A stretch of 44,072 nt of DNA, taken from Nitrospinota bacterium. GTDB taxonomy: Bacteria; Nitrospinota; Nitrospinia; CAJXCL01. Position 1 is the stretch's first letter. Every line of letters begins with the position of its first letter. Of this stretch, positions 1-44,072 are shown in pieces. The position numbers and the translations under genes are program-made. Location: NCBI GenBank assembly GCA_036011265.1, contig DASCNB010000008.1:1-44072 (forward strand), given 5' to 3'. The notes beneath the pieces were generated by a model. The model was not told the DNA's origin. It did not search any database and worked only from the letters and a program-made list of their open reading frames with translations.

Positions 1-340
1 AAGATTGTAAAATAGTTTCCATTGCTTCTGTTCGGTTGGACTCTAATTTTTTCTTAATAGCTTCAGAATCTCTATGGCTTGGTTTGGGAATCTTACATAG
101 ATTATCAACATAAAACCGGTATGCTCTATCGGTTGGTACCCTCCCAGCCGAAGGATGAGGCTGTTTTAAAAAGCCAGAATCCTCCAGATCTGACATGGCA
201 TTACGGATGGTAGCTGGACTTAAATCTCTAAGGTATTTCTTTGAAATAGTGCGCGAACCGACCGGTTCTGCCGTTGAAATAAAATGTTTCAGGACAGCTT
301 GAAGAATTTTTACGTTTCTTTCGTTTAATATTTTGGTCAT
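1..340 (-). CDS. hrcA: Heat-inducible transcription repressor HrcA, N-terminal 113 codons (the rest lies beyond the left window edge)
   Basis: Absent from the ORF track because it runs off the edge. My translation of the minus strand from the ATG at 338-340 gives MTKILNERNVKILQAVLKHFISTAEPVGSRTISKKYLRDLSPATIRNAMSDLEDSGFLKQPHPSAGRVPTDRAYRFYVDNL... This carries the HrcA winged-helix signature (PVGS, SPATIRN.M..LE..G.L..PH.SAGR.PT..AYR.YVD). Confidence 0.8.
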   Translation of the reverse strand, partial: MTKILNERNVKILQAVLKHFISTAEPVGSRTISKKYLRDLSPATIRNAMSDLEDSGFLKQPHPSAGRVPTDRAYRFYVDNLCKIPKPSHRDSEAIKKKLESNRTEAMETILQS

Positions 341-439
341 AGCTTTTTTTAAAATAGTCAATCTCCATCCCACAAAACGCCTTATTAAACAAAACTATCA
401 ACTATATTAAAAAATGTCAAGTTTTCTATATATGGATGG

Positions 440-1354
440 TTAAATAAGTTCCACTATTTCTTCTATTGTTTTTCTGAGAAGTTCTTTACCGCCAAAAGTC
501 ATTCCAAGGTTTCTAATTTTTTGCGTATCAATCTGGTTTTTTGGTCCTTTATTTAAATCTTCTATAATACAGTTGCTGTTTAAAATTTCTGAGGCGATTC
601 GAGCCACTTCCTGATCTGCAATATACATGTCGTAACAATTATATGTCTGCCCCGCAATTCCGTCTGATTGAAGAAGAAGGGAGACAGCTTTCGCCACATC
701 TGCGGCATGAATCTCTTTCCCTCCCGTTGCCACGGAGATTCGTCCGCCCTTTTTCGCCCGCTTGATTAAGTCAAACCATTTACTATGTTCCGGTGGATGT
801 GTTAGACCGTAAATTCCTGTTGGTCTTACGGCGCAGATGTTCCAGGCCTCTCCATAACCAAAACTGTGGACAAATTTTTCAACAGAAGCCTTATAGGATC
901 CGTAGTGAGATAGTGACCAGAGAGGATGCGTTTCATCGAGAGGCCGATCAGCGAGGATGACTTCATGAACCGCACAGGTGGAAATGAAAATAAACCGATC
1001 TATCCCGATTTCCTTTGACATGTTCATTAAAGAAAGAGATCCCATCAGGTTTAACTGCAAAAATTCCATGAGGTCTTTTCCGGGATTTGCTCTAAATTGC
1101 AATCCTCTTGGACGGGCCAGAGCCGAATGGACAATGGCGTCCATTCCTCTGATTAACCTTTTTTGACTTCCCTGATCACCGAGATCACCTTCAACCCACT
1201 CCACTTTCCCGCTCAAATCTTCAAGGCCGCTTGTATCACTGTTAAAGCGCTTCCAGCATCGGCAGATATGGCCTTCTTTAACAAGTTGTTTCAGTATATA
1301 TCTTCCTAAAAAACCTGTGCCCCCGGTTATCGCTATTTTCATATTTTCTCTCAC
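440..1354 (-). CDS. NAD-dependent epimerase/dehydratase (extended SDR family), nucleotide-sugar modifying
   Basis: Rossmann motif MKIAITGGTGFLG and catalytic YxxxK (YGSYK). The likely true start is the internal ATG at 1342 (MKIAITGG). Confidence 0.8.
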   Translation of the reverse strand: MRENMKIAITGGTGFLGRYILKQLVKEGHICRCWKRFNSDTSGLEDLSGKVEWVEGDLGDQGSQKRLIRGMDAIVHSALARPRGLQFRANPGKDLMEFLQLNLMGSLSLMNMSKEIGIDRFIFISTCAVHEVILADRPLDETHPLWSLSHYGSYKASVEKFVHSFGYGEAWNICAVRPTGIYGLTHPPEHSKWFDLIKRAKKGGRISVATGGKEIHAADVAKAVSLLLQSDGIAGQTYNCYDMYIADQEVARIASEILNSNCIIEDLNKGPKNQIDTQKIRNLGMTFGGKELLRKTIEEIVELI

Positions 1355-1426
1355 AATAGATGATATTATAATATGATCTTTATTTTATGGAAAATTTTTT
1401 GACCCGCATTAATTGCATATTATACT

Positions 1427-1543
1427 ATGATTGATTTATCAATAATAATAGTTAATTCTAACGCTAAAATCTGCCTTAAATCCTGCCTTCTGTCCTTTTA
1501 TCAAACGATTAATTCCATTAGTTACAAAGTGTTCAAAGATTAA
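1427..1543 (+). pseudogene. Relic of the 5' end of a GT2 glycosyltransferase gene (38 codons then TAA)
   Basis: My translation is MIDLSIIIVNSNAKICLKSCLLSFYQTINSISYKVFKD*. It aligns residue for residue with the N-terminus of the intact GT2 at 3232 (MTDLSIVIVNYNAKGFLEACLQSIYETVESIKFEVLVVDN), about half identical. The upstream leaders also share strings (aatagatgatatt, tattttaYgGaaa, catatWatactatg). The stop at 1541-1543 lies 3 nt before the ATG of the next gene. Confidence 0.7.
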
Positions 1544-1546
1544 CTT

Positions 1547-3040
1547 ATGAAAGACAAATTGAGACAACCTTTAATAATTTCTGGGTTTTTAATAATTGGT
1601 TTTGTGTTTCGCCTTTATCCCCTTAAGTATAAAAATATTATCAACCCGGACGGTGTCTGGTACATAAATCAGGCAAAGGCTATTTTAGACGGAAACTTTG
1701 AGCTTGCTTTGAGCTGTGGATACAAGTTTATTTCCATATATCATTTGCTAATTCCGGTTTTTTATACTTTTTCAGAGAATTGGATAACGGCGGCAAAATC
1801 CGTCTCTATCCTTTTTGGAACTCTTACGATTATTCCGTTTTACTTAATCGCACGACAGTTTTTCCGTGAATCAACGGTTTTTTTAGCAACCCTGGCATTT
1901 ACGATCAATCCGTTTCTAGTATCGCACAGTGAGGACTTAATAAAAGGACCCATTTTCTGGTTTTTTGCCCTATATGGAATCTTTTTTTTCATTAGTGCTA
2001 TTAACCAGAAAGGTAAAGATAATTTTTTAATATTAAGCTGCATATTTTTTCTGATTGCTGGATGGGCCCGTTTTGAAATTATAATTTTCTTTATTGGTTC
2101 AGTCCTGTATATATTTATTTTTGGAGGAGAAAAATTAAAGAAACTCTTTTTCTTTTGTCTCCCTCTAATCGTTTTGTCTCTTACAGTCGTCACAGGTATG
2201 CTTATTTACAATGAAGATTTTACCCTATGGACATTTTACCTGGAGCCAAGGTTGGTAACGTTTTTCAGGGATCTTTTAGATAGTTTGCTGAATGTCAATA
2301 TTTTAGAAAAATCGTTTCTTGCTGTATGGTCAATCCTATTGAGGCTAACAAGAGTTTTCTACGCGCCTTTAGTTTTTTTGCTGATAGCGATTGCGGTTAC
2401 TAAAAAAGAACTACAGCGAAACCGTAATTTCAGCTACTTTATCCTTTTAGCCTCTTTGTCCTTTGTCGCAGTATTTCTTTTTTACTTAAAAACTGAAACC
2501 ATGGTGGACAGGTATGTTGCCATTATCATGCTTCCCGCTTTTATTTTTATTTGTACCGGCATCGAAGAACTCATAAGGCATTTAAAAGCTAAGGGTTTCA
2601 ATGATAAAAAAGCTATTGGAACAATTTTTTTATTTATTGTCCTTACGGTTGTTATTTTCCCTCACAATCTTGTTCATAAAAGGAAAGACCAGTTAGTATA
2701 TGAAGAGATAGGCAATTACATTGCCCGGTTGGAAAAAAATAATCTTGTTAAAATCATAGCCCCTGATGCGAGAGTGTCGCTCTTTGCTAATCTCTATTCC
2801 GGTGGAATTGAATGCGCTATGAACAATTTAGAAAAGTATAATTTTCTCGTTAAAATGAACTACCAGAATCTCGTTTTATCTTTAAAAGAAAATAAAATTG
2901 ATTATTATTTATGGGAAGAAGGCCAATGGAGTGATGCGGATTATAATTTTTTGGCTGAAGCAAAGTCAGAGCATTTTCAAGGAATAATGAACTGGAATAC
3001 AAAAGATAGAACACTTGCGTTATTCAGGATTAAACAGTAA
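1547..3040 (+). CDS. Polytopic membrane glycosyltransferase, GT-C fold (ArnT/PMT-like, GT39/GT83-type)
   Basis: 497 aa with many TM helices. An early loop motif NPDGVWYINQAKAILDG sits after TM1, as in ArnT/PMT_2 proteins. The C-terminal ~130 aa look soluble. Confidence 0.6.
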   Translation: MKDKLRQPLIISGFLIIGFVFRLYPLKYKNIINPDGVWYINQAKAILDGNFELALSCGYKFISIYHLLIPVFYTFSENWITAAKSVSILFGTLTIIPFYLIARQFFRESTVFLATLAFTINPFLVSHSEDLIKGPIFWFFALYGIFFFISAINQKGKDNFLILSCIFFLIAGWARFEIIIFFIGSVLYIFIFGGEKLKKLFFFCLPLIVLSLTVVTGMLIYNEDFTLWTFYLEPRLVTFFRDLLDSLLNVNILEKSFLAVWSILLRLTRVFYAPLVFLLIAIAVTKKELQRNRNFSYFILLASLSFVAVFLFYLKTETMVDRYVAIIMLPAFIFICTGIEELIRHLKAKGFNDKKAIGTIFLFIVLTVVIFPHNLVHKRKDQLVYEEIGNYIARLEKNNLVKIIAPDARVSLFANLYSGGIECAMNNLEKYNFLVKMNYQNLVLSLKENKIDYYLWEEGQWSDADYNFLAEAKSEHFQGIMNWNTKDRTLALFRIKQ

Positions 3041-3231
3041 CCTTTTATTCCCTTTGTGATAGATTTATTTTGGAAGTTTTCATTGATTGGCTTTTACCTG
3101 CTTTTTGTTTCAGGAAATGTCTCTATAAAAACCAAGTAACGTCGATGATCGATCTTTTCATATTTCCTATGGGAATAGATGATATTTATTTTACGGGAAA
3201 CTTATAATCAGCATTAACGACATATAATACT

Positions 3232-4167
3232 ATGACCGATTTATCAATAGTTATAGTTAATTACAACGCAAAAGGCTTCCTCGAAGCATGTCTCCAATCG
3301 ATTTATGAAACTGTTGAATCAATCAAATTTGAGGTGCTCGTTGTTGATAACAACTCCTCTGAAAAAATAGAAGGTTTGATGAAAGGAAAGTTTCCAGATG
3401 TAAAGCTTTTTTTGAACAATTCCAATGAAGGATTTGCAAAAGCGAATAATAAGGCAATTAATAAATGTTCCGGACGGTATCTCCTTTTGCTAAATAACGA
3501 TACTATTCTTCTACCGGGTGCCGTTGATACGCTTTATTCTATCATGGAAAAATCACCTGAGGTTGCCATTCTTGGACCTCAAATTTTAACAGAGGGAAAA
3601 ACTATACAGGAATCTTTTTATAAAACCCCCAATCTTTTCTCCGAATTCATGAGGAAGAGTTTTTATAATAAAATCATTAAAAGTAAAAAAAGCTTGATAG
3701 GTAAAAGGTTGTATATTAAGTATCAAAAAGAACAGGAAGTTGATTGGGTAACCGGAGCATGCATGATGATTAGAAAAAAAGCCATTTTGGAAGCAGGGTT
3801 TTTTGATGAAAATTATTTCATGTACTTTGAGGATGCTGATCTATGCTGCAGAGTCAGGGGAAAAGGCTGGAAAGTAAAATATACTCCTTTAGCGAGGATA
3901 ATCCATTTTGGAGGCATGAGCAAAAGATCTAACGAAACAGCGGTTGCTAAAGAATATAGAGCCAGCCAACTCAATTTTTATAGAAAACATCACAATAAAT
4001 TTACATTTATTGTGTTAAAAACTTATCTGCTCTTAAAATACATGCATAAGGCAATTTCTTTCATGCTACTTTTTTTAATCAAAAAGAATAGTTTAGCAGA
4101 GTTAAAAGAAAACTTAACTGATTCAGGAGATATTTTTTGTTTTATACTGAAATATAGCTATGAATAA
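3232..4167 (+). CDS. GT2 family glycosyltransferase (COG1216 / rhamnosyltransferase-like)
   Basis: LSIVIVNYNAKGFLEACLQS, VVDNNSSE, NEGFAKANN and FEDADLC motifs. Its 3' end overlaps the convergent GT4 gene by 10 nt. Confidence 0.85.
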   Translation: MTDLSIVIVNYNAKGFLEACLQSIYETVESIKFEVLVVDNNSSEKIEGLMKGKFPDVKLFLNNSNEGFAKANNKAINKCSGRYLLLLNNDTILLPGAVDTLYSIMEKSPEVAILGPQILTEGKTIQESFYKTPNLFSEFMRKSFYNKIIKSKKSLIGKRLYIKYQKEQEVDWVTGACMMIRKKAILEAGFFDENYFMYFEDADLCCRVRGKGWKVKYTPLARIIHFGGMSKRSNETAVAKEYRASQLNFYRKHHNKFTFIVLKTYLLLKYMHKAISFMLLFLIKKNSLAELKENLTDSGDIFCFILKYSYE

Positions 4168-5261
4168 ACTTCTTTGTAAACCTCTAATGTTTTCTGAGCT
4201 GTTTTCTGCCAGGTGAAGAGTTTGGCCCTGTTTATCCCCTTCTTAACTAAGGCGTCCCTTAAGTTATTGTCGGAAAGTGTTCTTTTAATTTCATCGGAGA
4301 TTTGGTTAATATTTTCAGGATCGACCATTAAAGCAGCGTCTCCTGCCACTTCAGGCATGGATGAAGTGTTTGATGTAATCACCGGTATACCGCATGCCAT
4401 GCCTTCAATAATCGGAAGTCCGAACCCCTCGTAAGAAGAAGGAAACAAAATGAGTGAGGATGCCTGGTAAAGAGGAACCAGGTCGGCGTCTTTACTAATA
4501 TTTTTAATGGTCAAAAAATGACCGGGAGCTTTATGTCCTAAAACCTTTTCAATATGTTCTCTTGATATTCCTATCATAAAAATGGAGTATTCCGATCCAT
4601 ATTTTTTAATAAAAAGGTCGAATGCCTTAATAACGTTGGATGCATTTTTATGAGGTTTCTCATTTCCGATATATAAAATATATTTCCCATGGATAAAGTA
4701 TTTATTTTTAACCTCTTTTTTATGAAGATCATTAACCTGTTTTTCAAATTTTTCATCTACACCTCCGTATACAGAGTTGATTTTATCGCCGGAGACATTT
4801 AGAAAGCGAATGATATCTTTTTTAGAGTTTTCAGAGACAGTAATAACTCTGAACGATTTTTGAGCGGCTGTTTTAACTATAAGTTTGTAGTACAAATTTT
4901 TCAGCGGCGAATAATGTTCCGCTTGAATCAGATGAATCATATCATGAATTGTCATTACAACTTTACAGGGCGCAAATATTGGGGCAGAAAATGTTGGGGA
5001 ATGATAAATTTCAACTCCTTCTCTTTTTAGTATAAATGGAATTAGAAACTGTTCCTTCAGTGAGTATAGTTTTATGTTGCATTTTAAAAATCTAAAGTTA
5101 CTATTTTGTGTAACTGTGTTTAGTATTTTTTCTTCGTTGGAAAGGAGAAGGTATTCATTTTCCTTGTCAATTTCCGCCAGGGCAATAATAAGCTGATAAG
5201 CGTATCTCGTAAGGCCATGCATTTTATCCGAAATTACTCTTGCATCTATAGCTATTTTCAT
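4158..5261 (-). CDS. GT4 (GT-B fold) glycosyltransferase
   Basis: C-terminal EX7E-type region PSSYEGFGLPIIEGMACGIPVITSNTSSMPEVAGDAA, typical of GT1/GT4 retaining transferases. Confidence 0.85.
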   Translation of the reverse strand: MKIAIDARVISDKMHGLTRYAYQLIIALAEIDKENEYLLLSNEEKILNTVTQNSNFRFLKCNIKLYSLKEQFLIPFILKREGVEIYHSPTFSAPIFAPCKVVMTIHDMIHLIQAEHYSPLKNLYYKLIVKTAAQKSFRVITVSENSKKDIIRFLNVSGDKINSVYGGVDEKFEKQVNDLHKKEVKNKYFIHGKYILYIGNEKPHKNASNVIKAFDLFIKKYGSEYSIFMIGISREHIEKVLGHKAPGHFLTIKNISKDADLVPLYQASSLILFPSSYEGFGLPIIEGMACGIPVITSNTSSMPEVAGDAALMVDPENINQISDEIKRTLSDNNLRDALVKKGINRAKLFTWQKTAQKTLEVYKEVYS

Positions 5262-5507
5262 TTTTTATATTGAAATAATTTCAGAGTCTTGACTGTGTCA
5301 GGATATTAATGGAGGTAACTCTTATAGAGACCGTGTAGACTCTGTAGCAATACTAGGGTTTGCCTTCTTATTAGTGCTTGGATATTTTATTTAAGATGTG
5401 CTGCACCCCAAAAATCAAGCTGCAATTTTTATATTAGTTAATAGGTTTTGACTTTCAAACTAATCAGGTATTTTATAGTTTAAAGAAGAATGATGATAAT
5501 TATTCTT

Positions 5508-6594
5508 TCAATTATCGATCCAGATTTCAAATATCTTCTCTCTATTCCGAAGACCAATAGACTCTTTTACTTTAGCCATGTCCTCCCCCGGTGAGCCAAT
5601 AATAAAAAACAAAGTTATTGTAATAATCTAATTTTATAGCAGCCTCTAACGCTTCTTCTATAACGTTGATATCTACGCCTTTCTTGATATTCTTAAGAAC
5701 TTGTTCATTTCCAGATTCAATACCAAAAGCGAAATATTTAAAATCTGCTCGTCTCATTGCAGAAAGTATTTCTTTTTCCAGTCTATCGGCACAAATTCCA
5801 TTGTTACAGTTAAGCTCAATATCTTTGAAATCCTTCCGACAGATTTCATCACATATTTTTAAAACTCTCTCTTTGTTCAGTGTAAAGTTTTCATCCAAGA
5901 TACTTATCTGTTTAAAGCCCCGGTTGTACCAGTATGTATTCCTTCAACAACACTTTCGGCACTTCTCATCATATACTTTTGCCCTATAGACGTGATTACA
6001 GGACAATACGTACAATCGAAAGGACATCCTCTTGATGAAACAATACCAATTTCTTCTGTTACATATTTGCCGAGGGGAAATTTTTCAAATCTTGGAAAAG
6101 GGAAGCTGACAAGATTCCTCACAAACGGACTGGATTTACCAAAGTTAACATTTCAGTTTTTTCTATATATAAGCCCCGTTATGTTTTCATCCTCATCTCC
6201 CTCACATAACTCCAATAATGCATGCTCACCTTCCTGTACTATGCCATAATCGATCTCATGGCATTCTTCTAATACTTTTTCTCTCAGCGTTGAAATATGC
6301 GGCCCACCAGCCACCACTGTAACATCATTATATATATCTTTTACGCATTTGATTATATAATATGACCTCTTGTACATAAAGCTCATAAGACTTATGGCAA
6401 CAAGTCAGGCTTGAATGATGATAATTTGGTTTTGAGAGTATCCATATCGCATCCAGTTGCCATATCTAATACAACATACTCTATACCTTCTTCCTGAAGT
6501 GTCTGAGCAAGATAACCAATCCCTGCGGGGGTCTCACTCCAAAATATCTTACTTCGCAATCGGGAAACAATAACATTATTTTTTTATAATTCAT
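5508..6594 (-). pseudogene. Decayed cobalamin-binding-domain radical SAM gene (several frameshifts, one in-frame TGA, short C-terminus)
   Basis: Three track ORFs (6153..6386, 5904..6122, 5572..5898) plus untracked pieces read as one protein. The pieces are (M)NYKK/NNVIVSRLRSKIFWSETPAGIGYLAQTLQEEGIEYVVLDMATG...KPD / LVAISLMSFMYKRSYYIIKCV...VVAGGPHIS...GLIYRKN-TGA-NVNFGKSSPFVRNLVSFPFPRF...SSRGCPFDCTYCPV...AESVVEGI / YWYNRGFKQISILDENFTL...FGIESGNEQVL...NNFVF / IIGSPGEDMAKVKES...IWIDN*. The CxxxCxxC motif is intact. Confidence 0.75.
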
Positions 6595-7131
6595 ACCAAC
6601 CAAAACCCTTAAACAAATATGAATCTTATTATATTGATGATAACACTATTTAATTAATTCTTTAGCTGTTTTGCCAAAACTATATGTTGCAGCAGGAATG
6701 CTGGCAAAGGAGAACAGAGAAAGTAACTTTAACCATCTGATAGGCGATTCAAAAATGATTAATTATATTTCAAATTAAAAAAATCACAAAATTCTATTAA
6801 TTATAGTTTTTACCGCTGATGTCATTCTTTTGTAAGGTCGTTATTACATAACTAAAAGTGCTATACACGGTGATTCGGCTTACTATTTCTCAATTATTAG
6901 ATCTCTTGCTTTTGATAAATATTTTATTAAAAAAAACAGCATTACTGCAATGGCATTTCTTCATACACAAACAAAAGCAAAATTCCAATGATTTCCGTTA
7001 AAAATCCTGTTACGTGAAGAGTGCCTAATAAATACCCGGACGGAAGAACGATAGTACTTATTTCTCCTTTTTTAGCGGGGCATTTTTATCCATTCTACAG
7101 CAAAAAGTCGATTTTTATTTTTAAATTAGTT

Positions 7132-7246
7132 GAAATATACTTGTTAGTAACTTTTTTCGACCAGAAACGTACATTATCAGTATAATGCATAAAAAAAATG
7201 GGTTTAAAATTATTCTAAATGGGAAATATCAGTTAGTAACTTTTGT
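7132..7246 (+). repeat. Two copies of a ~24-nt imperfect direct repeat (7132..7157 and 7223..7246) in the leader of the 7295 gene
   Basis: gaaatatacttgttagtaactttttt versus gaaatatcagttagtaacttttgt, with starts 91 nt apart, bracketing a TATAAT at 7181-7186. Confidence 0.5.
7157..7186 (+). promoter_or_regulatory. Candidate sigma70-type promoter (-35 TCGACC, 18-nt spacer, -10 TATAAT)
   Basis: Hexamers read directly from the sequence, about 110 nt upstream of the GTG at 7295. AT-rich DNA produces many chance matches. Confidence 0.25.
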
Positions 7247-7294
7247 TGCTTTGTAAGACAAAAAATAAGTTTAAAAGGACCAATCGTAAGACAC

Positions 7295-8716
7295 GTGAAT
7301 AAAGACCTTAAAAAAAATGTTTTTTTTATATCGAGTTTTGTTCTCTACCTTGGAATACTGCTGTTAATTATGCAATTACGAAGCGATGGCTATTACCCCT
7401 TTCCAAAAACTTGGCCGGAGGATAGACTGCTATTAATTGTTTTACCCCACACCATACTTCTCGCTTTGTTCATTATCCGCTATGCCTTCCTGTTGGTCAG
7501 CCAAAGTGAAATTAAAACATTTCCAATCAAGAAAAAATGGGGGTATATCTTTTTCGGGACGATTCCGTTGATTGCCATGGTGCTCATTTGTAAATTACAT
7601 ATTATGCAGGCTGATTACTTCAAACCGGTTGGATATACAATGGACTTCGAAATTCTCTTTGCTTTTGTCGGATTGGCGATTTTTCCTATGCTGGGATATT
7701 GGTGTTATGTATTGATTAAAAAAAGATTTTTCCCGGCTCTTTTTTTGATGGGAGTTCTACTTAGTAGCATTATCTTGAAGTTCATACCCCTTTTTCTATT
7801 CCCAATAACGGCAAAACGTTCGGATTTGTTGCCCATTGTCGAAGAGGCGGCCAAAAGCATTCTTAGAGGCGAACATATTTATAGATACTACTTACTCGAT
7901 AATAATATCATGACGCAAAATGTCCGATTGTTCGGATTGGTATTTTTATTTTTACCTGCCGTAATTTTTCAGTTGGATATCAGATTGACAACGATTTTTT
8001 TTGAATTTGTTATGTTTTTAACAATTTTTTTTTCTATCCCCAAAACTCATCGGATACAAGCTGGCCGGCAAACGACAATCATTTTATCTATATTATTTTT
8101 TGCTTTTCTCCCTTATTGGCATTATCGCCACGAATTATATGAAATACCCTTTTGGTTTTTGACGTTTTTAACACTACTTTTTTTGAATAGGAAAGCTTTT
8201 TGGCCTGCTTTTCTACTAACTGGGCTAATGATTGGAACCCATCAGTGGGGATGGTTGTTTGCTCCATTCATACTGATTCACATCTTTTTGCACAAAGGGT
8301 TAAAGCATTCCTTGCTAGGGGGGATGATAGCGGTTTTGTTAGGCTGGGCAATAATTATGATGGGGAGCGGCTTACATTGGCATGAATTCTATCAGCACAT
8401 TTTCGGAACATATGAAATAACTTTGCAGGTGAGGGTTAATACGTTGAGTATGTATTTTACTCCCTTTTTCTTGAAAAATAATCTGACATTTCTGCTTCAC
8501 CCTATACAGCTTACCATCCAGATATTTTTGATGGTATTGGTATTTAAAAAAGGAGATAAAACGGAATCCTTAGCAGGCATTCTGGCTCTTTCGTTAACGG
8601 GGATGTTGTTGTTTAATGTCGTTGCCTGGACCTACCAGTATCTTTTGGTTTCGTTCCTTTTATTTCTCGGGACGTATTTCCGTAGTATACGCGAGGCAGA
8701 GGAATCGTTATTTTAA
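7295..8716 (+). CDS. Polytopic membrane protein, probable GT-C-type glycosyltransferase (DUF2029/GT87-like loop motif). An O-antigen ligase/polymerase-type role is an alternative.
   Basis: 473 aa with at least 12 predicted TM segments by eye. The loop RSDLLPIVEEAAKSILRGEHIYRYY resembles the sD...eaa..ll.G..iY motif of DUF2029/PimE-like enzymes. The GTG start is uncertain. Confidence 0.45.
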   Translation: MNKDLKKNVFFISSFVLYLGILLLIMQLRSDGYYPFPKTWPEDRLLLIVLPHTILLALFIIRYAFLLVSQSEIKTFPIKKKWGYIFFGTIPLIAMVLICKLHIMQADYFKPVGYTMDFEILFAFVGLAIFPMLGYWCYVLIKKRFFPALFLMGVLLSSIILKFIPLFLFPITAKRSDLLPIVEEAAKSILRGEHIYRYYLLDNNIMTQNVRLFGLVFLFLPAVIFQLDIRLTTIFFEFVMFLTIFFSIPKTHRIQAGRQTTIILSILFFAFLPYWHYRHELYEIPFWFLTFLTLLFLNRKAFWPAFLLTGLMIGTHQWGWLFAPFILIHIFLHKGLKHSLLGGMIAVLLGWAIIMMGSGLHWHEFYQHIFGTYEITLQVRVNTLSMYFTPFFLKNNLTFLLHPIQLTIQIFLMVLVFKKGDKTESLAGILALSLTGMLLFNVVAWTYQYLLVSFLLFLGTYFRSIREAEESLF

Positions 8717-8798
8717 CATGGATGTATAAAGTTAGCAGGCAGAAAATATGCAACTATATAACGTCAGTAAAAAATTATAATATCAAATAGAATTTTTT

Positions 8799-9773
8799 TT
8801 AAAAATACCATTTTTCTAAGTTGGCAGTTTTAATTTTTTTCCTTTTTTGTATTTTTTTTCTTTTTCTTAAAAACATTGGAATCTGCTTTATGAAAAGCAA
8901 AAAACCGATAATTGATACTTGTTCTCGAAACATATATTTTAATATTCTAAAAAATTCAACAAAAATAATTAAAGGAAGGTATTTTAAGAAAATAATGAAA
9001 GGCTCATTTTTTAAATAGATTAGATACCGGTTTCTGCTTGAATAGATCCTTAATATTATCTGATTTTCACCTTTGCTACCTCCCCGATAATGATATGCAA
9101 TTGCGGAAGAGACATACATACTTTTCCATCCGAATAAAACAGATCGCCATGCCAAATCGACATCTTCGAAATAGCAAAAAAAATCTTTATCAAAGTATTC
9201 TCCACAAATTTTAATATCGTTAAGCATTTTTCGTCGATAACAGACAGCGGCGCCGTTGATTCCAAAGACATGTTCTGATTTATTATACTGTCCCGTATCT
9301 TTTTCCAGCATACCTCTATCTGTCGGTCTGCGAATACTATTACACAGCACTAAACCGGTAGAGTCTATTACATTGCTTTTGGGTTCGGAACCGCAGAAAC
9401 GAAGCAGCTTGCCGCCAAATGATCCTGTATCTTCATGTTTGCAAGCCTCCTTGATTATGTTTTCGATAAATGTTTTGGTTAAAACCACATCCGTGTTCAT
9501 TATTAAAACCATATCCCCATTTGTATTTTCTATTCCCTGGTTTGCGGCAAATGCATAGCCCTTGTTTATTTTATTTTTTATGAGACGCGTATGGGGAGAA
9601 TATCTTTTAAATAAAGCAACGGAGCCATCGGTAGAGGAATTGTCTATAAATAGTAAATCAAAATGTTTGAAAGTTTGTCGTTTAAGGGAATTGATACAAT
9701 TTTTTATAAAAAGAGCGCTGTTCCAGTTAATAAGAACAATTGATAGCAAAGGAGGGTCAGAAAGATGAATCAT
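8799..9773 (-). CDS. GT2 family glycosyltransferase (COG1216-like)
   Basis: LSIVLINWNSALFIKNCINSLKRQTF, FIDNSSTDGS, NKGYAFAANQG and FEDVDLAWR motifs. Confidence 0.85.
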   Translation of the reverse strand: MIHLSDPPLLSIVLINWNSALFIKNCINSLKRQTFKHFDLLFIDNSSTDGSVALFKRYSPHTRLIKNKINKGYAFAANQGIENTNGDMVLIMNTDVVLTKTFIENIIKEACKHEDTGSFGGKLLRFCGSEPKSNVIDSTGLVLCNSIRRPTDRGMLEKDTGQYNKSEHVFGINGAAVCYRRKMLNDIKICGEYFDKDFFCYFEDVDLAWRSVLFGWKSMYVSSAIAYHYRGGSKGENQIILRIYSSRNRYLIYLKNEPFIIFLKYLPLIIFVEFFRILKYMFREQVSIIGFLLFIKQIPMFLRKRKKIQKRKKIKTANLEKWYF

Positions 9774-9808
9774 ATAATGATAATTCTGCGTGGCAGAAGG
9801 TTAAAAAA

Positions 9809-11038
9809 CTATTCCTTAAAAATATTATATACACCAAACTCTTTATAAATGTTATTCATCATTTTGCTTATATCTTTTTTGAAGATAAAAGGGTCCCAGA
9901 AAGGGTCTGTTACCTTAAATATCTCTTTATCGCTTATTAGTCTTTTCTCTTGAATTGATTTTCTCTTTTTCATAATTTCAGAAATATCTTTTGCGATATT
10001 GTCGAGTGCGGCTACATTTGCTAAGTTTCTCTTCGGTACAGGCAAATACTTCTCTTTTGGGTCAAATAAATACAATATCATAGTAAGAAGGACCCAATAT
10101 ATTTTTTCAAATGCCAATTTAATCGTGTTCCTAACTCCTTTATCTTTTGATTTTAAATAAAAAGTATGCCACAAATCTAACAATTGCCTCCTTCCCTTAG
10201 TGAGGTGTTCAAAAGTAATTCCTGTGGTCCTTTGGGTGAGTAATATAATAGAGCATATTAATATCCTCTCCATATTTACATCTTCATAATTTTTTAAAAT
10301 TGTAATTAAGGCATTGCGTTCATATAAAAAAGATTTCTTATAATCATTTATGTCATTGACCGTTGCATGTAAACGATGATAGGCAATAGCTTTAGGAGCA
10401 TATAAAGTTTTGTATCCCATCAATCTAAGCCTCCACCCCAGGTCAACATCCTCAAAAAAAAGAAAATAACTTTCGTCAAATCCATTTATCTCTTCAAAAA
10501 CATTTTTATTTATCAGCATTGACGCGCCGCATGGGAAAAATATAACCTTTTCAGAAGCAAACTTACTATTATCTTCTTTTCCCTGTGCTATTTGACCGGC
10601 AAATCCAATGAGGCTTACCGTGCCACCAACAAAGTCTATTTTTGTTCCATCCCAACTAAGAATTTTAGAGGCGATGCAAACCACCTTATTCTCCGGTTCG
10701 AGAACAGTCACCATCTCCCTTAACCATTCCTTGTCAACTCTCGCATCGTTGTTAAGAAATGCTAGGTATTCTCCTCCTGCCTTAGTTACTCCCAGGTTAT
10801 TGGCCCCGCCAAAGCCAATATTTCTTTTATTTTCCACAAGAATTACCTCCGGGAAATTTTTTTTTACATACTTTACAGAGCCATCGTTAGAGGCATTATC
10901 TACCATGATTACTTCAATCAAAGACTTTGGATAATTAAGATTCTTTAAAGAATCGAAACAATCCTTCAAGTTATGCTTTCCGTTGTAATTGACAATTATA
11001 ATGGAGACAAACGGCTGATTATTCATAATTAAATACAA
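9809..11038 (-). CDS. GT2 family glycosyltransferase with a C-terminal extension
   Basis: VSIIIVNYNGKHNLKDCFDSL, MVDNASNDGS, NIGFGGANNLG and FEDVDLGWR motifs. The track start is TTG; the ATG at 11026 (MNNQPFVSIII) is the more likely start. Confidence 0.85.
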   Translation of the reverse strand: MYLIMNNQPFVSIIIVNYNGKHNLKDCFDSLKNLNYPKSLIEVIMVDNASNDGSVKYVKKNFPEVILVENKRNIGFGGANNLGVTKAGGEYLAFLNNDARVDKEWLREMVTVLEPENKVVCIASKILSWDGTKIDFVGGTVSLIGFAGQIAQGKEDNSKFASEKVIFFPCGASMLINKNVFEEINGFDESYFLFFEDVDLGWRLRLMGYKTLYAPKAIAYHRLHATVNDINDYKKSFLYERNALITILKNYEDVNMERILICSIILLTQRTTGITFEHLTKGRRQLLDLWHTFYLKSKDKGVRNTIKLAFEKIYWVLLTMILYLFDPKEKYLPVPKRNLANVAALDNIAKDISEIMKKRKSIQEKRLISDKEIFKVTDPFWDPFIFKKDISKMMNNIYKEFGVYNIFKE

Positions 11039-11060
11039 TTTTTAAAAGATGTTTGTTGTG

Positions 11061-12305
11061 TTATTCATGGTAAACTTCCCATTGATGGTTGATTTTAATT
11101 AAGCCCTCAACATTTTCGTCACTGTTCTGTTTTATCCTGAATCCGTAAATATTCTCTATAGCGTCTACCACAAAAACTTCATCTTTTCCAAAAATGCCGA
11201 TATGCAAAAAATAATCACCGGCAAGGAGATTGGTTTTCTCATAAGTTATTTTAAAATAACCTTTTTCTCCTTTCTTTAAAGATACAGATGGGTAAACATT
11301 ATCTTCTCTCGTATTTGGTCCATAGACATAAACGCCGTCAGACCTGAGAATTGCTATGCCAAAGACAGGAGAATCTAGATCTTCATGAACATTAAAATTT
11401 ACTTTTATAATAACGTCATCTCCTGTTGAGAACTCTTCTCTCAACTTATTTTGTGAGTCTATTACTTCTATATTTTTTATACTGACAGCTTTACTTTCTC
11501 GAATGCCCTGGTCAACCCTTTTCGAGTATTCCGAACTTTCCTCCAACTTCCTTTCTTTTTCTCTGCTCCTGTTTATATATTTCGATATTATTTCACCCGT
11601 GTCGCCGTATGCTACTACCTTCCCATTATCAATCCAGAGAGTCCTGTTACATATGCGTTTCACCAACCTCAAATCGTGAGATACAAAAAGAATAGTTTTA
11701 CCCTCTTTTTTGAATTCATTAAACTTCTGAAAACATTTTTTCTGAAAAGAGATATCCCCTACCGCTAATATTTCATCTATCAGCAAAATATCGGGAGCCA
11801 AAATCGTTGCGATAGAAAACCCAAGACGCATATACATTCCTGTTGAATAGCTTCTTACGGAACTGTTAATAAATTTCCCTAACCCGGAGAATTCCACTAT
11901 ATGATCATATTTTGCTTTCACAAATTTTGTTTTTAGTCCCAGGATAGAACCGCTTAAAAAAATATTCTCCCTGCCTGTTAAATCCGGGTGAATACCGGCT
12001 CCTAATTCCAAGAGAGATGAAACAACTCCATTTGTTACAAGCGTTCCTTTATCCGGTTGTAGAATTCCAGAAATTACTTTGAGGAGAGTGCTTTTTCCGG
12101 CCCCATTGTCGCCAATAATGCCGAAAGTCTCACCTTTATGAACTTTAAAACTCACATCATTAATAGCGAAAAACTTGCTGTTCTTTAAACCATGTTTGAT
12201 CAGCGCAAATACCGCATCTTTTAAAGTCTTTGTTTTAAGGTGCGGTAAAGTATATTGGAGATAAAGGTTGTCGGCTTGAATAATCATTTTGTCTGCAATG
12301 CTCAT
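11061..12305 (-). CDS. wzt: Polysaccharide ABC exporter ATP-binding protein Wzt with a C-terminal carbohydrate-binding (Wzt_C-like) domain
   Basis: Walker A GDNGAGKST, signature YSTGMYMRL and Walker B ILLIDE. An extra ~150 aa beta-rich C-terminal domain (IKNIEVIDSQNKLREEFSTGDDVIIKVNFNV...GIAILRSDGVYVYGPNT) is present. It lies 6 nt downstream of wzm. Confidence 0.85.
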   Translation of the reverse strand: MSIADKMIIQADNLYLQYTLPHLKTKTLKDAVFALIKHGLKNSKFFAINDVSFKVHKGETFGIIGDNGAGKSTLLKVISGILQPDKGTLVTNGVVSSLLELGAGIHPDLTGRENIFLSGSILGLKTKFVKAKYDHIVEFSGLGKFINSSVRSYSTGMYMRLGFSIATILAPDILLIDEILAVGDISFQKKCFQKFNEFKKEGKTILFVSHDLRLVKRICNRTLWIDNGKVVAYGDTGEIISKYINRSREKERKLEESSEYSKRVDQGIRESKAVSIKNIEVIDSQNKLREEFSTGDDVIIKVNFNVHEDLDSPVFGIAILRSDGVYVYGPNTREDNVYPSVSLKKGEKGYFKITYEKTNLLAGDYFLHIGIFGKDEVFVVDAIENIYGFRIKQNSDENVEGLIKINHQWEVYHE

Positions 12306-12311
12306 ACCGGG

Positions 12312-13088
12312 CTAAACTGTTTTAGGAATGGCCGAATCATACTTTTGAAAAATATAATGACCAATAAACAACATAAAAAAAGAAATTACATATATAAGTA
12401 AAAGTTTGAAGATAGCAGGATTTTCTCCATAAAGAAGGATGCTCCTGTACATGGATATAATCCACACCATAGGGTTAAGGTCATATAAGAGTCTAAATTG
12501 CTCCGGGACCATAGCTACGGGATAAATAATTGGAGTGGAGTAAAACCAAACAGTTATTAAAACCTCTAATATATATTTGAGGTCTCTGAAAAAGACAATC
12601 AAACATGACAAAATTAATGCAAGACCAATGGTAAAGATTACGTGCGCTATAATAACAAGAGGCAGTAACAGTATTGGAAAGGCTGACTTCGTATGAGTTA
12701 ACAGCAGAAAAATTATTAGTAAAACCATTGAAATTAACAGATGAACAAGCGTCGAAAGAACTACTGAAATAGGAAATATCTCTCTCGGGAAGTAGACTTT
12801 ATTTATGAGGCTGAAATTATCCACTATGGAATTGGAGGCATTCGTCAATGCCATTGCAAAAAAAGTCCATGGCAAAAGAGCACATAAAAGAAAAACAGGA
12901 TAGTTTTCGACTTTTATCCTCACCACGTAAGAAAAAACAACCGTGTAAACAATCATCATCAAAATGGGATTTAACAACGACCATGCATAACCTAAAACAG
13001 CGCCCCTGTATCTGACCTTTAATTCTTTTATAATAAGGTTTATCAATAAATCTCTGTATTTGAATGTTTTAATGACTTGAGCTATCAT
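12312..13088 (-). CDS. wzm: ABC-2 type polysaccharide exporter permease Wzm
   Basis: 258 aa with about 6 TM helices. It has an ABC-2 style N-terminus (YRDLLINLIIKELKVRYRGAVLGYAWSLLNP) and is directly coupled to wzt. Confidence 0.85.
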   Translation of the reverse strand: MIAQVIKTFKYRDLLINLIIKELKVRYRGAVLGYAWSLLNPILMMIVYTVVFSYVVRIKVENYPVFLLCALLPWTFFAMALTNASNSIVDNFSLINKVYFPREIFPISVVLSTLVHLLISMVLLIIFLLLTHTKSAFPILLLPLVIIAHVIFTIGLALILSCLIVFFRDLKYILEVLITVWFYSTPIIYPVAMVPEQFRLLYDLNPMVWIISMYRSILLYGENPAIFKLLLIYVISFFMLFIGHYIFQKYDSAIPKTV

Positions 13089-13163
13089 TTTTCTTTTTTA
13101 AGCAAGTTTAATTCATCTAAATTAGTCTAAGTTTAATTTGAAGCGCTTGAAGCAATGAATGAA

Positions 13164-13192
13164 ATAATAGAGTGAAGCTATTTAGTTTGCAA
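13164..13192 (-). promoter_or_regulatory. Candidate promoter for the wzm-wzt-GT2-GT2 operon (-35 TTGCAA, 17-nt spacer, -10 TATTAT on the minus strand)
   Basis: Read from the reverse complement, ending about 75 nt upstream of the wzm ATG, after an 818-nt non-coding gap. Confidence 0.25.
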
Positions 13193-13906
13193 TAGTAAAA
13201 ACCCTAATCTCTATTTGAAATCCTTATTATTTATGCATATATTTTAAAAAGCAATCAGAATATCTTTTTTCTCATTTTGCCATCTCTTACTTTTTTTTAA
13301 AATAATGCTTGTAACAGCTGTGTAAGCTTCTACCTATTGTGCAAGGTAATATAAATAAATACCCGCACAGAAAGCAACAAAATGAAGATGAGGGTTATGC
13401 ACACTCCAATCTTAAAAGACAACGGTGGATTATCTTCTAAGAAATAATCATTAGCATGAAGCCATTTCAGCCATTGTTATTAGCTTTCCTCTGTAATTTA
13501 ATTGTATATTTTCTCGCACTCTTTTTGCTTAGGAGATTACGGAGAACAGTACAATCGTCCCTCTATTGAGCAGTGTGCCCGATTTTGTAATACTTGTAGG
13601 GCTTGCAGTAGAGCTATTATGGTGGGATGCGAAAAAGTGAAAGGGAAGTGATGTTGGAAGGACTTCGTTTGAGATGGATTGATTACTTATAATGACAATA
13701 AGTTTTAGGATTTTCTTGGTTGAAATTACGAAAACGACAGATAGTTTCATCCGTTTTAGTTAGAACATTTTCCAGACTGCTTCCGACATCCATCTTTAAT
13801 GAATCGCATAATGGTTTTCATCAAAATTTTTATAGCCTTTTTGATTGAAATGGCAGCATCTGTCTATATATATAGTTTCACTTTTTTAGAAAAAATATCT
13901 GTCAAG

Positions 13907-16900
13907 TCATAAAAAGCCACTTTTTTTTCCTTTTAAGGTGACATAAGCAAAAACTGTAGACAGCAATATTAATGAAAATATGGTTATATACAAGCCAATC
14001 TTGAAAGATAAAGGATCATACTTGAAAGTAACTTCATGACTTCCTCCTGGGATGTGAACAGCTCTAAATGTATAGTTTGCTCTGTAAATCTTTGTCCTTT
14101 CTCCATCAATAAATACTTTCCAACCAGGAAAATAATTATCAGACAGCACTAAGAACCCTTCTTTTTCTGAGTTTGTTTTAATTCTGACGAGATTAGATTT
14201 ATAAGTAGTAATAGTTGTTTGGGCAGCATGGTCTTCTTTGTTTAAAGGATTAGAAAAATTTACAGGAGGATATTCTTCTAAAATAACTTCTTCTGATAAA
14301 TCAAGCTTTTTATTTTTTATGCTTTCAAGTATTATTAAATCATTCTTTATAACCGTATATTTTTTCGCAATATATGCTCTCTTGAAAACGGTTGAATTCG
14401 CAAATAAAAAAATATTTTTTTCAGAGTTTTCCATGACAAGCTTGTAATTTTCCTGCATTTCTTGCGAATCAGTAATAATGTATTTAACGCCCATTAAATT
14501 TAGCAAAGTAGAATTAACATCATTGATTTCAAGAAAATCCTCCCTCTTAGAATCAAACATATAATTAATAAATTCTTTATACTTTAATATATTTATTGCG
14601 TCATAGTTCCTTATGTCAGATATGTTATATGCGACATTAACATTAGGAGGGGAAAATACTCCTATAGCCGTCGAGCGATAATGACCTGAATTCTCAGACT
14701 TTATTTTGTTTGTCAAGTGATTTTCAGGGTAAAAATTTTTATTCTTTACTGTTGGCACATAAAAAATACTATGAATACCGGTTTCTAGAAATATAAATAG
14801 AGGAATAATAAAGAGAATTAAAGTTTTATACCTATGCTCTTTGCCATTTAGAATAAGCCACCTCACGCAGATAAAAGCCAATAACCATACTAATATGGTT
14901 ATGATTTGTGTTCTGATTATGTTAACTATGTTGTCTTCCCATTCTTGTATATGTAATGGAAACAATTTCCATATTGATGACCCCAAATATATAATCATTA
15001 ATATCATAATGATAAATAATATGGAGATATCTTTGCTTTTAATTTCTTTATCCCAAAATAAATAATCATTAAAAGTTTTACAGCCTATAACCAAAAAAAT
15101 AAAAGCCACAAGAAATAACATTCTCTGATTTGCCGCTAATTTAAAAATTGGCAAACTGTTAAATATATTAGAAAATGGGTATATCCCATATATTACGCCA
15201 CATAAAAACATTACCATTACCCATAAAAAAGTAATCTTTTTGTCTTTAAAAAAGTATTTAATTCCAAGAAAAGCAAAGACAATCATGAAAAGACCTATAT
15301 AGCCACCTCCAGATTCATTATAATTGCTTATAGGATCAGCATAATAAGGCAAAAGCTTTCCAAAAGTTTGGTTACCATAAAAATCCGGGATTATATTAAG
15401 AATGAAGCCAGGATAAAAAACCGCTCCTTCTGCTTTCTCAATGCTGCTTCGAAGCATCAACTTTTCACTCAAAGACAAATATTCCAAAAAAGGGAGTAGT
15501 TGAATCATTGAAAGTAATGTCCCCGCAATATTAGCTCCTATGAATATTGCGGTAATTTTTACTCTATTTATTAGCTCTTTATTGGAACTAAAAAGAAGGT
15601 GTAGAAAATAAAATGATGTAAAAACAAGAATATGTGTCAATGTTTCAGGATGACCTCCAAAAAAAGCAAACGCAAATAATAACGAGTAAACTATAAAATA
15701 CTTAATAATTGATGCAGTCTGCTTTGCTTTAAATGCTCGTTCGATGATTAAAAGACTCGCAGGCAGGAAAAAAATCACATTAGTATGAGCCCAATATAAC
15801 CAAACCATATTAAAGCCGCAAAACATGAACACAATAGACCCAATGATCGAAGTGTACCTATAAAATGATAATTCTCTCAAATATGAATAAGTGAAAATAC
15901 CAATAATAAACAGCTTCAGAAAGTAAAATAGAAATGTTGCAAATTTCATATTAAAAAAATAATAAAAGTAGTTCAGGGGGTATAAAACCGAGCTTTGCAT
16001 ATTAGCCATGTGAGGAATGCCGCCGGAGTTAAGGCTGTTCCATAATGGGAATTCCTTATTCTCTAAAGATCTTGCCAGAATAAATCTCCATGGTTCTGTT
16101 TGTTCTAAGGGGTCACCCCACAATGAGTTAACATCTACTTTATCGAAATTTTCTATCCGAAATAATTTACTGTATTGCAATAAGCCTGAAGCGGAATTTA
16201 TTTCTCCAAACAGAATTGAGCGATGAAAAAACAGTGATAGAAATAACATTAAAACCAAACATGCAAATATGAATTCATTTTTTATCGTTTGACTTTGCTT
16301 CATATGATTTATTGCTGAAATACCGCATTTTGACAAGAAATCAAGTTTTATTCTGGAGGAATGCTTGTAAATGTAAGAAAGATGGATAATTATTATAGGT
16401 AGAATTAGAAGATTATGGATGCTTGATTCCGTTAAAATAATTTTAAAAATGGTAAAACTCGAGAAGAGAGTTACAACAGTTAGTAATGTAAGACCGGCAA
16501 TGATTGAAAAAAAATAGTATTTGAAAATTCTTCTATGAAGGTCGGTAAATATAACAATAAATGGAAACAATATTATGAAAAGAACAACAAAAAATCCAGT
16601 TAATGAGGCAATATCCGTAAAAACCGGCCAGTATATACCATTTATCTTGTGTTCGTACTTTGCATCATCTAATAGAATATATGCTTCAATAAAACCTTTG
16701 CTATAGCCTCGATGATTGAGTAATTTTATTTTCTCAAATGCAATATCAGGATTTGGAGCCGAATGTAAAATGGATATCATATTCCAACCCGGATTTAGAT
16801 TTTTTTTAGGAATAGTAAAGAAGACCGGTATTTTTTTCCAGCTTTTTATTTTAGTCCCTATTTGGTAGGTAATCAGAGGTTTACCATTGATATGTATCTG

Positions 16901-17239
16901 CTCTGAATATGGATTTTCTGAATTATTTCTTACCTTTAGTCTGAGTTCAACATAAAATGTGTTAACATCCTTTATGAATATTCTGAGTTTCGAGGTTTTT
17001 CCCTTTGAAAGTATGCTCTTGGAGCCGGGCAGATTTTTCTTGTCGTCCCACCCTTCAACAAAAACAATATTTTGGTTTTTATTATTGGGGTGAAAGACAA
17101 TTGCTTCTCTTTTGAAATCATCATACCGGATGTTTTTTGCAAGAAAAGCTAATGAACAAATCAGTAAAAAGAAAACCAGAGCGTAAACTGCTGTTTTGAA
17201 GAGGTTATAACTGCTGGTTAAGTCTCTCGAGAGAATCAT
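13907..17239 (-). CDS. Giant YfhO-like GT-C membrane glycosyltransferase with an N-terminal anchored beta-rich ectodomain (copy 1)
   Basis: 1110 aa. An N-terminal TM is followed by a ~170-aa soluble module, then many TM helices containing EFPLWNSLNSGGIPHMANMQSSVLYPLNYF and GGHPET. The C-terminus shows YfhO-type SDNYFPGWKVFIDGERTKIYRANYTFRAVHIPGGSHEVTFKYDP followed by a terminal TM. Confidence 0.7.
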   Translation of the reverse strand: MILSRDLTSSYNLFKTAVYALVFFLLICSLAFLAKNIRYDDFKREAIVFHPNNKNQNIVFVEGWDDKKNLPGSKSILSKGKTSKLRIFIKDVNTFYVELRLKVRNNSENPYSEQIHINGKPLITYQIGTKIKSWKKIPVFFTIPKKNLNPGWNMISILHSAPNPDIAFEKIKLLNHRGYSKGFIEAYILLDDAKYEHKINGIYWPVFTDIASLTGFFVVLFIILFPFIVIFTDLHRRIFKYYFFSIIAGLTLLTVVTLFSSFTIFKIILTESSIHNLLILPIIIIHLSYIYKHSSRIKLDFLSKCGISAINHMKQSQTIKNEFIFACLVLMLFLSLFFHRSILFGEINSASGLLQYSKLFRIENFDKVDVNSLWGDPLEQTEPWRFILARSLENKEFPLWNSLNSGGIPHMANMQSSVLYPLNYFYYFFNMKFATFLFYFLKLFIIGIFTYSYLRELSFYRYTSIIGSIVFMFCGFNMVWLYWAHTNVIFFLPASLLIIERAFKAKQTASIIKYFIVYSLLFAFAFFGGHPETLTHILVFTSFYFLHLLFSSNKELINRVKITAIFIGANIAGTLLSMIQLLPFLEYLSLSEKLMLRSSIEKAEGAVFYPGFILNIIPDFYGNQTFGKLLPYYADPISNYNESGGGYIGLFMIVFAFLGIKYFFKDKKITFLWVMVMFLCGVIYGIYPFSNIFNSLPIFKLAANQRMLFLVAFIFLVIGCKTFNDYLFWDKEIKSKDISILFIIMILMIIYLGSSIWKLFPLHIQEWEDNIVNIIRTQIITILVWLLAFICVRWLILNGKEHRYKTLILFIIPLFIFLETGIHSIFYVPTVKNKNFYPENHLTNKIKSENSGHYRSTAIGVFSPPNVNVAYNISDIRNYDAINILKYKEFINYMFDSKREDFLEINDVNSTLLNLMGVKYIITDSQEMQENYKLVMENSEKNIFLFANSTVFKRAYIAKKYTVIKNDLIILESIKNKKLDLSEEVILEEYPPVNFSNPLNKEDHAAQTTITTYKSNLVRIKTNSEKEGFLVLSDNYFPGWKVFIDGERTKIYRANYTFRAVHIPGGSHEVTFKYDPLSFKIGLYITIFSLILLSTVFAYVTLKGKKSGFL
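13921..14914. repeat. ~1-kb near-identical block shared with 17711..18704 (3' ends of the two YfhO-like genes)
   Basis: Constant offset of 3790 nt with no indels seen. In 13981-14280 versus 17771-18070 I count 14 mismatches in 300 nt. Similarity collapses abruptly beyond ~14914/18704 and ends distally at the poly-A tract (13921-13928). Confidence 0.9.
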
Positions 17240-17352
17240 AATTCGCTGATTATACTGTTTTTTTTATGTAAGTGGAAATGATACAGACCCAAAAAGCCTA
17301 TTCCCAAGCCCTATTAGGATCGCAGAAAAACATTAGAAAAAGGTTCGCCCGT

Positions 17353-17671
17353 TTATTGAACATACCCCAAAGCTTTCAGATTTTCCTTCTCTTCATTGGT
17401 GAGTTTTAGCAGAGTACTGCTTGTCTTAAGTCCTAAAAAGTCTTCTTTTCCAATGCGATGCATTCTAATTTTCATGTCCTCTATTTGTTTTTTTAAAGTC
17501 GGGTTCTCTGAAATAAGGGAGGTTTTGTTTTTGGCTAGCGAAATAGCAGCCCGCTCATCATTAAATAACCCTGATAGACGAATAGTATATTCAATAATAG
17601 TTAGGCTAAAAAGTATTGAAATTATTATAAGAGTGAGAGCTTGAAAGATCCTTTTAAATTTTTTTCTCCAT
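17353..17671 (-). pseudogene. Small single-pass membrane protein gene (~105 aa) whose frame is broken after 4 codons in an A7 tract
   Basis: The ATG at 17669-17671 lies 4 nt after the stop of the upstream YfhO-like gene. As written it reads ATG GAG AAA AAA ATT TAA. With one A fewer it reads MEKKFKRIFQALTLIIISILFSLTIIEYTIRLSGLFNDERAAISLAKNKTSLISENPTLKKQIEDMKIRMHRIGKEDFLGLKTSSTLLKLTNEEKENLKALGYVQ* (stop 17353-17355). Track ORF 17396..17644(+) is its antisense shadow. Confidence 0.5.
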
Positions 17672-17675
17672 TTAA

Positions 17676-20600
17676 TTAGTCCATTTTTTTATAGGAAATA
17701 ATTTTTTCTTCTTTTTTTCCTTTTAAGGTGACATAAGCAAAAACTGCAGAAAGGAGCAATAATGAAAATATGGTGATATACAATCCAATCTTGAAAGATA
17801 AAGGGTCATACTTGAAAGTAACTTCATGACTTCCCCCTGGGATGTGAACAGCTCTAAACGTATAGTTTGCTCTGTAAATCTTTGTCCTTTCTCCATCGAT
17901 AAATGCTTTCCAACCAGGAAAATAATTATCAGACAGCACTAAGAACCCTTGTTTTTCTGAGTTTGTTTTAATTCTAACAAGATTAGATTTATAAGTAGTA
18001 ATAGTTGTTTGGGCAGCATGGTCTTCATTGTTTAAAGGATTGGAAAAATTTGCCGGAGGATATTCTTCTAAAATAACTTCTTTTGATAAATCAAGCTTTT
18101 TATTTTTTATGCTTTCAAGTATTTTTAAATCATTCTTTATAACTGTATATTTTTTCGCAATATGTGCTCTCTTGAAAACTGTTGAATTCGCAAACAAAAA
18201 AATATTTTTTTCAGAGTTTTCCATGACAAGCTTGTAATTTTCCTGCATTTCTTGCGAATCAGTAATAATGTATTTAACGCCCATTAAATTTAGCAAAGTA
18301 GAATTAACATCATTGATTTCATGAAAATTCTTCCTTTTAGAATCAAACATATAATTAATAAATTCTTTATACCTTAATATATTTATAGCGTCATAGTTCC
18401 TTATGTCAGGTATACTATATGCGACATTAACATTAGGAGGGAAATATACTCCTATAGCCGTCGAGCGATAATAATCTGAATTCTCAGACTTTATTTTGTT
18501 TATCAAGTGATTTTCAGGGTAAAAATTTTTATTCTTCACTGTTGGCACATAAAAAATACCATGAATACCGGTTTCTAGAAATATAAACAGGGGAATCATT
18601 ACGAGGATTACATTTTTATACCTATGTTTTTTGCCATTTAGAATAAGCCACCTTACGCAGATAAAAGTCAATAACCATACTAAGACGGTTATGATTTGTG
18701 TTCTAGTAATCTCTAAGTAGTCCCTATCAACCCCATAATCAGGAATTAACAAAAACGATTTCCAGGTTAAAAACCAGCAATACGCAACTATCAGAGCAAT
18801 AAATGCAAAGGCTTTGATTAATTCACTACCCTTTAACTCTTCATTTTTGAAATAATAACCATCAAATGTTTTACAGCCTAAAACAACTAAAATAAAACCT
18901 ATAAGAAACTGCATTCTTATATTTGTAGCTATTTTAAAAAGAGGCAAACCCTCAAATATATTTGAAATCGGGCTTATCCTATAAGCAACGCTACAAAAAA
19001 TAAGAAGCATTATCAACAAAAACCCCATTTTTCTATCTTTAGTAAAATATTTTACTCCGACAAAAGCTAAAACAAGCATAAACAGCCCGATATATCCTCC
19101 TCCCAGTTCATTATAGTTAGTAGGTGACGCATAGTAAGGAACTATATTCCCAAACGTCTGGTTTCCATAAAAATCAGGAATAATGTTAGTAATAAAAGCA
19201 AAAAAAACTGACCCTTTTCCACTCCCCATTTCAACAGATCTAGATAGAAAAACTTCGCTTATCGATAAATATTCTAGAAATGGTAAGAGTTGGACCATTG
19301 AAAGCAATGTTCCCAAAAAATTAAATCCTACAAAAAATGAAAACATTATTATCCTTTTTTTCCACTCAAGGTTTAATGAAAATAGCAGAAATATAAAATA
19401 GGATGTGGTAAAAAAAACTATATGAAATAAAGTCTCAGGATGGCCACCAAAAAGTGCGGCTACAAATAACAATGAATAAACCATGAAAAGCTTAATGATT
19501 GATTCCCAATTATTAGCCTTAAATACCCGTTCAAAAAGAAATAGACTGGCGGGAAGAAAAAAAGTCACAGAAGACACAGGCCAATACAACCAGCAGATAT
19601 TATAACCACAAAATGCAAATGCTATGGCGCCAATCATGGAAGAATATCTGTGAAAATCTAACTCTTTCAAATAAAAATAGGTGAAAATACCTGTCAAAAA
19701 AAGTTTCATAAAATAAAATAGAAACCCTGCGATTTTCATGTTAAAAAAGGAAAAAAAGACATTTAAAGGGTACAACAAAGCACTCTGCATATTAGCAAAG
19801 TGAGGGATCCCGGCAGATTGAAGATGATTCCATAAAGGGAATTCACCATTTTCCAAAGACCTTAAGGAAAAGAGTCGCCAAGGCTCCATTTGACTTAATA
19901 CGTCTGACCATAAAATATTTGTATTCGAATTTTTGAATCCAAAAAGTGGGGAATGTTGCAAGATTCCAGCAGCTGAGTTTATTTCTCCAAAAAAAATAGT
20001 GCGATAAAAAAATACTGATATTAATATAGTTAAAGTTGTACCTATGAATACTGACTCTTTTTTTAAAATCTTAATGTGCGCAAAGTAATTAATGGCATAA
20101 TCAACGTGGTCAAAAAGACGCCAAAAATTGTATATGGTGAAATGCCTGCTTATATAAATAACGTGGCAGATGACCACGCTTGATATTAGAAGATTATATA
20201 AAGTTCTCTCAGTAAATATTATTTCATAAGAACTAATCATCGAGAATAAATTTAACGAAGCAAATAAAATTAGCGGGGCAACAACAGAAAGGAGATAATA
20301 TCTGACTATTCTTATGGAGTAATCGGAAAGCGCCATAACAATCGGAAATAGTAATAAAAATAACAAACCGTATAATAAAATTATTGAAATGAGTTTTATT
20401 AAAGAAAACAAATGTGCTTTTTTTACTTCAAGTTTGTATTTAGCACTATCTAAAAGAATATAGGCTTCAAAAAAACCGAGCGAATAACCTCGGTGATTTA
20501 GCAATTCAATTTTTTCTAAAGCAATTTGGGGATTCGAAATGGAGTGAAAAAATGAAAATTCATTCCAACCGGGCCTAAGTTTTTTGGCTGAAACAATAAA

Positions 20601-21053
20601 CCCAACTGTTGATCTTTCCCAGGAATCTGTTCCTCCCGGAATTTTATGGGTAATAATTGGATTGCCGTTGACTCGAACTTCCTCAGAATATGAACTTTCT
20701 GACTTGTTCTTTGCCCATAGTCTTAGCTGAAAGTAATAAGTATTATTTTTTTTGATAAATACTTTTACTATAGATTTTTCACCTTTAACAAAGACCTTTT
20801 TGTAATCCTTTGGATTCTTTAAGATTTTCCATCCTTCTTTCAGATCTAAATTTGAATTTTCATCATCGAACTGAAAGATTGTCAGCTCTCTTTCGAAATT
20901 ATTATATATGCTGTTTTTTGTTATAAAAAACAATGAACACAGTAGTAAAAAAAAAATAGAGGAATAAATTTTAATTTTGAAAGGGTTCAATGTTCCAATA
21001 GTTCTTTTGAGGTGAGTTATTGTACTAATAATTTTCCCCCGCCACTTCTTCAC
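17676..21053 (-). CDS. Giant YfhO-like GT-C membrane glycosyltransferase (copy 2, paralog of 13907..17239)
   Basis: 1125 aa with the same architecture and motifs (EFPLWNHLQSAGIPHFANMQSALLYPLNVF, GGHPET, SDNYFPGWKAFIDGERTKIYRANYTFRAVHIPGGSHEVTFKYDP). The GTG start overlaps the upstream gene by 29 nt, so the start is uncertain. Confidence 0.7.
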   Translation of the reverse strand: MKKWRGKIISTITHLKRTIGTLNPFKIKIYSSIFFLLLCSLFFITKNSIYNNFERELTIFQFDDENSNLDLKEGWKILKNPKDYKKVFVKGEKSIVKVFIKKNNTYYFQLRLWAKNKSESSYSEEVRVNGNPIITHKIPGGTDSWERSTVGFIVSAKKLRPGWNEFSFFHSISNPQIALEKIELLNHRGYSLGFFEAYILLDSAKYKLEVKKAHLFSLIKLISIILLYGLLFLLLFPIVMALSDYSIRIVRYYLLSVVAPLILFASLNLFSMISSYEIIFTERTLYNLLISSVVICHVIYISRHFTIYNFWRLFDHVDYAINYFAHIKILKKESVFIGTTLTILISVFFYRTIFFGEINSAAGILQHSPLFGFKNSNTNILWSDVLSQMEPWRLFSLRSLENGEFPLWNHLQSAGIPHFANMQSALLYPLNVFFSFFNMKIAGFLFYFMKLFLTGIFTYFYLKELDFHRYSSMIGAIAFAFCGYNICWLYWPVSSVTFFLPASLFLFERVFKANNWESIIKLFMVYSLLFVAALFGGHPETLFHIVFFTTSYFIFLLFSLNLEWKKRIIMFSFFVGFNFLGTLLSMVQLLPFLEYLSISEVFLSRSVEMGSGKGSVFFAFITNIIPDFYGNQTFGNIVPYYASPTNYNELGGGYIGLFMLVLAFVGVKYFTKDRKMGFLLIMLLIFCSVAYRISPISNIFEGLPLFKIATNIRMQFLIGFILVVLGCKTFDGYYFKNEELKGSELIKAFAFIALIVAYCWFLTWKSFLLIPDYGVDRDYLEITRTQIITVLVWLLTFICVRWLILNGKKHRYKNVILVMIPLFIFLETGIHGIFYVPTVKNKNFYPENHLINKIKSENSDYYRSTAIGVYFPPNVNVAYSIPDIRNYDAINILRYKEFINYMFDSKRKNFHEINDVNSTLLNLMGVKYIITDSQEMQENYKLVMENSEKNIFLFANSTVFKRAHIAKKYTVIKNDLKILESIKNKKLDLSKEVILEEYPPANFSNPLNNEDHAAQTTITTYKSNLVRIKTNSEKQGFLVLSDNYFPGWKAFIDGERTKIYRANYTFRAVHIPGGSHEVTFKYDPLSFKIGLYITIFSLLLLSAVFAYVTLKGKKEEKIISYKKMD
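17711..18704. repeat. Second copy of the ~1-kb near-identical block (see 13921..14914)
   Basis: Same evidence as for the first copy. Confidence 0.9.
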
Positions 21054-23136
21054 TTGCCAGGGCTATGAATGTTAAATCCCCTTTTTCAGGGAGATGGTTT
21101 CTCATGAATGTTCCGTCTTCATATTTATCACTGGAGGACATCCATGCGGTAAAAGCGTCACCTTGTGCTGCACCGGGAGATTCTAAGTAAAAGTAGTATT
21201 TCTTTCCCCTGGAATCTCGTATATGCGGAAAACCGATAGAATGCCATGAGTTATCTTTAATTTTTGAAGCAGGTAGAACGACTTTAACAATATCTTCGCT
21301 GCTATCTTCAGCATTTCTAAGATGAAATATTATTTCTTGCGAAATCCGGCGATTATAAGAAGCGATAAAAACTTTAATTACAGAAAGATGATTGACGTCA
21401 GAAATGAATGTTTGTCCAATAATATTATTTTTTGTAATCTCACCAACAGTAGTTTCATGCTCAATCTGCTCAGCAGTTCTGACTAAATTAGGTAATATTA
21501 CTTTATAAACTTCGAAGTGCTCAAGAGGATTATCATCAAACCAAAAGGGCAAAAGGCCGAATCCATGGGAGTAAAACCCGGCGTTAGATTTTACACTTAA
21601 GACTTTTAATTTTTCCCTGCTATCTATTCTGAAATCTTTTTCAAAATTTAACAATATATCCCGTTTATCTAAATCCATTGGGACGTTAAGTTCCGGTTTG
21701 ATTATTAAATCGTTCTTTTTTAATTTGGAATCAAAGGTCAGATATTTATATCCTTCTTCAGTCATATAATGTCTAAAACCCCATTCCCCGGTAAACCAGA
21801 TAGTTCCAACTGAAGAAACTTTATTTTTCACATCCCGAGCAAAGGATTTATATGAATTGGCATAATTATAGTCCGCTGTTGCAGTTCTTAGCGAAAAGAC
21901 AATCATTAGAAGTAAATACATATAAATTAGCTTATTAAATTTAATTTTGTTCGCAAGTAATATCAATAAAGGGGGTATCAACGGAAATAAATATCTGTTA
22001 GCGCCAAAAGGAGTAAACAGGATACATACTGCGAAAAAAAACAAAAACCAGATAGCCAAAAACAACGTGTCCTGTTTTTCCGGCCTCTTTTCTATGGAAT
22101 CGGTAAACTGATACAATATGCTTAGAATCATAAATATACCGAAGGCGAATGAAGCTAAAAGGACAATTTTCTGATTGATGGAGTAGCCGGCAAAAATAGA
22201 ATCATTAACCGATATGAACAGGATAAGTGAAAACGCAAAAGAGAATAAATATACGGGCATGAGGCGCTTTTGCCAACCGTAGACTATAAAAATTACGGGT
22301 GATAAAAATGAAAGTCCAAGGTTAGACAGATAATAAACTGTCTTTAGTTTAAGCGCTAACACTCTGTCTAATTCAAAAGGGAGCTTTTCGCTGAAGGGAT
22401 TCGGCAAGTCTCCCACGATGGCATAGTGATAAGCATACCAGAATAAAACAGGTAGAAGAGAAGCCGGCATAAAGAAAAAGTATTTTAGATTGTTTCTGTC
22501 CTTTAAGTAGGAATAAAGGAAAAAGAGAGGGTAAAAAACAATAGATTGATAAGATATGGCAATAGAAATGGAGAAAAGAATCATTGAAACTAATACTAAT
22601 TTACAGGATTTTTTATCCACCCCGGATATATAAAAAATAAAGCTGCCCATTAAAAAAGAGTAGAAACAGATATCAGTCATTATATTACTTGAGAGGACAA
22701 TAAATGGCGGGGTGAGAAGCAGCAGGAGAGATAGTATAAACGGTGATTTTGAAAACCTCAGAAAAAATAAATAAGTAAATACCGATACCGACGCTGGAAA
22801 AATTAAATATATAAGATGAAAAACTTTTTCATCCGGATTATCAAAAAGGTAGTAAATAATAAAATTAAGGGGCGGCAAACCTAAAGGAGAGTGTGATGAA
22901 TTCAAAGCATTTTCATATCGAATGCCGTAATAATAATAAGGTTTTAGATAATAGCTATTGATTCCATCAAAGTAAAACTTTCCGAGGTCGAGGAATAAAG
23001 GATCATCGATATGAAACGCTTTGTCGGCAAAAGGGATCAGCAAGAATATTGTAACAGCAGAAAGGATGGCCAGATGAAGGTAGATTAAATTTATTTTTTT
23101 GGGGTAGTCTAATAATAATTTAAGAGTTTCTGCCAT
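21025..23136 (-). CDS. GT-C-fold membrane glycosyltransferase (ArnT/PMT-like) with a ~230-aa C-terminal soluble domain
   Basis: 703 aa. An early loop FADKAFHIDDPLFLDLGKFYFDG follows TM1, and about 12 further TM helices follow. Its start lies 12 nt downstream of the stop of the upstream radical SAM gene. Confidence 0.55.
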   Translation of the reverse strand: MAETLKLLLDYPKKINLIYLHLAILSAVTIFLLIPFADKAFHIDDPLFLDLGKFYFDGINSYYLKPYYYYGIRYENALNSSHSPLGLPPLNFIIYYLFDNPDEKVFHLIYLIFPASVSVFTYLFFLRFSKSPFILSLLLLLTPPFIVLSSNIMTDICFYSFLMGSFIFYISGVDKKSCKLVLVSMILFSISIAISYQSIVFYPLFFLYSYLKDRNNLKYFFFMPASLLPVLFWYAYHYAIVGDLPNPFSEKLPFELDRVLALKLKTVYYLSNLGLSFLSPVIFIVYGWQKRLMPVYLFSFAFSLILFISVNDSIFAGYSINQKIVLLASFAFGIFMILSILYQFTDSIEKRPEKQDTLFLAIWFLFFFAVCILFTPFGANRYLFPLIPPLLILLANKIKFNKLIYMYLLLMIVFSLRTATADYNYANSYKSFARDVKNKVSSVGTIWFTGEWGFRHYMTEEGYKYLTFDSKLKKNDLIIKPELNVPMDLDKRDILLNFEKDFRIDSREKLKVLSVKSNAGFYSHGFGLLPFWFDDNPLEHFEVYKVILPNLVRTAEQIEHETTVGEITKNNIIGQTFISDVNHLSVIKVFIASYNRRISQEIIFHLRNAEDSSEDIVKVVLPASKIKDNSWHSIGFPHIRDSRGKKYYFYLESPGAAQGDAFTAWMSSSDKYEDGTFMRNHLPEKGDLTFIALASEEVAGENY

Positions 23137-23148
23137 ACATATGTTTAT

Positions 23149-24606
23149 TTAAATGTGCGGTTTGGATTTCAATAATTTAAAAAGTGTTAAAAATCCCATT
23201 GCCGCGATTCGAAAAGCAACTCTGGGAGAACGGATGCTTAATAGAGTTTTAATTAAATATTTCGGTCGTAAGTAAAATCTCCGCAGAGCCGTCCGGTATA
23301 AATTATTTAATTCACCAGGTGATAGGTGAGGGGATTTAACTCTGTATTCAAACAGTAATTCTTTATCGTGGATCAGCATATCACTTTCTTTAGCCATTTT
23401 ATGCAGCTCAGTTCCGTATAAAGGGTGTGCAAAATAAAAATCGGAAATACTTCCATCGAGCTTTATCGCAAAGTTTATTGTGTCATTGATCATGTCTTTC
23501 GTTTCCCAGGGAAACCCGATGATGTAGTAAAGATATGTTTTGATTTTATGATCCTTAAATATCTGAACAGCTTCTTCAGCCTGGACGAGCGATATGCCTT
23601 TTTTCATTTTGTCGAGAGTTTCCTGGTTCCCGGATTCTACTCCCAGGCTTACGGCGTAGCAGCCTGACTTTTTCATATTGAGCGCCATTTCTTTATCTAT
23701 AGTGTCTGCCCGGCTGTTGCAATACCAGTTTATCTTCAAATTTTTTTTTATAATTCTATCACATATTTCAAGCACCCATTTTTTATCGCACGTAAAGGTC
23801 TCGGCTCCCATAAAGAAATTTAATATGCCGAATTTCTTTACACATTCTTCAATTTCGTTGACAATATTTTTAGGAGAACGCTTTCTTAAAACCCGCCCGG
23901 CCCCCTGTATGGCTGAACAAAAAATACATTCAAAGGGACATCCAGATGAAGCCTGGATAACCGTGAAAGGCTCCATACTGTCGGGCCTGAGGTAAAGCTC
24001 CTTTTTCAGCAAATGCCTTGCGATAAAAGGCAAAGAGTCTAGCTCATTAACAAAATCCGCTTTAGGCGTTTTAACAATAGTGCCATTTTCTCTAAAACTA
24101 ATCCCAGTTATTTGACGCAGGTTTTCTTTTGATACAATGGTAATTAAAGAGCGATCTATTTCTCGCGTCATGAAAATATCCAGGTCATTGCATTTTTCCA
24201 TAGCGCCTTCATCATCATTTAAGGGAGCGCCTTTCATTATTGTTAAAATACTTTGATTATGTTTTTTTGCTATCCGACAGGCTTGAAAATCGTCATCTCT
24301 TGTTTTTAAAACTGTGCTGATATATAGAACATCAGGGTCAAATTGCTTAAAGTCTTTTTCGAGTTGCTCCCACCCTACGTTTTCAGCAGGATAATCAGAA
24401 ATACGGCATTGATATGAAGCTTCTTCTAAGATAGCTGCGGCAAGTCCCAATCTCAGGGGAGGTCGAATGACAGCAAACATGGTTTTCTCAATTGGAGACT
24501 GACACCTATCTTCCCTTACCCATAAGCCTGTTGGTGGAGTTATTAAAAAAACCTTTTTCATTATTTTCTGCTTCCCTGGTTGAAAATTAAGTTCCGAGGT
24601 TGACAA
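23149..24606 (-). CDS. Cobalamin-binding-domain radical SAM enzyme (class B-like), subtype 1
   Basis: The N-terminal Rossmann-like domain (VFLITPP...PPLRLGLAAAILEEASYQ) is followed by the radical SAM cluster motif SSGCPFECIFCSA and then LGVESGNQETLDKMKKG. It is the same subtype as the relic at 5508..6594. An alternative start is the ATG at 24561 (MKKVFLITPP). Confidence 0.8.
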   Translation of the reverse strand: MSTSELNFQPGKQKIMKKVFLITPPTGLWVREDRCQSPIEKTMFAVIRPPLRLGLAAAILEEASYQCRISDYPAENVGWEQLEKDFKQFDPDVLYISTVLKTRDDDFQACRIAKKHNQSILTIMKGAPLNDDEGAMEKCNDLDIFMTREIDRSLITIVSKENLRQITGISFRENGTIVKTPKADFVNELDSLPFIARHLLKKELYLRPDSMEPFTVIQASSGCPFECIFCSAIQGAGRVLRKRSPKNIVNEIEECVKKFGILNFFMGAETFTCDKKWVLEICDRIIKKNLKINWYCNSRADTIDKEMALNMKKSGCYAVSLGVESGNQETLDKMKKGISLVQAEEAVQIFKDHKIKTYLYYIIGFPWETKDMINDTINFAIKLDGSISDFYFAHPLYGTELHKMAKESDMLIHDKELLFEYRVKSPHLSPGELNNLYRTALRRFYLRPKYLIKTLLSIRSPRVAFRIAAMGFLTLFKLLKSKPHI

Positions 24607-26119
24607 AGTGGTTAATGTATTTTTTAACGAAAGAAAAAGTCAGTTCACCTCTTAAAGCTGCGGCTGTCCCTATTTGTCCTAAGCGGATCAGGTTCGCCAC
24701 GTTAGCAAAATAGTATAGCGCTTTGGGATTCTTTTTTAACCACTGGTTTTTGCTCAAATTCAAAATTAAGGATTTTGGAATAAAACTTTTGTCAATTAAG
24801 GAGGTAATGCATATCCAGAAAAATTCAGATTTTGGGCGAGGATAATCCTGGGTGAAAAATGATTGTGACAAGGCTTTATCTCCTTCTCCTTCCACGTCTT
24901 TTTCAGAAATAAGTTTTTCATTTAAAGCGCGCTCTGTTAATCGCGTTTTTGGAAAATGCATAAGGGAAAATAAATGAAAATGAATAGGACGTTTCAGTTT
25001 GAGCAAAAACTTAACGGCTTCTTCTCTGGTTGCTTCTGTTTCAAAAGGGTTATCAAAAATCAAATCAATTTTAGGCGTGACACCGTTTTTGTTTAATAAT
25101 TGAACTGCGGAATATACCGCCTTATCTGATTCCGGGCGATGAAATATTTTTTTTCTTACATAGGCCGAACCAGTCTGTAACCCAATTTGTACATGCTTCA
25201 AGCCAACTTTTTTTAAATGCTTAATAGATCCCTCAATAATTCCGAAGGGATGATAAAAACACCAAAAAGGAAGGTTAATTTCTTTTTGGTAGCGTTTGCT
25301 AAATTCTATGACCCAGTCAATATCACTGGCAAACTCATCATCTATGAATTGTATCATTCGAATGCCAGGAATCATTTTTTTTATGGCAACGAGCTCATCA
25401 ATAACACTGTCCGCGCTTCTTCGACGAATGTATCCTTTTTTGCCACCAGAAGCTTTCATGAAAAGGTTGTTAGAGCAGTATGTACACAAATACCTGCACC
25501 CCTTAGAAGTGATGGTTACATAAAGCCAAGGTGCTTCTCTAAATGGGTCTGTCTCTTTTATGGTATTTTCAGAAATAAAAAACTTCTTTTCATTAGAGTA
25601 GTCTGGAAAAGGAAGATTGCAAAAAGTATTATCAACCGGTTCTATTTTATTGGAAATAATTGAGCCATTTTTTTTAAACCAGAGGTTAGGGATTGTTGAG
25701 ATATCACTTTGCGAACCATTAAGTGAAGTCAACAATTTTTTTAGAGACATTTCCCCATCTCCCGCGCATACAAAATCCGCGGTTATAATAGACTCCTCTG
25801 GAAGGATAGTGGCATGAGCGCCACCCCATATAACAGGAGCATCGAGTTGACTCTTAATTATAATTGTGATCTCTTTTGCTATTTTTGAAAGAGCAGAACA
25901 GCCAACACTGATTCCTATGAGTCCCGGGTTTATTTTCTTTAAAATATTAATTAAAAAGTCTTTCTCTTTTGATGTCGGCTTTTCCACGTCATTAAAAAAC
26001 ATGTCTTTAAAAAATATTACACTTACGTCAAAACCTTGACTTCGCAAATATGAGGTTAAAAAGCGGACTCCTAAATTGCTGGTACTATAGAGAGAGATTA
26101 AAGCAAAGTTATTTTTCAT
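24587..26119 (-). CDS. Cobalamin-binding-domain radical SAM enzyme (class B-like), subtype 2
   Basis: VIWGGAHATILPEESIITADFVCAGDGEMS (B12-binding-like domain), radical SAM motif SKGCRYLCTYCSN, and IGLQTGSAYVRKKIF. Confidence 0.8.
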   Translation of the reverse strand: MKNNFALISLYSTSNLGVRFLTSYLRSQGFDVSVIFFKDMFFNDVEKPTSKEKDFLINILKKINPGLIGISVGCSALSKIAKEITIIIKSQLDAPVIWGGAHATILPEESIITADFVCAGDGEMSLKKLLTSLNGSQSDISTIPNLWFKKNGSIISNKIEPVDNTFCNLPFPDYSNEKKFFISENTIKETDPFREAPWLYVTITSKGCRYLCTYCSNNLFMKASGGKKGYIRRRSADSVIDELVAIKKMIPGIRMIQFIDDEFASDIDWVIEFSKRYQKEINLPFWCFYHPFGIIEGSIKHLKKVGLKHVQIGLQTGSAYVRKKIFHRPESDKAVYSAVQLLNKNGVTPKIDLIFDNPFETEATREEAVKFLLKLKRPIHFHLFSLMHFPKTRLTERALNEKLISEKDVEGEGDKALSQSFFTQDYPRPKSEFFWICITSLIDKSFIPKSLILNLSKNQWLKKNPKALYYFANVANLIRLGQIGTAAALRGELTFSFVKKYINHFVNLGT

Positions 26120-26250
26120 GAAATTAAGTCTAAACTGATCCTATAAATAGATTTCTATAAAAAATATTATAACAGCCAGTCATTCAATACCAACTATTAT
26201 ACAGCAACTTTTAAGTGATGATGCCCGCATAATTATACTCTGAGATTTTC

Positions 26251-26279
26251 TTGTAAATAAGAAAGATATTTTTTACACT
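26251..26279 (+). promoter_or_regulatory. Candidate promoter in the divergent 207-nt spacer (-35 TTGTAA, 17-nt spacer, -10 TACACT)
   Basis: Hexamers read directly, ending 48 nt upstream of the ATG at 26327. Confidence 0.25.
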
Positions 26280-26326
26280 GAATTAAGTAGTCATACAGTT
26301 GTTGCACGGCTTTACCATTAATAAAC

Positions 26327-27958
26327 ATGATTAGTAATGAAAAAGGACTCTCAAGTGTGAAAATTATCTTTATTTGTATAGGTTCCGATATTCAATCGAT
26401 AGGATTCAGGAAAATGGCCTCGTTAGCGAGGTCAATACATCCGCATGTTGAGGTGGGTTATATTGTAATTGCTAATCCCTATGCACATATTAATGTTTTC
26501 CAAAAGTCGGGGGAAGTTAAATTTGAGCTTTTGGAGAATGATCTTGAAAAAATCAGCGCCCATTTGGCAAAAGCTTATATGGTATGTTTTTCATCGATGA
26601 CTATGTATGCAAAACTTACAAAAGAAATTATCACTAAAATTCGCTCGGTAAATGAAAAGACCTTTATAGTATGGGGAGGGATACATCCCATTGTACACCC
26701 TGAAGACGCTATCCGAAGTGCTGACGCTATTTGTGTGGGGGAGGGCGAATCCGCTTTTAAAGAGTTTCTATTGAGCTTCAGGAATGGGAATGACTATACT
26801 GGGACGAGGAATTTCTGGTTTAACATAAAGGGTAAAGTCATTAAAAATAATTTTCTTTCCCTTCACAACGGGGAAGATATGAATAACTTTCCTCTTCCTC
26901 TCTATGCGGAAGATGAACTGGTATATGAACGCAATAAAGGTTTCATGCCGCTTGACTTTTCAAAATATATTTCATACAACTCACTTACCTACAACACTAT
27001 ATGGTCTATAGGATGCCCCTATAAGTGTATATACTGCAGTAATTCCAAATTTATTGAAAATGACGGAAACTACAGAAAAGTACGCTACCCTTCAGTCGAT
27101 TACGTAATATCGGAAATTAAAAGTGTTTTGAAAAAGCATGCTCATCTTTCAACAATCGTTTTTCACGACGATAGTTTTATGGCAATTCCTATTAATCAAT
27201 TAAGAGAGTTTGCTAAAAAGTGGAAAAATGAGATAGGACTTCCTTTCTGTGTTCTTGGCATTATTCCAAGTTTTGTTGAAAGAGATAAAATAGAACTGCT
27301 GATATGGGCTGGTATGTACCGAGTAAGAATGGGAATTCAAAGCGGCAGTAATCGTATTCTCAAATTTTACAAAAGGCCAAATAAACCGGGATTAATTGAA
27401 AGAGCCGCAGCAAGTATAAACGAGTTTGCAGATTATATGGTTCCACCAGGATATGATATTATTGTAGATTGTCCCATTGAAACCCGGGAAGATGTAATAG
27501 ATACATTAGATATGCTTTATAGACTGCCGCGACCTTATATATTAAATATTTTTGCACTAAGAGTAATTCCCAACACGGTTCTATCAAATGAACTATCAAA
27601 ACTTGGCGTGTCCCACCCAGGGATTGAAAGCAATGACTTTACGTACATAACACCAACCCTTGCCAATGTGATGGTTCATCTGTTGGCTGTATTGAGACCT
27701 CCAAAAAAGATGTATGAGTTTCTATTAAAATACATTAAGGTAAGTACTAAAGAACAATTGAAATATCCCCTGACTTTACACACTCTAAGATTAGTTATCT
27801 TGATTAAAGTGTTGATTTTCCGTATGCGCTTTATGGATTTTCCCGGGTTGCCGGGCAAAATGAACTTTTTGGTCTGGAAACTGGGGATCGTCAGATTCTG
27901 GCAAGTAAAAATCCTTAAAAGGTCCTCAAGAATTTTAGTCAAGTTAGATTCCCGATAA
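26327..27958 (+). CDS. Cobalamin-binding-domain radical SAM enzyme (class B-like), subtype 2 paralog
   Basis: IVWGGIHPIVHPEDAIRSADAICVGEGESA, radical SAM motif SIGCPYKCIYCSN, and MGIQSGSNRILKFYKR. It is clearly paralogous to 24587..26119 and divergently transcribed from it. Confidence 0.8.
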   Translation: MISNEKGLSSVKIIFICIGSDIQSIGFRKMASLARSIHPHVEVGYIVIANPYAHINVFQKSGEVKFELLENDLEKISAHLAKAYMVCFSSMTMYAKLTKEIITKIRSVNEKTFIVWGGIHPIVHPEDAIRSADAICVGEGESAFKEFLLSFRNGNDYTGTRNFWFNIKGKVIKNNFLSLHNGEDMNNFPLPLYAEDELVYERNKGFMPLDFSKYISYNSLTYNTIWSIGCPYKCIYCSNSKFIENDGNYRKVRYPSVDYVISEIKSVLKKHAHLSTIVFHDDSFMAIPINQLREFAKKWKNEIGLPFCVLGIIPSFVERDKIELLIWAGMYRVRMGIQSGSNRILKFYKRPNKPGLIERAAASINEFADYMVPPGYDIIVDCPIETREDVIDTLDMLYRLPRPYILNIFALRVIPNTVLSNELSKLGVSHPGIESNDFTYITPTLANVMVHLLAVLRPPKKMYEFLLKYIKVSTKEQLKYPLTLHTLRLVILIKVLIFRMRFMDFPGLPGKMNFLVWKLGIVRFWQVKILKRSSRILVKLDSR

Positions 27959-28031
27959 AAGCATCTGGGAATCTCAACATTGAAATTCCTAAGCATTTAT
28001 TAGTGCCTGATAGTCGGAAAAATTATCACTA

Positions 28032-29171
28032 TCATCCGTTTTTATGTATAAAATCTATAATGTCGCAGATTTGGTTGATATCTTTCTCTATAAGCTCTCC
28101 ATACAGAGGTAAACTGAGAACCTGTCCTGTTACTTTTTCTGCTACAGGTAAATTTGTTGCTGATGAAGAGGGAAGGTGCCGGTAACATTTAAATTGACTG
28201 CAAAGAGGGTAAAAATACTTGCGAGTGAAAATATTGTATTCTTTTAATTTGTCATACAAAATGTCACGGCTTATACCAAAATCTTTTTTATCTATTTTTA
28301 TTACAAAATTGTTGTAATTATGTTTAATGCTTGGGCGATCCTCTCTGAAACTAATACCAGACATACCTTCTAATCGTTTGCGATAGATAAGAGTTAATTG
28401 TTTTCTTCTGGATGATTCTTCATCTGCAAGGTCTAACATTAGTAAACCCATAGCTGCCTGCATTTCATTCATCTTGGCATTTACCCCGGGGACTATGACG
28501 GATTCTTCATCCTTAATGCCAAAGTTTTTTGACAACTCTAATCGATCTTTCAAGCTATTATCTTTATATGTCAGCGCCCCTCCTTCCATAGTATGGAATA
28601 TCTTTGTCGCGTGAAAACTGAACATTGAGGCGTCCCCGAAATTCCCAATCGGTTCATTATTAAATTCAACTGCAAAGCAATGCGCTGCGTCATAAATCAC
28701 ACGAAGCCCGTGACGATCTGCAATATCCTGAATTTCATCAACTTTACATGGGTGGCCAAATACATGAACAGGTAGTATCGCCGTGGTTTTAGGTGTAATC
28801 AATGATTCGATACATTCCGGATTAAGGTTAAAGCTATCCTCTTCGATATCACAAAATACGGGTGTGATCTTATTCCAAAAAAGTACATGGGAAGTAGCGG
28901 GAAAAGTAAAAGGAGTTGTGATAACTTCTCCTGATAACCTTAGTGCCTGACATGCTATTTGCAGTGCAAGTGTCCCGTTACAAAACAGGCTTATGTTTGG
29001 CGCTCCTAAGTATTTTTCTAATGCCAGTTCAAATAATTGATGCTGAGGTCCATTATTAGTCAACCAGTAGGATTCCCATATTTCATCAATTTTTCGGACC
29101 ATGTCATCGCGGGAAGGCAGCAGAGGACGGGTCACGTAAATAGGCGTGGTAAATGGTTCAAGATTTTTCAT
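28032..29171 (-). CDS. DegT/DnrJ/EryC1/StrS-family PLP-dependent sugar aminotransferase
   Basis: 379 aa. It has the FSFHATKIFHTMEGG lysine motif and N-terminal IYVTRPLLP...W.....LTNNGP, as in ArnB/WecE/QdtB-type enzymes. Confidence 0.85.
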   Translation of the reverse strand: MKNLEPFTTPIYVTRPLLPSRDDMVRKIDEIWESYWLTNNGPQHQLFELALEKYLGAPNISLFCNGTLALQIACQALRLSGEVITTPFTFPATSHVLFWNKITPVFCDIEEDSFNLNPECIESLITPKTTAILPVHVFGHPCKVDEIQDIADRHGLRVIYDAAHCFAVEFNNEPIGNFGDASMFSFHATKIFHTMEGGALTYKDNSLKDRLELSKNFGIKDEESVIVPGVNAKMNEMQAAMGLLMLDLADEESSRRKQLTLIYRKRLEGMSGISFREDRPSIKHNYNNFVIKIDKKDFGISRDILYDKLKEYNIFTRKYFYPLCSQFKCYRHLPSSSATNLPVAEKVTGQVLSLPLYGELIEKDINQICDIIDFIHKNG

Positions 29172-29365
29172 AACTGTGTTTCAACCCTGCTTTTTACGTT
29201 TAAATATTTGTCTCACTATTTCGGAAATAGTAATAAATATACTCAAGGTTTTACAATATTATAATAATTAAAATTTCTTTTTGCGGTCAATCCTTGATTG
29301 GAGATACGTACTTTGTTATGTTGGTTTATCTTACCAGAATAACCTTATAAAAATAAATTAGAAAT

Positions 29366-30316
29366 ATGGAAATAGCTGATCCAAAAAATCATAACACTCC
29401 TTTTTTCTCAGCAATTATAACCTGTTATTTTGAAGAAAAGAGCATAATAGAATTTCATACAAGGTTTTCAAAAGCTTTAAATAGCTTAGACAAAAGTTAT
29501 GAAATAATATTTGTCAACGATGGCAGTGCGGATGGAACCTTTGAGTTATTGAAGGAAATATTCAATAGGGACAAGAAAGTTACCAGGGTAATTAATTTCT
29601 TTAAAAACTCGGGACAGGGAGCTGCTATTACTGCAGGAATAAATCATGCCAAGGGAAAACATTTTATTTTGATGGATAGCGATCTTCAATTGGCTCCGGA
29701 GGAACTCCCATTGCTGGTCAACGAATTTGAAAAAGGCTGCGACATTGTAAGCGGCTATAGAAAAGATAGGAAGGATTCATTTTTCAGAATTGTTCCCTCT
29801 GTGCTTGCTAACTATATTATGCGCAAAGTGTCTAAAAGCGATTTAAAGGATTTCGGCTGTACTTTTAAAATATATCATGGAGAACTGATAAGGGCTTTTA
29901 ATTTAGGTCCGTTAAAATTATTTAACCCAGTTTATATTATAGAACAAGCTCAAAAATGCCGGGAGGTCCCTGTTTCTCATTTCCCTCGAAAATACGGGAA
30001 ATCGGGCTGGACCTTTAACAAATTAACGGAATACAATATGGAAAATTTTATGGGTATGTTTTCGAAAGCCTTTCAAGTTATAGGATTCTGGAGCATTCTT
30101 ATAGCCCTGCTTCTTGTTCTGAGGACAATTGTTGACTATTTTTATTCTTTTAAAATTCTTTCTAAAATATATAATGGACTTTTATTGATTGCCATAATGC
30201 TTTCCATGTTTATAACATTAAAGATGCTTTGTTTGATAGGCGAGTATGTGGTAAGAATTTTTTCCGTAGCGCAGAAAAATCCTAAATATATTATTAAAGA
30301 AATCCTGGAACGGTAG
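29366..30316 (+). CDS. Membrane-anchored GT2 polyprenyl-phosphate sugar synthase (ArnC/GtrB/CsbB/DPM1-like)
   Basis: FSAIITCYFEE..., YEIIFVNDGSADGT, NSGQGAAITAGINHAKG, ILMDSDLQLAPEE and DIVSGYRKDRKD motifs, plus two C-terminal TM helices. Confidence 0.8.
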   Translation: MEIADPKNHNTPFFSAIITCYFEEKSIIEFHTRFSKALNSLDKSYEIIFVNDGSADGTFELLKEIFNRDKKVTRVINFFKNSGQGAAITAGINHAKGKHFILMDSDLQLAPEELPLLVNEFEKGCDIVSGYRKDRKDSFFRIVPSVLANYIMRKVSKSDLKDFGCTFKIYHGELIRAFNLGPLKLFNPVYIIEQAQKCREVPVSHFPRKYGKSGWTFNKLTEYNMENFMGMFSKAFQVIGFWSILIALLLVLRTIVDYFYSFKILSKIYNGLLLIAIMLSMFITLKMLCLIGEYVVRIFSVAQKNPKYIIKEILER

Positions 30317-30321
30317 TTTTT

Positions 30322-31002
30322 ATGAAGTTTGCATTTTATGTTTCCGGCAAGGCAACACGATTAGTAAAAACTTTATCTCACTTGGAACACAGCAACGCTG
30401 AACTTCTTAAAAAAATAAAACTTGCCTTTATCGACAACTGTAACAACGACTCTTTAAGAGAACTGTGTGGCAGACTGGGGCTAAACTTCTTCGAGTTTAA
30501 CGCTGACGCTGTTAAAAAAGAATTAATTAACGAAACGCTTTCCGGGAAATTGCTGGAATGTTTTTTTAATGAAAAGATAGATTACGGATTTGTTTTTGGA
30601 AGAAGGATTCTGGTTGGAGAAATTCTTAATAAATACAATCACAGGTTAATCAACTTTCATCCATCCCTTTTACCCCAATTCAAAGGAGTTAATGCGATTG
30701 ATCAGGCGCTAAAGGAAAAAGCCTTTTTGTTAGGCAATTCAGCCCATTTTATTAACGAAAAGGTAGATGAAGGGGAGATCATCATGCAGTCTCTTCTTCC
30801 TAGTCTTTCCTTTAAAAATTATGACGACGTACTGGACATGCAGATTAATATGCTAATCCAGATCATGTGCTGGCTGATGGAAAGCAGGATTACCGTTAAA
30901 GACGGAAGAGTTAATATAAATAACGCTAAATATGAAATAAGCAGCTATATCCCAAATTTGGAGTTTACTATTAATGAGTTTTTTAAGAGAGAAAATCAGT
31001 GA
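30322..31002 (+). CDS. Formyltransferase-domain protein, probable sugar N-formyltransferase
   Basis: LINFHPSLLPQFKG and SAHFINEKVDEGEII match the N..H...D catalytic layout of Fmt/PurN/ArnA-N type formyltransferases. At 226 aa it is in the size range of sugar N-formyltransferases. Confidence 0.75.
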   Translation: MKFAFYVSGKATRLVKTLSHLEHSNAELLKKIKLAFIDNCNNDSLRELCGRLGLNFFEFNADAVKKELINETLSGKLLECFFNEKIDYGFVFGRRILVGEILNKYNHRLINFHPSLLPQFKGVNAIDQALKEKAFLLGNSAHFINEKVDEGEIIMQSLLPSLSFKNYDDVLDMQINMLIQIMCWLMESRITVKDGRVNINNAKYEISSYIPNLEFTINEFFKRENQ

Positions 31003-31703
31003 AAGTTGGAATTATGCAACCCTATCTTTTTCCCTATATGGGTTATTTTCAGTTGATCAACGCGGTGGACACGTTTGTCATTCATGATGATGTTCAATAT
31101 ATTAAATCAGGTTGGATAAATAGGAATAGGTTTCTTCTTAATGGCAAAGAGTACTTGTTTACATTTAGCGTCAAAAAAAATGCTTTTACCCGGTTTATTA
31201 ACCAAAGATATTATTCCGACAAATTTGAAATGGAGAAGGGGAAATTTCTCCGGGTACTAAAACAGGCATACTGCAAGGCACCTTTTTATAATAAAATTTT
31301 TTCTTTAACTCGTGAAATATTGTCTCATAAGGACCTGAATGTTTCGAGCTTAAATTTATTTGGGATTAAGAAATTCTGTGAATATTTAGGCATATCGACG
31401 CCAATGGTTTTATCATCGGATTTGGAAAAAAACTGTAGTTTAAGAAACGAGGCTCGTGTTATAGGCATTAACCGAGCTTTGAAGGCAACCCATTATGTAA
31501 ATCCGGTTGGTGGCATTGATCTCTATTCTAAGGAATTTTTTTCTAAAAACGGGTTAAAATTACTTTTTCTCAAATCCCACGAAATTAAATATAAGCAATT
31601 TAATGATGCTTATTTGCCCGGACTTTCAATAGTAGATGTTTGCATGTTTAACAAAATAGATGATATTCAAACTTTTTTAAATCAATACGAGTTAAAATCT
31701 TAA
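30999..31703 (+). CDS. WbqC-like family protein (function unknown, O-antigen-locus associated)
   Basis: VGIMQPYLFPYMGYFQLINAVDTFVIHDDVQYIKSGWINRNR is the typical WbqC N-terminus. The GTG start overlaps the formyltransferase stop (GTGA). Confidence 0.75.
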   Translation: MKVGIMQPYLFPYMGYFQLINAVDTFVIHDDVQYIKSGWINRNRFLLNGKEYLFTFSVKKNAFTRFINQRYYSDKFEMEKGKFLRVLKQAYCKAPFYNKIFSLTREILSHKDLNVSSLNLFGIKKFCEYLGISTPMVLSSDLEKNCSLRNEARVIGINRALKATHYVNPVGGIDLYSKEFFSKNGLKLLFLKSHEIKYKQFNDAYLPGLSIVDVCMFNKIDDIQTFLNQYELKS

Positions 31704-31711
31704 GGAAAAAT

Positions 31712-32464
31712 ATGAATAAAATCCGAACCGTATCGCTTGGGCCAAGCCAGGAAAATAAACTGAGAAAGAACCTCATAAAGCTGTTTAAAAAATGCCCTAT
31801 ACCGGAAAATGAACTTTTCTCTAATATAGGGCTATTTTTAAGCAGACATCAGATCTCAAGGATTTTATTCATAAATGATATTTATAAAAACATTTTGAAC
31901 TCGCATGGGGTTGTAATTGAGTTTGGAGTCAGGTGGGGTCAAAATATGGGGTTATTTGAGGCATTAAGAGGTGTCTATGAACCCTTTAACCTTACCCGGA
32001 AAATTATCGGTTTTGATACCTTTGAAGGATTTCCCTCGGTTCATGAAAAAGATGGGAATGACGGTATCACTTCAGTAGGTGGATACGGAGTTACTAAAAA
32101 TTACGAAAAGTATTTAAAACAAATATTGGACTACCATGAAAAAATGAACCCGAACCCTCATATAAAAAAATATGAACTGGTAAAAGGGAACACCCTAAAT
32201 GAAATTGATAAGTATTTTAAAAAACACCCGGAGACAATTGTCGCCCTGGCTTACTTTGATTTCGATTTATATGAACCAACAAAGAAATGTCTGGAAGCTA
32301 TAAAAAGTCGTCTTTCGAAAGGAAGCATTATTGCGTTTGATGAATTAAATTCACCACACTTCCCGGGAGAAACCCTGGCATTAAAAGAAGTTTTTGGATT
32401 AAATAAATTCAAGATCATTCGAAGTCCCTATAGCCAACTTCAATCTTACGTTGTATTTGAATGA
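31712..32464 (+). CDS. TylF/MycF-like SAM-dependent (sugar O-)methyltransferase
   Basis: GVVIEFGVRWGQNM (SAM-binding loop), FDTFEGFP and LAYFDFDLYEPTK, as in macrocin-O-methyltransferase family proteins. Confidence 0.65.
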   Translation: MNKIRTVSLGPSQENKLRKNLIKLFKKCPIPENELFSNIGLFLSRHQISRILFINDIYKNILNSHGVVIEFGVRWGQNMGLFEALRGVYEPFNLTRKIIGFDTFEGFPSVHEKDGNDGITSVGGYGVTKNYEKYLKQILDYHEKMNPNPHIKKYELVKGNTLNEIDKYFKKHPETIVALAYFDFDLYEPTKKCLEAIKSRLSKGSIIAFDELNSPHFPGETLALKEVFGLNKFKIIRSPYSQLQSYVVFE

Positions 32465-32812
32465 CCGATTAGGGAAAAAGCAAACCGGGTTAATCAGTAT
32501 GAACAAAGAAAGCATTTTGTTACTCTTTGTACTAAAATTTACTTAACTTGTGAAAAGCTTTTATATACACTTGTTCCTTTTTCTGTTTTTCAATCTTAAC
32601 ATTGATAACTTCAGAAATGTCATTCCTGTTTTTCGAGTTTCCATTTAAAGCTACTCTAACTCCTTCTATATATATGCGTGTACAGTTTGATCCTGAATTA
32701 GTGCGGTCCAATATCCCAAATATTATGGTCATCCAACAATTAGGTAGAGAACAACGTGAAATTACTAAGCATTTTCGATGAAATCGGTTACAGAATTCAG
32801 TTTCCGAACTAG

Positions 32813-33069
32813 AAACTAAATTCAGACGTTACTTCTATATTTTTTATAGATGATTTTTATGCGATGGATCATGGACTACCTTTAGAAAAGACATTTGTGG
32901 GACATGTAAATTGCTTGCTGGAATTTAATTTTCAGGTTATCAATCTGGGTGTGCAGGTGTGAGGAGCAGATCAATCATTTTTGATTTTAAAAAGTTTAAT
33001 GCCAAAATCGTTGTGTACACTCATAACAACGATCATGTTAGTCGAAATGAGAAATATGATCGTCGATGA
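32813..33069 (+). pseudogene. Possible relic of an SGNH/GDSL-type hydrolase or acyl-esterase (in-frame TGA at 32960-32962 plus one frameshift)
   Basis: My translation is ...SIFFIDDFYAMDHGLPLEKTFVGHVNCLLEFNFQVINLGVQV*GADQSFLILK / FKKFNAKIVVYTHNNDHVSRNEKY. It resembles SGNH blocks I-III (..GDSf.., vvN.GvsG.g..q, vv....g.ND). It has no start codon and no remaining C-terminal half. Confidence 0.35.
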
Positions 33070-33099
33070 TTCTTTAAGTGTGTAAGCTTTTGGAGGACA

Positions 33100-35199
33100 A
33101 TGCCAGTCTTCGATTTAGAAAGAAATGCGAAGCTATGTTTAAAGAATCTGATCAAATGGAGAGATAAAATTTTGAAAATACTTAACCGGCAAAATGTTCA
33201 CTTTTACTATTTATTGTTTTTAGCATTACTGATTCTTTTTTATGCCAGAGGCTGGCTAAATAAACTATATCCTGTCGGATACTCTATAGAAGAAAGCATG
33301 GTTAATATTATTCCTACTTTGCACTTCAAAGAATTTTTACTTATGAACAATGCCATCCCTAATTGGAGTGACTACTCATACTGGGGGCGTCCTTTTTTGG
33401 CAAAATTTCCATTTCTAAGCTTCTTGATTATCTCTTTAATTAGCATTGTTTTTAATATTTCAATTTTGACTTCGTGGAAAATATTAGTTATTACTTGCCT
33501 TTTTTTAGGGGCATTGTTTGTTTACATGATAGTTTACAGACTTACCATAAATCCAAAAGCTTCTTTTATATCGGCAACTATATTTGCGCTTGTTCCTTTT
33601 CACTCTGGTAATACCAGCACCGTATGGTTTATTGCTCCATCATGGGCTTTAATCCCTCTGCTATTTATGGTTTATTTTAAGTTTTTTTCAGAGATGAATT
33701 ATGAGAATGCAATAAAATTTTGCCTGCTCTCCACTATTTTACTGGCCTTTAGCATCCAATATTCAGTAATCGGATTTTTTTTTCTTGGAATTTTTAGTCT
33801 CTTCTGCATTTTTGCTTTTATTGATGGCAAAACTAAACCTTTACAAAAAATAATTAAATTTCATTCCTTTCTAGTCATTCTTCTTTTGTTGCTATTTTCT
33901 TTCGTGTGGGTCCCTTTTGCTCTGGTCGAGGATACTTCGGCATTTGATATTGCACTTGGAGGACGGAATGTCAATTACGAAGTTTCCGTAAACCCAAAAT
34001 TAACTTTTTTTTATCAGCGCGGTTTTCTGAAAGATGTTTTTTATGTGAGCCCGCTTTTCTTTTTTATGGTCTTACTTTCATTTTTCTCAAATGAAAAAGA
34101 AAAATATATTTGGATCATAATGTTTGTGGTGTCTACTTTATTGATATTAGGTAAATACTCTCCCATAGATCTCTATCTTTTTGTAAATCATATTCCTTTC
34201 ATTAATAAGATTAGATTTCCATTCAGGTATATGTATATAACTATTCTATCAGGTAGCATTTTATGCGGTCTGGGATATCAATGGGCTGAAAATAAAATAG
34301 AACTTTTTTTGAACCGATACAAGGCAAAAGCCGTACATTTTTTTTTCTTTTTTATTTTTACATGTTTTTTATTACTTTATATTCCATTCGGATCAGTAGC
34401 CTTCAAATCAACAGATTCATACTTTTTAGAAGATGACATAAAAGCTTACAAATGGATTGCACATCAGGATGGATATTTTAGGATTTTAGAGTTTCCCAGG
34501 AATTTTAAATATGCCTTGTCACCTTTGATTCATAAGAAGAAAACAGTTTTTGGTGCATATCAAGAAGAAGTGACAAAATCTTCGTATCTCCTTGAATCTT
34601 ATCTCAGGAATGGAATAGCTGGATTAACTGATAAAAACACTTCTCTCATTGAAAAAATGAGAGTCAGTAACATAAAATTTATAATATTCCATAGAGATAG
34701 TAATATTAAGGATGAAATTTTATTACGAAATGGAATCGTTTTTGAAAAAGCATATGGTAAGATTAAAATTTATCGAAATGTAAATTTTCTACCATACGCA
34801 ACACTTTATAAAACCTTAATGAGAAACTCATCCACTAATTTTTTACCAGATAAGTATATTTCAACCGTCTTAAAAGTAAAAAAGGCATCAAGCGAACAGA
34901 TAGAGATCAATCTCCCTTCAAGACCGTTTTCTGCCTTATTAGTCATAGCAGAAAGCTATGATACAAACTGGCACGTTACCTCGAACGGGAAAGATAAAAA
35001 AGTAATACCTATAACACCAAATTTTATGGGAGTTAAGGTTCTGGAAGAGGAATCCAAGCTGGTATTCGCATACAAGGAAAATATTATAGAAAAAGTAGCA
35101 AATATAATTACGGTTGGTATTTTTATATTGCTTGCTGTCGGTTTATTTGGTTTTAGGTTGTTTGCAAGGTTAAAAAGATTTGCTTTATTTAAAACCTAA
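33100..35199 (+). CDS. Third, more distant YfhO-like GT-C membrane glycosyltransferase
   Basis: 699 aa and polytopic. IPNWSDYSYWGRPFLAKFPFLSF parallels the PLWN..SGGIP..AN motif of the two giant paralogs. The C-terminus ESYDTNWHVTSNGKDKKVIPITPNFMGVKVLEEESKLVFAYKEN plus a terminal TM mirrors the YfhO-type C-terminus. A GGAGG lies 4 nt upstream of the ATG. Confidence 0.6.
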   Translation: MPVFDLERNAKLCLKNLIKWRDKILKILNRQNVHFYYLLFLALLILFYARGWLNKLYPVGYSIEESMVNIIPTLHFKEFLLMNNAIPNWSDYSYWGRPFLAKFPFLSFLIISLISIVFNISILTSWKILVITCLFLGALFVYMIVYRLTINPKASFISATIFALVPFHSGNTSTVWFIAPSWALIPLLFMVYFKFFSEMNYENAIKFCLLSTILLAFSIQYSVIGFFFLGIFSLFCIFAFIDGKTKPLQKIIKFHSFLVILLLLLFSFVWVPFALVEDTSAFDIALGGRNVNYEVSVNPKLTFFYQRGFLKDVFYVSPLFFFMVLLSFFSNEKEKYIWIIMFVVSTLLILGKYSPIDLYLFVNHIPFINKIRFPFRYMYITILSGSILCGLGYQWAENKIELFLNRYKAKAVHFFFFFIFTCFLLLYIPFGSVAFKSTDSYFLEDDIKAYKWIAHQDGYFRILEFPRNFKYALSPLIHKKKTVFGAYQEEVTKSSYLLESYLRNGIAGLTDKNTSLIEKMRVSNIKFIIFHRDSNIKDEILLRNGIVFEKAYGKIKIYRNVNFLPYATLYKTLMRNSSTNFLPDKYISTVLKVKKASSEQIEINLPSRPFSALLVIAESYDTNWHVTSNGKDKKVIPITPNFMGVKVLEEESKLVFAYKENIIEKVANIITVGIFILLAVGLFGFRLFARLKRFALFKT

Positions 35200-35378
35200 G
35201 TGTAATTAATTGCACAAATGTAGTTATTGGAAAAAGCTATAATATCAGTAGATACTCATGAAATGATTGCCGCAAAAAATTTTATTCTACTTCTTCCGAC
35301 GTTAAAGCGTAAAAAAATTAAAAGATTTTTTAATCCATCTCGTCGTTTCCGGGCATTTTTACGTTGTACAATCCAAGT

Positions 35379-35407
35379 TTGACATAGTTCATTGTTTTTG
35401 TTAGTAT
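35379..35407 (+). promoter_or_regulatory. Near-consensus sigma70-type promoter (-35 TTGACA, 17-nt spacer, -10 TAGTAT)
   Basis: TTGACA at 35379-35384 and TAGTAT at 35402-35407, ending 33 nt upstream of a small ATG ORF at 35440. Confidence 0.35.
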
Positions 35408-35920
35408 TTTTTTCAACTTTGAAAAGCAAAACTTCCCTAATGAAGCATATAGAGACTCTGTTAAAAGACTATAGTGAAGATGAAATAGTTAAAAAATAGA
35501 CCTCTTGAAAAGTCTGAAGCATTCTATTGTGGAAATATCTGAGGCGATCTCGCTTGTTCTGCAGCATATCCTTGTAAGACAATATGGAGTTCCTGTTAAG
35601 GGCTTGTTTGAAAGTCATCGGAGGTTGATATCGTTTGAAAAACGCTTTTATCGGCCTTGTAGCATTTCTTAAGCTCCGAAATTTTCTCGTCCATAAATAT
35701 TGGATAATTGAACAGTTGGATATAGAGATTTTTTGGTTACATTGAGTCTATTGAAAGGTTTTTTAGGAAAAAAGCGCGGGAGTAGTTTCTCAATTATATT
35801 GCCTGCAATATATCAAGACCGCTATTATTCCAAGATATTACTAAAAAAGGATTAAACAAATTCGTAAAATCTGTGCAAGGATTTTCATCAATTATCGTAT
35901 CTAATTTGTAAATTAAAATC

Positions 35921-36679
35921 ATGATTAGCGGAAAAAAAGTGGTGGTAGTGCTTCCGGCTTATAATGCGGAAAAGACCTTAAAAGACACCCATGACGAAAT
36001 ACCGGGAGATATTGTGGACAATATTATCCTGGTTGACGATGCCAGTAGCGATCACACTGTAGAATTAGCCAACAAGTTGAATTTAAAAACCATAGTGCAT
36101 CCCGACAATAAAGGATACGGTGGAAATCAGAAAACATGCTACAGGGAGGCTCTTAAGGCAGGGGCGGACATTGTTATTATGCTTCATCCGGACTATCAGT
36201 ATTCGCCAAAATTAATCGCTTCAATGGCTCACCTGGTTGCTTCCAGGCATTTTGATGTTGTCATCGGCTCAAGAATTTTAGGAACGGGCGCTCTTAAAGG
36301 AGGCATGCCGTTATATAAATATATATCCAACCGTTTCTTAACTTTAATACAGAATTTAATGCTTGGGTATAAACTATCAGAATATCATACCGGATATCGC
36401 GCGTTCAGCCGTAAGGTATTAGAATTACTACCCCTGGAAGAAAACTCGGATGACTTCCTCTTTGATAACCAAATGCTTGCCCAATGTATCTATAATAAAT
36501 TTGAAATTGGCGAAATATCATGTCCGACAAAATACTTTCCAGAAGCATCGTCTATTAACTTCATTAGAAGTGTAGAATATGGTTTCGGAGTGCTTATAAC
36601 ATCTTTACAATTCTTCTTGTGTAAGAAAAAAATAATCTGCTCAAAAATTTTCAATCCAAAAGGCAGGAAATTGAGTTAA
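35921..36679 (+). CDS. Soluble GT2 family glycosyltransferase
   Basis: [39 protein letters not shown] and LHPDYQY motifs. 252 aa with no TM helices. Confidence 0.8.
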
Positions 36680-36683
36680 AAAC

Positions 36684-37958
36684 ATGTCTTTTATAGCAGA
36701 CCTTCATATTCATTCCTGTTATTCCCGCGCCACAAGCAAAGAGATGAATCCTCAAAATATTTTTAAATGGGCCCAGATAAAAGGAGTCACGGTCATAGCT
36801 ACCGGTGATTTTACCCACCCGCTCTGGTTCGCGGAGCTAAGAGAAAAGCTTGAACCGGCAGAAGAGGGTCTGTTTGCTCTTAAAAAAGAGTTTCAAAATT
36901 CTAATATTAATGAAGTCCCGGATTCTTGCAAAGGAGATGTCCGCTTCGTTTTATCAGCGGAGGTCAGCTGTATATACAGCAAAAATAATAAAGTCAGAAA
37001 AATACACAACCTCATATATGCACCGGATTTTGAGACAGCATCAATGATAAATTCAGAACTGGATAAAATCGGAAATTTAAGATCAGATGGCAGGCCTATA
37101 TTAGGTCTCGACGCGAAAGAACTTCTGAAAATAGTGCTTGATTCAGGAGATGACTCAATGCTTATACCTGCTCATGTCTGGACGCCGCATTTCTCTCTGT
37201 TTGGCTCCGTTTCAGGTTTTGATTCCCTAGAAGAATGCTTTGATGAACTTACCCCTAATATCCACGCTATTGAAACCGGACTTTCCTCAGATCCGGCTAT
37301 GAATTGGAGACTTTCCACCCTTGAAAATGTTACCCTTGTGTCTAATTCTGACGCGCATTCTCCTGCTAAAATTGCGCGAGAAGCGAATATCTTTAACACA
37401 GATTTGTCATATCAGGCTATAAAAAATGCCATCATAGAAGGAAACAATAACAAATTTTTAGGTACCATAGAGTTTTTCCCTGAAGAAGGAAAATACCATT
37501 TTGATGGACATCGATCGTGCAAAACCAGAATGTCGCCAAAAGATACAAAAAACAATAATAACTTATGTCCTGTTTGTCGGAAAAAGGTTACCGTGGGCGT
37601 CATGCACAGAGTGGATCTGCTTGCCGATAGGGAAGAAGGTTTTAAACCTGAAAGTTCACCAACCTTTGAGTGCCTGATACCTCTTGCGGAAATTATTTCC
37701 GAAGCTATAGGAGTGGGAGTAAACAGCAAAACAGTACAAAGAGAATACATGAAACTCGTAAGCGCCCTTGGAAATGAGATGAAAATACTTCAAGAATCGG
37801 ATATCGAAAAAATAAAGAGCGTTAGTTCTTCAAAGATTGGGGATGGAATAGATAGAGTAAGAAAAAGGAATATTAGCATCAATCCCGGGTATGATGGCGA
37901 GTACGGGACAATCAAAGTATTCGGGAGTGTTGAAAAAAAGAAACAAAAACACAAATGA
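36684..37958 (+). CDS. PHP-domain metallo-nuclease with Zn-ribbon, endonuclease Q-like (COG1379-type)
   Basis: FIADLHIHSCYSRATSKEM...ATGDFTHPLW (PHP motif), EGKYHFDGHRSCKTRM and CPVCRKKVTVGVMHRV (Zn-ribbon). It is 424 aa and starts 4 nt after the GT2 stop. Confidence 0.65.
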   Translation: MSFIADLHIHSCYSRATSKEMNPQNIFKWAQIKGVTVIATGDFTHPLWFAELREKLEPAEEGLFALKKEFQNSNINEVPDSCKGDVRFVLSAEVSCIYSKNNKVRKIHNLIYAPDFETASMINSELDKIGNLRSDGRPILGLDAKELLKIVLDSGDDSMLIPAHVWTPHFSLFGSVSGFDSLEECFDELTPNIHAIETGLSSDPAMNWRLSTLENVTLVSNSDAHSPAKIAREANIFNTDLSYQAIKNAIIEGNNNKFLGTIEFFPEEGKYHFDGHRSCKTRMSPKDTKNNNNLCPVCRKKVTVGVMHRVDLLADREEGFKPESSPTFECLIPLAEIISEAIGVGVNSKTVQREYMKLVSALGNEMKILQESDIEKIKSVSSSKIGDGIDRVRKRNISINPGYDGEYGTIKVFGSVEKKKQKHK

Positions 37959-37983
37959 ACTCATTTTGAAGTTCACGCTTTTT
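37956..37983 (+). terminator. Weak intrinsic terminator candidate
   Basis: A 6-bp stem tgaact/agttca (37956-37961 and 37970-37975) with an 8-nt loop, followed by cgcTTTTT. Confidence 0.3.
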
Positions 37984-38075
37984 ATCATAAAATAATGGTC
38001 TTGGAGTAAACAGCAAGAGATGTTAACAGTTGTTTATCCATCATTCTTGCTAATTAACCCAAAGAGGAGGTTATT

Positions 38076-38336
38076 ATGAACAGAGTTTATTTTCCGGAAG
38101 CGAAAGCATACAGGATAAAAACGGCGCTTAGTATTAAACAGTTGAGCAAGCTTGCGGGGGTTGATCAAAAATTAATAATCCTGCTGGAATCAGGCGAGGA
38201 AATAGAAGAGACCACTTTTGTCAAAATAGCAAAAGCCTTAAATAAAATACTCAAGGAAAAGAAGGAACCGTTGATTGATATTGACTTTATAGTTAATGGA
38301 CTTGACGATGACGGAAATGATGCGATATTTTTTTAG
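38076..38336 (+). CDS. Small XRE-family helix-turn-helix protein
   Basis: LSIKQLSKLAGVDQKLIILLESGEEIEETTFVKIAKAL fits the HTH_3 pattern. A strong SD (AAGAGGAGG) lies 5 nt upstream. Confidence 0.65.
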   Translation: MNRVYFPEAKAYRIKTALSIKQLSKLAGVDQKLIILLESGEEIEETTFVKIAKALNKILKEKKEPLIDIDFIVNGLDDDGNDAIFF

Positions 38337-38482
38337 CAGACTCTTAAAGAACCGGCATCCCGTTAAAAATCTTTAGATCAGGTGGACTATTCTTTTTTTA
38401 AAAAACCAGTGAAAAAAATTTGATCTAAATGCCTGTTCGGTTAAGAAGATTTGATTTTTGCTCAAAGGTTAAGATGGAAATC

Positions 38483-39028
38483 CTACTTTAATTCTCCAGG
38501 TAATAAGTTGCCACCGGTATCCAAACCGTCGTAAAATTGTTTCAAGCATAAATTGATTTCGTATTTAAGCCCTTCCTTTAGATTAACAAATTCTAATCCA
38601 AACTCACAACCACGACTGTCATAACTGGATTTTATAATTTTGCATAATATGTATTCCAGAGTCTTTCCGGTGGGCAGGTGAATAGTGAGAAAATACGAAC
38701 CGGAACTTTTTATCCTTTCGGGCAGCTTAATCCTAACGCCGCCAGCGCTAATATCTGTAGTCATTCCTTTGTAATTGTCACCTTTATCCGGGTCTCGGCT
38801 GGTATGCAGTCTTATTGGCATGTTCAAATAAGCGCGAGATTGATTCCTCAATAAATGCGTTTCTACATTATCTGGATACTTTAATGCAAACAAATCACAG
38901 GGTGGTATCTCTGTTTTTCCCTTTGCAGAAAATCCTATAACTTTCCCCTGAAAGATATACCGGACAACCCAAATGTCTTTAACGTAAGATTTTACTGGAA
39001 AGGCGCGTTTGAATTTTGGGATATCCAT
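38483..39028 (-). CDS. PilZ-domain (c-di-GMP binding) protein
   Basis: RxxxR (RNQSR) followed about 30 aa later by DxSxxG (TDISAGGVRI). Confidence 0.7.
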   Translation of the reverse strand: MDIPKFKRAFPVKSYVKDIWVVRYIFQGKVIGFSAKGKTEIPPCDLFALKYPDNVETHLLRNQSRAYLNMPIRLHTSRDPDKGDNYKGMTTDISAGGVRIKLPERIKSSGSYFLTIHLPTGKTLEYILCKIIKSSYDSRGCEFGLEFVNLKEGLKYEINLCLKQFYDGLDTGGNLLPGELK

Positions 39029-39161
39029 TAAAACATAATTATCTCTCCTCTACCCGCGGATTACACTCATCCCCTTGTCGGCTGTAGCCGTCGGGCAACC
39101 CATGGACACTTCCAGGTCAGTACTAATGATAGTATTTTTTATGCTCATTGATTAATCGCAT

Positions 39162-39557
39162 CTATTTTTCAGAACGTCGTTTTATAATATTTTCTATCTC
39201 TGTTTTTATTCTCTCAGGTTTAAATGGTTTTGTAATGTAACCGTCTGCGCCATGTTTAGTTGCCTCATCGACTTTATCGTTAATGGATTCCGCGCTCAAC
39301 ATCACAAACATGATATTTTTAAGTTTTTCATCCGCTCTCACAGCTTTTAAAAAAGTAAGTCCGTCCATCCCCGGCATCATCCAGTCCGAAAAGACAAAAT
39401 CAAATTTTCCTTCTTCCTTCAACTTTTCTAATCCAGCCCTGCCATTATGGGCTTCGTGGATATTCTTGAATCCCACTTTACCAAGAGCACTTCTGACGAT
39501 TGCCCGAATTACCTTCGAATCATCCACTAATAATATTTTCATATTATGGTCAAACAT
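39162..39557 (-). CDS. Single-domain CheY-like response regulator
   Basis: KILLVDDS, phospho-acceptor context FVFSDWMMPGMDG, and ITKPF. An alternative start is at 39542. Confidence 0.85.
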   Translation of the reverse strand: MFDHNMKILLVDDSKVIRAIVRSALGKVGFKNIHEAHNGRAGLEKLKEEGKFDFVFSDWMMPGMDGLTFLKAVRADEKLKNIMFVMLSAESINDKVDEATKHGADGYITKPFKPERIKTEIENIIKRRSEK

Positions 39558-39785
39558 AATGCATATATTATCAATAAAATAAAAAAAAATAAAGCCTTGT
39601 AGGGCTACCTTCAGCGCAACCGAAATTAACCCATTCTTACATAAAATACTATATAAATTTTAACAAAAACGGCACTGCTAACATTTTAAAGTAGAAATAA
39701 GGTATTTTTTCAAAATGAAAAGGAGGGTTCGAAATTGACAGGAAAAGGTTTTTTCTTCTAAGTATTAATTATACAGCGAATAGAT

Positions 39786-40901
39786 TTATTTCCCAATGGT
39801 TTCCGCAGAGATTAAGCTGGAAAAATTTTCAAAATATTCAGGATCAAAGTGGCCTTGCCAGCTAGACATTTTTTCGATGGCCACTTCCGAATCAATACCC
39901 TTGTGATAGCATCTATCTGTTGTCAGGGCATCATAAACATCAACAATTGCAGATAATTTACCATATTTACTGATTTGTCCATTAGCAAGTTTATTAGGAT
40001 AACCCTTTCCATCGTCGCGCTCATGGTGTTCAAAAATCACCTTCAATATATCAGGATCAATATTTTGCTTGCTGGCTATTAGATTGCCCTTCTCCGGATG
40101 TTTTTTCATTTCAGAAAATTCATCATCTGTTAGCTTATCCGGTTTTAATAATATTTTTAAATCGACCTGTGTTTTTCCTATATCGTGTAAAAACCCTCCT
40201 TCGCCTACTATCTGTAAATCTAAATCATTCCAGTCAAGATGATACGCAAATGACATGCATAAAGCGGCCACATTGACTGAGTGTATATATGTGTAATCAT
40301 TGTAGGATCTCATCTTGAAAGCCAGTGGTAGAGTTTTTTCTTTATGGACAATCTCTACCATTTTTGCAGTGGTTTTTTTAATAACAGGATAGTCAACCAA
40401 TTTACCATGCATGGCATTTGAAAAAGCCTTTTCAACCATTTGCTTGGAATAGACAATAATTTCAGCTTCTTTCTCTACTGCTTCTTCATCCTGGTTTTCT
40501 TCCTCTTTTTCCTTTTTGCGTTGGAAATCAACCAGCTCTTTCATCTTACTTAATAGCGTATCAAATTTAAAAGGCTTTACGATAAAGTCATCACAACCCG
40601 CATCGATGGCTCTTACAAGTTGCTTTCTATCGGGAGAGGCAGTCATCATAATAATAGGGAAATGGCGGGTCATTGAAACATCTTTTCTAATGAGGCTGCA
40701 GGTAGTAATTCCATCCCTGACAGGCAGTACTATATCCATTAGCATGATATCAGGATTATTTCTTTGCAAAACCTGAGTAGCGTGTCGTCCATCATTAGCC
40801 GTATAAACAATCCAACCTAATTTCTCAAAATGTGCCGAAAGTGTATTCCTGGATTCTTTATCCGCGTCAACTATCAAAACACTATTTACCCAAGTTCCCA
40901 T
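39786..40901 (-). CDS. Response regulator with an HD-GYP c-di-GMP phosphodiesterase output domain (RpfG-like)
   Basis: Receiver domain (VLIVDAD...IMLMDIVLPVRDG...VKPF), followed by HDIGK and HHERDDGKGYP. Confidence 0.85.
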   Translation of the reverse strand: MGTWVNSVLIVDADKESRNTLSAHFEKLGWIVYTANDGRHATQVLQRNNPDIMLMDIVLPVRDGITTCSLIRKDVSMTRHFPIIMMTASPDRKQLVRAIDAGCDDFIVKPFKFDTLLSKMKELVDFQRKKEKEEENQDEEAVEKEAEIIVYSKQMVEKAFSNAMHGKLVDYPVIKKTTAKMVEIVHKEKTLPLAFKMRSYNDYTYIHSVNVAALCMSFAYHLDWNDLDLQIVGEGGFLHDIGKTQVDLKILLKPDKLTDDEFSEMKKHPEKGNLIASKQNIDPDILKVIFEHHERDDGKGYPNKLANGQISKYGKLSAIVDVYDALTTDRCYHKGIDSEVAIEKMSSWQGHFDPEYFENFSSLISAETIGK

Positions 40902-41111
40902 AACATCCTGTTACTGAAAATATTCTTCTACTGGAGTTACAATATTTTTTTATTTTGTAGCACATAATACATATAGGTTAAATAGAGGCAAATACTCAAT
41001 TTACATAAGTACAAGTACTCAAAAATTCTCCCAAAAAAGGGGAATCCCTCGTTTCAGCTTGAATAAGCGGCGTTTCAAAAAAAATATTTAATCCCATAGA
41101 GTGGGTTTAAT

Positions 41112-41135
41112 TCTCCGACGCTCTACGTCGGGAGA
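41112..41135. other. GC-rich hairpin (9-bp stem with one bulge, 5-nt loop) in an AT-rich spacer
   Basis: tctccgacg-ctcta-cgtcgggaga. No U-tract follows on either strand. Confidence 0.5.
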
Positions 41136-41347
41136 AATGTCATTTAAAATCAACAATTTTAGCTCGTTGTCATTTCGAGTCCTTTGCATGTGATTCTGAG
41201 TGAAGAAAAGAATCTCTTTCTTCCGCGTTGAGAGGTTGTCCTGACTGGAATGAAGGAATAAACTCCGCGAGAAATCTTCAACTTTTAGAGAGTTATGATT
41301 TTTCCCGCTGCACGAAATGGTATGGGAAGGTAATTAATGGGGAGACA

Positions 41348-41974
41348 CTAAAGATTGGGTTTATTTTGTATTGCGAAATGGAGAAGTGAATTCGGACCAT
41401 TAAGGCAGAGTTTTTTGCAGATATTTGAACGATGATTTTGTATGGTCCTAAAACTTAAACTTAACTCATCGGCAATTTCTTTACTCGTTTTATTTTCGGA
41501 AATTAATTTAATTACTCGTCTTTCAGAACTTGACAGATTGTCCATAGATGTCATTTCTTTATTTGTTTTTACTAAATATTCTAAAAGTACCGGGCTAATG
41601 AAATGTTTTCCGGCTGAAACAAATTTTAAGGCCGTCAATAGTTCATTTGAAGAGTTGCTCTTTAAGACATATCCTTTTACGCCGTAATCAATTGCCTCTT
41701 TAAAATATTCTTCACCGGTGTGCATCGTAAGAATAATAATCTCAACCTTAATTTTTTTCTTTTGAATTTCTCGCGCGATTTCAAGCCCATTCATATTCGG
41801 CATTGATATATCTAATATTGCGATGTCCGGCTTCCATTTTTTTATTTTATTGAATGCCTGCAAACCGTCTTCTGCTTCGGCAAGCAGATAAGATGAATTA
41901 TCGCCTTTAATGAGATCCACTAAACCAAGACGAATAATTTCATGGTCATCAGCTATCAGGACTTTTATGCTCAT
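41348..41974 (-). CDS. NarL/LuxR-family response regulator
   Basis: Receiver domain (VLIADDHEIIRLG...ILDISMPNMNG) plus a LuxR HTH (LSSSERRVIKLISENKTSKEIADELSLSFRTIQNHRSNICKKL). Confidence 0.9.
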   Translation of the reverse strand: MSIKVLIADDHEIIRLGLVDLIKGDNSSYLLAEAEDGLQAFNKIKKWKPDIAILDISMPNMNGLEIAREIQKKKIKVEIIILTMHTGEEYFKEAIDYGVKGYVLKSNSSNELLTALKFVSAGKHFISPVLLEYLVKTNKEMTSMDNLSSSERRVIKLISENKTSKEIADELSLSFRTIQNHRSNICKKLCLNGPNSLLHFAIQNKPNL

Positions 41975-41977
41975 TAT

Positions 41978-42290
41978 TTATTTCCCCGTTTTGTTTACAG
42001 GAACGGTTACTTTTAATGTTGTTCCTTTCCCGGAATGGGAATCAATTGTTAGTATTCCGCCGCACATTTTTGCTCTTTCCTCAATTCCCTGAAGCCTAAA
42101 TCCTCTATGGATAATATTTTTTGCATACGCTAAAATTAGAGCATGTTTCATTATTATTATCAAATACTTTTGATCTTAACAGATAACTTTTTTATGGCTT
42201 TAGAATGATTTTGACACAGACGGATTAAGTGAGAGAAAAAAGTTTGATGGACCAGTCCGCGATATGTTAACATCAAAATTTTTAAGGAGT
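41978..42290 (-). pseudogene. Remnant of the cognate NarX/LiaS-type histidine kinase (only a degenerate, frameshifted HATPase_c region remains)
   Basis: It ends 4 nt before the RR start. The C-terminal piece HRGFRLQGIEERAKMCGGILTIDSHSGKGTTLKVTVPV corresponds to G2-box to end. An N-box-like FFSHLIRLCQNHSKAIKKLSVKI lies in another frame (tail of track ORF 42160..42453). There is no HisKA_3 or sensor region, and the divergently oriented cyclophilin gene begins at 42296. Confidence 0.6.
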
Positions 42291-42295
42291 GTACG

Positions 42296-42844
42296 ATGAT
42301 TAAACGTATGACATATGTTTCATTGTTTTTGTGCGGTCTATTTTTTTCATCCCCGGCGATTGCAGGGGAAATTGGTGTAATTGAAACTAACTTCGGAATT
42401 ATAAAAATCAAACTTTTTCCAAAAGTTGCTCCCGGACATGTGAAGAATTTCAAGAAACTTGCCAGGTCGGATTTTTATAATGGCACAACTTTTCACCGTG
42501 TAATACCGGGGTTTATGATACAGGGTGGCGATCCCAAAACGAAGGACAATGACCGCTCGAATGATGGGACCGGCGGACCGGGCTATCAAATTAAAGCGGA
42601 ATTTAATAATATCTCTCACAAGCGGGGAATTGTCTCCATGGCCCGCAGCAGAAACCCGGACAGCGCGGGTTCTCAGTTTTTTATTTGCGTCGCAGACGCG
42701 ACTTTTCTTGACGGGCAGTACACTGTATTCGGTGAAGTTATCAAAGGGATGGATATTGCCGATAAAATAGTTTCCGTTAAAAGAGATCGGAGAGATAACC
42801 CCATTGAAAAAATCACGATGATAAAAGTTTCTATCGAGAAGTAA
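42296..42844 (+). CDS. Secreted cyclophilin-type peptidyl-prolyl cis-trans isomerase
   Basis: Signal peptide (MIKRMTYVSLFLCGLFFSSPAIA) and cyclophilin core FHRVIPGFMIQGGDP...GSQFFI. An AAGGAG SD is present. Confidence 0.9.
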   Translation: MIKRMTYVSLFLCGLFFSSPAIAGEIGVIETNFGIIKIKLFPKVAPGHVKNFKKLARSDFYNGTTFHRVIPGFMIQGGDPKTKDNDRSNDGTGGPGYQIKAEFNNISHKRGIVSMARSRNPDSAGSQFFICVADATFLDGQYTVFGEVIKGMDIADKIVSVKRDRRDNPIEKITMIKVSIEK

Positions 42845-43237
42845 TAGGAACTTTCCTCTCAATACCAGTTCTGTCTATCCAATATTCGATGATGTCCCGG
42901 AATATCATTCCCGAACGCATTCCCTCATCTACCATGTAATAATGCTCCTCTTTGTTTCATGCCCGAGTGTTCCCCGCTAAATGAGTGCGAGGACAAGTCC
43001 TATCGGGTATCCAGAATCAAAACCTGTCCTGAACTTGTTGAAGGAAGGGGAAGCAGCAAGCCACGTTAAACGAGGTTTTCTGCGGGGTGGTCAAAAAAGA
43101 ATTTAAGCCATTGTAGTTATGATATCATCCAACCAAAACGGCCGACTACCGCTTTATTGTTGAACTTGACATGCCAGTCCACTTTATGATCCTATAAAGA
43201 GTTTATCAATATCAGATAATATGAGAAAAATATTAAA

Positions 43238-44072
43238 ATGAATAATAAATTTGTTGTAACAATAGCGCTCTTAATTTTTGTCCTTTTTAATTTTCACCCG
43301 GTTTTTGGTATGAAAATGTCTAAATTAGAAGAAGAATTTAAATACCTGGAATCGGAAGCAATTGTTTTCACAGCTACACGCCAAGAACAGAAGGTATCGG
43401 AAACCGCTGCTGCTGCATATGTCATTACACACGAGGATATACGCCGTTCAGGCGTTACTACAATTCCAGAAGCATTGAGGATGGCACCTGGTGTTCAAGT
43501 GGCTCAGATTAATTCCAACATATGGGCTATTTCCATCCGCGAATTTAATCATCGTTATCAAAATAAACTACTTGTATTGATGGACGGCAGAACGGTTTAT
43601 AGCCACATTTTTTCCGGTGTCTATTGGCATGCACAGGATACTTTAATTGAAGACGTGAAAAGAATAGAAGTGATACGGGGTCCGAGCGGAGCCCTGTGGG
43701 GGGCAAATGCATACTCTGGAATTATCAATATTATTACTAAGAGCGCAAAAAAAACTCAGGGAGGAATTCTTACAGCTGGTGGAGGTAATGAGGAAAGAGG
43801 TTTTGGATCTATAAGATATGGAGGGAAGATTGGGGATCAAATCTCCTACAGAGCTTACGTTAAAGGCGCTAAAAGAGATAACTTTATTACTGCTTCGGGA
43901 AATGACCCTAACGATGCATGGGATTCGATACAAGGTGGATTCAGGATAGATGGTGATGTTACGGATAAGAATTCTTACACCTTACAAGGAGATTTGTTTG
44001 ATATTGATAGTGGTGAGGTAAATAATGCAGCATTTCCACTTTCTCCCTTTTCTGCGAGGACTGATGTGAAGA
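43238..44072 (+). CDS. TonB-dependent outer-membrane receptor, N-terminal part (runs off the right edge)
   Basis: Absent from the ORF track because it is open-ended. My translation is MNNKFVVTIALLIFVLF... (signal), AIVFTATRQEQKVSETAAAAYVITHEDIRRSGVTTIPEALRMAPGVQV and RIEVIRGPSGALWGANAYSGIINIITK (plug domain signature). Confidence 0.8.
   Translation, partial: MNNKFVVTIALLIFVLFNFHPVFGMKMSKLEEEFKYLESEAIVFTATRQEQKVSETAAAAYVITHEDIRRSGVTTIPEALRMAPGVQVAQINSNIWAISIREFNHRYQNKLLVLMDGRTVYSHIFSGVYWHAQDTLIEDVKRIEVIRGPSGALWGANAYSGIINIITKSAKKTQGGILTAGGGNEERGFGSIRYGGKIGDQISYRAYVKGAKRDNFITASGNDPNDAWDSIQGGFRIDGDVTDKNSYTLQGDLFDIDSGEVNNAAFPLSPFSARTDVK

Follow-up and report, generated by a model that had tools for sequence, protein, structure and literature searches.

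The window, by which we mean the entire 44,072-nucleotide stretch of Nitrospinota DNA analyzed here, contains three intact radical SAM genes (rSAM-A, -B, and -C) embedded in a cell-surface glycan locus, together with the remains of a fourth. The relevant features are:

About 5508..6603, minus strand: remnant of a fourth B12-type radical SAM gene, now a pseudogene, from tblastn and ORF fragments
11061..13088, minus: Wzt (with Wzt_C domain) and Wzm ABC exporter; Wzt_C 91, ABC_tran 75, ABC2_membrane 72 bits (Pfam)
13907..17239, minus: YfhO-family GT-C, 1110 aa; YfhO 92 bits (Pfam), ∼16 predicted transmembrane (TM) segments
17676..21053, minus: YfhO-family GT-C, 1125 aa; YfhO 110.8 bits against a 28.5-bit cut-off (Pfam), ∼15 predicted TM segments
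21025..23136, minus: GT-C-like polytopic membrane protein, 703 aa, 12 nt downstream of rSAM-A
23149..24606, minus: rSAM-A, AprD4/HpnJ/BchE-like radical SAM enzyme of class B architecture
24587..26119, minus: rSAM-B, canonical class B enzyme (B12-binding domain and radical SAM), accessory cluster member
26120..26326, no strand: divergent intergenic spacer between rSAM-B and rSAM-C
26327..27958, plus: rSAM-C, canonical class B radical SAM enzyme, transcribed divergently
28032..29171, minus: DesI/ArnB-like sugar 4-aminotransferase (DegT family), convergent with rSAM-C
29366..30316, plus: ArnC/PgfS-like GT2 (polyprenyl-phosphate sugar transferase), two predicted C-terminal TM segments
30322..31002, plus: formyltransferase, putatively N-formylating an amino sugar; Formyl_trans_N 68 bits (Pfam)
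30999..31703, plus: WbqC-family protein; WbqC 215 bits (Pfam)
31712..32464, plus: 250-aa protein; weak TylF-like methyltransferase match, 20.5 bits, below the Pfam cut-off
33100..35199, plus: YfhO-like GT-C, 699 aa; weak YfhO C-terminal match (22 bits), ∼11 predicted TM segments
35921..36679, plus: short soluble GT2 of the AglJ/PpgS/Dol-P-hexose-synthase type; AglJ 64, PpgS 62 bits (NCBIfam), no TM segment predicted

The presence of a Wzt/Wzm exporter indicates an ABC-transporter-type O-antigen-like pathway. Five membrane proteins in the window are of the GT-C/YfhO type, and the two giant YfhO-like genes of the first-pass annotation have firm matches to that family, the 1110-aa protein also showing a weak NCBIfam match to PgfM2. 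The GT-C assignment of the 703-aa protein, which has no sequence match in the PDB, has weak HMM support (24 bits for PMT_2, cut-off 26.1 bits) and draws on ∼10 predicted TM segments. The aminotransferase scores 322 bits against DegT (Pfam), and 330 and 190 bits against the NCBIfam models of DesI (cut-off 650 bits) and ArnB (cut-off 631 bits); the ArnC/PgfS-like GT2 scores 157 bits for ArnC (cut-off 529) and 136 bits for PgfS (cut-off 500).

Architecture and integrity of the radical SAM enzymes

The three ORFs described in the first-pass annotation, of 485 (A), 510 (B), and 543 (C) aa, are real, with their positions, strands, and quoted motifs (SSGCPFECIFCSA, SKGCRYLCTYCSN, and SIGCPYKCIYCSN, respectively), and each combines an N-terminal B12-binding-type Rossmann domain with a CxxxCxxC radical SAM core. 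Pfam detects Radical_SAM (PF04055) in A, B, and C with E values of 1e-23, 2e-16, and 4e-15 (84, 61, and 57 bits). For the B12-binding domain (PF02310), B and C score 46.5 and 46.6 bits, above the 32.1-bit cut-off, and A scores 26.3 bits, below it. Despite this low score, the AF2 model of A (pLDDT 90.7) superposes along its full length on AprD4, TsrM, and OxsB. Its best fold match is AprD4 (6FD2; TM 0.76/0.80, E = 7.5e-29), which the A-family profile also matches with 166 bits over the radical SAM core and C-terminal part. The earlier label ‘cobalamin-type’ is a domain-level assignment, and the nearest structural and profile relative of A is AprD4. The division into two sequence subtypes is borne out by the identities of B with C (30% over 405 aa) and of A with B (23% over 243 aa).

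None of the three enzymes belongs to a characterized family, and no characterized ortholog was found in NCBIfam, where all scores lie 3- to 10-fold below the curated cut-offs (HpnJ, BchE, AprD4, PhpK, and others). The top match of A is HpnJ (204 bits over nearly the full length; cut-off 577.6 bits), and that of B is TIGR04072 (97 bits against a cut-off of 360 bits). The best folds for the model of C (pLDDT 88.7) are the cobalamin-dependent class B methylases MgmA (9CCB), TsrM (6WTE), CysS (9N1B), and TokK (7KDX), along with OxsB (5UL3). These same structures, which form the second tier of fold matches for A, share 13–18% identity with the window enzymes and act on peptides, proteins, carbapenems, tryptophan, or nucleotides, with no glycan among their substrates. 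At the sequence level, TokK is a marginal match to the A2 profile (E = 6e-7), and B alone matches nothing.

All three proteins are full length and retain every family-invariant residue, and no clear TM segment is predicted in any of them. The C family is large (45–57% identity across phyla), with invariant WGGIHP and CxGEGE motifs and, in rSAM-C, a conserved hydrophobic C-terminal region (KD19 score 1.68, residues 482–500). Measured on the maximal ORFs, rSAM-A lies 12 nt from the 703-aa GT-C-like gene and the divergent spacer spans 207 nt, as first described. The 20-nt overlap of A and B likewise exists for maximal ORFs; however, it requires a TTG start and is probably a start-codon artifact. 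GGGAAG lies 9 nt upstream of an ATG at 24561, and the nearest homologs of A measure 464–470 aa; A is therefore probably a 470-aa protein separated from B by 25 nt. rSAM-C probably begins at GTG 26357 (533 aa), the form called in databases, and its homologs begin at MKI. Promoter-like hexamers occur on both strands of the spacer (minus, 26193..26166; plus, 26272..26299), at a count no greater than the shuffled expectation. The spacer has no Rfam match and hence no cobalamin riboswitch, and the window likewise contains no such riboswitch and no cobalamin transporter or synthesis gene.

The decayed fourth copy is confirmed: tblastn with A and B gives matches in different frames of the minus strand, and at least four frame-shifted ORF fragments are present, one with SSRGCPFDCTYCP (GCPFDCTYCP).

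Conservation of the gene neighborhood

The linkage of these enzymes to glycan genes, first proposed from the window, was surveyed in 80 genome loci of the A family from at least 10 phyla, and linkage to polyprenyl-phosphate GT2 and GT-C/YfhO genes is seen again in distant phyla. The commonest neighbor is a short GT2 resembling polyprenyl-phosphate glycosyltransferases, the same type as that at 35921..36679. It lies within 5 kb in 38 of the 80 loci and is the immediate same-strand neighbor in 18, of which 8 have it just upstream of the radical SAM gene, its end falling within ±100 nt of the stop-to-stop frame that encloses that gene. Large polytopic GT-C-like proteins (450 aa or more, with 8 or more TM segments) occur within 5 kb in 34 loci, as against 13 in the 5–10 kb zone, and extra B12-type radical SAM paralogs are found in ∼30. 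A YfhO link is seen in only four. The GT-C/YfhO linkage of the first-pass annotation thus recurs, but the main conserved partner is a GT2 of the polyprenyl-phosphate sugar synthase type together with the DesI-like aminotransferase, rather than the YfhO giants.

Two close relatives (L092 and L095) retain the GT-C–A pair, C, the DesI-like aminotransferase, and the run of ArnC-like GT2, WbqC, and 250-aa protein; the position of the aminotransferase is also shared by L175. The GT-C-like ortholog adjoining rSAM-A in L095 scores 1077 bits, and the L092 orthologs of the ArnC/PgfS-like GT2 and the 250-aa protein score 546 and 475 bits. A hexapeptide acyltransferase stands in for the formyltransferase in L092, WbqC is also kept in L087, and the 699-aa YfhO-like protein has an ortholog in L007 (1079 bits). 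The sampled C-family loci are all glycan loci, with a weaker context in L094, where the gene lies among transposase genes. An ArnC-like GT2 is present in 17 of 80 short contigs with C-family genes, and these loci also carry DegT, NDP-hexose C-methyltransferase, epimerase, PF03706 flippase-like, and Wzm/Wzt genes.

Orthologs of rSAM-B (40–45% identity) reside in clusters of multiple radical SAM, GT2, and GT-C genes, such as L088 (four radical SAM genes, two PMT_2 genes, and several GT2s). In the Aminicenantes loci L090/L091, six radical SAM genes are interleaved with two short GT2s, PMT_2, YfhO, SDR, and amine oxidase genes. The trio need not occur as a unit, since rSAM-B is missing from the corresponding position in L092 and L095. 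That absence and the frameshifted fourth copy might suggest that the radical SAM genes are hitch-hiking paralogs with no glycan role, linked by chance or in decay. This explanation is very improbable given the integrity of A, B, and C, the synteny kept across phyla, and the occurrence of an identical A protein on 22 marine-metagenome contigs from independent samples, with the same gene order at the six places shown.

The B ortholog in L087 lies not in a GT-C operon but in a flagellin/Maf island, adjoining flagellin, FliW, CsrA, and Maf. It raises the idea that the enzymes modify the acceptor, either a protein or peptide (RiPP-like, or glycosylated by PMT/YfhO enzymes, as flagellin or S-layer protein might be) or the finished polymer. 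The PMT_2/YfhO GT-Cs do include protein O-glycosyltransferases, consistent with the weak PgfM2 match in the window, and there are weak matches to the RiPP radical SAM models ApyD and TIGR03975. These fall below the scores for sugar- and lipid-acting families, however, and neither a precursor-peptide-like gene nor a RiPP recognition element, peptidase, or exporter was noticed. Radical SAM enzymes moreover need cytoplasmic SAM and reductant, whereas GT-C acceptors are extracytoplasmic, and we consider acceptor modification quite unlikely.

Proposed pathway and comparison with known systems

The reading we prefer, at a probability of roughly one half, is that A, B, and C are functional enzymes that tailor a 4-amino-6-deoxyhexose sent via polyprenyl phosphate to periplasmic GT-C/YfhO transferases. 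The decoration pathway would resemble the Arn and Gtr/CsbB-YfhO systems. The DesI/ArnB-like enzyme would aminate an NDP-4-keto-6-deoxyhexose at C4 and the amine would be N-formylated, after which the ArnC-like GT2 (and/or the short AglJ/PpgS-like GT2) would load the sugar onto polyprenyl phosphate. Once flipped across the membrane, the lipid-linked sugar would be attached in the periplasm, by GT-C/YfhO enzymes, to an O-antigen-like polymer for which Wzm/Wzt is the exporter. The part types shared with Arn (ArnB, the ArnA formyltransferase domain, ArnC, and ArnT), Gtr/CsbB-YfhO, and PgfS-PgfM are the 4-aminotransferase, formyltransferase, two-TM polyprenyl-phosphate GT2, and GT-C/YfhO transferases, although the locus proteins all fall below the curated ortholog cut-offs for ArnC, ArnB, and PgfS. 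To our knowledge, none of these systems includes a radical SAM enzyme.

Here the radical SAM enzymes would act in the cytoplasm, on the nucleotide sugar or the lipid-linked sugar, abstracting hydrogen at unactivated carbons through a 5′-deoxyadenosyl radical. Synteny does not distinguish the two stages; we infer the lipid-linked sugar to be the somewhat more likely substrate. A comparable logic is known from HpnJ, a hopanoid-associated B12-type radical SAM enzyme proposed to contract the ring of a lipid-linked glucosamine after the action of the GT2 HpnI. In both cases a GT2 would couple a sugar to a lipid, to be remodeled by the class B-type enzyme next to it; the partner GT2s here, however, match AglJ, ArnC, PpgS, and Dol-P-hexose synthases rather than HpnI, and the window contains no hopanoid genes.

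Other enzymes of this type act on lipids: HpnP and HpnR modify hopanoids, and GrsA/Tes-type enzymes modify archaeal lipids. The trio might in the same way target the polyprenyl carrier or a different membrane lipid by methylation, cyclization, or cross-linking, the glycan genes being neighbors only through acting on the same lipid. The top NCBIfam matches include HpnJ, HpnR, and the ‘lipid biosynthesis B12-binding/radical SAM protein’ TIGR04072, the conserved partner GT2 uses polyprenyl phosphate, and the hydrophobic C-terminus of C would suit such a target. Those matches are nonetheless far below cut-off, none of the 27 window proteins scanned is a polyprenyl synthase, squalene-hopene cyclase, or other lipid-synthesis enzyme, and C-family contexts consist mostly of NDP-sugar enzymes (DegT, NTP-transferase, epimerases, and TylC3-type C-methyltransferases), leaving a lipid target improbable.

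A further alternative, with action at the nucleotide-sugar stage, takes as a model AprD4, the radical SAM 1,2-diol dehydratase of the apramycin pathway. AprD4 is not known to use cobalamin, and it dehydrates a sugar diol rather than methylating. It shares with rSAM-A an N-terminal Rossmann-like domain and a GCPxxCxxC core, and its substrate is an amino sugar. The two are only ∼19–20% identical (106 bits in the NCBIfam AprD4 model against a 500-bit cut-off), their N-terminal domains do not align at the sequence level, and AprD4 belongs to an aminoglycoside cluster whereas rSAM-A lies in a cell-surface glycan locus with polyprenyl-phosphate GT2 and GT-C genes. In desosamine biosynthesis, the aminotransferase DesI is paired with the radical SAM deaminase DesII, which is not known to have a B12-type domain. 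A DesI-like aminotransferase likewise adjoins a radical SAM gene here, and comparable NDP-4-amino-4,6-dideoxyhexose chemistry is plausible; the formyltransferase marks a difference in suggesting that the amine is retained.

At least A might therefore act like AprD4, or like DesII after DesI, with no cobalamin-dependent methylation: hydrogen would be abstracted from an NDP-amino or NDP-diol sugar, water or ammonia eliminated, and the keto sugar reduced by a neighboring SDR, giving a further-deoxygenated hexose for the normal glycosyltransferase pathway. Besides the AprD4 match of A, its sub-cut-off B12-binding score, and the DesI score of the aminotransferase, SDR ‘epimerase’ genes fit this route: they lie directly upstream of the A ortholog in L007 and the B ortholog in L087, and they also occur within the clusters of L088 and L090. 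The 4-amino group, however, would seem to be kept, because a formyltransferase (the acyltransferase in L092) adjoins the aminotransferase. The B12-binding domains of B and C are clear, their WGGxHP and GEGE motifs are invariant, and their best matches are cobalamin enzymes; the most conserved partner of A is the polyprenyl-phosphate GT2 rather than an NDP-sugar enzyme. On balance this route is unlikely, though less so than modification of a lipid or an acceptor.

Under the preferred reading, tailoring of a lipid-directed amino sugar, B and C, as canonical class B enzymes, would most likely catalyze cobalamin-mediated C-methylation or alkylation, and A, by its likeness to AprD4 and HpnJ, most likely a dehydration/deoxygenation or rearrangement. 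The earlier interpretation, radical chemistry such as C-methylation on a sugar, the polyprenyl carrier, or the polymer, is partly supported: the glycan linkage stands, and C-methylation becomes one option among several. The trio lies in a surface-sugar locus of a marine bacterium that is uncultured, and relatives in many other uncultured phyla adjoin similar enzymes of lipid-linked sugars; together these findings point to a radical chemistry of cell-surface sugars that is still unexplored.

The three radical SAM proteins and their relatives

The centre of the locus is formed by three long open reading frames, recovered by ORF listing and translation at the positions first assigned to them. They and the neighbours that concern us here are as follows.

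13907-17239, minus strand: YfhO1110, YfhO-type membrane protein
17676-21053, minus strand: YfhO1125, YfhO-type membrane protein
21025-23136, minus strand: GT-C703, GT-C-like protein of 703 aa
23149-24606, minus strand: rSAM-A, radical SAM protein, 485 aa
24587-26119, minus strand: rSAM-B, radical SAM protein, 510 aa
26327-27958, plus strand: rSAM-C, radical SAM protein, 543 aa
28032-29171, minus strand: DesI/ArnB-like aminotransferase
29366-30316, plus strand: GT2_316, ArnC/PgfS-like GT2
35921-36679, plus strand: GT2_252, short GT2

The CxxxCxxC motifs quoted in the first-pass annotation are found in all three proteins, within a PF04055 Radical_SAM core (84, 61 and 57 bits for rSAM-A, rSAM-B and rSAM-C against a Pfam cut-off of 29.5 bits) that assigns them by sequence to the radical SAM superfamily. 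The N-terminal B12-binding-type Rossmann domain likewise claimed for all three stands for rSAM-B and rSAM-C, with PF02310 scores of 46.5 and 46.6 bits over a cut-off of 32.1 bits, whereas rSAM-A scores 26.3 bits, under that cut-off, and has the domain by fold only, in a model that superposes full-length on structures of class B architecture. Because rSAM-B and rSAM-C are 30% identical over 405 aa but rSAM-A and rSAM-B only 23% over 243 aa, the proposed division into two sequence subtypes also holds. The three are intact enzymes of class B architecture belonging to three uncharacterised subfamilies.

The rSAM-A frame probably starts at the ATG at 24561, which lies 9 nt 3' of GGGAAG and accords with the length of its nearest homologues (464-470 aa); the 20-nt overlap of rSAM-A and rSAM-B described earlier would then become a 25-nt gap. 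For rSAM-C, the probable start is the GTG at 26357: a 533-aa form is called in databases, and homologues start at MKI. Two motifs of its Rossmann domain, WGGIHP and CxGEGE, do not vary within its family. Invariant in the rSAM-A family are an N-terminal RxDRCQ motif (residues 31-36 of rSAM-A) and three cysteines beyond CxxxCxxC (residues 255, 282 and 316), which together may make up a second site for a metal or cluster, or serve in catalysis. No convincing transmembrane segments that would anchor the radical SAM proteins were predicted, rSAM-C having one marginal hydrophobic stretch. The decayed fourth copy is real: tblastn with rSAM-A and rSAM-B matches the minus strand at about 5640-6330 in differing frames, and at least four ORF fragments, one bearing GCPFDCTYCP, lie across 5508-6603.

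None of the three proteins reaches the cut-off of any curated NCBIfam family, which places them outside every characterised family compared in this way. Their best scores are listed below.

Best NCBIfam matches, as bits/cut-off
rSAM-A: HpnJ 204/578; BchE 152/481; PhpK 127/600; TIGR04072 125/360; AprD4 (NF033070) 106/500
rSAM-B: TIGR04072 97/360; TIGR04013 93/251
rSAM-C: TIGR04013 90/251; TIGR04072 70/360

TIGR04014 gave 87 bits against 360, and the PhpK/Sden_1168 P-methyltransferases, KedN5, the Trp-2-C and RiPP C-methyltransferases, BzaD, the MCR Gln C-methyltransferase and the TIGR04072 lipid radical SAM family are all far under their cut-offs. For BchE (TIGR02026), rSAM-B and rSAM-C score 44 and 38 bits. 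A tetrapyrrole role of HemN, HemZ or BchE type was rejected, with scores of at most 152 bits, far under the cut-offs, and no tetrapyrrole context. So was P- or C-methylation of phosphonates in the manner of PhpK or Fom3, given the low HMM scores and the lack of a PEP mutase or other phosphonate enzyme among the 27 window proteins scanned.

HpnJ (TIGR03471), the best-scoring curated family for rSAM-A, gives rSAM-B and rSAM-C 78 and 54 bits, and all three scores are below its equivalog cut-off of 577.6. Its prominence brings into view the polyprenyl carrier or another lipid as the modified target. We consider such a target improbable. Pfam finds no hopanoid enzyme (shc, hpnH, hpnI, hpnK) among the 27 window proteins scanned, and the GT2 family that accompanies rSAM-A relatives (see below) has no HpnI match.

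Structures predicted from family alignments (pLDDT 90.7 for rSAM-A and 88.7 for rSAM-C) extend these comparisons; a PDB sequence search returned nothing for rSAM-B or GT-C703. The best PDB match of the rSAM-A model is AprD4 (TM 0.76/0.80), followed by MgmA, TsrM, OxsB, CysS and TokK. The matched AprD4 structure is that of a radical SAM 1,2-diol dehydratase with its amino-sugar substrate bound. At the profile level, the rSAM-A family aligns to AprD4 with 166 bits over the core and the C-terminal part, the N-terminal domain remaining unaligned. The rSAM-C model best matches cobalamin-containing enzymes, namely MgmA, OxsB, TsrM and CysS. AprD4, the closest structure to rSAM-A, has a B12-like domain but is not known to use cobalamin. 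"Cobalamin-type" is thus safe for all three as an architectural label; in function, cobalamin use is plausible for rSAM-B and rSAM-C, and rSAM-A may or may not depend on it. Given the high fold similarity, rSAM-A may work in an AprD4-like manner without being a member of the AprD4 family.

A surface-glycan locus with parts of known kinds

As a whole, the window is an O-antigen-like locus of the ABC-transporter type and comes from a diderm. It encodes Wzm and Wzt (the latter with a Wzt_C domain), several GT2 and GT4 enzymes, the DesI/ArnB-like aminotransferase, a formyltransferase, a WbqC-family protein and a 250-aa protein with a weak TylF-like match. Five polytopic proteins are of GT-C type: the two YfhO-type proteins of about 1100 aa, which are firm YfhO matches (110.8 and 92 bits against a 28.5-bit cut-off), a YfhO-like protein of 699 aa, and two weak PMT_2-like matches of 703 and 497 aa. 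Among the GT2s, GT2_316 is ArnC/PgfS-like with two transmembrane segments and the short GT2 is soluble and AglJ/PpgS-like. The genes for rSAM-B, rSAM-A, GT-C703 and YfhO1125 are tightly packed on the minus strand, with YfhO1110 following YfhO1125 after a 436-nt gap, while rSAM-C is divergent from rSAM-B and convergent with the aminotransferase. Scanning 22900-29400 for promoters and terminators gave no excess over shuffled sequence, and we draw no operon boundaries from the result. An Rfam scan of the whole window gave no match, and hence no cobalamin riboswitch, and no cobalamin uptake gene is among the window proteins scanned.

Several further features of the locus were recorded. The two large YfhO proteins, with about 15-16 predicted transmembrane segments each, are far larger than typical YfhO, and the 1125-aa protein has about 370 residues N-terminal of its Pfam YfhO match. 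Long non-coding gaps interrupt an otherwise compact locus at 13089-13906 (818 nt), 35200-35920 (721 nt), 6604-7294 (691 nt) and 32465-33099 (635 nt), none with an ORF of at least 100 aa or an Rfam match. A TIGR00375-family gene (36684-37958) follows the short GT2 after 4 nt; its homologue in a Nitrospirae-labelled MAG (L007:84-1353) is split into three ORFs. The flanks (2-394 and 38483-41974, minus strand; 43220-44071, plus strand) hold an HrcA N-terminal fragment, a PilZ protein, three response regulators (one HD-GYP-like, one LuxR-type) and, cut off by the right end of the window, the first part of a TonB-dependent receptor.

With its YfhO proteins and GT2_316, the window combines a YfhO-family membrane protein and a polyprenyl-phosphate GT2 in one locus, as do the decoration systems made of a CsbB/GtrB-like GT2 plus YfhO. 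In the Arn, Gtr and CsbB-YfhO pathways, a single modified sugar is attached to polyprenyl phosphate and flipped, after which a GT-C enzyme on the extracytoplasmic side transfers it. The window has the same kinds of parts, but none reaches the orthologue cut-offs of these systems (190 against 631 bits for ArnB, 157 against 529 for ArnC and 27 against 777 for ArnA), which makes it an analogue of the Arn pathway and not an orthologue. We know of no radical SAM enzyme in Arn, Gtr or CsbB-YfhO systems and, to our knowledge, the O-antigen, capsule, teichoic-acid and Arn/Gtr pathways of the textbooks contain no class B enzymes. Such enzymes are known for difficult C-H chemistry on antibiotics, cofactors, hopanoids and peptides.

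Conservation of the gene neighbourhood

The suggested linkage to glycan genes recurs in both close and distant relatives. Close relatives are 65-76% identical and differ in their taxonomic labels: the genome closest to this one, a Tara MAG (L007) whose rSAM-A is 71% identical, is labelled Nitrospirae, whereas a 5.9-kb contig holding all three genes is labelled Candidatus Anammoxibacter. One related locus (L095) has the order GT-C703 and rSAM-A, then rSAM-C, then the aminotransferase. In another (L092), a GT4, a methyltransferase, two large unannotated proteins (742 and 615 aa) and rSAM-A precede rSAM-C, which is followed by the aminotransferase, a hexapeptide acyltransferase, an ArnC-like GT2, WbqC, the 250-aa protein, an SDR and a further B12-domain radical SAM gene. 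Since rSAM-B is missing between rSAM-A and rSAM-C in both loci, we regard it as an accessory member of the cluster.

A 68% identical rSAM-B orthologue on a Tara contig (ERR599070 k127_173190; L087:1-11533) is accompanied by another B12-domain radical SAM gene, an ArnC-like GT2, WbqC and two SDRs. The group immediately follows the genes for flagellin, CsrA and FliW and a Maf-type gene. This setting looks like a flagellin-glycosylation island and not an O-antigen-type locus. A protein, peptide or polymer acceptor as the direct target, a reading in keeping with a flagellin setting, strikes us as very improbable.

Distant relatives of rSAM-A (39-46% identity) were examined at 80 genome loci, in phyla that include Omnitrophota, Nitrospirota, Planctomycetota, Sumerlaeota, Elusimicrobiota, Auribacterota, Chlamydiota, Patescibacteria, Coprothermobacterota and Nanoarchaeota. 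Clustering of all neighbouring ORFs identified a GT2 of about 230-260 aa as the commonest real neighbour (42 loci). The best scores of its representative are to AglJ, ArnC, Dol-P-hexose transferase and PpgS, all polyprenyl-phosphate sugar synthases. This GT2 lies within 5 kb in 38 of the 80 loci and is the immediate same-strand neighbour in 18; where it is just upstream (8 loci), its frame ends -64 to +94 nt from the start of the stop-to-stop frame holding the radical SAM gene. PMT_2-type GT-C families occur within 5 kb in 17 loci, immediately upstream in 9, and YfhO in 4 more. With a family-independent GT-C proxy (a protein of at least 450 aa with at least eight transmembrane segments), 34 loci have a polytopic protein within 5 kb against 13 in the 5-10 kb zone, a rough control in that not all contigs reach so far. 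As phmmer queries, the window's own GT-C703 and YfhO recover 0 and 4 of the 80 loci; the conserved signal is seen only by kind of gene, as short GT2, PMT_2-type GT-C and polytopic proteins. Extra B12-domain radical SAM paralogues are present in about 30 loci, and in one Omnitrophota locus (L010) a C-like gene, a B-like gene, the GT2, an A-like gene and rSAM-A stand in a row.

All sampled contexts of the rSAM-C family are glycan loci. A Rhodospirillales MAG (L093) has DegT, heptose-activation genes, a second B12-domain radical SAM gene, a SPASM radical SAM gene, a GT2, a PF03706 flippase-like gene and Wzm/Wzt, and three further loci (L176 to L178) resemble it. Among 80 mostly short metagenome contigs with this family, an ArnC-like GT2 is found in 17, DegT in 9, and TylC3-type C-methyltransferases and rhamnosyl O-methyltransferases in 6 each. 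PF03706 (LPG_synthase_TM) lies just upstream of rSAM-C orthologues in Rhodospirillales (L093:7674-8621) and Smithellaceae (L177:6990-7952), and its product is a candidate flippase for a lipid-linked sugar.

Clusters of the rSAM-B family include larger arrays. One of them (L088) combines four B12-domain radical SAM genes with two PMT_2 genes, several GT2s, SDRs and a GMC oxidoreductase. Of the loci examined, those of a Candidatus Aminicenantes MAG (GCA_046538375.1; L090:2355-18774 and L091) show the module at its densest: six such genes are interleaved with two short GT2s, a PMT_2 GT-C, a YfhO, an SDR and an amine-oxidase flavoprotein, in the order GT2–rSAM–GT2–rSAM–PMT_2–rSAM–rSAM–rSAM–SDR–unknown–rSAM–YfhO–amine oxidase.

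The linkage to glycan, polyprenyl-phosphate and GT-C genes is therefore real and conserved: polyprenyl-phosphate sugar synthases, GT-C/YfhO transferases and amino-sugar enzymes recur around these genes. Chance linkage or decay, which the broken fourth copy might bring to mind, is scarcely credible beside three intact frames and this recurrence.

A proposed role in sugar tailoring

We propose that rSAM-A, rSAM-B and rSAM-C are glycan- or sugar-tailoring enzymes of this pathway, with a probability of about 0.5; our confidence in any one specific reaction is lower. They would tailor the sugar delivered by the polyprenyl-phosphate/GT-C pathway, and would act in the cytoplasm, because SAM and reductant are there, so that the substrate would be an NDP-sugar or a polyprenyl-phosphate sugar before flipping. 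The lipid-linked stage is slightly favoured, since the most conserved and tightest partner of the rSAM-A family is a polyprenyl-phosphate GT2 and not an NDP-sugar enzyme, and since tailoring at that stage has precedents: ArnD acts on Und-P-Ara4FN, DprE1/E2 on decaprenyl-P-ribose, and HpnK/HpnJ on hopanoid-linked glucosamine.

rSAM-B and rSAM-C most resemble cobalamin-dependent C-methylases, and here we infer C-methylation, as we do cobalamin use and the substrate. For rSAM-A the closest parallel is the dehydratase AprD4 or the rearranging enzyme HpnJ, and it may well be a non-methylating enzyme of that kind. SDRs, which lie directly upstream of orthologues in two loci (L007, L087) and inside two of the larger clusters (L088, L090), might reduce a keto product as AprD3 does; in the window, where none adjoins the radical SAM genes, the nearest SDR is at 440-1354. 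The presence of several radical SAM genes in one array suggests that a single sugar undergoes radical reactions in succession. A different course, in which an NDP-sugar is deoxygenated or deaminated as by DesI/DesII or AprD4 and no cobalamin-dependent methylation takes place, would draw on the DesI/ArnB-like aminotransferase and the AprD4-like fold of rSAM-A. We think it unlikely, the most conserved partner of the rSAM-A family being a polyprenyl-phosphate GT2.

Tailoring of a lipid-linked sugar admits a broader, more tentative reading, to which we give clearly less weight than to the tailoring role itself. The loci may represent an unrecognised, widespread branch of bacterial glycan biosynthesis, in which GT-C/YfhO proteins would deliver monosaccharides to the cell surface only after arrays of one to six radical SAM enzymes of class B type had alkylated them at carbon, deoxygenated them or rearranged their rings on polyprenyl phosphate. 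The enzymes themselves belong to a known type; their pathway context, recurring over many phyla, is as far as we know new, although an earlier report is possible, and a limited literature search found nothing relevant.

Three distinct radical SAM subfamilies thus sit in a surface-glycan locus, and related genes have neighbours of the same kinds in at least ten phyla with almost no cultured members. If the proposed role holds, these would be enzyme families that are new and whose substrates, NDP-sugars or Und-P-sugars, are tractable, and the co-evolving GT2/radical SAM pairs offer enzymologists a ready set for reconstitution. New C-branched, deoxy or rearranged surface sugars would be predicted, and, were the broader reading true, surface sugars of hitherto undescribed chemistry would be displayed in many uncultured phyla, among them Omnitrophota, Nitrospirota, Aminicenantes, Sumerlaeota, Planctomycetota and Elusimicrobiota. 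The proposed role would also tie cell-envelope structure to the availability of cobalamin and oxygen in marine low-oxygen microbes.
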